Shown piece by piece: positions 1-64,000 of a stretch of 64,000 nucleotides of DNA (positions within the stretch are counted from its first letter, which is position 1; each line of letters opens with the position of its first letter). The DNA lies in contig JBCCCR010000007.1 in the NCBI GenBank assembly GCA_039033415.1, positions 61,262-125,261 on the forward strand, given 5' to 3'. Source of the DNA: Pseudomonadota bacterium (GTDB taxonomy: Bacteria; Pseudomonadota; Gammaproteobacteria; Xanthomonadales; SZUA-38). A program made the translations under genes and the position numbers. The notes beneath the pieces were generated by a model. The model saw only the letters and a list, made by a program, of their open reading frames with translations. It was not told the DNA's origin and did no database searches.

Positions 1-1002
1 GTGCTCGGCAGTGTTCTGTCGATTACCACACAAGGCAATGAGCCGCTCATCGCAACCTATGGTTATGCCGATATCGAGAAACGAGAAAGAGCCTCCGCAG
101 ATCGTCTCTACCAGGTCGGCAGCCAGACGAAGATGTTCACTGCCGCGGCGCTACTGATACTGCGAAATCGCGGTAAGTTGAAGCTCGACGACGCCGTGTC
201 TGATTACGTTGCCGGCGCGCCGCGAGCTGGAGAACTCACTATCCGCCAGCTGCTGCAGCATACCGGGGGGATCGGTGACAGCATCGTCTACTTCGATCCC
301 CCCAAAGGGACGCGGCCGGACTTCGAAGTCAGTTTTGAGAACCATCTGTTCCTTGGGCGCGTTGCCGGAGAGCAGTTCCCACCCGGAGAGCGATGGGAAT
401 ACAACAATCTCGGCTTTGTCATTCTGGGCAAAGTCATCGAAGCCGCATCCGGGCAATCACTTTCTCAATTCGTTAGACGTTCCATCCTCGAGCCTCTTGA
501 GATGAACGATACGTACCTTGGCAGCATGGAACCCTATCCGGAGAGCCGCATGGCGCGCGGATATTTTAAGGATAAGAAGTCTGGATTGGCGGTCGACACA
601 ACGCTGCCCAACTTGACCTGGGCGTCGTCAGCGGGAGACATGGTGTCCAGTGCGGGGGATTTGCGGAAGTGGGCCCAGGCGCTGCTCAGCGACAGCAACC
701 CGATCGGCGTCGGTCTCGAAGACTTTACCGCAGACGCTATTGCCTTAACGGAAACCGGCAATCTTGTGGGCTACGGCCTTGGATTCATGAAACGAGAGAT
801 TCAGGGTCGATCGCTGTGGGGGCACGGCGGGTTCATACACGGTTACGTGACGCTGACGCTAATCGATCCATCGTCTGGAACGATTGTTCAGCTATTGACC
901 AACAGACACGATGAATCCGATGGAATTATTGCGGCCGTGGAAGACGTAGTGGCCCATGCGCTTGATCAGGTACCGGTTGCATCGGCGGACACACGGCGTT
1001 AG
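1..1002 (+). CDS. Serine hydrolase, beta-lactamase / DD-peptidase family (5' end cut by window edge)
   Basis: ORF is open at position 1. It carries SxxK (SQTK), YxN (EYNN) and HGG (WGHGGF) motifs in the order typical of class C beta-lactamase-fold enzymes. No signal peptide is visible, so the N-terminus is probably missing. Confidence 0.8.
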   Translation: MLGSVLSITTQGNEPLIATYGYADIEKRERASADRLYQVGSQTKMFTAAALLILRNRGKLKLDDAVSDYVAGAPRAGELTIRQLLQHTGGIGDSIVYFDPPKGTRPDFEVSFENHLFLGRVAGEQFPPGERWEYNNLGFVILGKVIEAASGQSLSQFVRRSILEPLEMNDTYLGSMEPYPESRMARGYFKDKKSGLAVDTTLPNLTWASSAGDMVSSAGDLRKWAQALLSDSNPIGVGLEDFTADAIALTETGNLVGYGLGFMKREIQGRSLWGHGGFIHGYVTLTLIDPSSGTIVQLLTNRHDESDGIIAAVEDVVAHALDQVPVASADTRR

Positions 1003-1051
1003 CGTTGACTGACTATACGCCGTATAGCTGATGCGTAAGGGGGTAGAAATC

Positions 1052-2383
1052 ATGCCGGAAACCTCACCACGATCATGGCCGTTCGTAAAACTGAACAGCG
1101 CCGTTTTCGACCAGATGGAAATCGTTTCGGCCGAGGGCGCTTACCTAAAAACCGCCAATGGACAGCAGATTTTAGATGCCTCCGCCGGTGCGGCGGTTGG
1201 CAACATTGGCTGGGGCAGACAGGAAGTCGCCGAGGCCGCCGCCGAGTCGCTTTCCCGGCTGACTTACGCCCTACCCCCCTTTGCAACGCCTGAACGGCTG
1301 GAGTTAGCTGAGCGGCTCCGCACCGACTGGCTGCCTGGCGAAATGCGGGGCATCAGTTTTTTCGGCAGCGGTTCTGAGGCGAACGAGGCCGCCATGCGGC
1401 TGGCTCGCCAATATCAACTCGCCATGGGCCGGAAAAATCGCTGGAAGATCATCGGTCGCGACGTTTCTTACAACGGTACAACGCTCGCTACGCTCGCGGT
1501 TGGAGGGCATGACGCCAGGCGCAAGGGTTTCGGTCCGATGATGCGAGAGATGCCCCACGCGCCGGCTTGCTACTGCTTGCGGTGTCCACTGGGCAAAGCC
1601 TACCCCTCCTGCGAGGTGGCATGCGCCACTGCACTGGAAGCGATCATTGAGCGCGAGGGTGCGGATACCATCGCCGCCTTTCACGCTGAACCTATCACCG
1701 GAACAAGCGGCGGCGGACTGGTGCCTCCCGACGAATACCTGCCCACAATCGCCCGGATTTGCCGCGAGCACGACATCCTTCTGATCGCCGACGAAGTGCT
1801 GACGGGGTTTGGCCGCACCGGCAAACGTATGGCTGTTGACCACTGGAGCATCGAGCCTGACATCATTGTGCTTGGCAAGGGCATGAGTGGCGGCTACGCC
1901 GCAATGTCGGCGGTTGCAACGCAAGGGCATATTCCTGAGGCCATGCAGGCGGCCGGTATTGCGCCCATGTTCCATACCTATGGCGGGCACCCGAGCCAGT
2001 GTGCGGCCGCCAACAAAACGCTCGAAATCATGAAAACCGAAGGGCTTGTCGAACGTGTGGCGCAGCTTGGTCCTACGCTTGATTCAAAGCTCGAGGTATT
2101 GCAACAGAACCCGTTTGTAGCTGACGTACGGGGTCGCGGATTTCTCTACGGAATTGAGGTCGTGAAAGACAAAGAAACGCTCGAGATGTTTCCCATGCAT
2201 GCCGGCGTGACATTCAAGATCATGGAGGCAACCGTCAAACGAGGCGTGTTTACCTATTTCGGAGGAACCGGCACGGTGCGAGATGTGGTGTGTATCGCCC
2301 CTCCGTTTATCCTCGAGGAAAGTGATATGGACACCATTGTCACCGCCCTTAACGAAGCCATTACGGAAGCCTGTACGAGTTGA
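1052..2383 (+). CDS. Class III PLP-dependent aminotransferase (omega-aminotransferase family)
   Basis: Motifs GSGSEANEAA, ADEVLTGFGRTG and a PLP-lysine context LGKGMSGGY. I chose the ATG at 1052 because AAGGGGG lies 8 nt upstream; the track ORF begins at 1031. Confidence 0.85.
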   Translation: MPETSPRSWPFVKLNSAVFDQMEIVSAEGAYLKTANGQQILDASAGAAVGNIGWGRQEVAEAAAESLSRLTYALPPFATPERLELAERLRTDWLPGEMRGISFFGSGSEANEAAMRLARQYQLAMGRKNRWKIIGRDVSYNGTTLATLAVGGHDARRKGFGPMMREMPHAPACYCLRCPLGKAYPSCEVACATALEAIIEREGADTIAAFHAEPITGTSGGGLVPPDEYLPTIARICREHDILLIADEVLTGFGRTGKRMAVDHWSIEPDIIVLGKGMSGGYAAMSAVATQGHIPEAMQAAGIAPMFHTYGGHPSQCAAANKTLEIMKTEGLVERVAQLGPTLDSKLEVLQQNPFVADVRGRGFLYGIEVVKDKETLEMFPMHAGVTFKIMEATVKRGVFTYFGGTGTVRDVVCIAPPFILEESDMDTIVTALNEAITEACTS

Positions 2384-3705
2384 GTGCGCCGGGCTTAGCA
2401 AGATCGATTGGCCTGCCTTCGGCAACCTTTATCGTCATCGGATACGTTGTCGGCGCAACAATTTTCATTCTTCCGGGCAGTCTGGCGCCGGATGTCGGGC
2501 CCGCCGTCTTTATTGCTTATCTCCTCGCTGCACTGCCGGCCATCATCGCCGGCTTCGTCATGGCGCAGCTAGGATCTGCTTTACCCGTATGCGGTTCAAT
2601 CTTTGTGCTGCTTCGTGAGGCGCTATCGCCACACGCCGGGTTCGTTTACCAGTGGATCATGTTGTCCATGGGTGCGGTCGTGATTCCGCTGATTGCCTAT
2701 GGATTCGCCGATTTTCTCGACGTGTTCGTTCCCGGCTTAGATGCGAGAACTGTCGCGGCCGCGCTGGTCCTGCTGTTCATTGCGTTGAACTGGATGGGCT
2801 TAAAGGTTGCCGCAACCGCTCAGAACATCATGGTCGTTAGTTTTCTGGCCGCCCTGGCGGTCTTCGGCGTAGGTGGAATCATCGCGGGAGACCCTGGCAA
2901 CCTTCAGCCTTTATTTCCCAAAGGATACTCCGCGCTTACGATTGCGGCAGTGACCGCCTACTTTTCTTATGCCGGTGTTTTTGTCATTGCAGAAATCGCC
3001 GGGGAAGTGAGAGACCCAGGCCGCAACTTGCCTCGAGCGATTCTGTTGGCGTTTATCGTCATCATCTTTTTGTACGCCGTCGTTCCGCTGGCTCTCACGA
3101 TGCTGATTGACTGGCGAGAGATTCGCGGTGATCCGGTGGCGGTCGTCACCGCTTCAACGCTGTTTTTGCCGAAACCTCTGGTAATGGCAGTCGGCTTAGC
3201 AGCCCTGTTTGCGGCAGCAACTACGATCAACAGCGTGCTGATGGGCCTAAGCCGTGATCTTTTCCAAGGGGCGAATTATGGGCTTTTTTCCGCCAGGTTC
3301 GCCTCGGTCAATAAGAGGACTGGCACACCTGCCAACGCGGTTGTATTGGTTGGATTGCTGTCTTTGATCGGAGTAGCGATCGGTGGGGCCATCACGAGTT
3401 ATGCACAGCTTGCGCTCATTGGACTCATGGTCATACAAATCATGACGGGGATCGCCCTGATCAAACTTCCGACGGCACTACCCGACGCCTACAGGGGTTC
3501 CGCGTTCAGACTGTCCATCGGCTCGCTTAGGGTTATCGCCGCAGTTTATATCGCACTCTCTGCGTTTTTTCTGATTACGCTTGCTCGCGAGAAACCTACG
3601 TTACTGATCATTGGCCTCGCTTATTTACTCGCCGGCGCGGTCTATCAGCTTGTCCGCAGCACGCTCACTCGCGCGGACTCTCTGCCCAACAGAGACCCGC
3701 GCTGA
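2380..3705 (+). CDS. APC-superfamily amino acid permease
   Basis: 441 aa with about 12 hydrophobic helices and an N-terminal IVIGYVVGATIFILPG motif typical of APC transporters. The TTG start overlaps the upstream stop (TTGA). The start is uncertain. Confidence 0.8.
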   Translation: MSAPGLARSIGLPSATFIVIGYVVGATIFILPGSLAPDVGPAVFIAYLLAALPAIIAGFVMAQLGSALPVCGSIFVLLREALSPHAGFVYQWIMLSMGAVVIPLIAYGFADFLDVFVPGLDARTVAAALVLLFIALNWMGLKVAATAQNIMVVSFLAALAVFGVGGIIAGDPGNLQPLFPKGYSALTIAAVTAYFSYAGVFVIAEIAGEVRDPGRNLPRAILLAFIVIIFLYAVVPLALTMLIDWREIRGDPVAVVTASTLFLPKPLVMAVGLAALFAAATTINSVLMGLSRDLFQGANYGLFSARFASVNKRTGTPANAVVLVGLLSLIGVAIGGAITSYAQLALIGLMVIQIMTGIALIKLPTALPDAYRGSAFRLSIGSLRVIAAVYIALSAFFLITLAREKPTLLIIGLAYLLAGAVYQLVRSTLTRADSLPNRDPR

Positions 3706-3734
3706 GCGCGGAATTTTATTGGCCACGCTTGGTC

Positions 3735-3775
3735 GCAATAACGCCTCATGAGCCGCTCGCGGCAATAACGCCTCA
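3735..3775. repeat. Two direct copies of GCAATAACGCCTCA (3735-3748 and 3762-3775), function unknown
   Basis: Exact 14-nt direct repeat, 27 bp start-to-start, in the AT-richer intergenic region between the APC permease and the MarR gene. Confidence 0.35.
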
Positions 3776-3917
3776 GCGGCCATAAATATGTTGCATTTAC
3801 ATCTATCGGTACATTAGCCCGTTTTTGATCAAACCACGTGCGTTATCATTCATCCGGCGCGATACTCGTAACATCAAGATTTACCAGCCTGAAGTTACGG
3901 GCACAGGAGTTTCGTGA

Positions 3918-4457
3918 ATGGAAGAGCGTACCGGCGCGTCAAGCAAGGGGGTGCTGCCCCCTGCCGAAGCGGCAGAGCCCGCAGCATCCCTCAACCTCGA
4001 GAAACTCGTACCGTACCGCTTGACCGTTCTGTCAAATTCGCTTGGGGCTAGCGCGATGCGCCTCTATGGCGGCGCGTTTGGACTCCGTAGCGTCACCGAG
4101 TGGCCCATTATCGCCGCTCTCGGTCATCAGGCTCCGCTGACGGCTATCGATATCGCTAAGTCTTCCATGTTCGAGAAAACCCGAGTGGCGCGCGCAGTAC
4201 AGCGATTGATATCGGTTAACCTGGTGGTGGCAAAAGAAGATCCTTCCGACGCGAGAAAATCACTCCTTTGGCTAACGGAAAGTGGCGCTCGCCTTCACGA
4301 CGAGATTGTTCCATATGCGATGCTTCGCAATGAGATCAGCACGGCGACGCTGGACGACGCAGAGCGCCGTCAGCTGGACCACCTGCTTGAGAAGCTAAAC
4401 AAGCAGCTGGCTGCCGTTGAAGGCGTCTCACGGGGCAGCGCAGATGATCGTACGTAG
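3918..4457 (+). CDS. MarR-family transcriptional regulator
   Basis: 179 aa with a winged-helix core (ITAIDIAKSSMFEKTRVARAVQRLISVNLV...DARKSLLWLTESG). AGGAG lies 9 nt upstream of the ATG. Confidence 0.8.
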   Translation: MEERTGASSKGVLPPAEAAEPAASLNLEKLVPYRLTVLSNSLGASAMRLYGGAFGLRSVTEWPIIAALGHQAPLTAIDIAKSSMFEKTRVARAVQRLISVNLVVAKEDPSDARKSLLWLTESGARLHDEIVPYAMLRNEISTATLDDAERRQLDHLLEKLNKQLAAVEGVSRGSADDRT

Positions 4458-4482
4458 CTCATCTCGGGCAACCGGGTCGGCA

Positions 4483-5949
4483 TCATTGCTCGTGAAGCGA
4501 TAAGGCAGGTCGATCGTTCATCGGCCATAGTTCGCGATCCTGCTTGACATAAGGCACGCGACGGAAATCCTGCGTCAGAGCGCCAGGGCCATCGGCGTAA
4601 AGGATCTCGCTGGCGATGGGTGCAAACCCGCTGTAAAAGTGCTGACTGGATTTCACCACAACCACGTCCTGATCAGTCGGATTGATTCCGACGTTGGTGA
4701 AGACCTCGACGCTGAACGCCTGACATCGCAGACTTGCCAGTACAACCTTGACGTTACCTACCTCGATCGCGACACAGTCGCCAAGCCGCTGCGACGCTTC
4801 TCCAGCCTGCTCTGCGTACACGCACAGACCGCAAACTTTCGCCTTGACGTCCAGCGGGTGTCCGGACGTTGGACCCATTTTGCCGCCAACGCGCAGCTGC
4901 AGAGTTGCCCCCAACCCTGCAGCCTTGCAGAGCTGGACCGCAACAGGGTCCCAGAGCGGACCGAGGCAAACCCGGATCGGTTCGCGCCCAAGGAGCTCTC
5001 GAAGTGCATAGGTCGAATCCCCGGGCGCTCCTCCCCCAGGGTTATCCGACGTATCCGCAATCACGATTGGCCCGGCGGCTGAGAATTGCAGTCGCCTGAG
5101 ACAGGCGTCGAGACTTAGGAGTTTTGCGGACGTCTCGCCGCGCATCGCAAACAGTCGGCGCCCCAGCGTTTTTGCAAGCGCTTCTCCCGTGCTACGAGCG
5201 TCGTTGGTGATGACGAGTATGCGGGTTCCGATATCCCGAACATCACCCCAGGGGAAGCCATGCACGATTGAGACCGAAAGAACGTTGTCCTTGCCTTCGA
5301 GGGCTTTCACCTCTTCAACAAATTGCTTCATCGGTCCATCGGTCGTGTGGTAAACGCCGATCATTTGGCAGTCATAGACAGCGCTGCAGGTTTTGATCTC
5401 GCCGCTGGCAATACCCTCCAGGATGTCAAACAGCTCTTCACCGCGTTCCAGGAAATCGGTGTGGGGATACTCCTTGAAAGTGATCACCGCATCTGTTGCG
5501 TCGACCATTTGCGCGGTCAAATGACAATGGGGGTCCAGCTCCAGCCCCACGGCTACGTTGTCGCCAACCATGACTCGGATGCGGCGCATCATATCGCCCT
5601 CACAATCGTCATAGCCATCGGCCACCATGGCCCCATGCATGCTCATGGCGACGACATCAACGGGAAGCGCATCTTCAAGCTGCCCAAGGATTTCGTCCCG
5701 CAACGCCTCGTAGGTCGCCCTGGTTGTAACGCCTGCCGGAAGTGCAAATGCACAGGTACCTTCGACGACCGCCCAGTCTCGTGCTGAAGCCCTCTGCCGC
5801 GCAATCCATGTCGGCGCAGCAAACGAGAGTGGGTGGCTGGGGTGTTCACCTGGTCGATACAGGCAGAATTCTTCGAAACTGCTCAGTGACGTCGGAATTG
5901 GCGAGAACGTATTGGTCTCGGTTCCCAGTGCTGCAACAAACACCTTCAT
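4483..5949 (-). CDS. M81-family metallopeptidase (MlrC-like, microcystinase C family)
   Basis: 488 aa. The N-terminus MKVFVAALGTETNTFSP and the overall length match the MlrC N- and C-terminal domain architecture. Confidence 0.8.
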   Translation of the reverse strand: MKVFVAALGTETNTFSPIPTSLSSFEEFCLYRPGEHPSHPLSFAAPTWIARQRASARDWAVVEGTCAFALPAGVTTRATYEALRDEILGQLEDALPVDVVAMSMHGAMVADGYDDCEGDMMRRIRVMVGDNVAVGLELDPHCHLTAQMVDATDAVITFKEYPHTDFLERGEELFDILEGIASGEIKTCSAVYDCQMIGVYHTTDGPMKQFVEEVKALEGKDNVLSVSIVHGFPWGDVRDIGTRILVITNDARSTGEALAKTLGRRLFAMRGETSAKLLSLDACLRRLQFSAAGPIVIADTSDNPGGGAPGDSTYALRELLGREPIRVCLGPLWDPVAVQLCKAAGLGATLQLRVGGKMGPTSGHPLDVKAKVCGLCVYAEQAGEASQRLGDCVAIEVGNVKVVLASLRCQAFSVEVFTNVGINPTDQDVVVVKSSQHFYSGFAPIASEILYADGPGALTQDFRRVPYVKQDRELWPMNDRPALSLHEQ

Positions 5950-6017
5950 TCGTGTGGAGCCTCCAGAAAAGCGGCTCTCAGGATCAAGTCAAATACCACG
6001 AGCTATACTCCCATTAG

Positions 6018-7352
6018 TTGCGTATCCTACCATTTTGCGAATCTGGCATATCAGGGGAGTCACCTGTTTTGTTGGTCGGCCTGATCGTCGTCTTTATTGC
6101 CCTAGCAATTTTCGCCGGCACGGCACTCGCCTATATCACCGGTGCCGCCGCTGTGCTTGCTTACTTCGCGCTAGATCTAGAGCGATACCTCGCACTCGCA
6201 CCGCAACTGGTATTCAGCCAATTGGACGTCTTCGCACTGATGGCAATGCCGCTCTTCATGCTTGTTGGGGAGATCATGAATCGCGGGCGAATTACACACG
6301 TGCTGGTCGACTTTGCGATGTCGCTGATCGGCTGGTCCAAGGGTGGACTGGCGCACGTCAACATCCTCACCTCCGTATTCTTTGCGGGCATTTCGGGTTC
6401 GGCGATGGCAGACGCAGCCGCATTGAGCGGAACATTAGTGCCGGCTATGGAGGAAAAGGGATACCGGAAAACCTATGCGGGCGCTATTACCGCCGCGTCG
6501 TCGATCATTGGCCCAATCATTCCGCCCAGCATCATTCTCATTTTCTATGGTGCAATCATGGGCGTAGACATCGCGGCACTTTTTGCCGCAGGTATCGTGC
6601 CCGGTCTGTTGCTTGCGGGGATTCTCATGCTGGCCAATGGCTTTTTTGCGAGACGCTACGATCATCCTGGCGGCGGACCGCAAGATATCCAACCGTTTCT
6701 TTCCAGCCTTCAGCGCGCAACGCCAGCACTCATGCTTCCCCTAATTATCGTTGCGGGAATCGTTCTTGGCGTTATGACACCAACCGAAGCTGCCGCCGTG
6801 GCCGTGGCTGCTGCGGTTGGCGTCGGACTGCTTTATCGGAGTCTCTCCATGGAGGCTCTGCGTGAGTGTGTGAAACGCACGGTGGTCATAACCGGCTCAA
6901 TCTTTATGCTCTTCGTTGCAGCAGCTCTGGTCATCTATCTCGCAGCACTTACCAACACGCCCCAGGCAATTGCGGAATGGGTCGTTGCATCGGGCGTGTC
7001 CGGCACCGCTTACCTGCTGCTCATGATGGTCGTGTTTCTGGTGCTGGGGATGGTGCTGGACACCCTACTCGGTCTGGCACTTGTTGCGCCGGTGCTGGTC
7101 CCTGTCGCCATCGCCCAGGGCGCAGACCCGATACACGTGGGAATTGTCGTTTGCCTGACTCTTGCCATGGGGCTGGTCAGCCCTCCGCTTGGCGGCTCTG
7201 TACTGGTCGTCTCAGCGGTGACTGGCGAGAAGTACTGGAAACTCTTCGGTGGCGTGCTGCCATTCTTAGCGTTTGAGGTCTTCGTATTGTTGGCTGTGGT
7301 GCTGCTGCCTGAACTCACCCTGTTTCTGCCCCGGCTATTGGGGCTGCTCTAG
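6018..7352 (+). CDS. dctM: TRAP transporter large permease subunit (DctM family)
   Basis: 444 aa polytopic membrane protein with a DctM-like pattern (MPLFMLVGEIMNRG, FFAGISGSAMADAAA). TTG start at 6018; an in-frame TTG near 6069 is an alternative. Confidence 0.85.
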   Translation: MRILPFCESGISGESPVLLVGLIVVFIALAIFAGTALAYITGAAAVLAYFALDLERYLALAPQLVFSQLDVFALMAMPLFMLVGEIMNRGRITHVLVDFAMSLIGWSKGGLAHVNILTSVFFAGISGSAMADAAALSGTLVPAMEEKGYRKTYAGAITAASSIIGPIIPPSIILIFYGAIMGVDIAALFAAGIVPGLLLAGILMLANGFFARRYDHPGGGPQDIQPFLSSLQRATPALMLPLIIVAGIVLGVMTPTEAAAVAVAAAVGVGLLYRSLSMEALRECVKRTVVITGSIFMLFVAAALVIYLAALTNTPQAIAEWVVASGVSGTAYLLLMMVVFLVLGMVLDTLLGLALVAPVLVPVAIAQGADPIHVGIVVCLTLAMGLVSPPLGGSVLVVSAVTGEKYWKLFGGVLPFLAFEVFVLLAVVLLPELTLFLPRLLGLL

Positions 7353-7356
7353 CTAG

Positions 7357-8358
7357 ATGACTAAACGAAAACCACCCATTTCAAATTTGGTACTAATTGC
7401 TCTGTACCTGACGTTGGCGCCGGCACTTAGTAGCGCCCAGGTAAAGATCGCCCTCTCCAGCACCGCCGACAGCCAGAGATCCGGCCCCTTCGTCTGGGCG
7501 CAGGCTTTTGCCAGCGAACTCAATCGCGCCGGTATGAAAACGACGATCTATCCGAGCAGCACGCTGGGCAATGAGATCGTTCGCACCGAGCAAATTCTGT
7601 TGGGTTTGCTGGAGGTCAACGTCACGGGCAATCACGAAGTCGAAATGTTTTCTGAACTGTTCGCGAGCCTGGAACTTCCGTTTCTTTTTGAGTCTGTGGA
7701 CGAAATCAATGCACTGGTCGATCAAACGGATTTTCTGGATCAAGTCAATGCGTCAGCACTGGACCTTGGAATGCGCGTTGTCGACTTCGCCAGTCTGGGC
7801 GGTATGTCCGGACTCTTCACAACCCATTCTGCCGTCAGGCGTTTGGAAGACGTGGCCCCGCTGCGACTCCGTGCGATGAGTGCTCAGCAGCTTGAGTACC
7901 TGCAAAACTGGGGCAGCGCCGGAACCCAGGTTGCCTGGGAGGAGGTACCGCAAGCCCTGCAGACCGGCATCGCGCATGGCTACCTGAATCCCCCGATCGT
8001 TGCTGTTCAGTTCGGCCATGGTGGTCAGCTCAACTACTACACCGACCTTCGGTTTCAGCCTTCTATGCGCACCGTCGTGGTCTCAGAAAAGTGGTACCAA
8101 GGCCTGGATCCGGCGCAGCAGCAAGTCGTCGAGCGTGCAATCCAGCATGCAAGAGCCGCCATGCGTGATTGGAATAAGACGACGGAAGCCACCGAGTTTC
8201 AGATGCTTCGTGATATCGGCATTGAGATCATCGAGCTCTCGCCCGAGGAAAGAGAACGGTTCAAACGACGGGTAATGCCCCTGTACAGCACGATGGCGTC
8301 TGAGCATGTTGTCGCGAAGATGCGGGAACTACTCAGCAAAGCAAAGGCGAGCCGGTGA
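7357..8358 (+). CDS. dctP: TRAP transporter substrate-binding protein (DctP family)
   Basis: 333 aa with a Sec signal peptide (LTLAPALSSAQV) and a DctP-like fold signature. Lies 4 nt after dctM. Confidence 0.85.
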   Translation: MTKRKPPISNLVLIALYLTLAPALSSAQVKIALSSTADSQRSGPFVWAQAFASELNRAGMKTTIYPSSTLGNEIVRTEQILLGLLEVNVTGNHEVEMFSELFASLELPFLFESVDEINALVDQTDFLDQVNASALDLGMRVVDFASLGGMSGLFTTHSAVRRLEDVAPLRLRAMSAQQLEYLQNWGSAGTQVAWEEVPQALQTGIAHGYLNPPIVAVQFGHGGQLNYYTDLRFQPSMRTVVVSEKWYQGLDPAQQQVVERAIQHARAAMRDWNKTTEATEFQMLRDIGIEIIELSPEERERFKRRVMPLYSTMASEHVVAKMRELLSKAKASR

Positions 8359-8906
8359 AACAATTCGCTATCCACGTGGCGAAGCTTCTGCGTAGCGCGA
8401 GCGCGTTGGTCAATCAAGCCTGCTGGTGGGTGGGTGGCCTATGCTTTGTCGCCATGCTCCTGAGCGTTGGCCTTCAGGTAATTGGGCGGTACCTGGTCTT
8501 CGCGGCGCCGCCTTGGACCGAAGAACTGGCAAGATATTGTATGGTCTGGGGAGGACTGCTTGGCGCAACCGTCGCGTTTTACCGGGAGGAAGATCCCGTC
8601 CTTGTGACGCGCCCAGAACTCTCGTCCAAAACACTGAGCGCGCTTTTGTCACTGGTGCGCGATGCGGCCGTGATCCTATTCCTGCTCCCCGTACTCGTTT
8701 TCAGCCCGACGATTCTGGCGCACCACATGATGCGGCTAACCGAAAGCTTGGGTATCACCAGCGGATACGTGTTTGCGATCGTGCCGATATTTTCGGCCGT
8801 CATACTGTTTCATCTGCTCGCTCGAATATCGGCAAGAGCCCTGGACGGAGTGGGGATGAGACGCAAAGCGACGGTTGAGGGTGGGTCCTCTGGCAGCAAT
8901 CCTTAG
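8355..8906 (+). CDS. dctQ: TRAP transporter small permease subunit (DctQ family)
   Basis: 183 aa with four hydrophobic helices and a WTEELARYCMVW motif typical of DctQ. The GTG start overlaps the dctP stop (GTGA). Confidence 0.75.
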   Translation: MKQFAIHVAKLLRSASALVNQACWWVGGLCFVAMLLSVGLQVIGRYLVFAAPPWTEELARYCMVWGGLLGATVAFYREEDPVLVTRPELSSKTLSALLSLVRDAAVILFLLPVLVFSPTILAHHMMRLTESLGITSGYVFAIVPIFSAVILFHLLARISARALDGVGMRRKATVEGGSSGSNP

Positions 8907-8948
8907 GTTATTCACTAGCCGTCTTCAGCAATCGCATCTGAGGCCCTG

Positions 8949-9926
8949 ATGAAGATTCATACAGAAATCGTTCGATTCCCATTGCAAAAGCCGTTTGCTA
9001 TCACTGGTCGCGAATTCAGGAGCACGGAAACCGTAAGGGTGACCTTGGCAAAGGATGGCGTTGTCGGGCGCGGCGAGGCCGTGGGCTCCTACTATCTCGA
9101 CGAAACACCTGAGACCATGACCCAACAGCTGGAGATAGCCGCCGAAGAAATCGACGGGGGACTGGCAGAATCCCGGGTGCAGACACTTTTGCCACCCGGT
9201 GGAGCCCGCAACGCACTTGACTGTGCGCTTTGGGATTATCAGGCCAAAGCCGCCGGTAAGCGGGTTTGGGAGCTGCTGGCTATTACCCCACGGGCACTTA
9301 GGACGGTATTTACGCTGGGGATAGACAGTGTCGAAACCATGGCCCAGCAGGCTGAGGCGGCACAAGTTTTCTCGCACCTAAAAATCAAACTCAATTCAGA
9401 TCGCCCAATCGAACGACTGGAAATCATTCGCGCGGCCCGGCCGGATGCCAGCCTCATCGTAGACGTCAATCAAGGGTGGACCTTTGAGGAACTCAAGGAA
9501 TACGCACCACACTGTGCCCGCCTTGGTGTGGCTATGATCGAGCAGCCACTGCCGCGAGGCAAAGACCAGGAGCTGGAAGACTTTCGGTCACCGGTCCGGC
9601 TCGGCGCAGATGAATCTTGCCTGCACCTTGGCGAGTTTTCTGAGGCAGCGCAGCGCTATCAGGTTCTGAACATCAAGCTCGACAAGTGCGGTGGTCTGTC
9701 CGAAGGTCTGGCTCTTGTCGAAGCGGCGAAACGGTCTGCCATGCAGGTGATGGTCGGCAACATGATGGGCAGTTCCCTGTCAATGGCGCCAAGTTTCATC
9801 GTTGGTTTACTGAGCGACTTTGTCGACATCGATGGCCCCCTTCTGCTCGCCGACGATATTGATCATGGCCTCACCTACGGCAAGGGTGGCTTGGTACAAC
9901 CACCCGCCGCAGCACTCTGGGGCTGA
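8949..9926 (+). CDS. Dipeptide epimerase (L-Ala-D/L-Glu epimerase-like), enolase superfamily
   Basis: KxK (LKIKLN), DVNQGW, IEQP, ADES and NIKLDKCGG motifs in the order of the MLE-subgroup catalytic and metal residues. Confidence 0.8.
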   Translation: MKIHTEIVRFPLQKPFAITGREFRSTETVRVTLAKDGVVGRGEAVGSYYLDETPETMTQQLEIAAEEIDGGLAESRVQTLLPPGGARNALDCALWDYQAKAAGKRVWELLAITPRALRTVFTLGIDSVETMAQQAEAAQVFSHLKIKLNSDRPIERLEIIRAARPDASLIVDVNQGWTFEELKEYAPHCARLGVAMIEQPLPRGKDQELEDFRSPVRLGADESCLHLGEFSEAAQRYQVLNIKLDKCGGLSEGLALVEAAKRSAMQVMVGNMMGSSLSMAPSFIVGLLSDFVDIDGPLLLADDIDHGLTYGKGGLVQPPAAALWG

Positions 9927-10118
9927 CAGGCTGTTTTCATTCCATCGGATCAAATTCGCGGAGAAGAAAGGGGATTCTCAAACGTCGTGTTTTGGTGCTG
10001 TTTGGACCGCGCGCCAACTCGCCGCGCTCTCTGGGATGAACGCTTACACGAAGGCGACATCGGCTTTCCGAAGCGACCTGGAACTCGATCTGCCCGTTTA
10101 CCGAATCCGATCGTACCT

Positions 10119-12047
10119 TCAGTGACGAATTTGAGCCGCGGCAGAATCCTGAGGGCCCTTTGCGCCGGAGGCTGGGAGCTGATACTGACGCAGGATCTTC
10201 TGAAAATCTGGACGGTCGCGCAGCGAATCAAACTGGGGGCTGATGCGGAACATCGGAAACGCTTCTCCGCGCAGTGATACCGCCAGGCGCAGCGCATTCA
10301 TCGCCTCGTCCGCGCGGCCCAGAGCGCTCAATGCCTCTGCCAACAGACAGGCGCTGGCCGCAAAGGTAGGTCCTTCCCCAGCCTGAAGTCGATTGACCTG
10401 AAACTCCCAAAAAATATCACCCCGATCACGCTCAATGCCACTGACCATCCTGGAATACTTCTCCGCTGACACTCGCTCCTTATATCGCTGTAGGCGCAAC
10501 AGCAGCGCACGTTTGCTATCGCCACTGCGCTGCTGTGCAAACGACCAATACCAATAGAACCAGTCAAACCCTGGACCCTTGTCCTCCAGTGTCTCCATGG
10601 TCGCATTAGCGCTGCCGTATTCACCCGCAGCGGTTTGAACCATGCCTTTGATTCCCAGAAGCAGTGGACTGGCGGGACGCAGCGAAAGCCCGGCTTCAAT
10701 CGTCTGCAGCGCCTGGGAGTGTCGTCCCAGAATGCTTTGAATTTCCGCGAGGTACTGATGTGCATCAACAGCGCTGGGCGAAGCGTCTATCGCGGCCTGA
10801 AAAAGCTTGCCCGCACGTTCAAAATCCCAGTCACGCTGGAAAGCAATTTCGCCTTGAGCCGTCAGGGCCCAAGGGTTTTCAGGGTCCAGCGCGATGGCGT
10901 CCCGTGCCGCGTCCGCAGCGGCTTTGTAACCTCGCTCGCGATCCTCATAACCGTAGCTAACGCGGGCCAGGTGGCTGAGCGCCAGCCCGGCATAAGCGTC
11001 AGCGAAACCCGTGTCGATCCGCACCGCTTTTTCGAAGAGCTGCTGTCCCTGCACAAGACTTTCTGGAGTGCGCTGGCGCCAAAACCACAGTGCTCTGAGA
11101 TACGATTCAAAAGCCTCGGCATTGATCATCGCGTCCTGTTCGCGCGACTCCCAACGCGCCAGACCGGCACGGGTCAGTGACGCCAGATCCCGGATCATCT
11201 GCTGTCGCGTGATGAAGGTCTGCGACTGATCGATTCTGTATTCTGATGACCAGATCAGTTCTTTTGTGGCGATCCTCAGCAGCCTGAGTTCAATCGACAT
11301 CTTGTCGACCTGGCGGTAGAGCCGACCGCTGAGCACCGCGTCTGCACCGGCTTGACCGGCAGCCGTTGCGACCCCCTGCCCGATCTCTTCCTGGGATAAC
11401 AGATAAATCCGAGGAGACTCGAGCCGCGCCAGCTGCGCGGCCACATCGAAATGCAGGCCAGCCAGCGGTTGCTCGGGGCCATCCTCAATCGGTAGTTCAA
11501 AGGGCGCTACCGCCATTGACCTCAGCCCCTGTAGCGGGTGGGCTTGGAGCGCCGGCCCCGCGCTGTCAGGCGACTCGAAAAGAATCCAGCCAGCAAGCGT
11601 TACCGCCAGCATCACCGCAGCGGCCCAGGGCCAGCGTCTGCGTGAAAGGCGATTGGCCGTCTGAATGTTTGGCGCCTCAGGTTGGGCTGTTTCAAGCGCC
11701 TCCACCGGGGCAATAAAGCGGTAACCACGCCGAGGAACGGTTTGAATATATTCGCTGTTTTCTCGCGAATCGCGGAGCGCGGTGCGCAGCAGCGAGATGG
11801 CCCGTGTGACTACGGAATCAGAGAAGTGCTCGCTTCCCCATACCTCGTCCAGCAGCGTGTCTTTGCTGACGGTGCCCCCTGGATGTCGACAGAAATACTC
11901 CAGCAGCGCCATGGTGCGAGGCTCGAGCGTCACCTCCTCGCTGGACCCGTAGAGGCGAAGTGCCTGAACGTCCACCCGCCAGGAACGGATTTGATACTGC
12001 TTTGTCAACGAAAGGAGCCGGGGCCGGATCTGCTGGATGACCCACAA
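10119..12047 (-). CDS. Membrane-anchored winged-helix (OmpR/CadC-type) transcriptional regulator with periplasmic TPR domain
   Basis: N-terminal trans_reg_C-like segment (LEPRTMALLEYFCRH...IQTVPRRGYRF), one TM helix (WPWAAAVMLAVTLAGWILF), then about 450 aa of TPR-like repeats. TTG start with GAGGT 6 nt upstream. Confidence 0.75.
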   Translation of the reverse strand: MWVIQQIRPRLLSLTKQYQIRSWRVDVQALRLYGSSEEVTLEPRTMALLEYFCRHPGGTVSKDTLLDEVWGSEHFSDSVVTRAISLLRTALRDSRENSEYIQTVPRRGYRFIAPVEALETAQPEAPNIQTANRLSRRRWPWAAAVMLAVTLAGWILFESPDSAGPALQAHPLQGLRSMAVAPFELPIEDGPEQPLAGLHFDVAAQLARLESPRIYLLSQEEIGQGVATAAGQAGADAVLSGRLYRQVDKMSIELRLLRIATKELIWSSEYRIDQSQTFITRQQMIRDLASLTRAGLARWESREQDAMINAEAFESYLRALWFWRQRTPESLVQGQQLFEKAVRIDTGFADAYAGLALSHLARVSYGYEDRERGYKAAADAARDAIALDPENPWALTAQGEIAFQRDWDFERAGKLFQAAIDASPSAVDAHQYLAEIQSILGRHSQALQTIEAGLSLRPASPLLLGIKGMVQTAAGEYGSANATMETLEDKGPGFDWFYWYWSFAQQRSGDSKRALLLRLQRYKERVSAEKYSRMVSGIERDRGDIFWEFQVNRLQAGEGPTFAASACLLAEALSALGRADEAMNALRLAVSLRGEAFPMFRISPQFDSLRDRPDFQKILRQYQLPASGAKGPQDSAAAQIRH

Positions 12048-12133
12048 GTTTACCTCGCCCGAGACGCCATTCCATTAGCCGATCCACAGTTCGGTGTCCT
12101 CAGCAACACCGGCAAGGTGTCAACCTCCGCTCG

Positions 12134-12310
12134 CTACCAGGGCATGCAGCACTCGGTTTTGGCCGGTTCTTCACCGGATTGAATCACTTCGGAGCCAACG
12201 GCCGCTCTTTCTTGCGGGCGCTCCGCAGGCACCGACCCTTCAGCCTGACCCGCGAGCTCGCTGGCCATCCAAAGCCCAAAGGTGAGGACGAACAGACGTA
12301 ATAACTTCAT
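12134..12310 (-). CDS. Candidate small secreted peptide (58 aa, not in the supplied ORF track)
   Basis: My own translation: MKLLRLFVLTFGLWMASELAGQA/EGSVPAERPQERAAVGSEVIQSGEEPAKTECCMPW. It has a Sec-type signal with an A-x-A-like site, weak GGGA upstream, and GC3 roughly two thirds. It sits 86 nt upstream of the CadC-like regulator on the same strand. Confidence 0.35.
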   Translation of the reverse strand: MKLLRLFVLTFGLWMASELAGQAEGSVPAERPQERAAVGSEVIQSGEEPAKTECCMPW

Positions 12311-12503
12311 TCCCGGAGCCTGGAATAGCCAGGCCCAGGAGTCCTTATCGATTTCTTACGGTCGCTTACGGCGCATATTCCGGGTGTCTTTCAGCGCCGA
12401 CCCGCGGGACGCGACAATCCGGTTACCCTGGCAGTTCACCAGCCGCTCGCTTAGGCTGCAGGCTTTCGCACACTCCGCGGGATGAGTGATTGAGGTCGAA
12501 GCC

Positions 12504-13412
12504 ATGCGTATCGCCGTAACGGGAACCAGCGGCCGAATCGGACGGGCGATTCATTTCTGCCTGAGCAGCGACCATGAGGTGATCGGTATCGATCGCGCGC
12601 TGTCGTCAGCAACCTCGGTGGTCGGCGATATCCATGACGTCGGGCTGCTCGAACGCTCCTTCGAGGGCGCCCAGGCCGTGGTGCACACCGCCGCCCTGCA
12701 CGCGCCGCACGTCGGCATTGTGCCGGACGAGGATTTCCTTTTGACTAACATTGAAGGAACCAGGAACGTAGTTAGGGCGGCGAAACGCGCTGGCGTTGAG
12801 ACGCTGGTTTTTACCAGCACAACCGCGCTTTACGGCCACGCGGTGGACGAAGATCTGAAACGAGCCGCATGGATCGACGAAGCGACGCACCCGCTACCCA
12901 AGTCGATCTACCACCGAACCAAGCTGACGGCGGAGTCCTACCTCGCCTCGGAGGCCAGCGACCGGTTTCGAATCACCACGCTACGCATGTCGCGATGTTT
13001 TCCCGAACCCGCGCCCCTCATGGCGGCCTATCGACTTCACCGCGGCGTCGACGCGCGGGACGTCGCTGATGGGCACCGACTGGCGATCATAAAGCCCGGC
13101 AAACCATATCGAACCTTTATCCTCTCCGGCAGAACACCCTTCGAGCCGGCGGATGGTGAAGGGCTCCGTTCCGACGCGCCGACCATCCTGCGACAGCGGT
13201 GCCCGGAGCTCGGTGACGCCTTCGACAAGCGGGGCTGGTCCCTGCCCGCGTCGATCGACAGGGTTTACGATTCCACGCAGGCGCAGAACGAACTCCGCTG
13301 GCAACCACGCTATGGGTTTGATTCGGTCCTGTCGCTGCTGGACAGCCAGATCTGCGAGGTTCTGCCGCCACGCGCGGCGGAGTCCTGGAGCCTGACGCAG
13401 GCCCAGGAATAG
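12504..13412 (+). CDS. NAD-dependent epimerase/dehydratase (extended SDR)
   Basis: N-terminal Rossmann motif MRIAVTGTSGRIGRAI and YxxxK (YHRTK). The ATG at 12504 has GAGG upstream; the track ORF begins at 12486. Confidence 0.8.
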   Translation: MRIAVTGTSGRIGRAIHFCLSSDHEVIGIDRALSSATSVVGDIHDVGLLERSFEGAQAVVHTAALHAPHVGIVPDEDFLLTNIEGTRNVVRAAKRAGVETLVFTSTTALYGHAVDEDLKRAAWIDEATHPLPKSIYHRTKLTAESYLASEASDRFRITTLRMSRCFPEPAPLMAAYRLHRGVDARDVADGHRLAIIKPGKPYRTFILSGRTPFEPADGEGLRSDAPTILRQRCPELGDAFDKRGWSLPASIDRVYDSTQAQNELRWQPRYGFDSVLSLLDSQICEVLPPRAAESWSLTQAQE

Positions 13413-13422
13413 GCGAAGCCGG

Positions 13423-16400
13423 TTATTCGAATCCGTTGATGAAGATCAACGCCGGCGGTCCGCTGGCGCCCAGATTGATCTGGCGCTGGGTTTCTACCCA
13501 GGTGCCGGTCAAGGTGTCATGCGCCCGCACCGTAATCACCTGCCAGCCCTGTTCCACACCCTGAGCGCTCACGTCCGCGGACCAGCTGTCCGTGCCGCTG
13601 GCGGCCACAAAGTGGCCGTTCGCCAGCGCGACATCGACCCGATCCACGGCCCCGCTGGCGGTTCCCGTGACGCTGACGGTTCCGCTGACTCCAAAATCAG
13701 CACCAGGCGTGCTGATCTGCACAGTCAGCGGGTTATCCGGGCGCGCATCCAGCTGGCGAAGGAAAGCCAGCAGGTCGCTGAAATCGCCGCCGCTCAGGTC
13801 GGCGACCCGGCTGTGAGGCGTCGACCGGCTGACCTGACTGGCCGTGTCGCTGACTCGGATCTCGTCCAGGCCAAACGATCCGCCGTTGTCATACCGAACC
13901 CTGACCGTGTTGCTGCCGCCGCTGAGCTGGATCGGGAGGCTCATTTCTCCCCACTGACGAAACATCCAGTCGTTGGCCAGGGTGCGCGGCGCCTGCACCG
14001 ACTGGTTGGAACCATTGATCGTGAGGGTGAGATTGGCGTCGCCGTAGTTGGCGTGATACCGCATGGTGAGGGTTGCGTCCGTCGCACCCCCAACATTCAC
14101 ATCGAAGGTCACCGCCGATCCGTCATCCATGTTGACGTACTCACCGCCGCGGAGCACCGCCAGGTCATCCACCGCCCAGTGCGATTGAAAGCGGATGTCG
14201 GTGCTGCCGCTCAAACTACCCTGCTCCGCCTGCCAGGCCCGATCGCCGGTCGACAGCAGCGCCAGCTCGAGCGTCGGCTGAGAGCCATCGTGGAGGTAAG
14301 ACGGGGTGTCCCAGATTCCGTTGAGGGTGGGCACGTCAATGCCCGCCAGGTTGCCGCCCAGACGTCCACCCGAATCGGTGCCGGTAGTGCCCAGGTCTTC
14401 CAACGCCAACGTGAGGTCGGTCCGCTGCACCCGCTCGGCACCGCTGTGGCAGTTGGCGCAGCCCTGGCTGGCGAAGATGTCGCGCCCGCGCTGAGCCGCC
14501 GAGGTCAGCCCGCCGTCGCTGCGGCGTTGTGGCGATCGGGGCACGGTCTGGGGGGTCAGCGAGGCAACGTACGCGGCCAGCTGGTCAAGCTCCGCATTTA
14601 ACCCGGCTTTGGGTGTGCCGAGGGTATTGCTGGTCTGATTGAACTGCGGTTCGGTGAGAAAGCCCGTGCCGCCAAACGCGCCACGAATATCGTTTTCAAA
14701 GTCCTGGATTTCGTCAAAGTTGGCGCTCCAGTGCACCAGACCATGACCGGTACCGCTTCGTCCCCGCAGGTCGGTGGTGTTGCGCACACCCTCGCCGCGG
14801 CCGCTAAAGTCCCACGAACGGCCGTCGTGGCCGCCGTCGATATGGCAGGTTGCGCAGGTCATATAGCCTTCGCCGCTCATGCGCTCATCAGCGGCGTTGT
14901 AGAAAATTTCTTTGCCCTGCTTCACGTCGACCGTCAGCGCCTCCCGGCCCACCAGATCCCGGGTAGAACTGCTGAAAGACGTGCTCCCGGTGCTCAGCAA
15001 GCTGCCCACATTGACCCGGCTGACCTGACGGTCCAGGAAGTTATGGCTCAGCAGTATGTCTGTGCCTGGCTCCAGCAGCAGGGACTGTGGCGCCAGGCCC
15101 ACCCCGATACGGGAGATCACGCTGGATACGCCGGTAAAGCCAGCGTCGATCATCAGCGTATCCATCACCAACACCACGTTACTGCCCTGCAGACTGACCC
15201 AAGCGTAGTCACCCTGCGGTGAGAACTCGATGTCGCTGGGCTGCTCGCTGTTGTCGAGGTCGCGCCGCAGCTCCTCCAGTTCGGTGCCACTCGCCAGATC
15301 GATCTGCGCCACCATGGCCCGCACCGTATTGTCCTGATCGAGATCTTCGCCGCTCAGGTAAACCCCACGGGTGGTGTTGTCCTTCTTCGCCGCCACCCAG
15401 GCCCGGCTGCCGTCGGGGGTGATGCTGACCGAGGCCAGATAGTTGGGCACACCTCGACCGTCAAAACGTTCGTCAGGCCCCCACTGCTGAGCCAGCGTGA
15501 TCGTTCGGTCCAGATTCAGGCCGTTAGCCGACACGGAGACATCCCAGATTTCCGCCCGGTCTTCGGGCGATATAAATCGGGTGACCAGCGCCCGATTTCC
15601 GCCGTCCGCTAACGCGATGACTCGAGCTGTAGGGCCCAGCGCCAGGCGGTCCAGCTCCGTGACCCCGGCCGCGTCAAAGAGAGCCAGCTCGCCGCTGCCG
15701 TACAGGGACACCAGCATACGGTTGTTCTGAGACCGCGCGACCACCCCGAAAGGCGCCGAGCCATAGCCGGTGTCGACGGTGGCGACACGCCGGCCGTCAC
15801 TCTCCAACACAATCAGCTGATCGGCATCAAAACAGCTGATCCAGGCGCGACCCGCTGCGTCGAACGCAACGCTTCGCGGGTCAGCGCAGGTGCGGTATTC
15901 AGCAACCCGCTGATGATTGCCGTCTCGAAGAACCGCGACGGTGCTGTTGTCCGGATTGATCACCCAGATCCGACCGTCGGGGGCCCGTGCGAGATGGCGC
16001 GACCGTCGATGGTCACCCGGCGTGATGTTGTTGAGGACCGCGACGCCCGTTGTTCCGGTTGCTACGGCAGACTGGGCATCACGTACCTGAACCGAGATGC
16101 CAAAGTGACCAACCTCCGCATAGCTGTGGCTGGCCTGGGCGGCCGACCCCCAGTCGGTGGGGGTCGAGCCATCACCGAAGTCGAATCGGTATTCCAGCGA
16201 TCCACCGTCGGGATCGACGGCAGACACGTTGACCTGCAGTGAGGTGCCAGGCGATACGGGTGATGAGCTGGTACTGACGCTGTTGATCACCGGACGGGCG
16301 TTTCCGCTTAGGGCACTGCCGGTCGAGAAGGTGAAAGAGTAGCCCTGCATGCCGTTGCCCACCGCATCTTCGATGCCATCGTCGACCAGGGTGACCTGGT

Positions 16401-17775
16401 ACGTGGTGTTATCAGCCAGCGGCTGTTCAGGAACAATCGACAGGATGTCGTTCGACGAGAACCACAGCTCCGTCGCCAGCGGCGAGCCAAGGCTTCCACC
16501 GTTGACCGGCTGGAGAAGGACGGTTGAGCTGTTGATGGTTTCTGACTTCAGCGTCTCGTGGATCAGCACCTGAATCGGAAAGTCGGTTGGATAGCCGGTC
16601 TCGCCGTCAGCCGGCCGGTGGTAGCCGACGAACGGACCACGGTTGTCCGGGGTCTCCTGATGAACCCAGATCGACATGCCGGTGCCACAGTGGTTTCCAC
16701 CCCCGGGCACCGAACAGGTACCGTTGATATAGATTCCGCCGGTGACCACCAGGTTGCCAACAGGGAGCTGCCACTGGCTGGTGTCGATGCGTTCGCCGCT
16801 GCGATTGTTGGCCTCCTCGTCGAGTTCCAGCACCACGTCGAAGGTACGCATATCGATTTTGTAGCGCTCGCTGAACGCAAACTCATCCTGGAACTGGGCG
16901 TAGTTCAGATTGCCGGCGAGCGGTACCGAGGCCACCAGCTGGAGGTCGGTGGGATCGGTGGCGTCGACCACCTGGAAGCCACCGACCGGGTTGTCGTGCG
17001 GGAAAAAGAAATAGAGCCGGCCGTTCAGCCCAAACGGGTCAGGCCAGTATCCGCCGACGCTGTTCTGGGTGAGGACGTCCAGCAGCACCGGGTTGGAGGG
17101 GTCGGAAATATCGTACGAAGCGATGCCAGATCGGCTTTGATCCGAGGCGTAGTAAAGCGTGGTGCCAAAGATAAATGGGTGCCCGATGACGCCGGTCTGC
17201 CCGACCGGGTCGAAGACGGCATTCGGCGTAGCGCCATAGGGTAGGTCCAGATACAGCTCTGCCGGCTCGTCGGTTTCGCCATAGGACCAGTAGTTGGTCG
17301 CGCCCCACGGGACGCTCATGCCCCCATGGGTCCAGCCGAGCATCCGAAAGTTCACGTTGTTTGTTTCGACCGGCGTGTTGCCGTCTACTCGAAATGCCCG
17401 CCCTGAGCTGAGAACGTCGCCGGTCTTGATAAACCCGTGGGCCATGAAGCCGTGGCGGGTCACCAGTGAATCGCCGTCGTTGTCACCCGTGAGCGGCGTG
17501 ATCGACACGCGGCTAGGATTGGCGGGATCCGAGAGGTCCCAAGCGCGCACAATCCAGTCGCCCGGGGGGCCGCCAGGAATCTCAGGGAGGGTAAAAAGAT
17601 AGTCGCCGTGCCAGGCGATCACCGCCAGGCGACCCATCTCCGGAGCCACAGGACCTGCCAGCAACACGCCGGCCTGCCCAGGTCTCGAAATATTCGGGAC
17701 CCCTTGCGACCAAGCTGGGGACAAGCAGCAAAGCTGCAGCGCAAGCAGCGGGACCAGAAAACGAGACTTTTTCAT
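13423..17775 (-). CDS. 1450-aa secreted multidomain protein: LVIVD-like propeller, Ig-like, PKD, second beta-propeller, di-heme cytochrome c peroxidase/MauG-like module, CBM6/35-like module, Ig-like tail
   Basis: Signal peptide MKKSRFLVPLLALQLCCLSPAWSQG. Repeats of the type YDISDPSNPVLL and VVDATDPTDLQLV. PKD signature DPDGGSLEYRFDFGDGS. Two CxxCH motifs (CATCH at 14842-14856, CANCH at 14446-14460) plus PSYLHDGSQPTLE typical of bacterial CCP/MauG. CBM-like block ending FGLDEIRV. Confidence 0.85.
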   Translation of the reverse strand: MKKSRFLVPLLALQLCCLSPAWSQGVPNISRPGQAGVLLAGPVAPEMGRLAVIAWHGDYLFTLPEIPGGPPGDWIVRAWDLSDPANPSRVSITPLTGDNDGDSLVTRHGFMAHGFIKTGDVLSSGRAFRVDGNTPVETNNVNFRMLGWTHGGMSVPWGATNYWSYGETDEPAELYLDLPYGATPNAVFDPVGQTGVIGHPFIFGTTLYYASDQSRSGIASYDISDPSNPVLLDVLTQNSVGGYWPDPFGLNGRLYFFFPHDNPVGGFQVVDATDPTDLQLVASVPLAGNLNYAQFQDEFAFSERYKIDMRTFDVVLELDEEANNRSGERIDTSQWQLPVGNLVVTGGIYINGTCSVPGGGNHCGTGMSIWVHQETPDNRGPFVGYHRPADGETGYPTDFPIQVLIHETLKSETINSSTVLLQPVNGGSLGSPLATELWFSSNDILSIVPEQPLADNTTYQVTLVDDGIEDAVGNGMQGYSFTFSTGSALSGNARPVINSVSTSSSPVSPGTSLQVNVSAVDPDGGSLEYRFDFGDGSTPTDWGSAAQASHSYAEVGHFGISVQVRDAQSAVATGTTGVAVLNNITPGDHRRSRHLARAPDGRIWVINPDNSTVAVLRDGNHQRVAEYRTCADPRSVAFDAAGRAWISCFDADQLIVLESDGRRVATVDTGYGSAPFGVVARSQNNRMLVSLYGSGELALFDAAGVTELDRLALGPTARVIALADGGNRALVTRFISPEDRAEIWDVSVSANGLNLDRTITLAQQWGPDERFDGRGVPNYLASVSITPDGSRAWVAAKKDNTTRGVYLSGEDLDQDNTVRAMVAQIDLASGTELEELRRDLDNSEQPSDIEFSPQGDYAWVSLQGSNVVLVMDTLMIDAGFTGVSSVISRIGVGLAPQSLLLEPGTDILLSHNFLDRQVSRVNVGSLLSTGSTSFSSSTRDLVGREALTVDVKQGKEIFYNAADERMSGEGYMTCATCHIDGGHDGRSWDFSGRGEGVRNTTDLRGRSGTGHGLVHWSANFDEIQDFENDIRGAFGGTGFLTEPQFNQTSNTLGTPKAGLNAELDQLAAYVASLTPQTVPRSPQRRSDGGLTSAAQRGRDIFASQGCANCHSGAERVQRTDLTLALEDLGTTGTDSGGRLGGNLAGIDVPTLNGIWDTPSYLHDGSQPTLELALLSTGDRAWQAEQGSLSGSTDIRFQSHWAVDDLAVLRGGEYVNMDDGSAVTFDVNVGGATDATLTMRYHANYGDANLTLTINGSNQSVQAPRTLANDWMFRQWGEMSLPIQLSGGSNTVRVRYDNGGSFGLDEIRVSDTASQVSRSTPHSRVADLSGGDFSDLLAFLRQLDARPDNPLTVQISTPGADFGVSGTVSVTGTASGAVDRVDVALANGHFVAASGTDSWSADVSAQGVEQGWQVITVRAHDTLTGTWVETQRQINLGASGPPALIFINGFE

Positions 17776-17963
17776 CCCGTAAACCTAGCAAAAACGCTTG
17801 TTTAGAAGTGTGACCCAGGTCGAGGCCTGTTGGGTCCTTTAGCTGTATCAAATCGCCCTAGCCTTTGGATTTGACGGGGTTCGGGCTGACGAAACCAGAC
17901 ACCGGGTCAGAACCGCCAATTTGCGCTTCAGCTCACCCAGCAACGGCAAGACCTCTCAGCCGC

Positions 17964-20102
17964 TCAGCGAACCACCAGCAGCTCGAAGCTGTCGCTGAAC
18001 AAAAAGTCGGGCACTACCTCCGTCAGCCCGGCGTCGAACGACACCTCCAGGACCGCACCGATGTTTTGAGGCGGATTTAACGGCACGGTCGAATCCCAGC
18101 CCGGAACGGCAATCAGCAGCTCATCTCCACCAAACCCGTTGAAGTTGCCACGGGCAATGACCTGCCCAAATCGATCGCCCGGGTTGCCGGTGAACCCAAA
18201 ATCGTCCAACACAAAGTCCGTCGTCGCGACCGGGGTGTTCGGACCGATCCCCAGGAGACTTCGTCCGGTCAGCCGAAGACTACCGCGGTCGAGATTGAAG
18301 CCAGGTTCCGTTACCCAGAGTTCCCCTCGAAGTGCCCGATTGAGCGTGTCGGCATAGGTCACCTGCCACCCGAAGTTAGCCTGCGTCTCCTCGGTAGGCG
18401 GCAGGAAAACCTCCGGCAGCATGGCGTTGAGAACCTGGAAAGAGGACGACAGGGTCACCTGGACCGCGGCGCCCACGTCGGGGTCGAGCACAGCAGTCAG
18501 GTCGCTGTCGGGCGCCCCCGCCGCGAGGCTGGGAAATTGGTCCGTCGCGTCGTAGTCGGTGCCTACCGCCAATGCCTTACCGAAACCGTTAATCTCCAGG
18601 CCAGGCTCACTGATGTCTGCAGCCACCAGGTGGTCGCTGCTCGCCTGATCCATGAACTGGCTGAACGCGTCACCGGGCAACAGGTGAACGGCGCCGACGC
18701 GGCCATTGAATTCGTCCGCATTGGCGCCGATGAACAGCTGGTCTGGCTGTTGCGGCCCTCGTGATGCCACCGTCAACGATCCTCCGAAGCGATCCCCGGC
18801 TTCCGCCACGCCGGCAATCAGCGATCGATCCTGATGCCAGACACGCCCACCCGGGTTATCGAAACGGGTTTCCAGGCCACCGGCGCTCCCAAACAGCAGA
18901 AACACAGCGCCCGCTCCGTTTTGGCCATTGATACTGGCGCCCGGCGTGCCGATCGCCAGGTCGATACACTGCCGAAACCGATCGCCTGCCTGAACACTGT
19001 CCCGGTCAAAATTTCCCGCCACCAGGCTGGCGCCAAATCCATCGCCACCGGCGGAGCTGCCGTTGATGTCCCCGGTGTCCCGATCGATTCTGACCGTGGA
19101 CGTCGGGGCGAGGCCGACGGCAGAGCCGTTGATCACATATACAGCGCCCGCGTTGAAGAAGGTTGTGTCGCTGGCTGGCGCCCCGACCGCCAGGTCATCA
19201 AAGCCATCGCAGTTGAAGTCGCCCGCTGCCAGCGCTTCACCGACCTGCTCCAGGGGCTGCTGCGACGGCGACAGGGCTTGCGCGCCGGCACTCGTCAGAC
19301 CGGAGAGCGAACCGTAAGCGACCATCACCTGGCCCCGATCCACACCTGCAGCGGTATCTTCCAGCGGGACCCCGATTGCAGCGTCGTCGCGGCCGTCACC
19401 GTTGAAATCACCGACGGCTAGCGAAGTGCCAAAGCCGTCATCTGCCCCGTTATCCTCACCACTCACAAGATCGCTCTGCACCCACAGCACGCCACGGGGG
19501 TTCTCGATGTGGTTGACCTGTCGGAGCGAGACGTCATCCCACAGCACCTGCACGGCTTCGCCGGTCTCGGCAAAATCCAGGACCAAGGAGACTCTCACCG
19601 ACCGTTGCCCGGTGGTCGCGCGAAGCAAACTCCAATTGCCGTTTATCGACGAGCCAATCTCACGAGGCCCGCCGTCACCGATCTCCGCTAGAACGCCGCT
19701 GGTGCAGCTAGCGCCGGAAAAAGACTCAAGCGCCAGCCGGGGAGAGGCATTGCCAACGCTCCGCAAGTATCGGGCTGTAACCAGATACGAGAGTCCGCCC
19801 GAAGTGGCCGGCAAGTTGATACAGTCCGAGGTCAACGCTGCGCGGTCGCCACTGGCGCTCACACGCATCGTAACGGCTCCCAGCGCGCTCGTCGGAAAGC
19901 CGGTACTCGCCTGGTAGAACACCTCACCTCCGCCCTCCGTCGACGCCGTCCATCCGCCACCCGGCGTCTGAGTTGGAGAGAGTGCAAACTCGCCGTTGGG
20001 CACCAGGTTTTCGCTGTCAGAACGGAGCAACGTGCCGGCCTGCGAGGCCCCGGCTGTAAGCAGCATGGCCGATACCAAAAAATGACTTATCCAAGGATTC
20101 AC
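17964..20102 (-). CDS. Secreted FG-GAP / integrin-alpha-like repeat protein
   Basis: Repeats GDFNGDGRDDAAIGVP, GDFNCDGFDDLAVGAP, GNFDRD and GNFNGFGGDELLIAVPG. I prefer the GTG at 20102 (AAGGAG 7 nt upstream), giving signal peptide NPWISHFLVSAMLLTAGASQA. The track ORF starts at 20171. Confidence 0.8.
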   Translation of the reverse strand: MNPWISHFLVSAMLLTAGASQAGTLLRSDSENLVPNGEFALSPTQTPGGGWTASTEGGGEVFYQASTGFPTSALGAVTMRVSASGDRAALTSDCINLPATSGGLSYLVTARYLRSVGNASPRLALESFSGASCTSGVLAEIGDGGPREIGSSINGNWSLLRATTGQRSVRVSLVLDFAETGEAVQVLWDDVSLRQVNHIENPRGVLWVQSDLVSGEDNGADDGFGTSLAVGDFNGDGRDDAAIGVPLEDTAAGVDRGQVMVAYGSLSGLTSAGAQALSPSQQPLEQVGEALAAGDFNCDGFDDLAVGAPASDTTFFNAGAVYVINGSAVGLAPTSTVRIDRDTGDINGSSAGGDGFGASLVAGNFDRDSVQAGDRFRQCIDLAIGTPGASINGQNGAGAVFLLFGSAGGLETRFDNPGGRVWHQDRSLIAGVAEAGDRFGGSLTVASRGPQQPDQLFIGANADEFNGRVGAVHLLPGDAFSQFMDQASSDHLVAADISEPGLEINGFGKALAVGTDYDATDQFPSLAAGAPDSDLTAVLDPDVGAAVQVTLSSSFQVLNAMLPEVFLPPTEETQANFGWQVTYADTLNRALRGELWVTEPGFNLDRGSLRLTGRSLLGIGPNTPVATTDFVLDDFGFTGNPGDRFGQVIARGNFNGFGGDELLIAVPGWDSTVPLNPPQNIGAVLEVSFDAGLTEVVPDFLFSDSFELLVVR

Positions 20103-20270
20103 CAGAGCGCTCCTTCCTTCGCGGTGCGTTGAACTTGATCTGATAACGACGCAATCGCGAAAAGTGCACACACCCCGCTGCGAGGGTGCCGGGAAGGACC
20201 CGTTGGAAAACGAAACGGTGCTCCGAGCTCGGCCTAGATCACCGCGCGAGCCGGCGCTAAGGCACGGGTG

Positions 20271-20915
20271 TCAGTCCGCTTGCAGCCAGCGCTCTCTGGC
20301 CTGCTGCACCTCGGCCAGCTCATCAGCCTCAAGCACGCGGGGTTTGACGATCGCCTTGCCAGACTCCGGGTCGAACAGCGGGTGACGCTTGTGCTCACCG
20401 GCAAAGCGCCGGCGAAGAAGCTTCAGCAGAATGCCAAAGGCGGCTGATAGCGGGGCTTTGGGATGAGCCTTGGCGGCTCCGGCGCCGCCCTTGGCGTGAC
20501 GACCGTGAATTCTCATCCGAACCTGCCCGACACTCTCATCGCTGACACCGTTGATGCCGGGACGAATCATCCCCACAAAAGGAATCGCGCTGGTCAGGGT
20601 GTTGGCCAGCGGGGTGTTGCAGCACGCGGCATACCACCGGTACAAGCCCTTCGGCCTTAGGCGAACACAGGCCAGGTTCTCGGAGCCTTCGGTGAGTTCG
20701 AGGTGGGTCGGCGACATCTGGCAGATTTCGCTGCCGCCAAACTCGTCGAGCACGTCCTGCGTTTCGCCGAGAAAAAACGCAAAGAGCTGACAGTCGTCGC
20801 AGTAGCACTTAGCCCGGTTGACCAGGGCCGGCGACACTCCACGAGCGACACCCCGCAGTTTGCCGCAGCGACAGCTCACTTCAAGATCATGGGTCATGGT
20901 GGCGATTCCCGACAT
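20271..20915 (-). CDS. GFA/CENP-V-like zinc-binding domain protein
   Basis: Cys pattern CRCG...CYCDDC...CC as in glutathione-dependent formaldehyde-activating (GFA) fold proteins. The start is uncertain (second ATG at 20897). Confidence 0.55.
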   Translation of the reverse strand: MSGIATMTHDLEVSCRCGKLRGVARGVSPALVNRAKCYCDDCQLFAFFLGETQDVLDEFGGSEICQMSPTHLELTEGSENLACVRLRPKGLYRWYAACCNTPLANTLTSAIPFVGMIRPGINGVSDESVGQVRMRIHGRHAKGGAGAAKAHPKAPLSAAFGILLKLLRRRFAGEHKRHPLFDPESGKAIVKPRVLEADELAEVQQARERWLQAD

Positions 20916-21087
20916 TTACACGCCATCTTAGTTGTCCAACTCTCATCCAGCCATAGGTCAAATGGCGTTTACCGGTCTTTAGTGCCGGTTTCTTGAACAG
21001 CCGGTTTGCTTTGTCGACCGAACCGGGTGTTGAATGGGGTCAGAGCCCATCGTTGCAGCAAGCTGTAACACAGCAAGAGGTATACCC

Positions 21088-22647
21088 ATGTCACTGGCAT
21101 ACGGTCTTCGCCAGCCCTGCGACGGCGAACCGGTAGGCGGGTCATGTGAGCCCTGCGTTGAGAACACCCGGCGCTGGGTGCTTATTGTGTCGGTCCTCGG
21201 CTCCAGCCTGGCATTCATTGAGGGTTCCATCGTCAACCTGGCGCTACCTGCCCTGCAGGTCGACCTTGAGCTGGATTCCGTGGGGCTGCAGTGGGTTGTC
21301 AACGCGTACCTCCTGGCGCTGTCGTCCCTGGTGCTGGTGGGCGGGGCAGCGGGTGATCGCTTCGGCATCCGCCAAATTTTTGTGCTCGGACTGGTCCTTT
21401 TTGGCCTGTCCTCCGGCGCCTGTGGGCTGGTCAACGATCCGCATTGGCTGATCGCTTGGCGGGCTGCCCAGGGCGCTGGCTCCGCCCTGCTGGTACCCAC
21501 CAGTCTGGCGCTGCTCAACGTGCACTTCGACCCGGAGGAGCGGCCCCGCGCTATCGGCATATGGGCCGGCGCATCCGCCTTGACGACCGCTTTGGGTCCG
21601 CTGCTGGGCGGCGCGCTCGTCGACCATATCGGCTGGCGCGCAATCTTTCTTGTGATGCTGCCGCTGACCGCGCTGACCTGCACGATGGCTCTGGCCAAAG
21701 TACCGGGCCGATCAGGTGACGCCGGTCGCCGTTTGGATCTGCTTGGCGCTCTGCTGCTCGTCGCCGCACTCGGGCCTTTGACGCTGGTCCTTGCGAGCAT
21801 CGGAAGCGGCGACAACCAGACTGCCGCGCTGCTGATCGGGCTTGTCGCGCTGGCGGGGTTTCTCGTCTACGAGAGCCGAACAGCCGAGCCCATGCTGCCC
21901 CTCCCGCTGTTTCGCGAACCCACGTTCGGTGGTGCCAACGCCATGACGGTGTTGCTTTACTTCGCGCTGGGCGGCGCGCTGTATTTTGTTCCGTTCAACC
22001 TGATTCAGGTCCAGGGTTATTCGGCACTCCAGGCCGGTCTGGCTTTTCTGCCGCTGACGCTGCTGCTCGGCCTTGGATCCGTGGTGGCTGGGGAGCAGCT
22101 GAAGCGACGGTCGCCTCGCCGGCTTTTGACAGCGGGTGCCGGGCTGACCGGCGTCGGTTTTGCCCTGCTGGCGATACCCGCCACGACGTCGAGCTACCTG
22201 GTCCACTGGCTTCCCGGCATCGCGACAATTGGCGTCGGGATGACGCTGTGCGTAGCGCCCTTGACCACGGTAATAATGACCTCGGTCGAAGAATCCCAGT
22301 CGGGGGTCGCCTCCGGCATCAACAACCTGGCGGCGAGAATGGCCGGACTGCTGGCCATCGCCGCCCTCACCTCGCTGGCGGTTTACTGGTTTCGAGGAGA
22401 GCTCAACCAGGCCTTGGGAACGTTGGCGTTGAGCGACGACAGCCGCGCTCTGCTGCTGGCCCGTGCGCACGAGCTGGCGGGTATCAGCCTGACTTCCGTC
22501 GACGACACCGTGGCGCTAAGGGAGGCGATCCTGGAGAGCTATGTGGCGGTCTTTCGCCAGCTCATGTTCCTATGTGCCGGTCTGGCCGCAACAGCCGCCG
22601 TCATCGCCTGGAGCACGATAAGACAAGGTCCACCGCAGCCATCGTGA
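21088..22647 (+). CDS. MFS transporter, DHA2 (EmrB/QacA, 14-TMS) family
   Basis: About 14 hydrophobic helices and motifs GGAAGDRFGIRQIF and LGPLLGGALVD. The ATG at 21088 has AAGAGG 8 nt upstream. Confidence 0.85.
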   Translation: MSLAYGLRQPCDGEPVGGSCEPCVENTRRWVLIVSVLGSSLAFIEGSIVNLALPALQVDLELDSVGLQWVVNAYLLALSSLVLVGGAAGDRFGIRQIFVLGLVLFGLSSGACGLVNDPHWLIAWRAAQGAGSALLVPTSLALLNVHFDPEERPRAIGIWAGASALTTALGPLLGGALVDHIGWRAIFLVMLPLTALTCTMALAKVPGRSGDAGRRLDLLGALLLVAALGPLTLVLASIGSGDNQTAALLIGLVALAGFLVYESRTAEPMLPLPLFREPTFGGANAMTVLLYFALGGALYFVPFNLIQVQGYSALQAGLAFLPLTLLLGLGSVVAGEQLKRRSPRRLLTAGAGLTGVGFALLAIPATTSSYLVHWLPGIATIGVGMTLCVAPLTTVIMTSVEESQSGVASGINNLAARMAGLLAIAALTSLAVYWFRGELNQALGTLALSDDSRALLLARAHELAGISLTSVDDTVALREAILESYVAVFRQLMFLCAGLAATAAVIAWSTIRQGPPQPS

Positions 22648-22683
22648 CGTGATCAGCGCACGAATCGATCCAACAGCAGCCCC

Positions 22684-23070
22684 CTATTCGGTATGGTCGT
22701 GTTGACCCTGACGCAGCGCAATCGCCGCCAGCGACAGCACCAAAATGGCTGACGCCTCGAACAGTATCGTCTCCGGCGCCATGTCCTTACTCTGCAGTAC
22801 GATCAGCCGAGCCAGCGCGGTAATGGCGATAAAAATCGGGTACATCACCGGGATCACCTGGCTTCGATAGAAAACGCCCACCATGGAAACGACCTCGGTA
22901 TAGAGGAACAGCAGCAGGATGTCGGCGATCTGGATTGTCTGGTTACGCCAGACAACGCCGACCTCGATCATCACCGCCCCCACCGTCAACAGTGCGATCA
23001 GGATCAGAATGGTCTTCTCGATCAGGACAAACAGTTTGCCTACATCGATACCGTTTGGGCTAGCAGCCAA
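22684..23070 (-). CDS. psiE: PsiE-family membrane protein (phosphate-starvation-inducible protein E-like)
   Basis: 128 aa with 4 TM helices. The segment FLYTEVVSMVGVFYRSQVIPVMYPIFIAITALARLIVL aligns by eye with E. coli PsiE FLYFEFIALIVKYF...YIGITAIVRLIIV. TTG start with GAGGA upstream. Confidence 0.6.
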   Translation of the reverse strand: MAASPNGIDVGKLFVLIEKTILILIALLTVGAVMIEVGVVWRNQTIQIADILLLFLYTEVVSMVGVFYRSQVIPVMYPIFIAITALARLIVLQSKDMAPETILFEASAILVLSLAAIALRQGQHDHTE

Positions 23071-23087
23071 AGCGTTTTCCTCAGCTT

Positions 23088-23921
23088 TTAGGGTGAATCG
23101 GGCTCAAACCGAAAGAAATCGACGAGCACCCGGGCATATTCTTCAGCACGGCTGTCGACGTGGCGTGGATGGGTGCCGGCAAACTCATGCGACCGGGCTC
23201 CAGGAATTGCTCCCAGGGTGGCCTCATGCTGATCGAACAGGGTGTCCCCGGTCGCTGCTGTCACCAGTGTCGGCAGCGACAGTTTGGCCAGCTGCGGGTG
23301 CACGTCATAGTTCAGAAAGGCGCGGGCTCCGAGCTCCATGTCCAGCCCCTGCTGCAGACTGTCGACCAAAGCCTGTATGACTCGACGATTGCCGGCCCCA
23401 TCCAGCGTGAGTTCCGGGTTCCACGCTCGATGGAGGTTCAACGATCGACGCCAGGCCTCCAGGACATGTCCGCCAGCTTCATCAGGGTCCGGCGCGCTGT
23501 TGTCGAAGAGACCAATGATTCTTTCACGGGTTTCTCGGTCCCAGAGCGGGAGGCCGTCGATGACCAGATGAGTCGCCAGCTGCGGACGCGTGACCACCAG
23601 CTCCACCGCCATCTGGGCGGTCATATGCCCACCGACCAGCTTGATCGAACTCAGGTTCGCTTGATCGATCGCCTGTCCTAAAGCGGCCGCAGCCATCTCA
23701 AACGAATAACCAGGAGGCAGTGGCGCCGAACGCCCATTGCCCAGGGCGTCAAGCGCCCATGCCTGATAACCCTGCGCTGCAAGGGCTGGCAGGATGTGGT
23801 CGAACTGAGCTCCGCTACCCGGGGTGAGATGAAGCAGCACAACCGGCTCCCCCTCACCCGCGGTACGGGCATGAAGCTGGCCAAATTCCGTATCGAGGTA
23901 CGAAAGCCGAACGGCACTCAC
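23088..23921 (-). CDS. Alpha/beta-fold hydrolase
   Basis: 277 aa with the fold pattern HLTPGSG...G.G.S. and a nucleophile elbow region (VGGHMTA, atypical). The GTG start overlaps the upstream stop (GTGA). Confidence 0.7.
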   Translation of the reverse strand: MSAVRLSYLDTEFGQLHARTAGEGEPVVLLHLTPGSGAQFDHILPALAAQGYQAWALDALGNGRSAPLPPGYSFEMAAAALGQAIDQANLSSIKLVGGHMTAQMAVELVVTRPQLATHLVIDGLPLWDRETRERIIGLFDNSAPDPDEAGGHVLEAWRRSLNLHRAWNPELTLDGAGNRRVIQALVDSLQQGLDMELGARAFLNYDVHPQLAKLSLPTLVTAATGDTLFDQHEATLGAIPGARSHEFAGTHPRHVDSRAEEYARVLVDFFRFEPDSP

Positions 23922-24841
23922 GCTTCGCGGCGCCAGACAACCGGAAAAATCGACTCCGGCGGCGCCTCACCGCGCACCAGAACGTTTTGGTCCGGCAGGT
24001 TCGCGAGCGGGAGGGTCAGCGGGTTGGGATCCCAGCGGGCGTCAGAACCCAGCCAGCGAGTCGAAAAGGACAGCCTACTCCCCTGGTCGCTGCCAGTGCG
24101 GGCGCGCGATCCGTGGATCGTTTTAGGGTGGATCAAGAGCGCATCCCCGGCACGGGCCGGCCATGAGCGGATGTCAGCGTCCGGGGCATTCACGCGATCC
24201 AGCAGATGCTGCCAGGGCAGATAATCCGGTGGACGCTCAATGTCCTGCGGGGCAAAGGTGGAGTGGTATCGGTGTGGATCGTGATTGGAGCCCGCCAGCG
24301 TCAGCAGCGGCGCGTTGTCCTCGGCTACGTCGGTCAACGCTACCCAAAGCGATGGAATCTGCGTTCCCTTGTAACCATAGGTGCACTCATCGTTGTGCCA
24401 GGGCGTGGCCTGGCGCTCGTCGCTGCCTGTCTTGCGAAAAACCGCGTCCACCCAAAACCGTAGATCGTCGGCGCCCGTCAGCTCCGCCACAAGCTCCGTG
24501 GCGGGCGAGTGGGTCATCCAGTCCTGAAATTCCCGCGCGCACGCCATGATGCCGTTCATCTGCTCCCCGCCCGGCACCTCGTACCGCGTCGGAGAAATTG
24601 GCACTGGACAGTCCCATACCGGCTCGGGAGTTTCCCCCGCCACAAACGTCTCGCTCACCCGATTGATGCCTTGGGTGAGTTGATCGACCCACTGCTGGCC
24701 GAATGCACCCTCAATGCGGACGCAGCCAATTTCTTGGTATTCATCGATATGTGCCTGGGTGATCAAGATCCGTTGCCTTTGCTGAAAAAAGCCAGCGGCT
24801 AGATTACCGAAGTACAGACAGAATGCGAGCTGACCAATCAC
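23918..24841 (-). CDS. Phytanoyl-CoA dioxygenase (PhyH) family Fe(II)/2-oxoglutarate oxygenase
   Basis: HxD motif (WHND) and a distal His (IHGS) with Arg downstream, at PhyH-like spacing. The first ~25 codons look non-native, so the start is uncertain. Confidence 0.6.
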   Translation of the reverse strand: MIGQLAFCLYFGNLAAGFFQQRQRILITQAHIDEYQEIGCVRIEGAFGQQWVDQLTQGINRVSETFVAGETPEPVWDCPVPISPTRYEVPGGEQMNGIMACAREFQDWMTHSPATELVAELTGADDLRFWVDAVFRKTGSDERQATPWHNDECTYGYKGTQIPSLWVALTDVAEDNAPLLTLAGSNHDPHRYHSTFAPQDIERPPDYLPWQHLLDRVNAPDADIRSWPARAGDALLIHPKTIHGSRARTGSDQGSRLSFSTRWLGSDARWDPNPLTLPLANLPDQNVLVRGEAPPESIFPVVWRREA

Positions 24842-24944
24842 CGTGCCGGTCGCTTGACTTGTAGCGCCACCTCGCCGAGATTGTCGGCATGAGCACTAAA
24901 ACATACCAGCACACTTTTGGTAACCAAATTCATAGGAGCAGGCG

Positions 24945-25325
24945 ATGCGAGCATCGGTAGAGGTTGACGGCAAAGGGCGCCGCGAAGCGCGCAATCCGTG
25001 TCTCGAACCCTGTGCGATCGAGCGCGGTATGCGCATTATTGGTGGTAAGTGGACCGGCTCCATTTTGTGGCACCTCAAAGACGGTCCCGTGCGCTTCAAT
25101 GACCTCGCCCGAATGGTTGGCGGGGCCAGCAAGAAAATGATCACCGAGCGCCTGCGCCTGCTTCAAACGCAGGGTTTGGTTGAACGCACGGTCATCGACA
25201 GCGCTCCCGTTTCCGTGGAGTACTCCATTACCCCGTTGGGTTCGACAGCGCTGGGATTTCTGGATCAGCTTCGACAATGGAGTGAGAGCTTGCCTGGCGA
25301 GCCAACCCAGGGAGATTCCGCGTAG
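24945..25325 (+). CDS. HxlR-family transcriptional regulator
   Basis: CAIERGMRIIGGKWTGSILWHL...VRFNDL...ITERLRLLQTQGLVER is the canonical HxlR winged-helix pattern. Confidence 0.85.
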   Translation: MRASVEVDGKGRREARNPCLEPCAIERGMRIIGGKWTGSILWHLKDGPVRFNDLARMVGGASKKMITERLRLLQTQGLVERTVIDSAPVSVEYSITPLGSTALGFLDQLRQWSESLPGEPTQGDSA

Positions 25326-26497
25326 TGCAACCCCTCTCAGACATCCGCGTCATCGAATTCTGCCAGGTTGCCGCCGGTCCCTACGCGGGTATGTTGCTCG
25401 CAGACCTGGGCGCAGACGTCATCAAGGTAGAGCCCCGCCAGGGTGACTCCATGCGCGCCTGGCCGCCCTTGACCGACGGCTTCAGCGAGAACTTTGCGTC
25501 GCTCAACCGCAACAAGCGTTCGGTGGTGCTGGACCTGAAGTCAGACTCGGGCGCAGAAACCGCCCGCAAGCTTATTAGCGGCGCCGACGTAGTAATCGAA
25601 AACAATCGTCCCGGCGTCATGGCCCGCCTCGGACTATCTTATGAAGACGCCAAAGCGCTTCAGCCAAAGCTGGTGTACTGCGCTATCTCAGCTTTCGGCC
25701 AGAGCGGTCCACGAGCAACTGATGGCGGCTTCGACGTGACCGTTCAGGCCGCATCGGGAATTATGAGCGTCACGGGTGAGGAAGATGGAGAGCCGGTCAA
25801 AGCGGGGGTGCCCGTCTCGGACTTCTGCGCGGGTCTCTATGCGGCCTACGCTATCGCGGCGCTGCTCAAGCGTGTGGCCGACGGTGGCCCCGGTGGTTTT
25901 GTTGATATGTCGATGCTGGGCGCAAGCCTGGGTATTGCGGCGCTGCAGACCAGTGAGTTTTTTGGCACGGACTCCAACCCCAGAAAGCTCGGCTCAGCCC
26001 ATCCACGAAACGCGCCCTATCAGGCGTTCCGAGCGCGAGACACCCATTTTGTGCTGGCGGCCGGCAACGACAAGCTGTGGGCATCGGTATGTGACGTCAT
26101 CGATCGGCCCGAGCTCACGGAGCACCCGGACTACCTGACAACCACCGCCCGCGCCCGAAACCAGACCCAGCTCAAAGCATTAATGGAAGAGATTTTTGCC
26201 CACGAAGACGCGGCGGTATGGATCCACCGACTTCGCGAACGCGGCGTGCCCTGCGAACCGATCAACGCCTACCGGGAGGCCCTGCAGGACCCACAGGTCG
26301 CTCATTCAGGCTGGGTCACCGATCTCACCCTGCCCTCCGGTGCCGTGACCCAAACCTTTGGCTTTCCGGCGCTGATCAACGGCCAGAATGCGCCGATTTA
26401 TCGCGCGCCACCCACGCTTGGCGAACACACAGAGGAGGTACTGCAGGAGTTGACTTCCGGCGATGTGACCAAGGCACAGCAACCCGCGTCACCATGA
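25325..26497 (+). CDS. Family III CoA-transferase (CaiB/BaiF family)
   Basis: N-terminus LSDIRVIEFCQVAAGPYAGMLLADLGADVIKVEP, the catalytic-Asp region GVPVSDFCAGLYA, and a length of 390 aa. The GTG start overlaps the HxlR stop by 1 nt. Confidence 0.9.
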   Translation: MQPLSDIRVIEFCQVAAGPYAGMLLADLGADVIKVEPRQGDSMRAWPPLTDGFSENFASLNRNKRSVVLDLKSDSGAETARKLISGADVVIENNRPGVMARLGLSYEDAKALQPKLVYCAISAFGQSGPRATDGGFDVTVQAASGIMSVTGEEDGEPVKAGVPVSDFCAGLYAAYAIAALLKRVADGGPGGFVDMSMLGASLGIAALQTSEFFGTDSNPRKLGSAHPRNAPYQAFRARDTHFVLAAGNDKLWASVCDVIDRPELTEHPDYLTTTARARNQTQLKALMEEIFAHEDAAVWIHRLRERGVPCEPINAYREALQDPQVAHSGWVTDLTLPSGAVTQTFGFPALINGQNAPIYRAPPTLGEHTEEVLQELTSGDVTKAQQPASP

Positions 26498-27081
26498 AGC
26501 TCGCAAACAAAACGTCCGGCGCTTTGCGCCAGTTTGTCGTCGCGGTGACCGAAGCGATCGAGCATGAAAACCAGAAGGCGGGATACCCAGCTTCACTCCC
26601 TGACGCCCTGAAGCGGCTCGTAGCGGACGATAATTGGCTGCCGGACGCGTTCGCACAGCCTGAGGCCCGGAGCTATTGTCAGTACCTGCTCCACTGCGAC
26701 CCCCTTGAGCGGTTCAGCGTCGTGAGTTTTGTCTGGGCGGCCGGCCAACAGACTCCGATCCACGACCATACCGTTTGGGGCGCCATCGGCCAGCTCCGTG
26801 GCACCGAGCGGTCGACACCTTACAAGCGAGAAAACGGGGGCCAGCTGGTCGCCGGGGCGCCAGAGTCGACGTCACCTGGTGATGTCATCGCCTTTTCGCC
26901 GGCGGACGGGGACATACACCAGGTGGTTAATCCGGGACCAGAAACCGCGATCAGCATCCACGTGTACGGCGCCAACATCGGCCGGATCACTCGCTCCGTC
27001 TACGATCCGCTCACCGGAGCCGCTTCAGCCTTTGTCAGCGGCTATTCGAACCGAGTCCTGCCAAACCTCTGGGAATACTGA
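26494..27081 (+). CDS. mdo: Cupin thiol dioxygenase, cysteine dioxygenase family, Gln-type (3-mercaptopropionate dioxygenase-like)
   Basis: 3-His site IHDH...IHQV and ISIHVYGANIG. Y-C-Q (Gln codon at 26680-26682) sits where eukaryotic CDO has Y-x-R. The ATG at 26494 overlaps the CoA-transferase stop (ATGA). The track ORF (26218) is an upstream out-of-context extension. Confidence 0.8.
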   Translation: MKLANKTSGALRQFVVAVTEAIEHENQKAGYPASLPDALKRLVADDNWLPDAFAQPEARSYCQYLLHCDPLERFSVVSFVWAAGQQTPIHDHTVWGAIGQLRGTERSTPYKRENGGQLVAGAPESTSPGDVIAFSPADGDIHQVVNPGPETAISIHVYGANIGRITRSVYDPLTGAASAFVSGYSNRVLPNLWEY

Positions 27082-27111
27082 GCACCGGGACAGTCAACCG
27101 CGCTGCGGCGA

Positions 27112-28011
27112 TCACTTCAGGTTGTTAACGTAGCGCTCAGTCTGCCGAAACGCCGCGTCGTTGGTCTGCATACCCTCTTCATCGACTACGCAGCTCCACG
27201 CGGCGGCGAGCTGTTCTGCGGTGTTATCGTCGCGACCCAGGGTCACACCGCGGGTTTCAAATCCTTTGTACATCGCGTAGGAACCGCCGCCGGCACAAAG
27301 CACCGCCTTGCTCGGCGCATCGGGCCCGGTCAGAAACACCACCCCCGGGCTCACAGATTCGGGGGTGAGGATTTGGAAGACTTCGTCGGACACCAGTCCT
27401 TCCATCATCGCCGTGCCGGCCGTCGGGGCAAGACAGTTCACGCGAATGTTGTACTTGGCGCCCTCGATGTGCAGCGTGTTCATCAATCCAACCATGCCCA
27501 TTTTTGCTGCGGCATAGTTTGCCTGGCCAAAATTCCCCCACAGCCCGGTGCCCGACGTCGTGAAAACAATCCGCCCATAAGCCTGTTCGCGCATTGTTCC
27601 CCACACGGCCTTGGCGCAGCTGGCAGAACCGATTAGGTGCACCTCGATCACCTCGCGAAACTCGCTCATCGTCATTTTGGTGAACGATCGATCACGCAGA
27701 ATTCCTGCGTTGTTAACCAAGATATCTACACGGCCCCAGCGGGCGGTCGCGCCAGCCGCCATCGCTTCGACCTGCTCGATGTCGGCAACATTGGTGCCAT
27801 CAGCCACCGCCTCGCCACCCGCCGCCTCAATTTCTGCTACCACCGCGAGGGCGGCGTCGGGCGCGCTCCCGCCTTTGCCCAAGTCGTTCACCAACACTTT
27901 GGCCCCTCGCCGTGCCAGCGCCACCGCGTGAGCTCGCCCGAGCCCCTGACCCGCACCGGTGACAATCGCCACCTGCCCGCTCAAATCGATCGCATTGTCA
28001 TTGGTTTGCAT
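27112..28011 (-). CDS. Short-chain dehydrogenase/reductase (hydroxyacyl-CoA dehydrogenase-like)
   Basis: TGAGQGLGRA cofactor motif, NNAG, and YxxxK (YAAAK). I prefer the Met18 start at 28011. Confidence 0.85.
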   Translation of the reverse strand: MQTNDNAIDLSGQVAIVTGAGQGLGRAHAVALARRGAKVLVNDLGKGGSAPDAALAVVAEIEAAGGEAVADGTNVADIEQVEAMAAGATARWGRVDILVNNAGILRDRSFTKMTMSEFREVIEVHLIGSASCAKAVWGTMREQAYGRIVFTTSGTGLWGNFGQANYAAAKMGMVGLMNTLHIEGAKYNIRVNCLAPTAGTAMMEGLVSDEVFQILTPESVSPGVVFLTGPDAPSKAVLCAGGGSYAMYKGFETRGVTLGRDDNTAEQLAAAWSCVVDEEGMQTNDAAFRQTERYVNNLK

Positions 28012-28148
28012 CGCAAAGGCCCCCAGCTCAAAGGCTGCTACACCAGCAAGTGCGGCTGGCAAAACGTTAGCTTCGCATCAATCTACGATTACCTCGCGCG
28101 CCGCATAAAATTCCGGCTACGATGATGACGGCACACCGGGGAGGTTCA

Positions 28149-28286
28149 ATGATCGAGTCTGAGATTCTGCTGAATTTTGCCGAGCGGCATCAACTGCCGA
28201 TCATGGCCTCACCCGACTTTCAGTGGCCGATTGAGCTCGCGGCCGACGGCTATCGACCAGTCGCTGATTCAGATCGGGAGAACTGA
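28149..28286 (+). CDS. Candidate 45-codon ORF translationally coupled to the Prs-like gene
   Basis: GGGGAGG lies 6 nt upstream of the ATG at 28149. Product is MIESEILLNFAERHQLPIMASPDFQWPIELAADGYRPVADSDREN. The stop TGA shares one nt with the downstream ATG (TGATG). I recognise no family. Confidence 0.3.
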   Translation: MIESEILLNFAERHQLPIMASPDFQWPIELAADGYRPVADSDREN

Positions 28287-29170
28287 TGACTGAAAACACT
28301 CCTATCGTGCTGGGGTTTTCTGAGTATGCCGAAGCAGGTCGACGTTTCGCCGACGCCAGCGACTGCCCTTTTGCTGAAATCAGCGTGCATCAGTTTCCGG
28401 ACGGAGAGCGGCGGGTGCAGCTCCCGGCTGAGTTGCCGGCTCGGGTGATTTTTTGCCGCTCGCTGAATGATCCGGACCACAAGCTGATCGAGCTGTTTCT
28501 GGCGGCCACAACCGCTCGCCAGCTGGGCGCAACCGACCTAACGCTGGTGGCGCCCTATCTGTGTTACATGCGCCAGGACATGGCCTTTACGCCGGGAGAA
28601 GCGGTCAGTCAGCGCATCGTCGGCGCTTTGCTCGCTCAGCATTTCGACGGGCTGATCACTGTCGACCCGCACCTTCATCGGGTGCAAACCCTTGGGGAGG
28701 CTTCGCCGGTCAGTCGGCCCCGAGTACCCAGCACCGCGCCGGTGCTCGCCAGCTTCCTCAGCGAGCAGCTGGACAACCCGCTGCTGGTGGGTCCGGACGA
28801 AGAGTCCGAGCAGTGGGTTGGCGCCATCGCCAGGGAGCAGGAGCTCGATTTTGTGGTGGGCCGCAAAGTCCGGCACGGCGATCGAGAGGTTGAAATCGAA
28901 CTACCGTCGATGGACTATCGTGATCGCCAGGCCGTGCTGGTCGACGACGTCGCCAGCACCGGCAGCACGCTGCGCGTAGCGGGCGAGCTGCTCTTAGCGC
29001 AGCAGGTGGCGTCGGTTGATGTGCTGGTCACGCACGCGCTGTTCGCCGGCGACGCGCTGCCGCGGTTGACGGCGGCGGGCATCCGAAATGTGTGGAGCAC
29101 CGACGCGATCCCCCACACAACCAACCGCATTCATCTCGATCGGCTGCTGGCCGAGGCGCTCAAGACCTGA
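28286..29170 (+). CDS. Ribose-phosphate pyrophosphokinase-like protein (divergent Prs family)
   Basis: PRPP-binding loop VLVDDVASTGSTL and an N-terminal Prs fold pattern. The flexible-loop motif reads YMRQDMA rather than the canonical YARQDRR. Confidence 0.75.
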   Translation: MTENTPIVLGFSEYAEAGRRFADASDCPFAEISVHQFPDGERRVQLPAELPARVIFCRSLNDPDHKLIELFLAATTARQLGATDLTLVAPYLCYMRQDMAFTPGEAVSQRIVGALLAQHFDGLITVDPHLHRVQTLGEASPVSRPRVPSTAPVLASFLSEQLDNPLLVGPDEESEQWVGAIAREQELDFVVGRKVRHGDREVEIELPSMDYRDRQAVLVDDVASTGSTLRVAGELLLAQQVASVDVLVTHALFAGDALPRLTAAGIRNVWSTDAIPHTTNRIHLDRLLAEALKT

Positions 29171-29267
29171 AGCGCCGCCAGGCTTCGGTTAAAGGAGTAC
29201 ACTAAGGGCACGACGAACCCATGAGTGCACTGCTGACGATTAATTTTCCAGCCTGAGGGAGAACAAG

Positions 29268-29696
29268 ATGAATACGGTAAGACAGCTGATTGACCAGAAG
29301 TCCGGAGAAATCGTTTGTATTGACCCCGGTTCATCAGTGCTCGATGCGGTTCGGGAAATGGCGGATCGGGATATCGGATCGGTGCTCGTGACGGAACACG
29401 GAAAGCTGCTCGGCATCCTCACCGAACGGCATTACGCTCGTAACGTGATCCTCGCGGGCCGTCGCTCGGACAGCACGCCAGTCACCGAGGCGATGTCTTC
29501 AGAACCGGTTTGCGTCACCCCCGACCACACGATCGATGATTGTATGACGTTGATGACCCAGCACCGGATCAGGCATTTGCCGGTGCTAGACGACGACAAC
29601 CTGATCGGCGTCGTGTCGATCGGTGACCTGGTCAAATGTCAGATTGCCGACCAGAAAGAGATGATCGATCAGCTGACTCGCTACATTCAAAGCTGA
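29268..29696 (+). CDS. CBS-domain pair protein
   Basis: 142 aa with two CBS repeats (GSVLVTEHGKLLGILTERH and HLPVLDDDNLIGVVSIGDL). Confidence 0.85.
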   Translation: MNTVRQLIDQKSGEIVCIDPGSSVLDAVREMADRDIGSVLVTEHGKLLGILTERHYARNVILAGRRSDSTPVTEAMSSEPVCVTPDHTIDDCMTLMTQHRIRHLPVLDDDNLIGVVSIGDLVKCQIADQKEMIDQLTRYIQS

Positions 29697-29812
29697 GCAT
29701 TCCCTCCCGTCGGCTAGGTAGTATCCACGAGCACACCGAACAGCTTTTTCCGCTTTACTAGATGCAACGTGCCATCTTGGCTCGCCGTACAAGCCAGCGT
29801 GGAGACCAGTCC

Positions 29813-31960
29813 GTGAGCAACACCGTGCCAACCGTCGAAGAGTGTGTTGAACAAGCTATCGCCCGTGTCGGCAAAAACCTGGTGATTGCTGCGCCGCTGG
29901 CGCTGGGAAAACCGGTTCAACTTCTGAATGCGTTCTACCGGCGGGTCGAGGCTGACCCTTCTCTAACCCTGCAGCTTGTCACGGCACTGTGCCTGGAGGT
30001 GCCAAAGCCCGGCAGCCATATCGAAGCCGGTTTGGCGGAGCCGATCCTGGAGCGTTTGTTTGGCAATTATGAAGAGCTGGCCTTTGTCCAGCCGCTCAGA
30101 AACGGCAGCCTGCCGCACAACATCCGAGTCAGCGAGGTGTACTTCAAAGCCGGCTCGATGAAAAATCTGCCGGTTGCCCAGCAGAACTACATTTCCAGCA
30201 ACTACACCCATATCGGCCGGGATATGCTGGCGTTCGGGATGAACATTCTTGTTCAGCTCGTGGCGGCAAAAGAGACCAAAGCGGGACTGCGACTCAGCCT
30301 TTCCTGCAATCCGGACGTGACGCTCGAGCTGATCGATCGAAAGAAAGAGGCGGACCTGCCAATCATGATGCTGGCCCAGGTTCACCAGGATCTGCCTTTC
30401 ATGGAACACGACGCGGAGGTTGCGGCCGAAGAATTTGATCTCGTCGTCAACAGCCGACAGTACGACAGGCGGCTGTTTGCCGTACCCAATGCTGCGGTGC
30501 CTCCGACCGACTACGCAACCGCACTGCATGCCAGCACCATGATTCGTGACGGTGGGACGCTGCAGATTGGCATCGGTTCGCTGGGTGACGCTATCACCCA
30601 TGCCTGCGTCCTCCGGCAGCACCAAAACGACGAATACCGACAGATGGTCGACAGCCTGAGCCGCGTTGCCAATCCGCTGCGCGAGCCGCTGGGCACCTTC
30701 GACGAAGGCCTCTACGTCTCGACCGAAATGTTTGTCAACGGCATGATGCACCTCATCGAGCAAGGGGTCGTAAAGCGCCCCGTCTTCGACAGCCTGCCGC
30801 TCCAGCAGGGCCTTAACAGCGGAGCCATCGAGCCGCGGGTCGACGGGCGGCTGATCAACTACGGCCGGCAAAGCGGACTGATTCCACGGGAGCTTTCTGC
30901 AGAGTCGTTGGCTGAACTCCAGCACTGGGGAATCATGCCGGCTAGCGCCAGGCTGGAAGGCGGACAGCTGACGGTCGATGGCACGTCGACAGCTAACAAC
31001 ATGGATGATCCCCAAACCCGAGAGATGCTGCTGAGCAAGCTCGAGAACCAACCCCTGCGAAACGGGCGCGTCCTCCACGGCGGCTTTTTTCTGGGCCCTG
31101 GGGATTTCTATCAAAAGCTTCGGGATCTCGATCCAGCGGGTCATGAGCAGATTTGTATGACCGGCGTGCGCCGAACGAATCAGCTGCTGCTGAACTATCC
31201 GCTGTACTGTGCTCAGCGCACCAACGCCCGCTTTATCAATACGGGTATGAAAGTGGCCCTGAATGGTTCGGTGGCATCGGACGCTCTCGAAGACGGAACC
31301 GTGATCAGCGGCGTCGGTGGACAGTACAATTTTGTGGCGATGGCGCACGACCTGCCGGGGGCGCGCTCGATCTTGTGTATCCGCAGCACGCGAGGCGATG
31401 GTCGGGATCTCGAATCCAACGTTGTGCCCTTCTACGGCCACACCACCATTCCGAAGCACCTACGCGACGTCATCGTGACGGAGTACGGGGTTGCTGATCT
31501 TCGAGGCCAAAGTGACGCCACCGTCATCAAGCGCCTGATCAACATCGCGGACTCCAGGTTTCAGCACCAGCTGCTGGCTTTCGCCAAGGACCAAGGCAAA
31601 ATCGAACGAGACTACTTCATCCCTGACGAGGCCCGCCAAAATACGCCCGAGCGAGTCCGGCACGCGCTACAACCGTTTCAAGAGAGCGGTCAGCTGCCGG
31701 CTTATCCGCTCGGAACCGACCTGACTGAACAAGAGATTGCGCTGGCCGCCAGCCTGCGAAAGATCAAAGACCTAAGCACCCGCCCAGGCCAGTTCATCGC
31801 GGCCTCGTTTCGAGCATTGCTTCATAAAGACGACGAGGAGGCCGCAAGACCTTTCCTGGAACGAGTACACCTCGACCACCCGGAAACGACAAAAGAGTTC
31901 CTGGTGCAGCAGCTGCTGCTGATGGAGCTCGAGGAACGAGGCCTGCTTAAAGTCAGCTAA
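29813..31960 (+). CDS. Acetyl-CoA hydrolase/transferase family protein
   Basis: Large protein with a central GIGSLGDA and a C-terminal GGQYNFV motif typical of the acetyl-CoA hydrolase/transferase C-terminal domain. The GTG at 29813 has GGAGA upstream. Confidence 0.7.
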   Translation: MSNTVPTVEECVEQAIARVGKNLVIAAPLALGKPVQLLNAFYRRVEADPSLTLQLVTALCLEVPKPGSHIEAGLAEPILERLFGNYEELAFVQPLRNGSLPHNIRVSEVYFKAGSMKNLPVAQQNYISSNYTHIGRDMLAFGMNILVQLVAAKETKAGLRLSLSCNPDVTLELIDRKKEADLPIMMLAQVHQDLPFMEHDAEVAAEEFDLVVNSRQYDRRLFAVPNAAVPPTDYATALHASTMIRDGGTLQIGIGSLGDAITHACVLRQHQNDEYRQMVDSLSRVANPLREPLGTFDEGLYVSTEMFVNGMMHLIEQGVVKRPVFDSLPLQQGLNSGAIEPRVDGRLINYGRQSGLIPRELSAESLAELQHWGIMPASARLEGGQLTVDGTSTANNMDDPQTREMLLSKLENQPLRNGRVLHGGFFLGPGDFYQKLRDLDPAGHEQICMTGVRRTNQLLLNYPLYCAQRTNARFINTGMKVALNGSVASDALEDGTVISGVGGQYNFVAMAHDLPGARSILCIRSTRGDGRDLESNVVPFYGHTTIPKHLRDVIVTEYGVADLRGQSDATVIKRLINIADSRFQHQLLAFAKDQGKIERDYFIPDEARQNTPERVRHALQPFQESGQLPAYPLGTDLTEQEIALAASLRKIKDLSTRPGQFIAASFRALLHKDDEEAARPFLERVHLDHPETTKEFLVQQLLLMELEERGLLKVS

Positions 31961-31979
31961 CGCCGCGGGAAGCGTTAGC
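31956..31979. terminator. Hairpin between convergent genes (8-bp stem GCTAACGC/GCGTTAGC, 8-nt loop)
   Basis: Read directly from the sequence. It overlaps the stop codon of the upstream gene and has no clear U-tract. Confidence 0.3.
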
Positions 31980-31981
31980 GG

Positions 31982-32806
31982 CTACTGGTTCACGTAGCCG
32001 ATCGGCTCCTGGCCCGGCGTAATGACAAACATGAGCGGCCAGTACTTGCCGGTAACCCACAGCCTGCCGTCTTCCGCCAGCGCAATGCCATTGAGAACAT
32101 CCACCCGCCTTCCGGCGATATGCTCCGGCTTGAGAAGCCCGGTGAGATTGATCAAGCCACGCACTTGGCCGCTGGCGGGATCGATACGGGCAATGTAATT
32201 CGTTTGCCAGACGTTGGCGAGGATCTCGTCGTTTACCCATTCAAGCTCGTTGAGGTAAGGCAGCGTCTTCTTGCCCAGCTTCACCGTGATGCGCCGTTGC
32301 TCCTCAAAGGTTTCAGGATCCAGGAACCGCAGCTCCGACGTGCCGTCACTCATGATCAGTGACGTTCCATCATGCGTGAGGCCCCAGCCCTCCCCGCCAT
32401 AGCTGAAGGTTTCCTGCAGAGCGAACGACTCGAGCGCCCACACGTATCCGGTGCGCTTTCGCCAGCTCAGGCCCAGCAACCGGTTCTGCCAGGAGACGAT
32501 GCCCTCGCCGAACACGCCTGAGGGAAAGTCTTCAACCCTTATGACCCGACCGGTCTCAGGATCAACTTTCCGAATGGTCGATTTACCAACCATGCCGGTG
32601 CTTTCAAACAGGAACCCATCATTGAAAAAAAGGCCTTGGGTGAACGCGGCCGGATCATGAGGATAGGTCTGATGCAGGTTGTAGCCAAAGACCGGAACAC
32701 CCTGCGCGTGGGCGCTCAAGCCGGCCACACCTGCGACCGCAACTAACACGCATTGCAGCCACCTACGCAGCTTGTGGGTTTGGGTCAAGGGCCTGCTCAG
32801 GTACAT
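31982..32806 (-). CDS. Glutaminyl-peptide cyclotransferase (beta-propeller plant/bacterial type)
   Basis: YPHDPAAFTQGLFFNDGFLFESTG...IRKVDPETGRV matches the glutamine cyclotransferase family. Signal peptide after the Met at 32806 (AGGAAA upstream). Confidence 0.8.
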   Translation of the reverse strand: MYLSRPLTQTHKLRRWLQCVLVAVAGVAGLSAHAQGVPVFGYNLHQTYPHDPAAFTQGLFFNDGFLFESTGMVGKSTIRKVDPETGRVIRVEDFPSGVFGEGIVSWQNRLLGLSWRKRTGYVWALESFALQETFSYGGEGWGLTHDGTSLIMSDGTSELRFLDPETFEEQRRITVKLGKKTLPYLNELEWVNDEILANVWQTNYIARIDPASGQVRGLINLTGLLKPEHIAGRRVDVLNGIALAEDGRLWVTGKYWPLMFVITPGQEPIGYVNQ

Positions 32807-33099
32807 GGGGTTTCCTAAACTGCCAACGGCCTGCGGAGTTTCGATTAAGAGGCCGGACTCCGCAAGCGTTGTCCTTATGACACACCTCAAGCAATTCCGT
32901 TCAGCGACTTAAATTGCGGTGCTGCAGCTTACGGAGCAAGTCTTGGATCGTCAGCCGCATCTCAAACAGGATCCTCAGGTTCCGGTTAAAACCGTTCCGC
33001 GAAGCAAAATCGGTGTGCTGGATCTGATCATGCGGCAAATCAATGTCCAGTTTTGTACTAACGTTACGCGATATAGGCCAGGAAACAGGGAGACTGGAA

Positions 33100-35109
33100 A
33101 TGATGGAAGCATTTCGGCGAAAGGCACGGACACGGGTGTTGGGGATCGATCGGGGGACGCATGGCAGCGTTTCCGCGGCTGGCTGGCTGGCAGTATTGCT
33201 AGCGTTGGCCGGTGCAGCGCGGGCGCAAACAATCGGCGAGCTGGCCGTCTTTGGCGACAACGTTGCGGACCCGGGCAATATCCCAGCGCTCCTGGAGGCC
33301 GGCAACCAGGCAGGACTCGGCCCGGTTGACACCAATTTCCCGCCCTCACCGCCCTACTTCGGCAATCGCTACTCCAACGGACCGGTTGCGGCTGAACTGC
33401 TGCCCAGCCTTCCGGGGATCGAAGCTGAATCCGTTGTGAATTTGGCGGTTGGCAACGCGTTTTCCGCTCAGCTGCCGGTCAGCCTGGCCGGTGGTGTGCT
33501 GATCGGCAACGGCAGCTCGATTCCTGGGCCCATCGGCCGGGGACTGGCCGCGCTCAACGAAACTGACATCACCAGCCGGGTAAACGCCTACCTCAGCAGC
33601 CGGCCACAGTTTGCGCCGGATGATCTGATGCTCATCTACATGAGCGCCAACGACGGCGCGCTCGCGCTAAATACGATCGGCCTGACAGGACTGACGGGGG
33701 CTGAGGCGCAAAACCTGATTGTCCAGGGTGCAACGGCAAACGCCAGAAACACCGTCGCCGCGGCAGGTCAGCTGGTCGCCGCCGGAGCCCAACAGGTGGT
33801 TTTGGCCAACCTGCCGGACATCGGTGCGACACCCGCGGCGGCGGCCGGGGGCCTGGCCGGCGTCGCCGCTGCCAGCGGCTTCAGCCAGGTGGCGAACGAC
33901 GCCCTCGCTCAGGGTGCGGCTCAGCTGGCCACCGACAGCGGCGCCGTTATCACCGTCTTTGACAGCTTCACGCTGCTCAACGACATCACCGCAAACCCGG
34001 GACGCTACGGGCTGACCGATACCACCAACCCCTGCCTCGCGGTTCCCAGCTGTGTGGGAGACCCGGGCCAAGCAGATCAATTTCTTTTCTGGGACAGCTT
34101 TTTCCCCACCGCTCGCGTCCAGTCGATAGCCGCAGCGGCGCTGGCTGACACCATCAACGCGCCTAAGACGCTGGCGTCGCAGGCGGAGATAACCCGCTAC
34201 GCGGCCGAAAAATTTGCGCAAAGCCTACTCTCCGACCTGGACCGGCGAGGCGCTGAACAAGCCCCCGCCGGCTGGCGACTGCGCTTAGCCTATGATCGGT
34301 TTGACTGGCAGCGAGACGGCGAAACGTTTGCGTTCGGTTATGACGCGCAGCTCGACCGGGTCACACTCGCCGCCGAGTTCATAGGCAGCGAAATGACCGC
34401 GGGGCTCGCGCTGAGCAGCGACCGAGGAGAAGTCGACCACCGCGATATCGCCGCAAGCCACGATGTCGACAGCCTTCGCTTCGGCGCCTTCCTGGCGAGA
34501 CATGGCGAAAACTGGTCGATTGGCGTAGCGGTGCATTTCGCGGACGAGGAGCTGGACAACATTCGCCGCGTTACGGGCGTCGCGGGCCAGATTGCCACCG
34601 GAGAAAGTGACGGAGACAGCCTTTCGCTGCTGCTGCAGATGCAGCGCAACTACGATTGGAACCGCTGGCGACTGGCGCCAACCCTGCGCCTGGGCTACAG
34701 CGAAAGCGAGCTGGATGAGTACCTGGAAACCGGCGCCGTGGCCATGAACCAGCGGGTGGGTGACCGGCGTGCAACCAACAACTTTGCCGAAGTTGGGATC
34801 AGCGCCTCGTCGGCGTGGTCGACACAGGACGGCGGGGGTTGGCGGTTACGTCCGCTCGCCAGCCTCTTCTACCGCAGTCAGCTCGGCAATCGCAGCCAGG
34901 AGATCAACAGCCGGCTGGCGACCGTGCAGGAGGTGGTGCGGACATTCAGCATCGACGCGCCCGATGACGATTACTGGCGTCTGGCGCTGGCGCTCGAGGC
35001 GGGCCTCAGCGAGAGGTTGAGCCTTCAGCTGGGTGGAACGCTTGAGGAGGGCGCCAACCGGCTCGACGGCTACAGCGCCGGCCTGAGCTTGCAATACCAG
35101 TGGAAGTAG
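33100..35109 (+). CDS. Autotransporter with SGNH/GDSL-lipase-like passenger (EstA-like architecture), catalytic residues substituted
   Basis: Long signal peptide ending AGAARA-QT. Block I reads FGDNVADPGN, block II YSNGPV, block III SAND, block V FWDSFFPT. The C-terminal ~270 aa is a beta-barrel-like alternating pattern ending LSLQYQWK. Confidence 0.8.
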   Translation: MMEAFRRKARTRVLGIDRGTHGSVSAAGWLAVLLALAGAARAQTIGELAVFGDNVADPGNIPALLEAGNQAGLGPVDTNFPPSPPYFGNRYSNGPVAAELLPSLPGIEAESVVNLAVGNAFSAQLPVSLAGGVLIGNGSSIPGPIGRGLAALNETDITSRVNAYLSSRPQFAPDDLMLIYMSANDGALALNTIGLTGLTGAEAQNLIVQGATANARNTVAAAGQLVAAGAQQVVLANLPDIGATPAAAAGGLAGVAAASGFSQVANDALAQGAAQLATDSGAVITVFDSFTLLNDITANPGRYGLTDTTNPCLAVPSCVGDPGQADQFLFWDSFFPTARVQSIAAAALADTINAPKTLASQAEITRYAAEKFAQSLLSDLDRRGAEQAPAGWRLRLAYDRFDWQRDGETFAFGYDAQLDRVTLAAEFIGSEMTAGLALSSDRGEVDHRDIAASHDVDSLRFGAFLARHGENWSIGVAVHFADEELDNIRRVTGVAGQIATGESDGDSLSLLLQMQRNYDWNRWRLAPTLRLGYSESELDEYLETGAVAMNQRVGDRRATNNFAEVGISASSAWSTQDGGGWRLRPLASLFYRSQLGNRSQEINSRLATVQEVVRTFSIDAPDDDYWRLALALEAGLSERLSLQLGGTLEEGANRLDGYSAGLSLQYQWK

Positions 35110-35123
35110 CCTCTGCCGTTCGG

Positions 35124-35564
35124 CTACGGCCGGGTCTCAGCTTCTGGCGCGGCGCCGGTGTGACGAAGCTCACGGCGGACGAACCAACGCACCAGGCGGG
35201 CCATGCCCAGGCGCGCCAGGAGCGGCCGGGTGAGAACAAACAGCCGGTAAATCCCGTGTACCACGGGTTTGAACGCTCGCGAGCCCCAGAAGCGCGCCAT
35301 CCGGGTCATACCCAGGCGCTCGTAGATTCGGGCAAACGCGGCAGGTCCCGATACCCACTCGCCGTTTTCGCGAATGTGCAGCGCCTGCATCAGTTCCGCT
35401 TGCCTCGGCACGCCGTCGGGTGACTCGGCCGCAAAGTCCTGGGCGGCGCAGTTGACCATCGACAGAGCGTTGTTCCGATCACCGCGGCTCAACTCGTCGA
35501 TCTCCGCGACGCAGATAGGGCAGTTCCCGTCGTAATAGACTTCGATAGCGTTTTCGTTGCTCAC
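35124..35564 (-). CDS. Thiol-disulfide oxidoreductase DCC family protein (DUF393)
   Basis: N-terminal YYDGNCPICVAEID motif. GTG start. Confidence 0.8.
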   Translation of the reverse strand: MSNENAIEVYYDGNCPICVAEIDELSRGDRNNALSMVNCAAQDFAAESPDGVPRQAELMQALHIRENGEWVSGPAAFARIYERLGMTRMARFWGSRAFKPVVHGIYRLFVLTRPLLARLGMARLVRWFVRRELRHTGAAPEAETRP

Positions 35565-35736
35565 ACGAACATCTTAGTACGCCTGCGCGTGAGGGAGACG
35601 CCAACATTTCGTATCTGCACACCCGCAGCACAATCGTATGACGGTGACTAGCGATTCAGCCGGCGCTTGAACCCGCGCGATCAGCCCGCATACTGTTGAG
35701 CAGAGCCGACGTCCGGCAGCAAGCTAGGAGACACTG

Positions 35737-36252
35737 ATGACCGAATCCACGCAGCAGCGAGCCATCCTTGCCGGAGGCTGTTTTTGGGGCATGGAGGAGC
35801 TGATCAGGCACATGCCGGGCGTCATTTCCACGCGCGTCGGCTACAGCGGTGGCGATGTGCCTAACGCGACCTATCGTAATCATGGAACTCACGCTGAGGC
35901 TATCGAGATCATCTTTGACCCCAAGCAGATGAGCTACCGCACACTGCTGGAGTTCTTTTTCCAGATTCACGACCCGTCCACCTTGAATCGCCAGGGCAAC
36001 GACCGCGGCACTTCCTATCGGTCGGGCATCTATTATGTGGATGAGGAACAGCGGGCCGTCGCGGAGGACACGATCGCCGACGTCAACGCTTCCGGCCTGT
36101 GGCCAGGCAAGGTGGTGACCGAGGTGGCGCCGGCCGGCCCCTTCTGGGAAGCAGAACCGGAACATCAGGACTACCTGCAGCGTATTCCCAACGGCTACAC
36201 GTGTCACTTCATTCGACCTGATTGGCGGCTGCCCAAACGCAAGGCTTCTTGA
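35737..36252 (+). CDS. msrA: Peptide-methionine (S)-S-oxide reductase
   Basis: [13 protein letters not shown] active-site motif and [12 protein letters not shown]...YRSGIYY. GGAGA upstream of the ATG. Confidence 0.9.
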
Positions 36253-36290
36253 ATCAGCGCAGCTTATCGGGTGACAAGGCCTTGAGCGAC

Positions 36291-36566
36291 GTGCCCGAGG
36301 GTGGCGCACCCTACCAGCCGATCGCGTGCGAAGATTACGACTTTGTCGAGATCGCCTGCCTTGATCGCTACGAGGTTGCCGTCGAGACTGCCACGGGCAC
36401 GCTGCTTGCGCGTGCTATCACGACCGAGGTGAACCAAAACGGCGAGTTTCTCGTTCTCACGGACAAAACCGGCCAGCAGCAAATGGTACGTCTCGATCAG
36501 ATCGAGACCCTGAGAGTCATCACCCGACCCAGCCGTTTTCACGAGCGCACCTTCGCTCGGTCCTGA
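36291..36566 (+). CDS. rof: Rho-binding antiterminator Rof
   Basis: YQPIACEDYDFVEIACLDRYEV...VRLDQIETL aligns by eye with E. coli Rof (YQPINCDDYDNLELAC...LRLDKI). I prefer the GTG at 36291; the track ORF starts at 36222 inside msrA. Confidence 0.7.
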   Translation: MPEGGAPYQPIACEDYDFVEIACLDRYEVAVETATGTLLARAITTEVNQNGEFLVLTDKTGQQQMVRLDQIETLRVITRPSRFHERTFARS

Positions 36567-36582
36567 CCGCAATCCAAACCCG

Positions 36583-37902
36583 ATGCGGTCAATGCCTTAC
36601 AATGCCGGCATGAAACGCTCCGTCTCCCGTTCGCTTCGCCATCAGCCTAAAGTCACCCTACTTTCGTGGGCCCTGCTCGCCACCTCGCTCCTGGGGACGA
36701 CCGCGCTGGCTCAAAGTGAGGCCACCGATCCTTTTGAGACGCAGGCGCAGTCGCTGCACCAGCAGATGCTGTCGATCGACGCTCATGTCGACATTCCCCC
36801 CAACTTCGCCACCGAGAAGGCGGACCCCGGCAAAGAAACCCGAGGCCAGGTCGACCTGCCCAAGATGGACCGGGGCGGCTTGAGCGGCGCGGTGTTTGCG
36901 GTTTTTGTCTCGCAGGACGTCAGAAACGCCGAGAACTACCAGCGGGCAAAACAGGACGCACAAACAAAACTGGACGCCATCTGGCGCATGGCCGAGCAGT
37001 ACCCGGACCGCGTCGGCGTTGCCACCTCGCCCGAAAAGCTCAAAGAGCTACATGACAGCGGACGTCACTTTGCCGTTGTCGGGATGCTCAACGGATTTCC
37101 GCTGGGGCCGGAGGCCGAGGAGCTGGACGCCTACTTTGAGCGAGGCCTGCGCCAGCTCGCCTTCAACCACGCCGGGCACAACGCGCTGGCGGACTCCTCG
37201 AGACCTCGTGATCGGTACGGTGACGCGCCCGCCGAGCACGGCGGGCTGTCCGACCTGGGCAAGTCGGTAGTCCGGCGCATGAACCAGCTGGGAATCATCG
37301 TGGATGTATCCCAGCTAACGCCGGCGGGCGTGCAGCAGGCGGTCGCCGTCTCCGAAACGCCGGTCATCGCTTCACACTCCGCCGTTGCCTCGCTGCTCGA
37401 ACACCCCCGAAACCTCTCTGACGCGGACATGAAGCTGATCGCTGATAAGGGCGGCGTGGTGTGCATCGTCGCCTTTGGTGGTTATCTGATCGACGTCGGG
37501 ATGGACTTCAATGCCGAAATGGAAAAGGTCCAGGCGCGTTTTGGCGTCGCCGAAGAAAGTGAGGTGGCCGCGTTGCCAGAAGCGCAGAAAAAGGCCTACC
37601 AGGGCGAGATTCTGTCCCTCCTTCGACGCTTGCCGAAGGCCAGCGTCGCGCAGTACGTCGACGCCATCGACTACGCCGTCAAGCTCGTGGGCGTCGATCA
37701 CGTGGGCATCGGCACGGACTTCAATCACGGTGGCGGGCTCAAGGAGTTTAAGAACGCCGGTGACTCTTACCAAGTGACCGCGGAGCTTCTGCGGCGCGGC
37801 TACACGGAAGACGACATTAGAAAGATCTGGGGCGGCAACTGGCTGCGGGTCTTTAGCGAGGTAACGCACCACGCGCGCGGCGGCGTCAAAGACTCAGGCT
37901 GA
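36583..37902 (+). CDS. Membrane/periplasmic dipeptidase, peptidase M19 family
   Basis: Signal peptide, then IDAHVDIP, an HAGHNALAD-type region, DVSQL, ASHSA and GIGTDFNHGGG motifs of the renal dipeptidase family. Confidence 0.85.
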   Translation: MRSMPYNAGMKRSVSRSLRHQPKVTLLSWALLATSLLGTTALAQSEATDPFETQAQSLHQQMLSIDAHVDIPPNFATEKADPGKETRGQVDLPKMDRGGLSGAVFAVFVSQDVRNAENYQRAKQDAQTKLDAIWRMAEQYPDRVGVATSPEKLKELHDSGRHFAVVGMLNGFPLGPEAEELDAYFERGLRQLAFNHAGHNALADSSRPRDRYGDAPAEHGGLSDLGKSVVRRMNQLGIIVDVSQLTPAGVQQAVAVSETPVIASHSAVASLLEHPRNLSDADMKLIADKGGVVCIVAFGGYLIDVGMDFNAEMEKVQARFGVAEESEVAALPEAQKKAYQGEILSLLRRLPKASVAQYVDAIDYAVKLVGVDHVGIGTDFNHGGGLKEFKNAGDSYQVTAELLRRGYTEDDIRKIWGGNWLRVFSEVTHHARGGVKDSG

Positions 37903-37903
37903 T

Positions 37904-38551
37904 TCAGGTTTCCTGCGGCAAACTGGTCAGCAGATCGCGAAAATCCCGGGCCCATCGACCGACCTGAATCTTGGCGTCACCCAGGCGTGTGAAGCCCGCG
38001 CGCAGGACCCGACTTCCCGAACCCCAGCGAACCACCGCCAGCAGTTCCGCACCCGTTTGCGAGTCGCTAACCTCCATCTCGATGGCAACACCGCCAAGAC
38101 CCGCACCGGTCGCTTTGGTAAGCAGCGAGACGTTCAGCACGCCGTCGGTTGCATCGAGGTCGGTAACCACAAACCGGACTCGGGCTATTTCCGGCCCGGC
38201 TTCCTCGACCACTTCATAGCCAGGCTCGTCGACCAGCCGGGCCGAAAACTGTTCGACGGTATAGTCTTTGAGCGACTCGAGCTCTTCTGCAGTGAATTCA
38301 TCGTCGTTCTCACCGGGCTGATACAGCACGATCGGTCTTTCGACGATGAATCGGCGATAGTCGGCCAGAGCGGGATTTAGCGACCGAAGGTGATTTTCCG
38401 CAATCCGCTCCAGGGAACCGTAGTCTCGAAGAAAGCCGCTGGGCTCAGGCTCCCGGATTGGGGCGGCGCAGCCCGCGAGAGCAGCGAGCAGCGCGATCAG
38501 CAGACCGGCCGTGGCGGCACGATAGGGATCTTGAGCCACCCGACGGCTCAC
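37904..38551 (-). CDS. Lipoprotein of unknown function (possibly DUF3313 family)
   Basis: Lipobox LAALAGC at the N-terminus, 215 aa. The family call is from memory of size and pattern only. Confidence 0.55.
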   Translation of the reverse strand: MSRRVAQDPYRAATAGLLIALLAALAGCAAPIREPEPSGFLRDYGSLERIAENHLRSLNPALADYRRFIVERPIVLYQPGENDDEFTAEELESLKDYTVEQFSARLVDEPGYEVVEEAGPEIARVRFVVTDLDATDGVLNVSLLTKATGAGLGGVAIEMEVSDSQTGAELLAVVRWGSGSRVLRAGFTRLGDAKIQVGRWARDFRDLLTSLPQET

Positions 38552-38720
38552 TGGTTGGGAAATTCATGACTGGTCACACCACTATTTTTCAGCAGTATCC
38601 CGGACTTGATGGACCCAATAATGCTCAAACCGGGTGCAAAAAGTGCGCGTTTTACGTATCTGTTAATGAAACGTCGTTTTTTCGCCGACTGCGATCGAAC
38701 GACCGGGAGAGATTCGCGCC

Positions 38721-38749
38721 GGGACAGACTCCGGGGCGAGCGCTATAAT
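38721..38749 (+). promoter_or_regulatory. Candidate sigma70 promoter: -35 GGGACA, 17-bp spacer, -10 TATAAT
   Basis: Perfect TATAAT at 38744-38749, 27 nt upstream of the ATG at 38777. GAGGTG Shine-Dalgarno at about 38766. Confidence 0.4.
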
Positions 38750-38776
38750 TTGCTCAACGAACATGAGGTGTTCGCG

Positions 38777-39031
38777 ATGAAACTAGCAGCCATTGCTTTG
38801 CTGTTGACGGTTGTGCCAGGGGCTCTGGCTCAGTCTTCCGGCGGCGATTTTGAAATTACCCGCTCCGTCATCGGGGCTGGCGGAAGCAGCTCGGGGGGAG
38901 ACTTCACCCTCACCGGGACCATTGGCCAGCCGGTGGTCGCCACCTCACAGGGCGGTCAGTTTTCGCTGTCTGGCGGCTTCTGGACTCCGGGCCAGCGCCC
39001 CGACCTCCTGTTTAGCAACGGATTTGAGTAA
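38777..39031 (+). CDS. Small secreted Gly-rich repeat protein (84 aa) ending in LLFSNGFE
   Basis: Signal peptide MKLAAIALLLTVVPGALA-QS. Three copies of GG[DQ]Fx[IL][TS] (GGDFEIT, GGDFTLT, GGQFSLS), then GGFW. Promoter and SD lie upstream. Confidence 0.6.
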   Translation: MKLAAIALLLTVVPGALAQSSGGDFEITRSVIGAGGSSSGGDFTLTGTIGQPVVATSQGGQFSLSGGFWTPGQRPDLLFSNGFE

Positions 39032-39041
39032 AAGCTGCGCG

Positions 39042-40871
39042 GTGCTGCCGTTGTCCGGGCCACTTCGCCCGACAACCCTGACATCGCGGACTCCCAAGCT
39101 GCTGGCGTTTTTGCTGCTCATTTTTCTGAGCCTAAACGCTCATGCGCAGCCCAACTCGGCTGACCCGGGCTCGGAAGCGCTGCCCAGCGACGTTGATTTC
39201 CGCTGGGGACTGCAGCTTCCGATGCGCGATGGGGTAAAGCTTGGCGCCACCCACTATCGACCGGCCGGTTCCGCGCTGGAGCCGCTGCCGACCATCGTCA
39301 CGATCACCCCCTATATCAGCGATCGCTATCACCCGGACGCGCTTTACTTTGCCCGGCACGGCTTCAACTTCCTGGTGGTCGATACCCGGGGCCGGGGCAA
39401 CAGTGAGGGCGAGTTCAAGCCGCTGGGGCTTGAGGACGGGCTGGACGGGCACGACGTGGTCCAGTGGATCGCCCAGCAGCCCTGGTCGGATGGCAAGGTG
39501 ATGATGCGAGGCGGGTCCTACGGCGGCTACAACCAGTGGGCGACGGCACGCTATTTCCCGTCGAAGCTGACGACGATTGTCCCCATCGCGTCTCCCTATC
39601 ACGGGGTCGACTTCCCGATGAACGACAACGTCCCCTACCCCTACTCCATTCGCTGGCTGACCTTAACGGCAGGGGTCACGCCACAGGGCCGCATCTTTGG
39701 CGACAACGCGTTCTGGAACCGAAAATTCCGCGCCTATCACGAGGCCGGCATCGCGTTTGCTGAGCTCGACGACTTTGTCGGCCACCCCAATCCAAACTTC
39801 GATGAGTGGGTCGCCCACCCTCACAGCGACGACTACTGGGCGGCGAGGGTTCCCGATGCCGATGCGTTTAGCCGCTTCGACCTGCCGATCCTGACGATCA
39901 CCGGCTATTACGACGGCGATCAGCCGGGCGCCATGGAGTACTACCGCGAGCACATGAAGCACGGCAGCCCGTCGGGCAAGGCACAACACTTCCTGCTGCT
40001 GGGACCCTGGGATCACAGCGGGACGCGGATTCCGCGGCAAACGTTCGGCGGGCTGACCTTTGGCGACTCGATGATGTTTAACGCTTTTGGCCTGGATCGA
40101 GACTGGTACAACTGGACGCTGGGCAAAGGCGACCGGCCCGCATTCATCAAAGACCGGGTGACGTGGTTTGTCGCTGGGGCTGATCGGTGGAAATCGGCGG
40201 CCAGCCTCGACGCGGTGAGCAACGACGAACAGGTGCTCTACCTCACCTCGGTCGGCGCCACCGCGGACACCCTGTTTGAATCCGGGCAGCTGGCGAGTGA
40301 GCCGGCAAAGGCTGTTGATAGCGATCAGTACCGCTACGACCCGCTGGACACCCGAAAAGCGCAGCTTGATCCGCCCGACGCTTACATCACCGACCAGACC
40401 GAGGTGGTTCAGACGCAGGGAAACGGGCTCATCTATCACAGCGAACCGTTTTCGGCGCCGACGGAAATCAGCGGCTATGTCGAGCTGGAGCTATGGCTGG
40501 AGCTGGACGTGCCTGACACCGACATCAACGCGACGCTCTACGAGATCACGCGAGACGGACAGAGCATTGCGCTGGCGGGTCAAACGCTGCGAACCCGCTA
40601 CCGGCACTCGAGAAGTGAACCCGTTTTGATGACGCCCGGCCGGGTGGAGAAGCTGAGCTTCAATCGGTTCTACTGGTTCTCTCGTCAGGTGGCGGAAGGG
40701 AGCCGGCTCAGGCTGTTCCTTCGCCCGGCCAACGGCGTTGCGCAGATGCGTCACTACAACGGGGCAGGCCCGGTGGCCAGCCAAACCGCGGAAGACGCCC
40801 AGACGGCTAGAATCCGAGTTCACATCGGGCCTGACACGCCCAGCCGACTTACGCTTCCCCTGGTTCGTTAA
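39042..40871 (+). CDS. CocE/NonD-family hydrolase (X-Pro dipeptidyl-peptidase S15 family)
   Basis: MRDGVKLGATHYRP, VDTRGRGNSEG, nucleophile GGSYGG, and a C-terminal beta-sandwich region. Signal-like LLAFLLLIFLSLNAHA-QP. There is no in-frame ATG after the upstream gene, so I propose the GTG at 39042; the start is uncertain. Confidence 0.8.
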   Translation: MLPLSGPLRPTTLTSRTPKLLAFLLLIFLSLNAHAQPNSADPGSEALPSDVDFRWGLQLPMRDGVKLGATHYRPAGSALEPLPTIVTITPYISDRYHPDALYFARHGFNFLVVDTRGRGNSEGEFKPLGLEDGLDGHDVVQWIAQQPWSDGKVMMRGGSYGGYNQWATARYFPSKLTTIVPIASPYHGVDFPMNDNVPYPYSIRWLTLTAGVTPQGRIFGDNAFWNRKFRAYHEAGIAFAELDDFVGHPNPNFDEWVAHPHSDDYWAARVPDADAFSRFDLPILTITGYYDGDQPGAMEYYREHMKHGSPSGKAQHFLLLGPWDHSGTRIPRQTFGGLTFGDSMMFNAFGLDRDWYNWTLGKGDRPAFIKDRVTWFVAGADRWKSAASLDAVSNDEQVLYLTSVGATADTLFESGQLASEPAKAVDSDQYRYDPLDTRKAQLDPPDAYITDQTEVVQTQGNGLIYHSEPFSAPTEISGYVELELWLELDVPDTDINATLYEITRDGQSIALAGQTLRTRYRHSRSEPVLMTPGRVEKLSFNRFYWFSRQVAEGSRLRLFLRPANGVAQMRHYNGAGPVASQTAEDAQTARIRVHIGPDTPSRLTLPLVR

Positions 40872-40966
40872 CCGCTCGCAGGAAGGGAGCGGAGGGCTGC
40901 TGCAAGCGTCTGACGCTTGGCCTATACTCTGCTCCCCGACCGCAACTGCCCCTCTCTGGAGACTTC

Positions 40967-42715
40967 ATGGCGTCTCGTATTTCTGTGGAAAAACCGCTGG
41001 TTGTGCTGCACGGCGACGAAATGGCGCAGGTCGCTTTCGAGCTGATCCTGGACCGTTTTGTGGCGCAGCGCCTGGACCTTAAGCTGGTGGAAATCGACCT
41101 GACGGCGGAGAACCGGCTGCTGACCAACGGCCAGGCGGTCCGGGACGCTATCGAGGCGCTAAAGACTCACGGCGTGGGGATTAAGAATGCGGGAATGACG
41201 GTCAACCGCCAGCAGCTCGATGAGCTGCTGGAAAAACACCCCGCCATCAAAGAAAGTGAACTCGACCGTCTCGCCACCAAATCGCCCAATGGTGCAATCC
41301 GAAAAGGCATCGGCGGCAACATCACGCGAGAAGATATCCAGTTTACCAACCTCAAAATTCGTCGGCCCGGCTGGCAGGATCGCGACATCACCGTGTCGAC
41401 CATGGATACCGGCGGCATCAAACACAGCGCCAACGCGCTGTCGACCGCCTCCGGCGTCGCGAAGCTCGTCTTTGTCGGCAGCAGCGGCGACCCCGAAGAG
41501 CTGCATCGCCGCTTCATCAACAAAGGTGATCCCTGGCTGCTGGCTACCAATGAGATGGAAGCGGTTGAAACCTGGGCGCACGAGTTCTTCCAGCTCGCGA
41601 TCGAGGAAAAACGCGATACCTATCTCGGCCTGAAAGATACCGTCATTCCGGGCTACGACGGGGTGATGCGAGAAGCCATTGAGGACATTTTCAAAGAACA
41701 TTACGAAGCCAAGTTCAAGGAGCTTGGCCTCAGCTATCACTACGAGCTGATCGACGCGCAGGCCGCTCGGCTTGTGGCCAATCCACCGGAACGCGGTCTC
41801 TGGGGCGTGCCGGACAACACCTCGGGGCGCAAGCTCTACAAGCTGGTGAAACAGCTGAAAAAATTTGGCATCTCCGATCGGGAGGCCCACGTGTCCATCT
41901 CCCGCATGAGCGCGGGCGGCGGTGATCAGTACGGCAGCTACAACGCTCCGGCTCCAGAAGACGGCATCGTCAAGGTCATTGTGGACGGCGACGAAAAACA
42001 TGCTCGCCACGTGCGTCAGGGTGACCCGATGCTGTTCATGTCCAATGACCGGCAGGCAATTAAAGACTGGGTGAGCCAGGTGTTCCGCGACGCCTCACAC
42101 AAGGACAAAGAGGTCTACTTCGGTCTCAAACGCGAGTACATGGCCTACGACGACGTCTTCAGCACGATCATTACCGACGTGCGGCGGGAGCTCGCCAAGC
42201 AGGATACGCCCCCGCCTTCGTTCATGATTATGCGGCCATCGCGCCAGCTCGTAAAAATGGTGACCGACCCGCCGCGCAACGCCCTGTATCCGGCTCAGAA
42301 CCTCGACGGCGATATCTTCTCCGATATCTCGGCCGCCCTTGGCGGCAGCCTGGCAACGGCCAGCTCGGTGATCGAAAGCACCGACGGAACCATGCTGTTT
42401 GAAGCGCCCCACGGCACCGCTCACGATCTGTACCTCAAGTATCTGGAGACCAACGGCGAGGTGGCGCTGTTCAACTCCTCAGCGCTGCTTTACGCGCTGG
42501 CCAACGCGCTAGAAGCGCTGGCGACCCGCGAGGAAAATCAGGCCCTGTTGGCTTACTCGGTCAACCTCAAGAACGCGCTCATCGAAACCGTTGGCCGGGG
42601 CATCATCACGGGTGACCTCAAAGGCAAAACGATTGACCCGGACGGCGAGCAGATTGTCGACATGCAAGGATTCCTTGACGCCGTGGCGTCGGTGCTGGAC
42701 GAGTCAGACAGCTGA
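40967..42715 (+). CDS. Isocitrate dehydrogenase-like protein (eukaryote-type/type II IDH family) with internal duplication
   Basis: N-terminus VVLHGDEMAQVAFELI, then KSPNGAIRK, ISRMSAGGGDQY, NLDGDIFSD and EAPHGTAHD match IDH1/2-type motifs. At 582 aa it is about 170 aa longer than typical members. Confidence 0.8.
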   Translation: MASRISVEKPLVVLHGDEMAQVAFELILDRFVAQRLDLKLVEIDLTAENRLLTNGQAVRDAIEALKTHGVGIKNAGMTVNRQQLDELLEKHPAIKESELDRLATKSPNGAIRKGIGGNITREDIQFTNLKIRRPGWQDRDITVSTMDTGGIKHSANALSTASGVAKLVFVGSSGDPEELHRRFINKGDPWLLATNEMEAVETWAHEFFQLAIEEKRDTYLGLKDTVIPGYDGVMREAIEDIFKEHYEAKFKELGLSYHYELIDAQAARLVANPPERGLWGVPDNTSGRKLYKLVKQLKKFGISDREAHVSISRMSAGGGDQYGSYNAPAPEDGIVKVIVDGDEKHARHVRQGDPMLFMSNDRQAIKDWVSQVFRDASHKDKEVYFGLKREYMAYDDVFSTIITDVRRELAKQDTPPPSFMIMRPSRQLVKMVTDPPRNALYPAQNLDGDIFSDISAALGGSLATASSVIESTDGTMLFEAPHGTAHDLYLKYLETNGEVALFNSSALLYALANALEALATREENQALLAYSVNLKNALIETVGRGIITGDLKGKTIDPDGEQIVDMQGFLDAVASVLDESDS

Positions 42716-42722
42716 TCGATTG

Positions 42723-42743
42723 GGCGGCGAGCCCATCGCCGCC
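42723..42743. terminator. Hairpin between convergent genes (8-bp stem GGCGGCGA/TCGCCGCC, 5-nt loop)
   Basis: Read directly from the sequence. It has no U-tract on either side. Confidence 0.3.
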
Positions 42744-42746
42744 ACG

Positions 42747-44156
42747 TCAACCGGTGCGCGACAGGGGTGGTGTAGCACCCGCTAACGATTCAGGGCCGCA
42801 GACCCGATTGCGACCTGCCGCTTTAGCCTGATACAGAAGCTGGTCGGCGCGCTCAAACAACGCCAGAGCACTCTCGCTTCCGCTGAGCTCAGCACAGCCG
42901 CAGGAAATTGTCACGGCAACCTTTTCGCCTTGAAACCGGAAATTAGCCGCCTCGATGGCGGCCCGAATTTTCTCGGCGGCCTGCCTCGCGTGCGCGCCCG
43001 TGCTCCCCGGGAGGACAACCACAAACTCTTCGCCACCATAGCGTGCCACCAGGTCGTCCCGACGAACGCTGTTCGCCAGGACCCGCGCCACCGACTCGAG
43101 AACTTTGTCACCAGCCTGGTGGCCGAGCGTGTCGTTAAGCTTCTTAAAGTGGTCGATGTCGCAGACCACCAGCCCGAGGGGTGTATTGGCATCCCGGCTC
43201 TCGCCGATCAGCTCTTCCACCCGAGCATCGTATGCCCTGCGGTTCAGCAGGCCGGTCAGTGCATCAACGGTGGCTGCCTGCCGGGCATCCGCCAGCTCTG
43301 ACTTCAGCTCGCCCGCCGAGGACTCCAGCTCGCCCACCCGGCGCCGCAACGCGTTGAGTTCCTCATCCTGCGCAACGTGACGCTCTCGCTCGTGGTCGAT
43401 AAAACCCTGGAGGCGGCTATGAATCGCCTCGGTACGTAGCTCAACCAGTTCCCGTAAGTCGGGTAGATCGGTGGCTTGTGCCACGTCGCTGCTGAGCAGA
43501 CCCAGGTGGCTGTTCACCGACTCGGCCATGGCTTCACCACGCTTGAGGTTTTCGGCGAACTGATCCTGGGTGCCCGCCAGCGACCGATCGATTTCCTTGA
43601 GCCGTGAGGTCAAGCGATGCAGAAACCCCTTGAGCTCGCGAACCTCACGCGACTGACGGGCGGCCGCTTCGGTGATGAGCTCAGCGATCTGCCGGACGGT
43701 GGCGGGCCAGCGGTTGTCAGGTACCGACTGCATCAGGGCAGCGCGGGTCGCCTCAAGCGCCTGCGGATCAAGAATCTCGCGGTCTACGACATCGAGCATG
43801 GCCAGAAAACGCGATTCGGGCGACGGCCGAGCCGACGGAACCGAGCCGCTCGCCTGAAGTGCCCCGTCGAGCTGCGACGCGGTGCGGTCCAGGGCGGATA
43901 CGCTGCTGGAGATGTCGTCGAGCAGCGCTTCGACCGATGCCGAAACCGGCGACGAGCGCACGCCGGCCAGCAGCTGGTCAAGCTGCCGATCGAGCTGCGG
44001 ATCGAGACCGGTGGCCGGGGCCGCCAGGCGGCTTGCCGTCAGCCGCAGCAGGACCGCCATTCGCTGGAGCTCCTGCTCGTCGCGCTCAGCGTCAGCCAGC
44101 GCAGCAAAATATTTCTGTTTCCAGTCTTCGGCCATCGGGTTCATCCGGCACATCAC
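42747..44156 (-). CDS. Diguanylate cyclase (GGDEF) with long N-terminal coiled-coil region
   Basis: ALTGLLNRRAYD and an RYGGEEF active site, with the RxxD I-site (RRDD) at canonical spacing. The N-terminal ~290 aa is heptad-like and Leu/Glu/Arg-rich. The start codon is uncertain. Confidence 0.85.
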   Translation of the reverse strand: MMCRMNPMAEDWKQKYFAALADAERDEQELQRMAVLLRLTASRLAAPATGLDPQLDRQLDQLLAGVRSSPVSASVEALLDDISSSVSALDRTASQLDGALQASGSVPSARPSPESRFLAMLDVVDREILDPQALEATRAALMQSVPDNRWPATVRQIAELITEAAARQSREVRELKGFLHRLTSRLKEIDRSLAGTQDQFAENLKRGEAMAESVNSHLGLLSSDVAQATDLPDLRELVELRTEAIHSRLQGFIDHERERHVAQDEELNALRRRVGELESSAGELKSELADARQAATVDALTGLLNRRAYDARVEELIGESRDANTPLGLVVCDIDHFKKLNDTLGHQAGDKVLESVARVLANSVRRDDLVARYGGEEFVVVLPGSTGAHARQAAEKIRAAIEAANFRFQGEKVAVTISCGCAELSGSESALALFERADQLLYQAKAAGRNRVCGPESLAGATPPLSRTG

Positions 44157-44198
44157 GCCTAATATCGGCCAAACGCAGAAAACCTGTGGCCTGGGGGG

Positions 44199-47060
44199 TT
44201 AGCCAGCGCAAGCCCAGGCGGGAAGATCGTTCGCTGTCGGGAGGGGATCTGCCGGGTTCGACGACAAACGTTCCAGGAGGGCTGGCAGCGATGATCGAGT
44301 GAGTTCGGCCTGAAATTCGTTGCTGAGGGCCTCGAGCGCCGCAACCTTGTCCTCTCCGATGGCGCTGCCCTTCGGAAGAACGGTTGCGGTAGCAATCACG
44401 CGATATAAACGCAGCTCATCCAGCGGATCGAACAGCGGATGAGTGTAGGTCGTCAGGGCCCGTTCCGCCGCCGACCCGGTGGGAGCGGTCAGAACAAAAA
44501 ACCAGCGACGGAGCGCCACCGTAAAGGCATCAGGATAAGCCGCCGGCGACGGCCCGCACTCGAACTCTTCCAATGTCGGCAACGGCTGGCCGGACAGCAC
44601 GCGACTTCGAATCAGCACGCGCCGCTGCTTGGCGGTTTTCGCCGGTTCGAGCTGATTCAAAGCCCACCGGGCCGTCGCCGGCTCGGCGGCGTCCAGCGCG
44701 ATGTCCGCCAGTTCCACTAGCAGATCGCTGGACGGCTGCTCCCGTTCCGCTAAGGGCAGCAGCAAACGCAGACCCTCGCTGTGCAGCTCGGCAAAGGACA
44801 GCAGCCTAGCGAGCTGCAGCCGCATCCGGTGGCTGATCTCGGCTTCGCCGCCGTAGCGATCAAGCGCCAGAGTCATGCCGGCCATCGCAGCCTCCACGCT
44901 GGTGGCACTTTGGCGGGCAAGGAACGCCGCGCGGGCCAGGTTCACCAGCACGACATAGCGGGTGTAATGCTCGCTGGTGGGCTCAACGATTCGTCGGGCA
45001 TGCTGGAGGCGATCCACAGCCTCAGAGTATCGACCGGTGCGAATGAGCAGGCCTGAATAGGTTCGCAGGACGCTTGCGTGGGTTGGATCGCTCGGCGAAT
45101 GGCGCCGGAAGATACCGAGGGACTCCTGAAACGCGGCGTCGGACTCATCGATGCGCCCTCCCTGGCCCAAAAAGATCCCCTGATTGCTTAGCATGACCGC
45201 CAGCGGAAACGGGTTTTCGGTTTCCCGCATGTGGGCCACGGCCTGACGCCAGTGTCCGTCTGCCGCTTCGCGATTCCCGGCTCGGAGGGCAACGCCGGCC
45301 AGCAGCTGGCTGAGCTGCCCACGACCGCGCGCGCTTTCTTGACCGAATTGCTCAGCCACTTCGGCCATCGAACGCACCGTATCGTCAGCCCGGTCCATCT
45401 GTCTTAGCCGGAGGTAGGCGTTGGCTAGGGCGTAGCTGGCCCTAAGCCACGTCTGACTCTCCTGCTTATTCAGAGGACGATCAGGCAATGATTCTCGTAA
45501 AAACCGCTCCGCCTCCGCCGGATCGTCTCGTACCAGGGCATTGCCGAGGCCATTCACCGCACTGAGATTCAGGCGCCGAGCCGACGCCGGCAGGTTTTGC
45601 GAGGCGTCATAAGCCTGCTGGTAAGCCTCTCGCTCCTCATCGGTCAAGCCGAGCTTCGCGTACGTTTCCCCCAGCGCTAGATACACCTCCGTCGCCAGCA
45701 GCGGGTCCCCCCTCACCTGCTCATCGATGGACGCCCGCGCCTGGCGTAACGCGTCGGTTAGACCGATATTGCTCTGACCCTCGCGGTAGGGGTCCGCCTG
45801 CCGAAAGACGCTGGCCAGAATTTCCTGCGCTTTTGCGCTTCGCTCGGCCTGCGCGTTAGCTTCGCGAGACCGATTGACCGCCACCAACGTCGCCAGCGTG
45901 AGGCCCACAGCAAAGAGTGCCCCAAGTGTGACGAGCGTGGCGTGCCGCTGAACAAATCGCTTCGCCAGATACCAGGGTGACGGGGGCCGTGCGGCGACCG
46001 GAAATCCGCCGAGGTAACTCCTTAGATCAGCAGCCAGCATCGCAACCTGCTCATAGCGATCCGCGGGATCTTTTTGCAGCGCCTTGAGCACAACCGCGTC
46101 GAGATCACGGGGAAGCTGAAGCTGGTGACGGCTTGGCGGCGACGGCGCTTTCTGCGTCAACGTCTCCAGCGCCTGCTCGAGCGACAGGTCGCCCAGCCGG
46201 TAGGGCGGGCGCTCGGCCAGCAGTTCGTACAGCAGCAGTCCCAGCTGATAAACGTCGCTGGCCACCGTGACCTCAGCATCGCTCACCTGCTCCGGGCTCG
46301 CGTATTGGAGGGTGATCGGGCTGCCCGCCTGGCCGGTCTGATAGGCATCGACCCGGTCTTCCAGCAACGCCGCCACGCCAAAGTCCAGCAGCCTGGGCTG
46401 ACCCTCTTCGTCGACCAGGATATTGGCCGGCTTGATGTCGCGATGAATCACCAGGCGGTTATGGGCATAAGCCACCGCGTCGCAGATCTTCAGAAACAGA
46501 TTGATCTTGGCGGTGAGAGAAAGGTCCGCCGCCGCACCGAGCAGGCTTTGACCGGCAACGTAGTCCATGGCGAACCACGGAGAGCCGTCGTCCAGGACAC
46601 CCGCATCAAGGAACCGTGCGATACCGGGATGCTGCAACGACGCCAGGATACGGCGCTCACGCAGAAATCGATCCAGCACGTCCTGCCCGCTGCGCTGCGC
46701 CTTCAACATCTTGATGGCCGCCGTCTGCGCGAAGTCCTGCGCCTCGCGAACGGCCAGCCAAACCTGCCCCATGCCGCCGGTGCCGATCAGTTCCTGCAGA
46801 CGCCAGTTGCCTGGCTGGCCCGGCGGCTCAACCACCGCGTTAGCCGCGTGGCTTTCGCTCAGCTGCCGCGCAGCGGCGGCGAGGGGCTGTAGATCGTCAG
46901 CCTCGGTACGTTGAAGCAAGTCCTCGAGCTGGCTTCGATGGACCGCCGGCAGCTCCGTCAGCCAGGCGTCGCGCTCTGCGGCGCCCAGGGATAGCGCGTG
47001 GTCGAGCAGTTCGTCCAGCCTGTGGAAATCGAGCGGCCCGGTTTCCCGGGTATCTGCCAT
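44199..47060 (-). CDS. Hanks-type Ser/Thr protein kinase with TM helix and large TPR domain
   Basis: GTGGMGQVW, AIKMLK, HRDIKPANILV, DFGVA and SPEQ, followed by one TM helix (LVTLGALFAVGLTLATLVAV) and about 550 aa of TPR-like repeats. Confidence 0.9.
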   Translation of the reverse strand: MADTRETGPLDFHRLDELLDHALSLGAAERDAWLTELPAVHRSQLEDLLQRTEADDLQPLAAAARQLSESHAANAVVEPPGQPGNWRLQELIGTGGMGQVWLAVREAQDFAQTAAIKMLKAQRSGQDVLDRFLRERRILASLQHPGIARFLDAGVLDDGSPWFAMDYVAGQSLLGAAADLSLTAKINLFLKICDAVAYAHNRLVIHRDIKPANILVDEEGQPRLLDFGVAALLEDRVDAYQTGQAGSPITLQYASPEQVSDAEVTVASDVYQLGLLLYELLAERPPYRLGDLSLEQALETLTQKAPSPPSRHQLQLPRDLDAVVLKALQKDPADRYEQVAMLAADLRSYLGGFPVAARPPSPWYLAKRFVQRHATLVTLGALFAVGLTLATLVAVNRSREANAQAERSAKAQEILASVFRQADPYREGQSNIGLTDALRQARASIDEQVRGDPLLATEVYLALGETYAKLGLTDEEREAYQQAYDASQNLPASARRLNLSAVNGLGNALVRDDPAEAERFLRESLPDRPLNKQESQTWLRASYALANAYLRLRQMDRADDTVRSMAEVAEQFGQESARGRGQLSQLLAGVALRAGNREAADGHWRQAVAHMRETENPFPLAVMLSNQGIFLGQGGRIDESDAAFQESLGIFRRHSPSDPTHASVLRTYSGLLIRTGRYSEAVDRLQHARRIVEPTSEHYTRYVVLVNLARAAFLARQSATSVEAAMAGMTLALDRYGGEAEISHRMRLQLARLLSFAELHSEGLRLLLPLAEREQPSSDLLVELADIALDAAEPATARWALNQLEPAKTAKQRRVLIRSRVLSGQPLPTLEEFECGPSPAAYPDAFTVALRRWFFVLTAPTGSAAERALTTYTHPLFDPLDELRLYRVIATATVLPKGSAIGEDKVAALEALSNEFQAELTRSSLPALLERLSSNPADPLPTANDLPAWACAG

Positions 47061-47638
47061 CAGGCGTTTTCCAGGATGTGGCTTACCCAGGCGCGGGCGC
47101 GCTTGAGCTGCCGCTGGACCGTCCGATCGCTGGTGCCCCGAAGCTCGGCAATCTCAGCGCTGCTGAAGCCGCCAAAACAGGATAGATCGATGACTTCGGC
47201 CAGCTCCTCGTTGTCCTGCTCCAGCTGGTTCAGCGCCTCATCCAGGCGCAGAACGCGGTGTGGATCATTCAGGTCGGCCAGCAGGTTGCTGTGCAGCGAT
47301 TCCACCTGCAGCCCACCGCCGCGTTTGGACGCCATTCGGGCACGCCACGTGTCGATGACAATCTGACGCATCACCCGGCAGGCGACGGCAAAAAAATGTC
47401 CGCGGTTGCGAAACTCCGCGCTGTTGGCTGCCGACAGTTTTTCGAATGCTTCGTGGACCAGCGACGTGGTCTGCAGTTCGTTGCGAACGCTCGAACGCCG
47501 GAGCTGCGACTGAGCGAGCGTTTTGAGTTCTTCGTAAAGCAAAGACACAACGTGGTTGAGCGCCGCCTCCCCGCCTTCGGCCTGGGCTCTCAGTAGCTGG
47601 GTGACCTCTCCCGGCGAAACGGGGCTTTGGCTGGACAT
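47060..47638 (-). CDS. ECF-type sigma-70 family sigma factor (kinase-associated type)
   Basis: EVTQLL...LYEELKTLAQSQL...LQTTSLVHEAF (region 2) and a region 4 HTH FGGFSSAEIAELRGTSDRTVQRQL. GGAG lies 6 nt upstream of the ATG at 47638. The stop shares 1 nt with the kinase ATG (TGATG). Confidence 0.85.
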   Translation of the reverse strand: MSSQSPVSPGEVTQLLRAQAEGGEAALNHVVSLLYEELKTLAQSQLRRSSVRNELQTTSLVHEAFEKLSAANSAEFRNRGHFFAVACRVMRQIVIDTWRARMASKRGGGLQVESLHSNLLADLNDPHRVLRLDEALNQLEQDNEELAEVIDLSCFGGFSSAEIAELRGTSDRTVQRQLKRARAWVSHILENA

Positions 47639-47723
47639 GTTCGACTCCGCAGCCGGCTGACCAAAATCGCGTGAATTCCAGTGTCGAGGGTCGTGCAAAG
47701 CCTGTCAAATGGCCGGGCTCAAC

Positions 47724-48713
47724 TTATGGTGTCAGCTCCATGAATTCGGTGATGGCAGACATTAGCCCGGTTGCCAAAGGCAGCGACGGATCGCTGTAGC
47801 TCGCCATCTGCTCCGCCATGCCGCCGTCAGCCGTTTTGAGCACGTGATTCATCCCCTTGATCACCTGGAGACGAGCCTGCGAAGCGCGCGAGGCGAGCAG
47901 CTCACCTTCCGACACCGGGACCTGCAGGTCGGTGTCGCCGTAGAGCAGCAGTATCGGCAGCGAGAGACCTTCGATCTGCTGCGCCGGGTCATGAGCAAAC
48001 CAGGAGATCAGATAGGGCTGCACGGAGGGGCGCAGCAGCGACTCGAGTCCGGTGGGCACTGCCTCTACCGTCTCCCCGTTGCGCAGCGTATCGAGCGCCG
48101 CGATGGCCTGCGCCAGCGGGTTCCCTGTTAGCTGTGCGCTGAGCTGCGTGGCAATCAGGTCGGCCGGATGGGTCCCTGGTCCTGCCAGCACCACCAATCC
48201 CGCCGGCCGAACTTTCTCTGCCGCCGACAGCACAATCTGCCCTCCTTCGCTGTGGCCCAGGAGAAACACCGGCGCTGAGCAACGCTGATCAAGCCATCGG
48301 TAGAGCGCAACGGCGTCGTCCACGTAGTGCTCAAAGCGCAGCGACGACTCCGACTGACTTGCGGTCGTGCTGGCGGCGACCATCCGCTTGTCGTAGCGGA
48401 GGGTTTCAACGCCCTGAGCCTGAAGCCCCTGCGCCAGGTATTTGAGACTGTTATTGCTGCCGGGAAGCACCGCTGAGTTGCCGTTACGATCCGTGGGACC
48501 CGAACCCGCAACAATCAGGCCGCAGGCGACGGTGGGTTTAAGATCCGGCACCAGCAGCGAACCTTCAAGCGTTCCGCCCACGACATCGATCGATACCTCG
48601 GTCTCCACGGCCACAACGCCGCAGGTCCAGGCAAGCAGCACCATCCCCAGAGCCGCTTGTACCGTGCATCGGTAGCCCAACGCCAGATTCCCGCTACGAT
48701 CACTCGTCCGCAT
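47724..48713 (-). CDS. Alpha/beta hydrolase (serine aminopeptidase S33-like)
   Basis: Nucleophile elbow GHSEGG and a DxxV...H pattern near the C-terminus. N-terminal hydrophobic signal-like segment. The start is uncertain (48713 or 48647). Confidence 0.75.
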   Translation of the reverse strand: MRTSDRSGNLALGYRCTVQAALGMVLLAWTCGVVAVETEVSIDVVGGTLEGSLLVPDLKPTVACGLIVAGSGPTDRNGNSAVLPGSNNSLKYLAQGLQAQGVETLRYDKRMVAASTTASQSESSLRFEHYVDDAVALYRWLDQRCSAPVFLLGHSEGGQIVLSAAEKVRPAGLVVLAGPGTHPADLIATQLSAQLTGNPLAQAIAALDTLRNGETVEAVPTGLESLLRPSVQPYLISWFAHDPAQQIEGLSLPILLLYGDTDLQVPVSEGELLASRASQARLQVIKGMNHVLKTADGGMAEQMASYSDPSLPLATGLMSAITEFMELTP

Positions 48714-49356
48714 GATCAAAGCCCTCGAGCCGCTGGTATAGCACAAAGGAGTATGCGACCGGTAGCAGACCGGCAGCCACCGACAGCGCGACCATGGGCA
48801 CCATCCCCAGCCCCCCGACGCCGACGATCATCAGCCCGGCACCGGCCGCGACAAAACAGTAGCCGGCCATCCGGTGGGTTCGGGCCCAGACCTCGTCGCT
48901 GGCCAGCGTCCACGGCGTGCGAATTCCCACAAAAAAATTCTTGCGGAGTTTCCCGGCGTAATTGCCGATGACAATAAGCAGCAGGCCCACCGCCAGCGGA
49001 ATGACGCGCTCGGTGGAAACGGGCTGACCGAGGCCGCTCAGCACGATCAGCCCCCCAACCGCGAGCATAAAGAGCACCAGCGCCACCTGGAAGATATGGA
49101 TCACGCCGGCAAACTCATGAGTTCGAAAACCCTTGGGCGAAATCCTCGGGATGATCCACATCAGCAGACACATACCCAGAGCACCAACCGGCCCGATCAA
49201 GACACCCGTCAGCTTGCTGGAGTAGCCATCCACCTCGCCGGCGGCGTTCCAGTGGGTCGGCACCGTGTCCGCCATGTGAGGATAGGCCAAGGCACCGGCC
49301 ACCGCCCCGGCAGCGATCAGCACCAGGGACAGTAGGTTAGCGGTTTTTTGCGTCAT
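48700..49356 (-). CDS. SdpI-family membrane protein (DUF1648 plus SdpI domains)
   Basis: 218 aa with 6 TM helices, a PTHWNAAGEVDGY motif near the N-terminus and a GIRTPWTL motif. GGAGG upstream of the ATG. Overlaps the upstream ArsR-type gene by 20 nt. Confidence 0.7.
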   Translation of the reverse strand: MTQKTANLLSLVLIAAGAVAGALAYPHMADTVPTHWNAAGEVDGYSSKLTGVLIGPVGALGMCLLMWIIPRISPKGFRTHEFAGVIHIFQVALVLFMLAVGGLIVLSGLGQPVSTERVIPLAVGLLLIVIGNYAGKLRKNFFVGIRTPWTLASDEVWARTHRMAGYCFVAAGAGLMIVGVGGLGMVPMVALSVAAGLLPVAYSFVLYQRLEGFDHADE

Positions 49357-49636
49357 CGTTGACCTCCGTAGCAGGGGGATTGAGCAGCTCCATCAGCACC
49401 CCGGCAGCGTCCTGCATCACGGTGGTGTTCAGGGAGTAAACAATTTGCTGACCGCGGCGTTCAGTTCGAACTAGATCAGCCTGTTTCAAGAGGCTGAAAT
49501 GGTGGGAAAGCGAGGCTTTGGTCATCGGGAAATGGTCGGCAATGTCGCCGGCAGGCATGGAACCCGCCCGCAGGATCCGCAGGATCTCCCGCCGGGTCGG
49601 ATCCGCCAACGCCTTAAAAACCGATTGCCCGATCAT
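49337..49636 (-). CDS. ArsR/SmtB-family regulator, SdpR-like autorepressor
   Basis: VFKALADPTRREILRILRAGSMPAGDIADHF...SHHFSLLKQADLV is the canonical ArsR wHTH. I prefer the Met35 start at 49636. Confidence 0.8.
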   Translation of the reverse strand: MIGQSVFKALADPTRREILRILRAGSMPAGDIADHFPMTKASLSHHFSLLKQADLVRTERRGQQIVYSLNTTVMQDAAGVLMELLNPPATEVNDDAKNR

Positions 49637-49646
49637 GGTTGTATGA

Positions 49647-49668
49647 TATTTAGATAAATATCTAAATA
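49647..49668 (-). promoter_or_regulatory. Perfect 10-2-10 palindrome TATTTAGATA-AA-TATCTAAATA overlapping a candidate promoter of the SdpR-like gene
   Basis: The palindrome lies 11 nt upstream of the ATG at 49636 and is a strongly AT-rich island in GC-rich DNA. On the minus strand, -35 TTGATT (49675-49670), a 17-nt spacer and -10 TAAATA (49652-49647) coincide with it. Outer arms GGTTG/CAACC flank it. Confidence 0.55.
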
Positions 49669-49701
49669 CAATCAACCAATGACACAGGCCCGGACACCAC
49701 C

Positions 49702-50937
49702 CTAGCTTTCGCCCACACCCACCACAAAGCTGGCGCACGTGGTGGCGCTGCCGCCCAGATTGAAGGTGATCATGTTTCGCGCACCTTCCACCTGGGAGTC
49801 ACCCGCCTGGCCGGTGACCTGACGAGCGCAGTCGAGCACCATTCTGACGCCGGTGGCCCCGACCGGATGACCCAGCCCGATCAGCCCCCCGCTAGCATTG
49901 ACCGGAAAGCTGCCCCGCGGTCCAATTGTGCCGTCTTCGATAACCCGCCAGCTCTCACCCGGCGGCGTCAGGCCACAGTGATCGATGGCCATGTACTCCG
50001 TTACGGTGAAACAGTCATGCGTCTCCAGACCGTCGAGTTGGGAAATGTCTTTGAAGCCCGATCGACTCAACGCGTCGCTGAATGTTTTTGCCGCGTGAGG
50101 AAACAACAGCGGCTGTTCCTGGCTTCGACGCAGCTTTTCTTCCAGCAGCAGCGGCCCGGATCGATGCCCCCAGCCCCGAATCCGAGGCAGATCGTCCAGA
50201 GCCATACCCTGGCGCCGGGCGTGATCTTCGGCAAACGCTTTACCGGCTAAGATGATGCTCGCGGCGCCGTCGGTCATCTGGCCGCAGTCACTTTTTCGTA
50301 CTCGCCCCTCGATCACCGGATTAGTCTCCGGGTCATCAGAAAAAAACGCTTCGCTGATATCCCAGCCACGCGTTTGGGCGAGCGGGTTGCGCCGGCCATT
50401 GTCGTAATTGATTCGCGAGATCTCCCGCAGGTGCGCATCGTCAATCCCGTAGCGAGACTCATAGGCCTGGGTGATCCGATCGAAAAGGAACGGCCATGGA
50501 AAGTCGCAGTCGGTCGCCTCGACCCCAGACCAGGCCGCCGCACCGAGATGTTCCGCGCCCTGACGCCCGGGAACGTTGCGCATAAGCTCAAGGCCCACCA
50601 CCGCGGAACACTCAACGTGCCCGGCGAGAATATCGTTCATGGCCGCAATCACCGCCATCGAGCCCGACGCGCAGGCCGCCTCATGCCGTGCGGTTGGAAT
50701 GTCGTCGAGCTCGGGGAACGTATGACCAAAAAATCCGCCCATCAGGCCCTGACCGGCAAACAGGTCGCCGGCAAAGTTGCCAACGTGCCCGGACTGGATG
50801 CCGTTGGGCTCCAACCGTGTCGACGTCACCGCAGCCGTGAGGGTCTCGCTGAACAGGTCATAAACCGTCAGCCCTTCCCGCGCCCAGTTGCGGGCGAAGT
50901 CGGTCTGGGCTCCCCCCAGAATGAACACCTCACTCAT
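49702..50937 (-). CDS. Thiolase-fold protein (SCP-x / nonspecific lipid-transfer-type thiolase)
   Basis: VFILGGAQTDF, the active-site Cys region EAACASGSMA, and C-terminal GLGHPVGATG...NLGG. The ATG at 50937 overlaps the upstream stop by 8 nt (ATGAGTGA). Confidence 0.85.
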   Translation of the reverse strand: MSEVFILGGAQTDFARNWAREGLTVYDLFSETLTAAVTSTRLEPNGIQSGHVGNFAGDLFAGQGLMGGFFGHTFPELDDIPTARHEAACASGSMAVIAAMNDILAGHVECSAVVGLELMRNVPGRQGAEHLGAAAWSGVEATDCDFPWPFLFDRITQAYESRYGIDDAHLREISRINYDNGRRNPLAQTRGWDISEAFFSDDPETNPVIEGRVRKSDCGQMTDGAASIILAGKAFAEDHARRQGMALDDLPRIRGWGHRSGPLLLEEKLRRSQEQPLLFPHAAKTFSDALSRSGFKDISQLDGLETHDCFTVTEYMAIDHCGLTPPGESWRVIEDGTIGPRGSFPVNASGGLIGLGHPVGATGVRMVLDCARQVTGQAGDSQVEGARNMITFNLGGSATTCASFVVGVGES

Positions 50938-52648
50938 CAGCGGCGACAGCCTGCTCAAGAAGATTGCGCTGAACCTTTCCCATGGGATTGCGGGGCAATA
51001 CGTCCAGCAACAGCAGCCGCTCGGGCAGCTTGAAGCGGGCCAGGCCCTGCTGCGTCAAAAAGGCGCAGATTTTCTCCAGCGTCGGAACGTGCTGCAGCTC
51101 CTGCGGCACAATGCAGGCGCAAACCCGCTCCCCGAGGTTCTCATCCGGATACGAGCAGACCGCCCCTTCGCGAATCCCGGGAAACGCTTCCAGCAGGATA
51201 TCCAGTTCAGCCGGCGAAATTTTCATGCCGCCTCGATTAATAATGTCCTTGCAGCGGCCTACGATTCGATAGTAATCGGTCGCCTCGGGGCAGATTTCCA
51301 CAAGGTCACCGGTGCGAAACCAGCCGTCGCTGGTGAACACGTCATCGCCGAGATTGTTGGTGTACCCATCGAACACGGTAGGGCCAAAAAACAACAGCTC
51401 ACCCGGCTCGCCCGGCTCGGTGATGTCGACCTCCGTATCTACGGCGACCACCCGGGTTCCCACCATCTCGTGGGTGATCCCGGTCCAGGGCATACCACCG
51501 ACCCCCATGCGCGGAAACATGGTGGCGCGCACCTTCGGATCGGGCGAGGTTTCCGGCGTGGAAAACAGCGCAATCCCCTCGTTGGACCCGTAGAAATTTA
51601 CGATCTGCTTGCCGTAAGTGTTGTCGAACGTGTCGACCATCCATGGCGCCAGCGGGGCGGAACCAGATCCGATTCGGCGCAGCTCGGTGAAGTCGAACGC
51701 GTTCCAGGTTTCCGGCGACCCCGCGAGCTGATTCAACACCGCCGGCGGCACAATCGTAAACGTGATCTTTTCTTCCGCCATCTGCTGCAGAAATACGCCC
51801 GGATCGAACGGGTGATGCAGATAAAGGCTGCAGCCGATGTCAACAAACGGGAACAGGAAACCGCCAATACCGGCCATATTGACCAGCGGAAACGGATTCA
51901 GCAGCCGATCGCCCGGTTGGTACTCGCCGGCCGCCGACGAGTTCCTAGCCGTAGCAAGCCACATGTTGTGGGACCGCGGAACACCCTTTGGCTCGCCGGT
52001 GGTGCCGGAGGTCCAGCACACCGTAAGCACATCATTGGCGCTACCCAAATCGTCGCCGGCCTTGAGACTCGCCAGCTGTTCAGGCGTTGGGCTATGGTTG
52101 GCAACATTGGCGCACAGCATTCCACAGCCTTCCGGCAAACTGGCCCCAAAGGCGAGCACCTGCACGTCCGGGTCCAGACAGTCGCGCGCCTGCGCGGCTT
52201 GTTCGGTTTCGTGAAATTGCTCAAGGGTAATCATCGCCTGTGGCCCCAGCGTCTTCTGGGCAACCTTCAGCTCATGCTGTCGGTACTGCATCGGCACCGG
52301 CGAAAGGATGAGCCCGAGACGACTGGCCGCAAAATACAGGGCGACCAGCTCGACCGTGTTGGGCAGCTGAAGCAGCACGGTGTCACCGCGAACCAAACCG
52401 GCCTCCCGCAGCTGGATCGACAGGTGCAGCGTCAGCTGCTCGAGCTCCGCATAGGTCAATCTGGAGGGGTCTTCTCCGGTCAGCGCCGGCCGGTTAGGCG
52501 GATCAGCTACCGCCAGCATCGCGGGATTGGCGGCCGCCTGCCGAGCGAGCATTTGATGAAGCTGAGTGTCCGACCACCAGCCTGAGCGGGTAAACTCATC
52601 GATACGATGTTGAGGCGACGTCATCACAGTGAAATTCTCCAAAGCCAT
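50930..52648 (-). CDS. AMP-dependent acyl-CoA synthetase/ligase
   Basis: AMP-binding motif WTSGTTGEPKGV plus FRTGD and RCKDIINRGGMKISP. I prefer the start at 52648 (MALENF). Confidence 0.85.
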   Translation of the reverse strand: MALENFTVMTSPQHRIDEFTRSGWWSDTQLHQMLARQAAANPAMLAVADPPNRPALTGEDPSRLTYAELEQLTLHLSIQLREAGLVRGDTVLLQLPNTVELVALYFAASRLGLILSPVPMQYRQHELKVAQKTLGPQAMITLEQFHETEQAAQARDCLDPDVQVLAFGASLPEGCGMLCANVANHSPTPEQLASLKAGDDLGSANDVLTVCWTSGTTGEPKGVPRSHNMWLATARNSSAAGEYQPGDRLLNPFPLVNMAGIGGFLFPFVDIGCSLYLHHPFDPGVFLQQMAEEKITFTIVPPAVLNQLAGSPETWNAFDFTELRRIGSGSAPLAPWMVDTFDNTYGKQIVNFYGSNEGIALFSTPETSPDPKVRATMFPRMGVGGMPWTGITHEMVGTRVVAVDTEVDITEPGEPGELLFFGPTVFDGYTNNLGDDVFTSDGWFRTGDLVEICPEATDYYRIVGRCKDIINRGGMKISPAELDILLEAFPGIREGAVCSYPDENLGERVCACIVPQELQHVPTLEKICAFLTQQGLARFKLPERLLLLDVLPRNPMGKVQRNLLEQAVAADE

Positions 52649-52758
52649 CGCGTGGACCCAGCCGTCCAGGACGGACCGCTGCCGGGCCCGCCGCGCGCTG
52701 CAATTTCTCCGACCGATCATAGGTCATGCGGGCTCACGCTTAAACATCGGGGTCTAGT

Positions 52759-53250
52759 TTGCTAAGCGGAATCGCCCTCAGGAAAGCGCTTTGCGGGAGC
52801 TGGTTGCTGGCGACCTGGAACGTCACCAGAAAAAGGTTGGCTGACGCGACCCATGGTGCGCCGCAATTCCCCTTCGGCAAGCAGCCCGTTGGGCTGCTGA
52901 TCTACTCGCCCGACGGCTACATGAGCGCTACCGTCAGCGCCGGAGATCGTACGCGATTCACAGATGGCGCGAGCCCTCGTCAGCTGCCGGCGGCAGCGCT
53001 GGCGGACGCGTTTGTCAGCTACTTCCATTACGCGGGCAGCTGGTGGGTCGAGGGCGAAGAGGTGCTCCACCGGGTCGAAGCCGCCCTGAACCCAAACATG
53101 GTGGGCACAACTCAGGTCCGGCACGCATCTTTGGAGGGCAAGCGAATGCTGCTCACCGGGATCGAAACCTTAGCGGACCAGGAGCGGCGCCATGAAATCG
53201 CGTGGCGTCGCGCGGAGGCCGCTCCAGTTGGGCGGGCAAATGAACCGTGA
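52759..53250 (+). CDS. Lipocalin-like domain protein
   Basis: The pattern GSWLLATWN...GKQPVGLLIYSPDGYMSA...YFHYAGSW resembles the bacterial lipocalin-like domain family. TTG start, uncertain. Confidence 0.5.
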   Translation: MLSGIALRKALCGSWLLATWNVTRKRLADATHGAPQFPFGKQPVGLLIYSPDGYMSATVSAGDRTRFTDGASPRQLPAAALADAFVSYFHYAGSWWVEGEEVLHRVEAALNPNMVGTTQVRHASLEGKRMLLTGIETLADQERRHEIAWRRAEAAPVGRANEP

Positions 53251-53263
53251 GCCTAACCATTCC

Positions 53264-53530
53264 ATGAACTGTTTTGTTTATGCCGGCAAGAAGCTGCATG
53301 AGGGCTACCTGTTTGTGCCGCAAGAAAACGACTTCTCTCGCGTGCCCGACGCGCTGCTGCAGCAGCTGGGTGAGCTTTCGCTGGTGCTGGAGCTCAGCCT
53401 GGAGCCCGGCCGCAAGCTGGCTCGCTCAGATCCAGAGAAAGTCAGACAGGCTCTTACTGAAGCCGGCTATTTTTTTCAGCCGCCGCCAGCCAAAACGCCG
53501 CTGATGCCGAACGAACAGCTGCTGCGCTAG
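53264..53530 (+). CDS. ycgL: YcgL-domain protein
   Basis: MNCFVYAGKKLHEGYLFVPQENDFSRVPDALLQQLG...EKVRQALTEAGYFFQPPP aligns by eye with enterobacterial YcgL. Confidence 0.75.
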   Translation: MNCFVYAGKKLHEGYLFVPQENDFSRVPDALLQQLGELSLVLELSLEPGRKLARSDPEKVRQALTEAGYFFQPPPAKTPLMPNEQLLR

Positions 53531-53810
53531 CCGGACCCGACCCCTGACGCGTTCGGGACAAGACGAGGTAGGGAGTGGATCGCATGGCCCGCGGAGTTGG
53601 CAAGCGGCCAATCCAGCTTCAGACACGCTTCCCACCCCATGCGGTTTGTCATAATGCGCAAAAAGTAAACGCGAAGCAGGTTACGTTCGTCTAACTATGG
53701 CGTGGTGCGCCCATGAGGCTAACCGCGGGCTGAGGCGACCCGTTTCACAAGGCATGGACGGCGCCTAAACGATACTCCGCGCCAAAATTCTGCCCGTTAC
53801 AGGGGGGCTC

Positions 53811-54494
53811 ATGATTACAACGCGCCAGCTTTGCCGCACTTTCCAGGTCGGAGACACCGAGGTGCACGCCCTGGACCACGTGGATCTGGCCGTTGCTGCG
53901 CAGGAGTTTGTGGCGGTCATGGGTCCATCCGGTTCGGGGAAATCGACCCTCATGAACATCCTGGGCTGCCTCGACACCCCCGACGCTGGCTCCTATCAGC
54001 TGCTGTCTCACGAGGTCGCCGATCTTTCCGACGACGAGCTGTCGCAGTTCCGCAATGAACAGATCGGGTTCGTCTTTCAGAGCTTCCATCTGCTGCCTCG
54101 ACTCAGCGCACTCGAAAACGTGCTGCTGCCGCTGCGCTACGGCAAGGCCAGCGTCGGTGGCGAGCAGCGCGCGCGCGATCTGCTGGCAAGGCTCGGCCTC
54201 AATGACCGCATGGGCCATCGGCCGAATCAGCTATCCGGCGGCCAGCGGCAACGAGTCGCCATCGCCCGTTCGCTGATCAACGAACCGCCGCTGCTGCTCG
54301 CTGATGAACCAACCGGCAACCTCGACAGTCGAACCTCTGAGGAGATCATGAGTCTTTTCGAAGAGCTTAATCGAGAAGGGCAGACCATCGTGATGGTCAC
54401 TCACGAAGATGAAATTGCCGCCCACGCCAGCCGAGTCATCGCCATGCGGGACGGGAAGATTGCAACGGACACACGCCGCGAGGAAGCCGCATGA
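53811..54494 (+). CDS. ABC transporter ATP-binding protein (MacB/LolD-type, type VII ABC)
   Basis: Walker A GPSGSGKST, Q-loop, signature LSGGQRQR, Walker B LLLADEPTGNLD, H-loop VTHE. GGGGGG upstream of the ATG. Confidence 0.9.
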   Translation: MITTRQLCRTFQVGDTEVHALDHVDLAVAAQEFVAVMGPSGSGKSTLMNILGCLDTPDAGSYQLLSHEVADLSDDELSQFRNEQIGFVFQSFHLLPRLSALENVLLPLRYGKASVGGEQRARDLLARLGLNDRMGHRPNQLSGGQRQRVAIARSLINEPPLLLADEPTGNLDSRTSEEIMSLFEELNREGQTIVMVTHEDEIAAHASRVIAMRDGKIATDTRREEAA

Positions 54495-55450
54495 ATATGC
54501 CTCGGTTAATGTTTATCACGAGCCTTTTGTCACTCGGCTCTGCGAACGCCCAGTCGCTTTTGACGGGTGTGGTGGAGGATGTGGAGGCCCAGACGGTCGA
54601 AATGCCATCGCTGCCTGGGGCCTGGCAACGGCGAATAGAATGGATGGCAACCGAAGGTAGTAAGGTCGCCATCGGTGATCCACTGGTGACGCTGGATCCC
54701 GGCGACCTCATATCGCAGGAAGAGCAGACCCGAACAGACCTTGAGAAGCAGCAGCTGTCCGCTGCCCGCCAGGTCGACGAGCTGAAGCTGAAAGTGATGG
54801 ATGCAGAACAGCAGGTGGCACAGGCAGACGCAAGCGTTAGGCTGGCTGAACTTGACGCGGTGATTCCGGCGAGCACGATCCCGCGGCTAGACTACGACCG
54901 ATACCAGCTCGCGCTCGAAATCGCCCAGCGGGAGCGGATACGGAGCGAGGCGGAGCTTCTGAATGCTCAGGAAGAACTGAAAGACGTGAGCGAACGGGTC
55001 GAGCTTGAGGTTGAGCAGGCTCAGGCAAGCTATGAACGAATCAGCAAAGCGTTGGAAGCCACCGTCATCAAAGCCCAGAAGGCTGGCTTTGTCATCTACG
55101 GCGAAAACCCCTGGACTGGCAAAAAGATCTTCCCAGGCGAGACGCTGTATGGCGGTTTTGCAATCGCTTCGGTTGCCAGCCGGCAGGATTTACAGATCCG
55201 GTTTTGGGTCCACGAAGCGGATATCCGCCAGTTCCGGCTAGGCGAGGTGCTGCAGGTCACTGCTGACGCGCAGGGACTGGAGACGTTTAAAGCGACGATT
55301 ACGTATAGCTCCAGCCAGGCAGTCGAGCGGCAAGACTGGAGCGCCGGCGGATATTTTGAGCTGATTGCCGAGCCGGTTAGCCAGGTGCCCGAACAGCTCA
55401 TGCCCGGCATGAGCGTCATGGCCGAGCGCGCCGGAGCTGCAGAATCATGA
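54491..55450 (+). CDS. HlyD-family periplasmic adaptor 1 (cleavable signal peptide)
   Basis: Signal MNMPRLMFITSLLSLGSANA-QS. Lipoyl-like hairpin (GSKVAIGDPLVTLD ... IKAQKAGFVIY) and a central coiled coil. ATGA overlap with the ATPase gene. Confidence 0.8.
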   Translation: MNMPRLMFITSLLSLGSANAQSLLTGVVEDVEAQTVEMPSLPGAWQRRIEWMATEGSKVAIGDPLVTLDPGDLISQEEQTRTDLEKQQLSAARQVDELKLKVMDAEQQVAQADASVRLAELDAVIPASTIPRLDYDRYQLALEIAQRERIRSEAELLNAQEELKDVSERVELEVEQAQASYERISKALEATVIKAQKAGFVIYGENPWTGKKIFPGETLYGGFAIASVASRQDLQIRFWVHEADIRQFRLGEVLQVTADAQGLETFKATITYSSSQAVERQDWSAGGYFELIAEPVSQVPEQLMPGMSVMAERAGAAES

Positions 55451-56604
55451 ATAGTGCCAAGCCAACGCTGCTGAGCCTGATGCTCGTCATGTACTGCGCG
55501 GCCGTTCAGGCTGACCAATGGATGACGCTGGAGCCCGCCGACAGGCCAATCACCGTTTCAGCGTCAGGCATTGTGAATTCTGCCAATTCCCAGCGATTTG
55601 GTCCGCCGCCGAGCCGCAACTGGCGGGTCACCATCACCCAGCTGGCTGCGGAGGGCAGCAAACTCACTGAGGGTGATGTGATTGCCAAATTCGACGCCAG
55701 CAGCACCGACGATCGAGTGCGCAACCTGACGGGCGAACTCAACGCGAAACGTTCGGAGCTTGAGTCGACGCTCGAGATCCAGGCCCAGCAGATCGAAGAG
55801 GAAAAGGTTCAGCTGGCCAGCGCACGAAGTGCCGCTGACAAAGCGGAACGAAAGGCGAACGTCAGCGCCGATCTCTACGCCAGCCTGGAGTATCGCAAGC
55901 TGGTTGAAGAGCGCCGGTCGGCCAAAGACCTGCACGAACGCCAGCGGCAACGGCTCGTGCTCACCGAGCGCGTACGCGAGGCACAAATCGCCGAGTTGAA
56001 GGCCGATGTCCGTCGCCTCGAGAGCGAACTTGCGGGCGCGCAGCGGGAGCTGGAGTCATTTACCATCCGGGCGCCGCAGACGGGTGTGGTCATTGTTGGA
56101 ACCAACAATGAGGGTCAGAAGCTGGACGTCAATGATGCCGTCAATCCGGGCATGATCGTGGCAGAGCTGGCAGACAGTGAGAATCTGTTGATACAGGCAG
56201 AGGTTCCAGAGTTTGCGGCAGCCAGTATCGCTGTTGGCCAAGTGGCTGCCGTCACGATCGACGCGGCGGGTGGCAACGAGCTCGAAGCCAAAGTGACCGC
56301 GGTGGCAAGTATCGTGCGACGCCAATCTCGTTACTCTCAGGCTATGGTGCGGGACGTAACCCTTTCACTGCCTGAGGATGCCATGGCGAGGCTCCGGCCA
56401 GGTATGTCCGCAAAAATTGTCATCGAAACGGACGTTCGAAGCGACGCGCTGGCGATTCCTGATCTGGCGCTTCGCTATCGCGACGGCCAGCCCGGCGTGG
56501 AGATCCGTGGCCGGGGCTGGAGCCCGGTAACGCTCGGCCCCGCCAGCGGCGGTCTACGTATTGTCGATGCCGGAGTCGAAGCCGGCGCAGAGGTGGCGCT
56601 ATGA
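55447..56604 (+). CDS. HlyD-family periplasmic adaptor 2 (cleavable signal peptide)
   Basis: Signal ...MYCAAVQA-DQ. Lipoyl-like halves (GSKLTEGDVIAKFD ... IRAPQTGVVIV), a long coiled coil, and a beta-barrel region. ATGA overlap. Confidence 0.8.
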   Translation: MNSAKPTLLSLMLVMYCAAVQADQWMTLEPADRPITVSASGIVNSANSQRFGPPPSRNWRVTITQLAAEGSKLTEGDVIAKFDASSTDDRVRNLTGELNAKRSELESTLEIQAQQIEEEKVQLASARSAADKAERKANVSADLYASLEYRKLVEERRSAKDLHERQRQRLVLTERVREAQIAELKADVRRLESELAGAQRELESFTIRAPQTGVVIVGTNNEGQKLDVNDAVNPGMIVAELADSENLLIQAEVPEFAAASIAVGQVAAVTIDAAGGNELEAKVTAVASIVRRQSRYSQAMVRDVTLSLPEDAMARLRPGMSAKIVIETDVRSDALAIPDLALRYRDGQPGVEIRGRGWSPVTLGPASGGLRIVDAGVEAGAEVAL

Positions 56605-57842
56605 CCCTTCAGTATCAGACCCCAACCTGGCGGCGCCGACTACGTTTGCTTGGCGTTTGGCTACCCTTCGCTATCGCCCCGTTGCTGAGCGGTTGCGGGC
56701 AAACCGGCGGAGGTACGCCCGGGGTTGTGCTGGAGTCCGCCAGCACCGAATTTACCATCAGCGCGGAGGGAGAGCTGGTTGCGTCAGAGTCTCTTCCGAT
56801 CTCATTGCCCGGCTCGGTGCGTATGCGCTTCAATATCGCGTGGATGGCGCCGGAATTTTCTGAAGTGAAAGCCGGCGACGTTATTGCGCGTTTCGACGAC
56901 GTTCAGATTCGTCAGGATCGGGACGTTACCGCGCTCAATGTCACCAAGAGTGATTTTCAGCTGGCAGACGTGCAGCGCGGCGGCGAAGTCGAAAAAACCC
57001 GAATTGCTCACGATAGCGAACGCGTAACCGGAGAGCGCGCGTACACGGAGACCTTCGCCGGTGCCGACGAACGACTTTTCAGCCGCAACGAGCTCATCGA
57101 TGCGCTCGCTGACATCGACTATCTGGACGTCGAGTCAGCCTTCCTCGCCTGGGAGTCAAATACTTTCGATCAAAGGATCAGCGCCGAAGAAAATCTGATT
57201 CTCGCCCAACGTGACGCAGAGCTTTCGAAACTCCGGAAACAGGAAACGGCCCTCGGCATGATGGAACTGCGTAGTCCCGCCGACGGAACCTTTATCTATG
57301 CCCGGACGCCCTGGGGCGAGAAGTTGGGTAAAGGCAAAGCGGCGTTTCCCGGTCGACCTATCGGTCAGCTGCCGGTTCGAGGAAAGGTGAAAGCCAGATT
57401 GTTTGTGCCGGAGAATGATGCCGTCGGCCTAGCAAGCGGCCAGCGAGTTCGCTTTCGGCTCGACGCTGACAGTAGCCGCGACTTCACGGCAACGGTCACC
57501 ACCGTCTCACCAGTCGCGAGCCCGCGAAACCGCACCGACCCGCAGAAATATTTCAGCGTTGAGGCAAAAATCGACGCAGTCGATGCAGACCTTATGCGGG
57601 TTGGCAGCCGGCTTCGCGCCGAGGTCATCACTCACGAGGTCGATGATGCGCTCGTTGCACCGGCTCAGGCGGTATATGGCGACCAGAGTAACGCGTGGGT
57701 ATACGTGGTCAACGGTAGCAACTCGAGCGAAAGACGCTCCGTGGAACTAGGTCGGCGCAGTCCGGACCGGGTGGAAATCACGAGTGGCGTTGCAGCCGGC
57801 GAACGGATCAGTCTCGTGGCACCACCGGAGGAAACCGGATGA
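56601..57842 (+). CDS. HlyD-family periplasmic adaptor 3 (lipoprotein)
   Basis: Lipobox PLLSGC. Lipoyl-like halves (VKAGDVIARFD ... LRSPADGTFIY), a coiled coil, and a C-terminal beta-barrel. ATGA overlap. Confidence 0.8.
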   Translation: MTLQYQTPTWRRRLRLLGVWLPFAIAPLLSGCGQTGGGTPGVVLESASTEFTISAEGELVASESLPISLPGSVRMRFNIAWMAPEFSEVKAGDVIARFDDVQIRQDRDVTALNVTKSDFQLADVQRGGEVEKTRIAHDSERVTGERAYTETFAGADERLFSRNELIDALADIDYLDVESAFLAWESNTFDQRISAEENLILAQRDAELSKLRKQETALGMMELRSPADGTFIYARTPWGEKLGKGKAAFPGRPIGQLPVRGKVKARLFVPENDAVGLASGQRVRFRLDADSSRDFTATVTTVSPVASPRNRTDPQKYFSVEAKIDAVDADLMRVGSRLRAEVITHEVDDALVAPAQAVYGDQSNAWVYVVNGSNSSERRSVELGRRSPDRVEITSGVAAGERISLVAPPEETG

Positions 57843-59095
57843 GTGGTGGACTCAATTTAGCAAGCATGCTGGTCGACGTTCGGCAGGCCGCCGGCCAGCT
57901 CGCGCACCACCGCATGCGCACCGCCTTGACGCTACTCGGCATGATCTTTGGCGTAGGTGCTGTGATCGCCATGCTGGCAGTCAGCGAAGGCGGCCAGCGC
58001 CAGGCCCTAGAGCTGATCGAGGGCATGGGCCTAAGAAACTTAATCGTCGAAGCCCGGGAGCTGGATTCTGAAACGGCCAAAGAGGTCCGAAAGTATTCCG
58101 CTGGGCTGAATATTCGGGACGCCGAGTCAATCGCTCGCACCCTGCCTTTTGTGGAGAGCTGGTCAGGCGCCAAAGCGTTTCGCACTTGGAGTCTGTTCAG
58201 CCGCGAAGGACAGAGCAAAGCTGAAGTCCTGGCCGTCAGTCCATCCTTTTTCCGGCTCTCCAGTCTCAGTGCGCAGCGCGGGGAGTTCTTTGACGACGAC
58301 GCCAACCGTCGGTTCGCGCAGGTGGCGGTCTTGGGCAGCAACGCCGCCCGTGAACTGTTCCCCAACGGCGGCGCCGTCGGCGGTCGGATCAAGGTCAACC
58401 ACCTCTGGCTTGAGGTGGTAGGCGTTCTCCAGGACCGCCAGCTGCCGGACGAGCAGTTTGAGGGTCGCGAGGTCGGCGGAGAGGCAAACCAGGTCCTCGT
58501 TCCGCTGCGCACCGGATTGACCCGCCTTAAGCTCGATGATCTAAGCCAGGAGCTCGATGAGCTGAAGGTCCGGATCGGGGACGGCATCGAACCCGGGGCA
58601 GCCGCTCAGGCGATCCGTCATCTGCTGGACCGCCGCCACAGCGAGCAGAACGACTACCAGATTACCGTCCCGGCAAGGCTGCTGGCCCAACACCGACAAA
58701 CCCAGCGCATCTTTACCATCGTCATGTCTGCGGTGGCGGGTATATCGCTGCTGGTCGGCGGTATCGGAATCATGAACATCATGCTGGCAAGCGTGATGGA
58801 GCGTAAGTCTGAGATTGGCCTGCTGCGGGCTGTCGGAGCCACCGAGCGCGACATCGTGCGACAGTTTCTCGTCGAGGCCACCGTTATTGCGCTACTGGGT
58901 GCGGCCGCCGGCGTGGTGCTTGGGGTCCTACTCGCTTATACGATTGCCGCGTTTGCGGGCTGGGCAGTGGCCTGGTCGCTGCTGGTGATTGTCAGCGCAG
59001 TGATTGTATGCATGGCCATTGCGGTCGGATTTGGTGTCTATCCGGCCATGTCCGCTGCCCGTCTGGATCCGGTCCAGGCGCTCCAGTCGGACTAG
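57839..59095 (+). CDS. ABC transporter permease, FtsX/MacB type with large periplasmic domain
   Basis: TM1 (LTLLGMIFGVGAVIAM), a periplasmic domain of about 230 aa, then three C-terminal TM helices with the FtsX motif GIGIMNIMLASVMERKSEIGLLRAVGA. ATGA overlap. Confidence 0.9.
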   Translation: MSGGLNLASMLVDVRQAAGQLAHHRMRTALTLLGMIFGVGAVIAMLAVSEGGQRQALELIEGMGLRNLIVEARELDSETAKEVRKYSAGLNIRDAESIARTLPFVESWSGAKAFRTWSLFSREGQSKAEVLAVSPSFFRLSSLSAQRGEFFDDDANRRFAQVAVLGSNAARELFPNGGAVGGRIKVNHLWLEVVGVLQDRQLPDEQFEGREVGGEANQVLVPLRTGLTRLKLDDLSQELDELKVRIGDGIEPGAAAQAIRHLLDRRHSEQNDYQITVPARLLAQHRQTQRIFTIVMSAVAGISLLVGGIGIMNIMLASVMERKSEIGLLRAVGATERDIVRQFLVEATVIALLGAAAGVVLGVLLAYTIAAFAGWAVAWSLLVIVSAVIVCMAIAVGFGVYPAMSAARLDPVQALQSD

Positions 59096-59103
59096 CGAGC
59101 TGC

Positions 59104-59145
59104 CAGCCAGCCCGAGCGGGCTGGCTGACTGAGGTTTGTTTGTGG
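59104..59145. terminator. Rho-independent terminator (10-bp GC-rich stem CAGCCAGCCC/GGGCTGGCTG, GAGC loop, T-rich tail GGTTTGTTTG)
   Basis: Perfect stem at 59104-59113 and 59118-59127, located between the convergent ABC permease and methyltransferase genes. Confidence 0.6.
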
Positions 59146-59155
59146 CGGCTGACTC

Positions 59156-60094
59156 TTAGGCCGGCTTGCGAAACTTGAGCGTCATGCGGTTTGACTCACC
59201 GATCGCCGCAACCTTGGCTCGCATTTCAGGATCGTCACCGGTGCCGTTAAAGGTCGGCGGCAAACGCCACACTACATCGCTTTCACCCGGTGAGTCCTTG
59301 GGGTTTTCATTGATCGCCGACTCGGCCACAAATTCGAAGCCCGCGGCCTCCATGGCGCTGATTACGTCAGCTTTCTTCAGATAGCCGCGACCGCCGCCGG
59401 CCCATTCGTCGCTCCAGTCGTCCGGGGCCTGGTGCTGGACAATGCCAACAACGCCGCCCGGTTTCAGGACGTTAAACGCGTCAGCGATGGCGCCCGTGAA
59501 GTAGCCACCCTGATCCTCAAAGCGACGCATGTTGTGCATCGCGCGAACCAGCAGCACCGCGTCGGCGGTGCCCGCAGCGTCGGCCGGTAACTTTCCGAAT
59601 TCGTAAGCCGCGAGGGAAGCGCTGTCTTCCGTGCGCCACTCTTCAGCCTGCTTCGGCCACGTCTCGGTCCATACCTTAAAACCTTCGACGGCTTCCTCGT
59701 CAAAAAACCCGAAGAGCGGCCACATTTCTGCGCTGTAGTTGATGCCAACGAGCTTACCGTCAGCGCCCAGGTAAGGCAGCAGAATCTTGCTGTACCAGCC
59801 ACCGCCGGGCAGCGCTTCAACCACCGTCATGCCTGGCTCAATGCCAAAGAAGGTCAGGGTCTCCTCGGGATGGCGCGAGGCAAAACGCGCCTTGGCTTCG
59901 TCTGGTTGATCGGCCAGCACTCGTGTCAGAATCTGACTTGAGTCCTCCGGCGCATCCACCATCGTCATCTCTTTGGGCGCCTCATCCGGCGGCGCAACCT
60001 CCGCGCTCGTCGTGGGCTCTTCGCTGCCGCCGCAGCCGGCCAGCAGCGAACTTAAAACAACTGTCGCTGCAAAACAGTGGGTCTTTTTCATCAC
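59156..60094 (-). CDS. Lipoprotein with class I SAM-dependent methyltransferase fold
   Basis: Lipobox SLLAGCGG, followed by VVEALPGGGWYSKILLPYLG and VLKPGGVVGIV, the Rossmann-type methyltransferase motifs I and post-II. Confidence 0.7.
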   Translation of the reverse strand: MMKKTHCFAATVVLSSLLAGCGGSEEPTTSAEVAPPDEAPKEMTMVDAPEDSSQILTRVLADQPDEAKARFASRHPEETLTFFGIEPGMTVVEALPGGGWYSKILLPYLGADGKLVGINYSAEMWPLFGFFDEEAVEGFKVWTETWPKQAEEWRTEDSASLAAYEFGKLPADAAGTADAVLLVRAMHNMRRFEDQGGYFTGAIADAFNVLKPGGVVGIVQHQAPDDWSDEWAGGGRGYLKKADVISAMEAAGFEFVAESAINENPKDSPGESDVVWRLPPTFNGTGDDPEMRAKVAAIGESNRMTLKFRKPA

Positions 60095-60145
60095 AAATCC
60101 TCCAACCGGGAAGGGAGACCCGTCCGGAATCAGACGGGGGTAGGC

Positions 60146-60619
60146 TTAAAGCTGCTCTGCGAGGTATTCGAGCTCGAGTGCAGCCACACGCTCGGTCTCG
60201 CCGAGCAGAAACTTAGCGGCTTTGGCGCCGATCAGCGGGATATCAACCTTGGCTTTGTGCGTGATGCTGTAGCTGCAGGCTTCATCACCGTCGGCTTTCA
60301 GGGTGATGCTGGCGTTGACCCTGGCTGGCTGACCGTGGATCACCATTTCATAGTCACCCTTCATCAGGTCGCCGTCGCCGGTCCAGGTTTCGGTGATCGT
60401 GATCTCTTGCTCGGGCTTAAACAGCTTGGCCAGAAAACCGGGGAGTTCTGTGCGCGTGATGCGCTCAGCGATGACGGTCACCGTCTCGTCGTCCTCTTCG
60501 ACCTCATAGGATGCCTCGACGTCACCCACACCCATGGCTCGCTCGACCAGAAAATCGGGGTCTGCCAGATACTCAAACACCGCGTCGAGCGACGCGTCGA
60601 ACTGCATCTTTACGCTCAT
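60146..60619 (-). CDS. SRPBCC-like protein of unknown function (possibly DUF2505)
   Basis: 157 aa, soluble and acidic. The family assignment is from memory of the pattern only. Confidence 0.45.
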   Translation of the reverse strand: MSVKMQFDASLDAVFEYLADPDFLVERAMGVGDVEASYEVEEDDETVTVIAERITRTELPGFLAKLFKPEQEITITETWTGDGDLMKGDYEMVIHGQPARVNASITLKADGDEACSYSITHKAKVDIPLIGAKAAKFLLGETERVAALELEYLAEQL

Positions 60620-60652
60620 GGCGCCAGTCTACCAGCCCGCCGCTGGCTTGGG

Positions 60653-61456
60653 CTACGGTAATTGCGGAAGTATTGCCCGCAGCGATTCGCTCAGCGCCGG
60701 GTCCCCAAAAACAAAAAAACTCGGGTTGATCAACGACTCCCGACGGTTATACGTGAGCGGTTCAAAGCTTTCGCTGACCATCGTCCCGCCCGCTTCCTCA
60801 ACGATGCACTGAGCGGCCGCGGTGTCCCATTCACAGGTGGGGCCAAAGCGCGGGTAAAGATCGGCGGTCCCGTCTGCGACCAGGCAGGACTTCCAGGAAC
60901 TGCCGTGCAGCTGCACGTCGGTGGGCGCTAGCAGCGCCAGAAGCTTTTTCTGTTTCGGCCCGCTTCTCGCCGAAGACACCACGACGCGCAGCGGGTCGCG
61001 AGCGGCGGAAACGGCCATCGCTGTAGGCGCGCCCACATCCACCTGCGACTGCGCCCCATGTCCCTGAGCCGCCCGATAACCAAGCCCTCGGGCCGGAAGA
61101 TAGACCACCCCAAGCGTCGGTCGGCCGCGTTCAATCAGCGCCACATTTACCGAAAAGTCTTTGCTGCCGCGAATGAACTGCCGCGTCCCGTCCAGCGGAT
61201 CAACCAGCCAGTATCGATCCCATGCGGCCCTTTCAGTCAAACTCGGGAGCTCACCCTCCTCCGAAAGGATCGGCACATCCAGCAACGTGGGCAGGCCCTC
61301 GGTCAGCACGCGATGGGCTCGCAGATCGGCTTCGGTAACAGGCGACTCGTCAGACTTCTTCTGCACCTCAATGTCGTCGCGGAACACCTCCAGGATCTGC
61401 GCGCCGGCCTGGCGGCACAGGGAGTCAACAGGATTCAACAGATCGACGGTCGGCAT
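60653..61456 (-). CDS. cysQ: 3'(2'),5'-bisphosphate nucleotidase
   Basis: Inositol monophosphatase-fold motifs SPVTEADL, WLVDPLDGT and WDTAAA. 267 aa. Confidence 0.85.
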   Translation of the reverse strand: MPTVDLLNPVDSLCRQAGAQILEVFRDDIEVQKKSDESPVTEADLRAHRVLTEGLPTLLDVPILSEEGELPSLTERAAWDRYWLVDPLDGTRQFIRGSKDFSVNVALIERGRPTLGVVYLPARGLGYRAAQGHGAQSQVDVGAPTAMAVSAARDPLRVVVSSARSGPKQKKLLALLAPTDVQLHGSSWKSCLVADGTADLYPRFGPTCEWDTAAAQCIVEEAGGTMVSESFEPLTYNRRESLINPSFFVFGDPALSESLRAILPQLP

Positions 61457-61757
61457 GGGGTTCTGTCACTTTGATCGGTACGAGGCAAAGCCGCCGGAAT
61501 GGTCATCAGTTCGGTGTCGGAACCGGTTGTCGACCACAACGCTGCGCTCGCCAGGCGCGCCATTGTACGCGTAAGCGGCGGCCTTCCCCACTCACGTGCC
61601 GCCGGGTTTCCTCACGTCTTATTCCAGCGTGAGATCAAAACCACGACTAGTGTCCCTTGACGACCCTATGCCGGGTTAATAGCCTCGCGTAATCAGAAAT
61701 GTCTTGCGTCCCGTTGCTTGTCGCCAGACCAAGGCTCACCCAGGAGGACCAGTTCCA

Positions 61758-62354
61758 ATGCCCAGCAACCAGCTCACCGCTTTGCTCGGGCTGGCTGGCG
61801 TCGGCGCATTTGCCAGCACGCTGGTGTTGTTCTCCTTTCTGAACCCCAATTTCCATCCGACCCAGGACTATGTGAGCAAGCTCGGGGCGCTGGGCCAGCC
61901 GTTTGCCGTCTGGTGGAACGTGGTGGGGTTCGGCCTGGTTGGACTCATGCTCGCCGCATTCGGCTGGGTCTATGGCAACATCGTTCGTGATCGTTTGATC
62001 GGCTTTCTTCTGGCGCTTTTTGGGCTTGGCTTCGCCGCGACGGCCATACCCATCGATCTGGGCAGTGCCGAGGCAGCCGTATCGAAGGCTCATGTCGTGG
62101 CGATTTGTCTCGGGCTCGCGGGCTGGTGCTTTGGCCTGGCTCGGCTGGCCTCTCTCACCTCGCTCTCCAAATCGGTTCGGCGCAGCGCCAATCTTGCAGC
62201 CACGCTGGTTGTGGCTCCGATGGTTGGACAGGCCCTCGAGCTGTGGCCTATGCCGGTGACGCATCGCCTGGTATTTGCCGTGGTTTTCGGATGGTTTGCG
62301 TTGACGTCAATCGCGTTGCTGCGCAGTGGTGGCCAGACCAAGGCTGCGACCTGA
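61758..62354 (+). CDS. Polytopic membrane protein (DUF998-like)
   Basis: About 6 TM helices. AGGAGGA upstream of the ATG at 61758. The family call is tentative. Confidence 0.5.
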   Translation: MPSNQLTALLGLAGVGAFASTLVLFSFLNPNFHPTQDYVSKLGALGQPFAVWWNVVGFGLVGLMLAAFGWVYGNIVRDRLIGFLLALFGLGFAATAIPIDLGSAEAAVSKAHVVAICLGLAGWCFGLARLASLTSLSKSVRRSANLAATLVVAPMVGQALELWPMPVTHRLVFAVVFGWFALTSIALLRSGGQTKAAT

Positions 62355-62547
62355 CCGAACCTTTTGATGAAACTGCGGACAATCCTCTTACTCTTCCTCG
62401 AACAGCCTGAATCCTGAGTCTGGCTACCCTAAGCCGCGTCCCGGAAACGAGGCTTTAAAACCTGCCGTGGCGCGTCAACCGCCACGATCCATACCATCCG
62501 CCGACGGCGGGGTTTACACTACGCGTTTAGTTTGAGCGGGAATACTT

Positions 62548-63588
62548 GTGTCCACAGTAACGACGGATGTTGTCATCATCGGGGCCGGGCCCTGCGGTCT
62601 GTTTCAGGTCTTCGAGTTGGGGCTGCTCGACCTCAAATCGGTGGTGGTGGATTCCATTGCTGAAGCCGGCGGTCAGTGCGTCGAGCTCTACCCGGACAAA
62701 CCCATCTACGACATCCCGGCGGTCCCTGAGTGCACCGGTCAAGAATTGATCGATTCACTCATGAAGCAGATCGAGCCTTTCGGTGCGCAGTTTTATCTCG
62801 GCCAAGAGGTCACCGAGGTCACCCCACGTGACGAGGGCGGCTTTCATGTGGTTACCGCGGCAGATCAGCACTTTGACTGTCAGGCGGTGGTTATCGCTGG
62901 TGGTCTCGGCTCATTCCAGCCGCGCCGGCTGCGCGTACCCGGTGCAGATACGTTTGAAGACGTCAGCCTTCATTATCGCGTGCGCAATCCGGAGCAGTAC
63001 GACGGCAGCCGACTGCTGATTCTCGGCGGCGGCGACTCGGCGCTCGATTGGGTCCTGGAGCTGGCTGATCGTGTCGAGCGCATCACGCTGGTTCATCGCC
63101 GGGATGGCTGGCGGGCCGTGGATGCGTCGGTCAACAAGATGAAAGCGCTGGTTGCCGCCGGCAAGATGGATCTTTACGAAAACGCTCGAGTGCAGCGGCT
63201 GGAGGGAGAAGGCTCAGCGCTAAAGTCAGCGACGATCATCAACCGCGATGGCGACGAGCTGGCGCAGGTTCCGGTCGATCGCGCGCTGGCGTTTTTTGGC
63301 CTGGCGCCAAAGCTTGGCCCCATCGCCAACTGGGGACTGGAGATCAAGGGCAAGTCGTTACCGGTCGACACGGAAAAGTTCCAAACCTCCGTCGAGGGTA
63401 TCTACGCGGTCGGCGACGTGAATACCTATCCCGGCAAGAAAAAGCTGATTTTGTCCGGATTCCATGAAGCTGCGCTCGCCGCCTTTGCCATCAAAAAACA
63501 GATTTATCCCGACCAAAAGGTGCATCTCCAGTACACGACCACCAGCCCGGTGATGCACGAACGGCTGGGGGTAAATCCCGACGGTTAA
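62548..63588 (+). CDS. Ferredoxin-NADP+ reductase, thioredoxin-reductase-like type
   Basis: DVVIIGAGPCGLF FAD motif, a second dinucleotide motif LILGGGDSALDW, and GDV...YPGK near the C-terminus. It lacks the CxxC of true TrxB. GTG start. Confidence 0.85.
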   Translation: MSTVTTDVVIIGAGPCGLFQVFELGLLDLKSVVVDSIAEAGGQCVELYPDKPIYDIPAVPECTGQELIDSLMKQIEPFGAQFYLGQEVTEVTPRDEGGFHVVTAADQHFDCQAVVIAGGLGSFQPRRLRVPGADTFEDVSLHYRVRNPEQYDGSRLLILGGGDSALDWVLELADRVERITLVHRRDGWRAVDASVNKMKALVAAGKMDLYENARVQRLEGEGSALKSATIINRDGDELAQVPVDRALAFFGLAPKLGPIANWGLEIKGKSLPVDTEKFQTSVEGIYAVGDVNTYPGKKKLILSGFHEAALAAFAIKKQIYPDQKVHLQYTTTSPVMHERLGVNPDG

Positions 63589-63666
63589 CCCGGACTTTCT
63601 CCGCGTTGCCCCACCCTGAGGCAACCGCCAGAATGCGGCCCAGCGTCGAAGTAGTTATAGGGCAGC

Positions 63667-64000
63667 ATGACGGACACCACGCAGCGCGTTCAGGCGCTAC
63701 GGGAACTCGATATCCTCGACACACCGGCCGAGGCGGCCTTCGATCGGATCACCGAGATGGCCGCTCGTCTGTTCCGGGTCCCCATCGCCTGCATCACGCT
63801 GCTGGATGAAGACCGCTATTTCTTTAAATCGGCCATCGGCGTAGAGACCGGCAGCGCCCCGCTGACCAAAGGACTCTGCAGCACCACGGTAGAACGGGGA
63901 AAGCTGAGCGTCGTCGAAGATGCAACGGTCGACTCGCTGACCCAAAATCATCCGATGGTCAGTCAGGATCCGCATGTCCGGTTCTACGCGGGCGTCCCGC
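63667..64000 (+). CDS. GAF-domain signalling protein, N-terminal part (runs off window end)
   Basis: My own translation: MTDTTQRVQALRELDILDTPAEAAFDRITEMAARLFRVPIACITLLDEDRYFFKSAIGVE...VEDATVDSLTQNHPMVSQDPHVRFYAGVP. This is the common GAF N-terminus of GGDEF and histidine-kinase proteins. It is not in the supplied track because no stop is reached. Confidence 0.7.
   Translation, partial: MTDTTQRVQALRELDILDTPAEAAFDRITEMAARLFRVPIACITLLDEDRYFFKSAIGVETGSAPLTKGLCSTTVERGKLSVVEDATVDSLTQNHPMVSQDPHVRFYAGVP

Follow-up and report, generated by a model that had tools for sequence, protein, structure and literature searches.

Three exported proteins with a common C-terminal tail

The window analysed here, a stretch of 64,000 nucleotides from a Pseudomonadota bacterium (GCA_039033415.1 JBCCCR010000007.1:61262-125261), encodes three secreted proteins whose last residues are nearly the same short peptide (Table 1). 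Cargo 1 is a multidomain protein in which Pfam and NCBIfam models recognise Big_5, PKD, beta-propeller, CBM6/35 and Ig-like domains together with a di-haem CCP/MauG/RoxA-like region; it terminates ...GPPALIFINGFE-TAA. Cargo 2, an FG-GAP repeat protein, terminates ...VPDFLFSDSFELLVVR-TGA, with five variable residues after the tag. Cargo 3 has, after its signal peptide, two units, GGxFxLxG(T)IGQ and GGxFxLxGGFW, and the tag, and it ends ...RPDLLFSNGFE-TAA. All three C-termini read as the initial annotation of this DNA had claimed. Read-through into a domain downstream of cargo 1 is ruled out by the gene layout, since a convergent gene ends 11 nt past the cargo 1 stop. Sec signal peptides had also been ascribed to all three proteins. 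This holds clearly for cargos 1 and 3; the signal peptide predicted for cargo 2, which terminates ...LLTAGASQA (…HFLVSAMLLTAGASQA|G), is weaker in the window and clear in the orthologues P0218-P0221. An autotransporter encoded elsewhere in the window (33043..35109) ends ...LQYQWK and does not carry the tail. Neither a tRNA scan nor an Rfam scan of the window gave a match.

Table 1. Tail-bearing proteins of the window and their features
Feature	Position	Strand	Basis and remarks
Cargo 1, 1450-aa secreted multidomain protein	13423..17775	-	ORF and translation; Pfam/NCBIfam domains
Cargo 1 Sec signal peptide, MKKSRFLVPLLALQLCCLSPAWSQ	17704..17775	-	Read from translation; cleavage site inferred
Cargo 1 C-terminal tag, LIFINGFE	13426..13449	-	After linker GASGPPA; TAA directly next
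Cargo 2, FG-GAP repeat protein	17964..20171	-	Likely start GTG at 20102; Pfam
Cargo 2 C-terminal tag, PD-FLFSDSFE	17982..18011	-	Then LLVVR (17967-17981) and TGA
Cargo 3, 84-aa secreted Gly-rich protein	38777..39031	+	Translation; family of ~90 members
Cargo 3 signal peptide	38777-38833	+	
Cargo 3 C-terminal tag, PD-LLFSNGFE	38999..39028	+	TAA directly next

A six-frame scan of the window for [LIVFM][LIVFM]F-x-[ND]-[GS]-F-E returned three matches (13426-13449 and 17982-18005 on the minus strand, 39005-39028 on the plus strand), each 0-5 residues before a stop, and the looser F.[ND][GS]FE found no further place. With amino-acid frequencies taken from the 55 ORFs of the window, the expectation is 0.011 matches in six frames and 2.8e-5 within 0-5 residues of a C-terminus (P(>=3) ~4e-15), so three occurrences are indeed hard to get by chance. 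The copies are encoded differently (ttg atc ttc atc aac gga ttc gaa against ctc ctg ttt agc aac gga ttt gag); because they differ at synonymous sites, the tag is a feature of the protein and not a DNA repeat.

Distribution and position beyond the window

Dozens of exported proteins that are not related to one another carry the same tail at their C-terminus; they come from Lysobacterales MAGs and from metagenomes of soil, sludge and marine origin. Loci were found with the narrower of two family alignments (A2), the broad one (A1) being too diverse. Cargos include choice-of-anchor Q beta-helix, delta-60 repeat, BNR glycosylhydrolase-like and FG-GAP proteins, M23 peptidase, AmpH-like serine hydrolase, and reprolysin-like and matrixin-like metalloproteases. 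The C-terminal 301 aa of cargo 1, used as a homology query, gave one match, P0092, which also ends ...LVFADGFEP. The wider consensus is D-x-[ILV]-F-x-[DN]-[GS]-F-[ED], followed by 0-12 residues to the C-terminus. The core of the motif as originally defined holds, but that definition was too narrow, as the last residue is E or D and an upstream D is included; too narrow as well was its restriction to this genome, the tag being widespread across Lysobacterales and metagenomes.

Across 1.16 Mb of DNA from relatives and metagenomes, all 18 non-seed matches (ORFs >=80 aa) lie <=12 residues from the stop. A set of 150 FG-GAP representatives (183,590 residues) contains seven matches, again all <=12 residues from the end and none internal. 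At the DNA level, a pattern for F-x-D-G-F-E plus stop/Trp ended long ORFs at 64 of its 120 metagenome matches and at none of 16 in viral contigs, the control, where every stop match followed an ORF of <=11 aa; because the pattern fixes TTC and GAC codons, it undersamples genomes of low GC content as well as N, S and D variants. Position -1 is I, L, V or M in 61 of the 64 long-ORF matches and position -3 is D in 31, a preference that the chance-class matches do not show. As neither position is constrained by the pattern, their conservation marks a real motif. A signal peptide is present in 32 of 38 tail-bearing ORFs, compared with 159/437 (36%) of the other ORFs at the same loci (p = 1e-8). Enrichment at the C-terminus over internal positions and co-occurrence with Sec signals, both put forward in the initial annotation, are thus borne out.

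Departures from the terminal position are few. The motif is internal once, between domains of the S8 peptidase L151, where the motif-like string ILFDDDLESGTSGW looks like the opening strand of a MAM/LamG-like domain, and an extended motif stands once at a mature N-terminus (L094). These two occurrences indicate that the signal does not depend on a free carboxylate, and the motif might serve more generally as a strand or a linker. Extended forms of the tail also exist, running to the stop as …DGFESGDTTAWSSQIP and …DGFEYGNTSAWSAANP.

Conservation and anchor interchange

FG-GAP orthologues at 44-47% identity retain P-D-x-L-F-x-D-[SG]-[FY]-E as the linker and trailing residues vary, and over the range of 44-85% identity the cargo 2 motif is conserved between variable flanks. 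An alignment of 35 homologues of the small Gly-rich family has F79, F83 and E84 invariant or nearly so. Such patterns show the motif to be under purifying selection in both families.

What occupies the same position in homologues from other lineages? In three independent families the tail holds the slot of a described element. This is either the YLP-box (NF050076/NF053834) or a GC-type dockerin, both of them no more than putative anchors, or else a transmembrane anchor of the IPTL type. The small Gly-rich family has 47 FE tails, 11 YLP-box-like tails (P0072 matches NF050076) and 22 ending in CYCPxxWPLK, and its Planctomycetota members P0050 (NF041540, 48 bits) and P0083 have a GC-type dockerin and a dockerin, respectively, which suggests that the C-terminal slot of this family is a docking slot. 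The choice-of-anchor Q-domain family divides into 21 FE, 37 FD, 3 FN and 6 YLP-box tails and one transmembrane anchor (P0188), and a Diaphorobacter Q-domain protein is annotated IPTL-CTERM. FG-GAP proteins carry FE tails in some members and YLP-box tails in others.

Structure models and neighbouring genes

AlphaFold models, of modest quality, give the tail of the small protein a pLDDT <50. After the Q domain (pLDDT 78-85) the tail scores 64-71 and makes no packing contacts. The tail is accordingly predicted to be flexible and unpacked on the preceding domain. When 664 ORFs neighbouring tail genes, from about 1.2 Mb of context, were clustered, no reader, transporter or processing enzyme recurred, in keeping with the initial remark that no processing enzyme is obvious beside these genes; the recurring neighbours are regulators only (ECF sigma factor, Ser/Thr kinase and GGDEF proteins).

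Comparison with known sorting signals

The tail belongs to a kind of putative signal so far represented by the YLP-box alone (NF050076, sort_motif_YLP; NF053834, ultrashort_CTERM). Both are ~8-11 residues long, lie at the extreme C-terminus of signal-peptide proteins, have no transmembrane helix, interchange with other elements, and follow the same modules (small Gly-rich, Q domain, FG-GAP). Their sequences are unrelated, however, the YLP-box being hydrophobic and basic ([VI]YLPL[VI]x[RK]) and the tail acidic and aromatic (D-x-Φ-F-x-D-G-F-[ED]). FE/FD tails from the three window proteins and from metagenome proteins gave no match to NF050076 or NF053834 at E <= 10, whereas YLPLVxR control tails in the same search scored 19.6-21.6 bits against a cut-off of 15. 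Two endings that could be read as YLP-boxes were rejected: cargo 2 'LLVVR' does not match the YLP models, nor does the '...LTLPLVR' of an S15/CocE hydrolase, which is the end of its CocE/NonD domain.

PEP-CTERM/exosortase, IPTL-CTERM, GlyGly-CTERM/rhombosortase and LPXTG/sortase signals resemble the tail in being C-terminal features of surface or secreted proteins exported by Sec, and tripartite signals (IPTL-CTERM, the P0188 transmembrane anchor) likewise follow choice-of-anchor domains. They carry a hydrophobic helix and a basic cluster, whereas the tail has neither. The window proteins end 0-5 residues past the motif and gave no NCBIfam match to PEP-CTERM, IPTL-CTERM, GlyGly-CTERM or MYXO-CTERM; an LPXTG-like motif with transmembrane helix and basic tail is also absent from all three, again with no NCBIfam match. 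Dockerins (GC-type, NF041540; type I, PF00404) are folded Ca-binding modules of ~55-67 residues, in contrast to a linear peptide of 8-10 residues. The T9SS C-terminal domain and the outer-membrane beta-signal are C-terminal elements, like the tail, and are read by envelope machinery. The former (Por_Secre_tail) is a 70-100-residue beta-sandwich, and no TIGR04183-type match was obtained for the window proteins (E <= 0.1) or for 10 metagenome cargos (E <= 0.001). The latter is a terminal aromatic residue, usually F, on a beta-barrel, whereas tail proteins end in E, D or short extensions and are soluble multidomain proteins. Type I secretion signals are C-terminal too; they occur on proteins with no Sec signal peptide, usually behind RTX repeats, whereas the tail-bearing proteins have Sec signal peptides and no RTX domains were found in them. 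A conceptual analogue is offered by PTS1 (-SKL) and KDEL, very short C-terminal peptides on unrelated cargo that are read by a dedicated receptor and strictly need a free C-terminus; these are eukaryotic and differ in sequence, and no homology is implied.

Pfam and NCBIfam searches of the tail peptides at E <= 10 matched nothing other than the YLP controls, a PDB motif search yielded chance matches alone (the N-terminus of ArtA toxins and a phage baseplate protein), and literature searches on the motif strings, 'YLP-box' and 'ultrashort C-terminal' found nothing relevant. The tail is thus a new variant of its kind, with no matching NCBIfam, Pfam or PDB entry or paper found. The initial annotation had likewise set the motif apart from PEP-CTERM, GlyGly-CTERM, LPXTG and the beta-signal, and this distinction stands. 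Membership of cargo 3 in PamT (CPR pilus tip) was rejected, the match lying in the Gly-rich repeats at 28.7 bits against a cut-off of 240.

A putative sorting or anchoring tag

The tail is carried by proteins that are exported through Sec, in Lysobacterales and in other environmental bacteria of high GC content. Its C-terminal position, its independence of the upstream domain, selection on the motif, the association with signal peptides and the interchange with anchors are established, and we infer a trans-acting reader and its action. Sequence comparison makes it probable that the tail is a lineage-specific, ultrashort C-terminal sorting or anchoring tag read after Sec export by a putative envelope factor. 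The suggestion of a C-terminal recognition tag is thereby supported by position, Sec link and anchor interchange, its role in sorting, retention or processing being putative. In this scheme the protein would cross the inner membrane via Sec and lose its signal peptide; the tail would extend from a short Pro/Asp-containing linker, and a dedicated component of the envelope would then bind it in trans and either sort the protein to the cell surface or hold it there. As to how, we tentatively prefer non-covalent docking or retention, by analogy with the GC-type dockerin and YLP-box of homologues. A transient signal for outer-membrane translocation is unlikely, and one for covalent processing or attachment more so. 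It is conceivable, if on balance doubtful, that the FE/FD tail acts as an address label for a post-Sec sorting pathway of Gram-negative bacteria not yet described, a linear C-terminal peptide that suffices for unrecognised machinery to take folded periplasmic proteins across the outer membrane or to fix them on it.

Among the alternatives, a cis-acting terminal strand or cap could stabilise beta-rich extracellular domains such as propellers, beta-helices and Ig-like domains, or help them to fold, with no partner in trans. Many cargos are beta-propellers or beta-helices, and the MAM/LamG-like string of L151 and the inter-domain and mature-N-terminal occurrences are in line with such an element. 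The tail nevertheless comes after folds that are unrelated to one another, a 45-residue Gly-rich module among them, with variable Pro-rich linkers in between, its models show no packing on the preceding domain, and homologues in other lineages lack it or have an anchor in its place; we regard this explanation as decidedly unlikely. Less likely still is a proteolytic or quality-control signal, a recognition site through which the protein would be trimmed or degraded by a protease of the periplasm or the extracellular space (PDZ-type C-terminal protease, maturation protease or degron). The motif is exposed near the C-terminus, the variable residues past it could be a removable stub, and PDZ proteases (Prc/CtpA/DegS) classically bind C-terminal peptides. 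Such ligands normally require a hydrophobic free C-terminus, however, whereas the tail end is acidic, and 2-12 further residues often come after it; the tail genes have no protease gene linked to them, and the choice-of-anchor pattern indicates anchoring, not turnover. The extended forms and the MAM/LamG-like string would also fit an evolutionary remnant, namely the opening strand of a jelly-roll or sorting domain that once lay downstream and was lost, the strand being retained through inertia, but a remnant would be expected to decay, not to stay invariant at 44-47% orthologue identity while its neighbours drift, or to recur at the ends of many unrelated families, and this reading is very improbable. 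Chance, composition or a DNA-level repeat, favoured by nothing beyond the shortness of the motif, is refuted by the three C-terminal matches where ~3e-5 were expected, the synonymous differences between copies, the viral-contig control and the conserved flanking positions.

To our knowledge, how Gram-negative bacteria choose soluble proteins for export across, or retention at, the outer membrane is poorly understood, and type II secretion has no known linear signal. If the tail is a true post-Sec address label, it would have no known precedent as a short linear signal that directs soluble proteins of Proteobacteria across the outer membrane or keeps them on it. Its presence on dozens of secreted enzymes would offer a handle on the missing reader or sorting machinery and would give a simple annotation rule for exported or surface proteins of the uncultured Lysobacterales abundant in soil and sea, and the tail might prove usable as a portable tag in secretion or surface display. 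A further gain would be a second, independent member of the uncharacterised YLP-box class, which would strengthen the case for ultrashort C-terminal sorting motifs as a general phenomenon. The sole named YLP-box match is an Anaerolineae MAG, and the named FE-tail loci are from Lysobacterales/Gammaproteobacteria.

The FE/FD Tail in the Window

Three proteins encoded in the window, hereafter proteins 1, 2, and 3 (Table), end in the FE/FD tail, a C-terminal element of exported proteins with the pattern D-x-[ILV]-F-x-[DN]-[GS]-F-[ED] plus 0–12 residues. The C-termini reported for them in the initial annotation agree exactly with the ORF translations. A six-frame scan of the 64 kb with [LIVFM][LIVFM]F.[ND][GS]FE returned three sites, which are these three C-termini and no others, and the looser F.[ND][GS]FE found no site beyond them. 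The composition of the window's 55 ORFs predicts 0.011 matches over six frames and 2.8e-5 at ≤5 residues from a C-terminus against three observed (P ~4e-15), in line with the earlier view that three terminal copies are hard to explain by chance. Synonymous sites differ among the three coding stretches, which are therefore not copies of a DNA repeat. Other signal-peptide proteins of the window (glutaminyl cyclase, autotransporter esterase, M19 dipeptidase) do not carry the tail, nor do a DUF3313 lipoprotein, a CocE/NonD hydrolase and a TRAP-type binding protein (TRAP-type by eye only); the tail is therefore not general to exported proteins.

Coordinates of tail-bearing genes and of other features discussed in the text
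Feature	Sequence	Position	Strand	Remarks
Protein 1	window	13423..17775	-	1450 aa; C-terminus ...GASGPPALIFINGFE-TAA
Protein 2 (FG-GAP)	window	17964..20171	-	C-terminus ...EVVPDFLFSDSFELLVVR-TGA
Protein 3 (small protein)	window	38777..39031	+	84 aa; C-terminus ...GQRPDLLFSNGFE-TAA
New cargo	L003	17507..18397		ends ...NLFRNGFEGDD-stop
New cargo	L005	4997..6520		ends ...DVFEDGFE-stop; directly downstream of small gene
S8 peptidase	L151	13769..17299	-	1176 aa; internal ...SADTIFAHGFENAAAVPG..., 210 residues before end, between domains
Beta-helix protein	L094	~4039-4600 of reverse strand	-	DAVFADGFEWGDAGDWS right after signal peptide
Short-ORF region	window	8906..10119		~1.2 kb; only short ORFs, atypical composition
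Winged-helix/TPR regulator	window	10119..12074	-	
Secreted glutamine cyclotransferase	window	31985..32806	-	between tail-bearing genes
GDSL-lipase autotransporter (EstA-like)	window	33043..35109	+	between tail-bearing genes
ECF sigma factor (Sigma70_ECF) and TPR-containing Ser/Thr kinase pair	window	44199..47704	-	

As first proposed, the three cargos are otherwise unrelated, and domain searches assign them different content. Protein 1 contains Big_5, PKD, beta-propeller, CBM6/35 and Ig-like domains and a di-haem CCP/MauG/RoxA-like region. This domain mix is very unusual; the secreted protein has two CxxCH haem sites and weak similarity to hydrazine synthase gamma. A search with its C-terminal 301 residues found a single relative among 5.8 billion proteins, P0092, which also ends in ...LVFADGFEP. 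For protein 2, an FG-GAP propeller protein, orthologues were sought among 1.84 billion representatives. Those found (P0218 at 85% identity; P0219–P0221 and P0271 at 44–47%) all have clear signal peptides and all retain, close to the end, P-[DG]-x-L-F-[SK]-D-[SG]-[FY]-E, with a variable linker before the motif and a variable 2–10 residues after it.

Protein 3 opens with a signal peptide, continues with two Gly-rich units (GGDFxLTGTIGQ… GGQFSLSGGFW) and closes with the tail. It has ~90 relatives, 47 of which end in [ILV]F.[DN][GS]FE plus 0–7 residues; an alignment of 35 homologues shows little or no variation at F79, F83, and E84. The members are ~90–140-aa proteins with a signal peptide, two GGxFxLxG units and a swappable C-terminal module, in effect an unnamed “choice-of-anchor” module. 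The sole library match, to the CPR pilus-tip protein PamT, is weak, with 28.7 bits where the cut-off is 240, and was not taken as membership.

Distribution and C-Terminal Placement

Loci encoding the small protein belong to Lysobacterales or Gammaproteobacteria MAGs, among them L001 and L002, which are 99% and 96% identical to the window, and all motif matches in these loci fall 0–6 residues before the stop. Wider searches used the DNA pattern TTCNNNGACGGNTTCGARTRR, which encodes F-x-D-G-F-E with a stop or Trp codon next. It matched 16 times in viral contigs, where every stop match followed an ORF of ≤11 codons, as expected by chance. Among the 120 metagenome matches listed, 64 lie at the end of long or contig-edge-cut ORFs, 24 are stops after short ORFs and 32 have Trp instead of a stop. 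The pattern leaves the residue before F and position -3 free; at the 64 long-ORF ends the former is I/L/V/M in 61 and the latter D in 31, a preference found in neither the short-ORF-stop nor the Trp class.

The enrichment at C-termini over internal positions that the initial annotation proposed to test for is evident in two sets. Copies not picked by the pattern lie ≤12 residues before the stop in 18 of 18 cases (ORFs ≥80 aa, 1.16 Mb). A further 150 FG-GAP representatives (183,590 residues), chosen for FG-GAP similarity regardless of how they end, contain seven motifs, all ≤12 residues from the end, a zone holding only 2.2% of residues, and no internal one. The motif as first written is real but too narrow, since a final D or N also occurs and the conserved Asp three residues before the first Phe is part of it.

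Complete tail-bearing metagenome ORFs come from contigs of 59–73% GC. Four of ten scanned cargos are choice-of-anchor Q beta-helix proteins, in which the tail follows 3–10 residues past the Q domain; others are a delta-60-repeat protein, a BNR/F510_1955-like glycosylhydrolase, an M23 peptidase, an AmpH-like serine hydrolase and an FG-GAP/XAC2610-like protein, with putative reprolysin-like and matrixin-like metalloproteases and a Kelch protein recognized by eye. The suspected association with Sec signals also holds: by a crude rule, 32 of 38 tail ORFs have a signal peptide as opposed to 159 of 437 other ORFs from the same loci (Fisher p = 1e-8), the negatives being edge-cut ORFs or alternative starts. 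The motif is thus shown to be short, linear and under selection. It does not depend on the fold upstream and is situated at the C-terminal end of Sec-exported proteins, though not absolutely terminal.

Exchange With Other C-Terminal Elements

NCBIfam release 20 describes one comparable element, the YLPL tail (NF050076 “sort_motif_YLP” and NF053834 “ultrashort_CTERM”, the “YLP-box putative sorting motif”). Likewise an ultrashort C-terminal putative sorting motif, it is the only NCBIfam example and is uncharacterized, but it differs from the FE/FD tail in sequence and lineage. Both models matched YLPL controls and no FE/FD tail (E ≤ 10), and no other NCBIfam or Pfam model matches the tail, consistent with the original view that it does not look like a sortase- or exosortase-type signal. 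A PDB motif search did not find it in solved structures and literature searches found no paper on it. The FE/FD tail is outside every described family and is caught by no model.

In the small family, Planctomycetota members have a GC-type dockerin in the tail's place (NF041540, 48 bits, P0050; Dockerin_1, P0083) or an end reading ...WLCYCPxGWPLK, and another group has the end [VI]YLPL[VI]x[RK]. Searching with a profile that spans the Q domain and the tail gave 1,912 proteins; in the best 120 of these (P0093–P0212), the domain is followed by FD (…IFADGFD) in 37, more commonly than by FE (21), and sometimes by FN (3), while 6 have YLP-box-like ends, one a TM anchor (P0188) and the remainder nothing. 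A Q-domain protein on a Diaphorobacter plasmid is annotated IPTL-CTERM, and FG-GAP representatives end in FE or YLP-box-like tails. The tail thus trades places with elements that count as anchors or putative sorting signals in databases, and this choice-of-anchor behavior is the main argument for a function.

What might that function be? The tail is probably a lineage-specific, ultrashort sorting or anchoring tag, read in trans. Were it such a tag, its most likely action, put forward tentatively, would be non-covalent docking or retention at the surface; a signal for outer-membrane export is rather unlikely, and covalent processing more doubtful still.

Structural Models, Gene Context and Alternative Explanations

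In AlphaFold models the pLDDT of the small protein averages 57 and is <50 in the tail, and a Q-domain fragment has a domain at 78–85 and a tail at 64–71 that forms an unpacked short helix. These models are modest, and fit a flexible linear motif. With the unpacked tail and the variety of folds preceding it, a structural cap acting in cis is unlikely.

The small gene lies in conserved housekeeping synteny in L001–L004, with msrA, a DCC-type thiol oxidoreductase and NADP-IDH (by eye, from N-termini), and has no constant partner in that neighborhood. Clustering of 664 ORFs around tail genes revealed no recurrent protease, transpeptidase or transporter, extending the earlier remark that no processing enzyme is obvious alongside; the only recurrent neighbors are ECF sigma factor/Ser-Thr kinase pairs and GGDEF proteins. 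Any trans-acting reader, if one exists, would be encoded elsewhere than beside tail genes. Partial phylogenetic profiling is the approach by which sorting enzymes were assigned to other C-terminal signals. That the tail is a signal for a protease or for degradation is improbable beside the same neighborhoods and the exchange with anchors. That it is an evolutionary remnant is very improbable for a motif under selection, and coincidence is negligible at the P value obtained for the window.

Sigma70_ECF/kinase pairs occur within a few kb of tail genes in several unrelated loci (also L065, L137, and L148), as in the window. This could be regulatory linkage or just reflect how common the pairs are in these genomes. 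The autotransporter and glutamine cyclotransferase genes show that type V secretion and N-terminal pyroglutamate formation also serve exported proteins in this organism. Neither the tRNA scan nor the Rfam scan gave a match in the short-ORF region, which may be a long stretch of regulatory DNA upstream of the winged-helix/TPR regulator.

Non-terminal and Extended Forms

The motif also occurs internally in the S8 peptidase of L151, where the MAM/LamG-like domain that follows starts with a similar string, ILFDDDLESGTSGWTH, and in extended form near the N-terminus of the L094 beta-helix protein. Extended C-terminal forms end in ...DGFESGDTTAWSSQIP, ...DGFEYGNTSAWSAANP and ...DGFEWGLGRWSWAS, each before the stop. 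Recognition therefore cannot need a free carboxylate, and the tail may derive from, or act like, an exposed beta-strand element. An extended tail is also carried by a conserved ~190-aa family ending in ...C(A/V)G(R/S)PDLFADGFEWGL(G/R)RWS... before the stop, present in IMG/VR contigs (L016, L023) and metagenome contigs (L033, L049).

Follow-up and report, generated by a model that had tools for sequence, protein, structure and literature searches.

As the original prediction had stated, and in agreement with the reviews consulted, the characterised MacB-type pumps use one adaptor, and the precedent for two adaptors, TriABC, is an RND pump; to these the reviews add only DSY0927. No published description of a three-adaptor MacB-type exporter was found in the literature, and the closest precedents for the locus analyzed here are TriABC and the predicted fused adaptor DSY0927. 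In MacAB-TolC, whose stoichiometry is 2:6:3 (PMC5595328), the adaptor is a single homohexameric MacA. In TriABC-OpmH of P. aeruginosa, TriA and TriB are 36% identical, and the two adaptors are thought to be non-equivalent in one hexamer (PMC4338810, PMC13328181); TriC is a three-fold RND trimer, which suits two adaptors as a 3:3 trimer of dimers. DSY0927 from Desulfitobacterium hafniense, in which two adaptor modules of an ABC-type transporter are predicted to be fused, has been cited for adaptor hetero-pairs (PMC4338810, PMC4446572).

Organization of the Locus

The window (the whole 64,000-nucleotide stretch of DNA that was analyzed) carries at 53811-59095, on the + strand, five genes chained by four ATGA overlaps and followed by a hairpin:

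53811-54494, +, ABC ATPase subunit of the LolD/MacB-NBD type, 227 aa (PF00005, motifs)
54491-55450, +, MFP1, short three-domain adaptor, 319 aa (TIGR01730, AF2 model, Foldseek)
55447-56604, +, MFP2, four-domain MacA-like adaptor, 385 aa (HlyD_D23, TIGR01730, MacA alignment)
56601-57842, +, MFP3, four-domain lipoprotein adaptor, 413 aa (lipobox, TIGR01730, AF2, Foldseek)
57839-59095, +, MacB-type permease, 418 aa (MacB_PCD, FtsX, solved MacB matches)
59104-59145, +, terminator-like hairpin 3' of the permease stop (stem, folding energy)

The gene order, coordinates, and lengths are those predicted originally, and the ORF list gives exactly these five + strand ORFs. The four start/stop overlaps were likewise read correctly, positions 54491, 55447, 56601, and 57839 all being ATGA, and a purine-rich Shine-Dalgarno-like stretch lies 5' of each. 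Of the strong terminator proposed at 59104-59145, the hairpin was found but its strength was not. The G+C-rich stem of 10 bp (CAGCCAGCCC/GGGCTGGCTG, ~59104-59127) encloses a loop of 4 nt, the minimum free energy is -29.8 kcal/mol (z = -2.86 versus shuffles), and a convergent gene (59156-60094, - strand) faces it. However, a consensus scanner made no call at 59104-59145 because the T tract is interrupted, and a terminator 3' of the permease therefore appears plausible from its sequence, not strong by the criterion of the scanner. The claimed absence of an adjoining TolC-type or regulator gene also held: neither is present next to the cassette, and when candidate ORFs were scanned with tblastn and Pfam, no outer-membrane factor was revealed anywhere in the 64-kb window.

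The Transporter Subunits

The ATPase matches PF00005 (E 5e-33), its best NCBIfam similarities are to the MacB NBD (E 7e-77), LolD, and DarD, and the motifs read from its translation are intact (Walker A GPSGSGKST, signature LSGGQRQR, Walker B LLLADEPT, and H-loop VTHED). The permease contains the domains MacB_PCD (28-261, E 9e-34) and FtsX (298-411, E 2e-19), and it aligns over its full length with the permease regions of the solved MacB proteins from A. baumannii (E 2e-52), E. coli (E 1e-50), and A. actinomycetemcomitans (E 4e-48); a MacB-type architecture is present, with a large periplasmic core domain between TM1 and TM2 and an FtsX-type C-terminal TM bundle. The ATPase belongs to the MacB/LolD/FtsE clade. 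Judged by these matches, the best reading of the transporter is a MacB-type (type VII) ABC exporter with separate ATPase and permease, its homodimeric state, mechanotransmission, and transport direction being inferred. Split ATPase and permease genes, MacB-type topology, and dependence on an adaptor are also found in DevBCA-HgdD, YknXYZ, Spr0693-0695, and Vibrio VarACDEF, but each of these systems has a single functional adaptor, VarB being only a 40-residue remnant.

Three Different Adaptors

All three middle ORFs match HlyD_D23, HlyD_3, and TIGR01730, which confirms their identification as adaptors, proteins with a β-barrel and a lipoyl domain interrupted by an α-helical hairpin; a lack of adaptor domains in any of them would have refuted the prediction. 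The N-termini had also been read correctly (ANA-QS in MFP1, VQA-DQ in MFP2, and the lipobox LLSGC in MFP3), and the signal types are conserved in orthologs. An analysis of the subdomains corrected the first reading in that the MP (membrane-proximal) domain, which the MFP2 and MFP3 encoded in the window both contain, is absent from MFP1, and all three adaptors keep full-length hairpins.

The TIGR01730 match of MFP1 (E 1e-11), which is significant but under the curated cut-offs, ends at position 245 of the 322 of the model, and the AF2 model of the protein (pLDDT 82.7) shows strands at 24-68, helices at 73-123 and 132-189, and strands at 192-313, after which the chain ends. With the profile match stopping at that point and the predicted structure ending after the barrel, MFP1 is without an MP domain. 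Its signal is short and of the cleavable type, with an AXA-type site (...SANA-QS), and is followed by LLTGVVED, a mature N-terminus conserved in orthologs, and MFP1 is predicted to be soluble, with no lipid or TM anchor, although no dedicated signal-peptide predictor was used here or for MFP2. The top Foldseek matches of MFP1 are EmrA and then MacA. EmrA, the adaptor of the MFS system EmrAB-TolC, also has three domains and a long hairpin and no MP domain, and some adaptors are known to lack a domain (PMC5985334); unlike the predicted soluble MFP1, which is encoded in a MacB-type operon with two further adaptors, EmrA has an N-terminal TM anchor, forms a homo-oligomer, and serves an MFS transporter. 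Because MFP1 lacks the MP domain, and that of MacA is reported to switch on ATP hydrolysis by MacB (Modali and Zgurskaya 2011, cited by PMC5595328), MFP1 alone is unlikely to be a sufficient adaptor.

MFP2 matches HlyD_D23 (E 2e-13) and TIGR01730 (E 6e-21, over positions 107-305 of the model) and aligns with residues 84-361 of E. coli MacA, the MP domain included. Its short, cleavable-type signal with an AXA-type site (...AVQA-DQW) is kept throughout the clade of the window and precedes a conserved mature N-terminus, and a soluble MFP2 is predicted for this clade. The MFP2 of deeper branches is a lipoprotein, often without the MP domain, which is absent in the majority of distant lineages. MFP3 gives the TIGR01730 match with E 5e-26, and in its C-terminal half it matches MexJ and the MacA of A. 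actinomycetemcomitans. The lipobox Cys is present in 56/68 of its orthologs according to a regular expression, and in nearly all by eye; the residue at +2 is Gly or Ser, which leaves the final membrane location undetermined. The AF2 model of MFP3 (pLDDT 65 overall) places the β-barrel and the MP domain above 90 and includes a helix at 162-219, the second of the hairpin, with low confidence for the lipoyl domain and the first hairpin helix; its top Foldseek matches are the MacA chains of MacAB-TolC. Across the family, neither an MP domain nor an anchor occurs in any MFP1, every MFP3 carries the two, and MFP2 varies with the lineage.

The locus resembles MacAB-TolC in its MacB_PCD and FtsX permease, in its MacB/LolD-type ATPase, in that MacA is the best solved relative of MFP2 and MFP3, and in its long, MacA-like hairpins. 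It differs in that the ATPase and the permease are separate polypeptides, that three distinct adaptors replace the single MacA, that none of them has the N-terminal TM helix of MacA (MFP3 is a lipoprotein, and the other two carry cleavable signals), that MFP1 lacks the MP domain, and that there is neither a linked outer-membrane factor nor a known substrate. With TriABC-OpmH it shares paralogous adaptors of low identity (25-29% pairwise among MFP1, MFP2, and MFP3) encoded in tandem with the transporter. The energy source and the transporter fold differ, the locus does not qualify as an RND system with two adaptors, and its transporter, by inference a two-fold ABC dimer with three adaptors, would suit a 2:2:2 arrangement.

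Conservation of the Cassette

All of the 73 related genome loci show the order ATPase-MFP1-MFP2-MFP3-permease as far as their contigs extend, and each adaptor pairs with its own ortholog even where identity falls to 35-45%; ATPase orthologs in the related loci are 65-100% identical. Five cultured marine genera repeat the layout (adaptor identity 24-35%, 15/15 positional best matches), as do 47 metagenome contigs, and the MFP1 type alone comprises 554 clusters (50% identity, E <= 1e-30). One of the cultured carriers is Pseudoalteromonas piscicida. The synteny looked for is thus recurrent, and the three-adaptor architecture is neither rare nor unique to the source genome; the prediction would have been refuted if the architecture belonged to a common, already characterised family, but the family is widespread and uncharacterised. 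The neighboring genes are not conserved across the related loci, and therefore the five genes constitute a self-contained module. Overlaps of 4 nt join MFP1 to MFP2 in 48/69 loci and MFP2 to MFP3 in 46/69. In every complete locus the three adaptors are retained as non-interchangeable orthogroups, so a system of the MacAB-TolC type, with a single adaptor species, is not what these loci encode.

An outer-membrane factor is not consistently linked to the cassette, a neighboring RND operon containing one in only 9-16 of the 73 loci. It might accordingly be proposed that the system does not reach a TolC-type channel and that the adaptors and MacB act only in the inner membrane and periplasm, in the manner of YknXYZ, e.g. 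extracting or shielding an envelope lipid or peptide. The absence of such a factor in or beside the cassette, both in the window and in most loci, fits this proposal, and MacB-type transporters with adaptors do occur in bacteria without an outer membrane (PMC5985334). Nevertheless, every identified carrier is Gram-negative, the genes of outer-membrane factors commonly lie at other loci (PMC4446572), and the hairpin helices, of ~51 and 58 residues in the MFP1 model, are MacA/EmrA-like, the kind that docks TolC-type channels. We consider this proposal quite improbable.

Hairpin Lengths and Adaptor Fusions

Hairpin length was taken as the number of residues in the insert that splits the lipoyl domain. 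The inserts of MFP1/MFP2/MFP3 measure 121/121/121 in 57/61 loci and 121/121/122 in the other four; the value is also 121 in 15/15 deep-branch adaptors and, among metagenome modules, in 45/46 of MFP1, 37/38 of MFP2, and 28/28 of MFP3. Hairpin length is equal despite the low identity of the paralogs. The tips of the hairpins differ among the three, and each tip is conserved inside its own orthogroup.

Paralog-specific tips of this kind, together with the promiscuous sharing of channels among adaptors in other bacteria (PMC4446572), might indicate that each adaptor assembles separately as a homo-oligomer and serves as an alternative to the other two, allowing one MacB pump to dock to different outer-membrane channels or to handle different substrates or conditions. 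This is very improbable in our opinion, since the tight ATGA coupling points to co-expression rather than to choice, no locus that had lost one adaptor was found in roughly 100 or more loci, and the MP domain, which in MacA is required for the activation of MacB, is absent from MFP1 and from MFP2 of most lineages. Moreover, in-frame fusions of MFP1 with MFP2, which impose a 1:1 ratio, were present in 36 of the 150 best representatives of the clusters at 50% identity. They preserve the gene order, have linkers rich in Pro, Ala, Ser, and Thr, and lack an internal signal peptide; in 14 contigs the fused gene lies between the ATPase gene and those of a separate MFP3 and the permease. DSY0927 is an analogous fusion of two different adaptor modules (homology has not been established), but it comes from a Gram-positive host, its N-terminal module is described as having no coiled coil, it is a prediction only, and no third adaptor has been described with it.

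The fusions found join MFP1 with MFP2 only; none to MFP3 was found. This observation shows that MFP1 and MFP2 act together, and not that MFP3 is a member of the same ring. It is compatible with MFP3 alone sitting on the MacB dimer as a homohexamer of the canonical MacA kind, and MFP1 and MFP2 forming a separate accessory complex, e.g. a second-tier ring or a module for substrate delivery or gating. In agreement with such a division, only MFP3 always has four domains and a lipid anchor, the structures that match it best are those of the MacA chains in MacAB-TolC, and MFP1 is predicted to be soluble. On the other hand, MFP1 and MFP2 have full-length hairpins equal to that of MFP3 family-wide, which is hard to explain unless they are aligned with MFP3 or dock the same channel, and an accessory role of this kind is unknown for full hairpin-bearing adaptors. 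The three adaptors also evolve at an equal rate (mean pairwise distance 0.47-0.49). We therefore regard the division as unlikely. The distance matrices of the adaptors show their highest correlations among themselves (r 0.96-0.97; 0.55-0.64 once the ATPase/permease trend is removed), although a mirror-tree comparison is not free of the effect of shared phylogeny.

A Probable Hetero-oligomeric Adaptor Ring

Co-assembly of the three adaptors as a hetero-oligomer on the MacB-type exporter, which was pure inference when first suggested, now has independent comparative support in the universal co-retention of the triplet, the equal hairpins, and the recurrent MFP1-MFP2 fusions. The asymmetric domain content of the adaptors, the 4-nt overlaps of their genes, and their equal rates of evolution point the same way. 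Without direct evidence of physical interaction it remains inferred, and we hold it to be fairly probable. The stoichiometry of MacAB-TolC, with a two-fold pump in a six-membered ring, would by inference provide three non-equivalent adaptor positions. An exact 2:2:2 ring that fills them is also an inference, to which we give slightly less than an even chance.

In such an assembly, the ATPase would form the usual two-fold dimer together with the permease, which has four TM helices and a large domain in the periplasm, and MFP1, MFP2, and MFP3 would each contribute two subunits to a six-membered ring whose two-fold symmetry matches the pump. The equal-length hairpins of all three adaptors would build one α-helical barrel, docking an outer-membrane channel encoded elsewhere. 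MFP3, the sole universally lipid-anchored adaptor with an MP domain, would make the regulatory contact with each MacB protomer, and MFP1, with neither anchor nor MP domain, would occupy ring positions beside MFP2. ATP-driven mechanotransmission might then expel a periplasmic or outer-leaflet substrate, as yet unidentified. The 2:2:2 ring restores symmetry with MacB, not with the trimeric outer-membrane channel. Equal hairpins could also reflect shared ancestry and separate homo-oligomers docking the same outer-membrane channel, and the comparison of their lengths had no truly independent outside control for variability in single-adaptor families. On the best reading of the transporter, the exporter is a MacB-type pump with three adaptors where the known pumps of this type have one.

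Organization of the Cassette and Its Surroundings

The original prediction of five plus-strand genes was borne out by the ORF list, which returned identical coordinates, and all four junctions proved to be the ATGA overlaps that had been proposed, each with a purine-rich stretch immediately 5' of it. MFP1, MFP2, and MFP3 designate the three paralogous HlyD-family periplasmic adaptors in gene order.

Genes of the cassette in the window (ORF list)
53811-54494, + strand, ATPase gene, 227 aa
54491-55450, + strand, MFP1 gene, 319 aa
55447-56604, + strand, MFP2 gene, 385 aa
56601-57842, + strand, MFP3 gene, 413 aa
57839-59095, + strand, permease gene, 418 aa

A terminator had been proposed to close the operon. 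Beyond the last stop codon, after the permease gene, lies a hairpin with a 4-nt loop on a G+C stem of 10 bp; the T tract behind it is interrupted. The hairpin folds at -29.8 kcal/mol (z = -2.86 versus shuffles), but a simple consensus scanner made no terminator call. The G+C content of the operon (60.7%) equals that of the window and gives no sign of recent acquisition. No convincing sigma-70 promoter was found upstream of the operon, and Pfam scans revealed no outer-membrane efflux protein among the candidate window ORFs. The gene directly 5' of the operon (53192-53530, + strand) encodes a YcgL-domain protein, and the convergent gene 3' of it (59156-60094, - strand) a 312-aa predicted lipoprotein (LLAGC) without Pfam match; both are common to the closest relatives only, which makes a connection with the pump improbable. 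Elsewhere in the window, a 1450-aa ORF (13423-17775, - strand) looks like a large secreted multidomain protein; it has Big_5, PKD, and CBM6/35 domains, and its matches to cytochrome-c, CCP_MauG, and cytochrome D1 are weak. At 42747-47060 (- strand) a Ser/Thr protein kinase of 953 aa, which carries TPR repeats, adjoins a GGDEF diguanylate cyclase of 469 aa that has a DGC-associated coil, and the two may form a signalling pair.

Gene Products and Adaptor Domains

The ATPase matched ABC_tran, with top similarity to MacB NBD, LolD, and DarD (Pfam, NCBIfam), and the permease, which carries MacB_PCD and FtsX, gave end-to-end alignments with three MacB proteins of solved structure (E 2e-52 to 4e-48). 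The transporter is of the MacB type. The assignment of the three intervening genes as HlyD-type adaptors also held, since each product matched HlyD_D23, HlyD_3, and TIGR01730, the weakest match being that of MFP1 (E 1e-11, under curated cut-offs). NCBIfam contained no model specific to MFP1-3, all adaptor matches being generic and under cut-off, and the source annotations of the three genes are generic as well ("HlyD family", "efflux RND transporter periplasmic adaptor"). Pairwise alignments of the window copies gave 25-29% identity over most of their length, and on this basis the three adaptors are old paralogs, not recent duplicates.

The TIGR01730 model was covered from 107 to 305 by MFP2 and from 105 to 305 by MFP3, and the MFP1 match ended at position 245 of 322. 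In the AlphaFold2 model of MFP1 (mean pLDDT 82.7), beta strands at residues 24-68 are followed by a hairpin made of a pair of long helices (73-123 and 132-189) and by beta strands at 192-313, after which the chain ends, so that MFP1 is predicted to lack the membrane-proximal (MP) domain. Its top structural matches were EmrA, an adaptor type that likewise has no MP domain, and next MacA. MFP2 could be aligned to residues 84-361 of E. coli MacA, the MP domain included. The MFP3 model (overall pLDDT 65) is poor in the lipoyl domain and the first hairpin helix; its beta-barrel and MP domain exceed a pLDDT of 90, and its 58-residue second hairpin helix (162-219) is confident, with the same length and offset as that of MFP1. 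The top structural matches of MFP3 were MacA chains of MacAB-TolC complexes. An RLS-type TolC-binding motif (R-x3-L-x6-S) at the tip of the window MFP1 (R117, L121, S128) was discarded, being not strictly conserved in the deep branch of cultured marine genera that carry the cassette and missing from MFP3.

Membrane Anchoring and Its Changes among Lineages

The signal types suggested from the window sequence, i.e. short hydrophobic signals in MFP1 (ANA|QS) and MFP2 (VQA|DQ) and a lipobox (LLSGC) in MFP3, are kept in orthologs. Ortholog MFP1 signals end directly before a conserved mature LLTGVVED, those of MFP2 end before (E/Q)QW, and in MFP3 the lipobox cysteine is followed mostly by Gly or Ser. 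Cleavage of the MFP1 and MFP2 signals is inferred from these sequence patterns and their conservation, without a dedicated predictor. The N-terminal TM helix seen in MacA is missing from all three adaptors. MFP1 never carries an MP domain or an anchor and MFP3 always carries both, and MFP2 varies: in the clade of the window it carries both a signal peptide and an MP domain, and in the Alteromonadales-type deep branch (MFP2 genes of loci L074 and L076-L079) it is a lipoprotein. In two genera the deep-branch MFP2 has only 343 aa and no C-terminal MP region, and MFP2 without an MP domain was found in Arsukibacterium, Biformimicrobium, and nearly all metagenome loci (L080-L125); the domain is missing from the MFP2 of the majority of distant lineages.

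Conservation of the Cassette

A protein search with MFP1 returned hundreds of relatives, mostly from uncultured Woeseiaceae, Lysobacterales, and other Gammaproteobacteria, and a scan limited to one genome per species returned 73 related loci. As determined by tblastn, the order ATPase-MFP1-MFP2-MFP3-permease is present in every one of them as far as the contig extends, each adaptor pairing with its own counterpart even where identity falls to 35-45%, in bins from Pseudomonadales and from sponges, and contig ends accounted for all absent genes. Frameshift-like splits were seen in two of the 73 loci. The few MAG or metagenome contigs in which MFP3 or the permease is in two pieces, or the hairpin insert has 114 residues (L010:10159-12563, L065:11396-12621, and L087), most likely contain assembly frameshifts rather than true pseudogenes.

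In PLSDB, tblastn located the cassette in Pseudoalteromonas piscicida and Pseudoalteromonas sp. NC201, in both on chromosome II; the overlapping genes there encode proteins of 228, 316, 384, 396, and 411 aa. With the P. piscicida MFP1 as query, a protein search reached Thalassomonas, Arsukibacterium, Ferrimonas, Biformimicrobium, Colwellia, and Psychrobium, and all four contexts obtained from this search contained the same five genes among unrelated neighbours. All 15 deep-branch adaptors best matched their positional counterpart in the window (24-35% identity), and the triplication is accordingly older than these lineages. When 1.84 billion 50%-identity representatives were searched with an MFP1 profile, 554 clusters were obtained at E <= 1e-30, and the family is, by these homology searches, widespread. 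In Ferrimonas pelagia (L076:12724-16972) the cassette is followed, on the opposite strand, by genes for a PAS/HATPase kinase, a sigma-54 response regulator, and two more MacB_PCD+FtsX permeases.

The genes flanking the window cassette are common to only 1-6 of the 73 loci, and this set revealed no conserved neighbouring substrate, regulator, or outer-membrane gene, no flanking family exceeding 16/73. Only one neighbour recurs (9-16 of 73 loci), a divergent RND operon immediately 5' of the cassette with genes for an AcrA-like adaptor, an AcrB-like pump of 1079 aa, and an outer-membrane factor that is a NodT-type lipoprotein. This operon is absent from the window; where present, it might supply an outer-membrane channel for shared use.

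Examples of the recurrent RND operon (among the L003-L073 subset of loci)
L027:5318-7009
L039:2060-5317
L073:1265-2857

The four contexts obtained with the P. piscicida MFP1 also lacked an adjacent outer-membrane factor. The absence of any linked factor would be expected if the assembly worked independently of an outer-membrane factor; against this stand the long MacA/EmrA-like hairpins of the adaptors and the fact that such factors are commonly encoded elsewhere (PMC4446572).

Natural Fusions of MFP1 and MFP2

Among the best 150 of the 554 clusters, 90 were stand-alone MFP1-type proteins and 36 were MFP1-MFP2 fusions, in frame and in the original gene order, with Pro/Ala/Ser/Thr-rich linkers of ~15-40 residues and no internal signal peptide. 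Another 12 of these 150 were more distant tandem two-module proteins of ~740-800 aa (P0299, P0316, P0323, P0343, P0355, P0357, and others), in which both modules are MFP2-like and each insert has 121 residues; in P0299 and P0365 of this class both modules have an MP-like C-terminal segment. An apparent "triple" match of 1006 aa (P0354) was rejected because it is high-GC junk read out of frame, and P0344 and P0389 look like artefacts. A metagenome scan with the fusions yielded 47 loci (G+C 59-74%), one of them labelled as an activated-sludge assembly; 14 of the 47 have the arrangement ATPase / MFP1~MFP2 / MFP3 / permease, and the other 33 mostly contain the unfused five-gene cassette as far as the contigs extend. 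No cultured carrier of the fused variant was found in PLSDB.

These observations bear on whether the adaptors might form alternative homo-oligomers serving different channels or substrates. Such an arrangement is argued against by their obligate co-expression, the lack of adaptor loss in any locus, the missing MP domains, and the MFP1-MFP2 fusions themselves.

Equal Hairpin Lengths and Evolutionary Rates

In each adaptor, the length of the hairpin insert was taken between anchor residues at equivalent positions in the two halves of the lipoyl domain. Of 61 loci, 57 have inserts of 121/121/121 residues (MFP1/MFP2/MFP3) and the other four 121/121/122, and the value of 121 recurred in 15/15 deep-branch adaptors and in the metagenome modules (MFP1, 45/46; MFP2, 37/38; MFP3, 28/28). 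More distant representatives used as a control also gave 121, hence there is no independent outside control of length variability. A rough estimate for E. coli MacA, from the MacA alignment, is ~117 residues. An MFP3 homohexamer with MFP1 and MFP2 in an accessory complex would be compatible with the fusions and with the completeness of MFP3, but is hard to square with a hairpin length identical in all three adaptors.

The genes are also closely coupled, with 4-nt overlaps between MFP1 and MFP2 in 48 of 69 loci and between MFP2 and MFP3 in 46 of 69. The three adaptors evolve at an equal rate (mean pairwise distance 0.47-0.49, versus 0.29-0.31 for ATPase and permease), and their distance matrices correlate best with one another (r 0.96-0.97; 0.55-0.64 once the ATPase/permease trend is removed). 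Because the sequences share phylogeny, these correlations are suggestive only.

Proposed Assembly and Its Significance

Tripartite pumps are central to Gram-negative efflux and secretion, and how a six-membered adaptor ring sits between a two-fold ABC motor and a three-fold outer-membrane channel is an open structural question. Reviews of 2015, 2018, 2021, and 2026 name TriABC as the pump with more than one adaptor and mention DSY0927, a predicted fused adaptor of an ABC transporter from a Gram-positive bacterium; the Vibrio Var system has one adaptor and a 40-residue remnant. No description of a three-adaptor ABC pump was found in the literature, the coverage of which was incomplete, so that absence is not proven. 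The single-adaptor feature being unmet, the system is not classed here as a MacAB-TolC-type pump.

In MacAB-TolC, the inner-membrane, adaptor, and outer-membrane components stand at 2:6:3 (PMC5595328). A two-fold MacB dimer within a six-membered ring leaves three non-equivalent adaptor positions per protomer, a geometry to which a 2:2:2 ring of three dedicated paralogs would be suited. That the three adaptors function within a single assembly is supported by the equal hairpin lengths, the gene fusions, the asymmetry in domain content, and the coupling and matched rates of the genes. We propose, as a tentative possibility still somewhat short of probable and without interaction data or a multimer model, that the adaptors form (MFP1-MFP2-MFP3)x2, an obligate hetero-hexamer with a two-fold symmetry that fits the MacB dimer. 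The adaptor number would thus be fitted to pump symmetry as in TriABC, where a three-fold RND trimer is matched by a pair of adaptors, TriA and TriB (PMC4338810, PMC13328181). With equal hairpins, all six adaptors would line one barrel, and the MP domain of MFP3 would couple to each MacB protomer; the MP domain of MacA is reported to switch on the MacB ATPase (ref 45 of PMC5595328). The fusions would imply that MFP1 and MFP2 are ring neighbours, and a short linker is geometrically plausible because the MFP1 C-terminus and the MFP2 N-terminus are both membrane-proximal. A 2:2:2 ring would match a trimeric channel no better than a homohexamer does. The 2:2:2 ring, the MFP3 coupling, and the neighbour order all remain inferences, and no outer-membrane partner or substrate has been identified.

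If the proposal is true, the hetero-hexamer would naturally resolve the 2:6:3 mismatch in symmetry that ABC-type tripartite pumps have, and would be the first three-adaptor efflux machine, with a dedicated paralog at each of the three non-equivalent ring positions, a neighbour order defined by the natural MFP1-MFP2 fusions, and ring-motor coupling that needs only the MP domain of MFP3, one per MacB protomer. Generic annotation labels hide this conserved adaptor triplet, and its cultured carriers (Pseudoalteromonas, Thalassomonas, Ferrimonas, Arsukibacterium, and Biformimicrobium) make the hypothesis directly testable. The ring positions appear to be hard-wired to their own genes, two of which are fused in some lineages, and this would allow a genetic dissection of channel docking, motor activation, and ring closure that is impossible with the homohexameric MacA.
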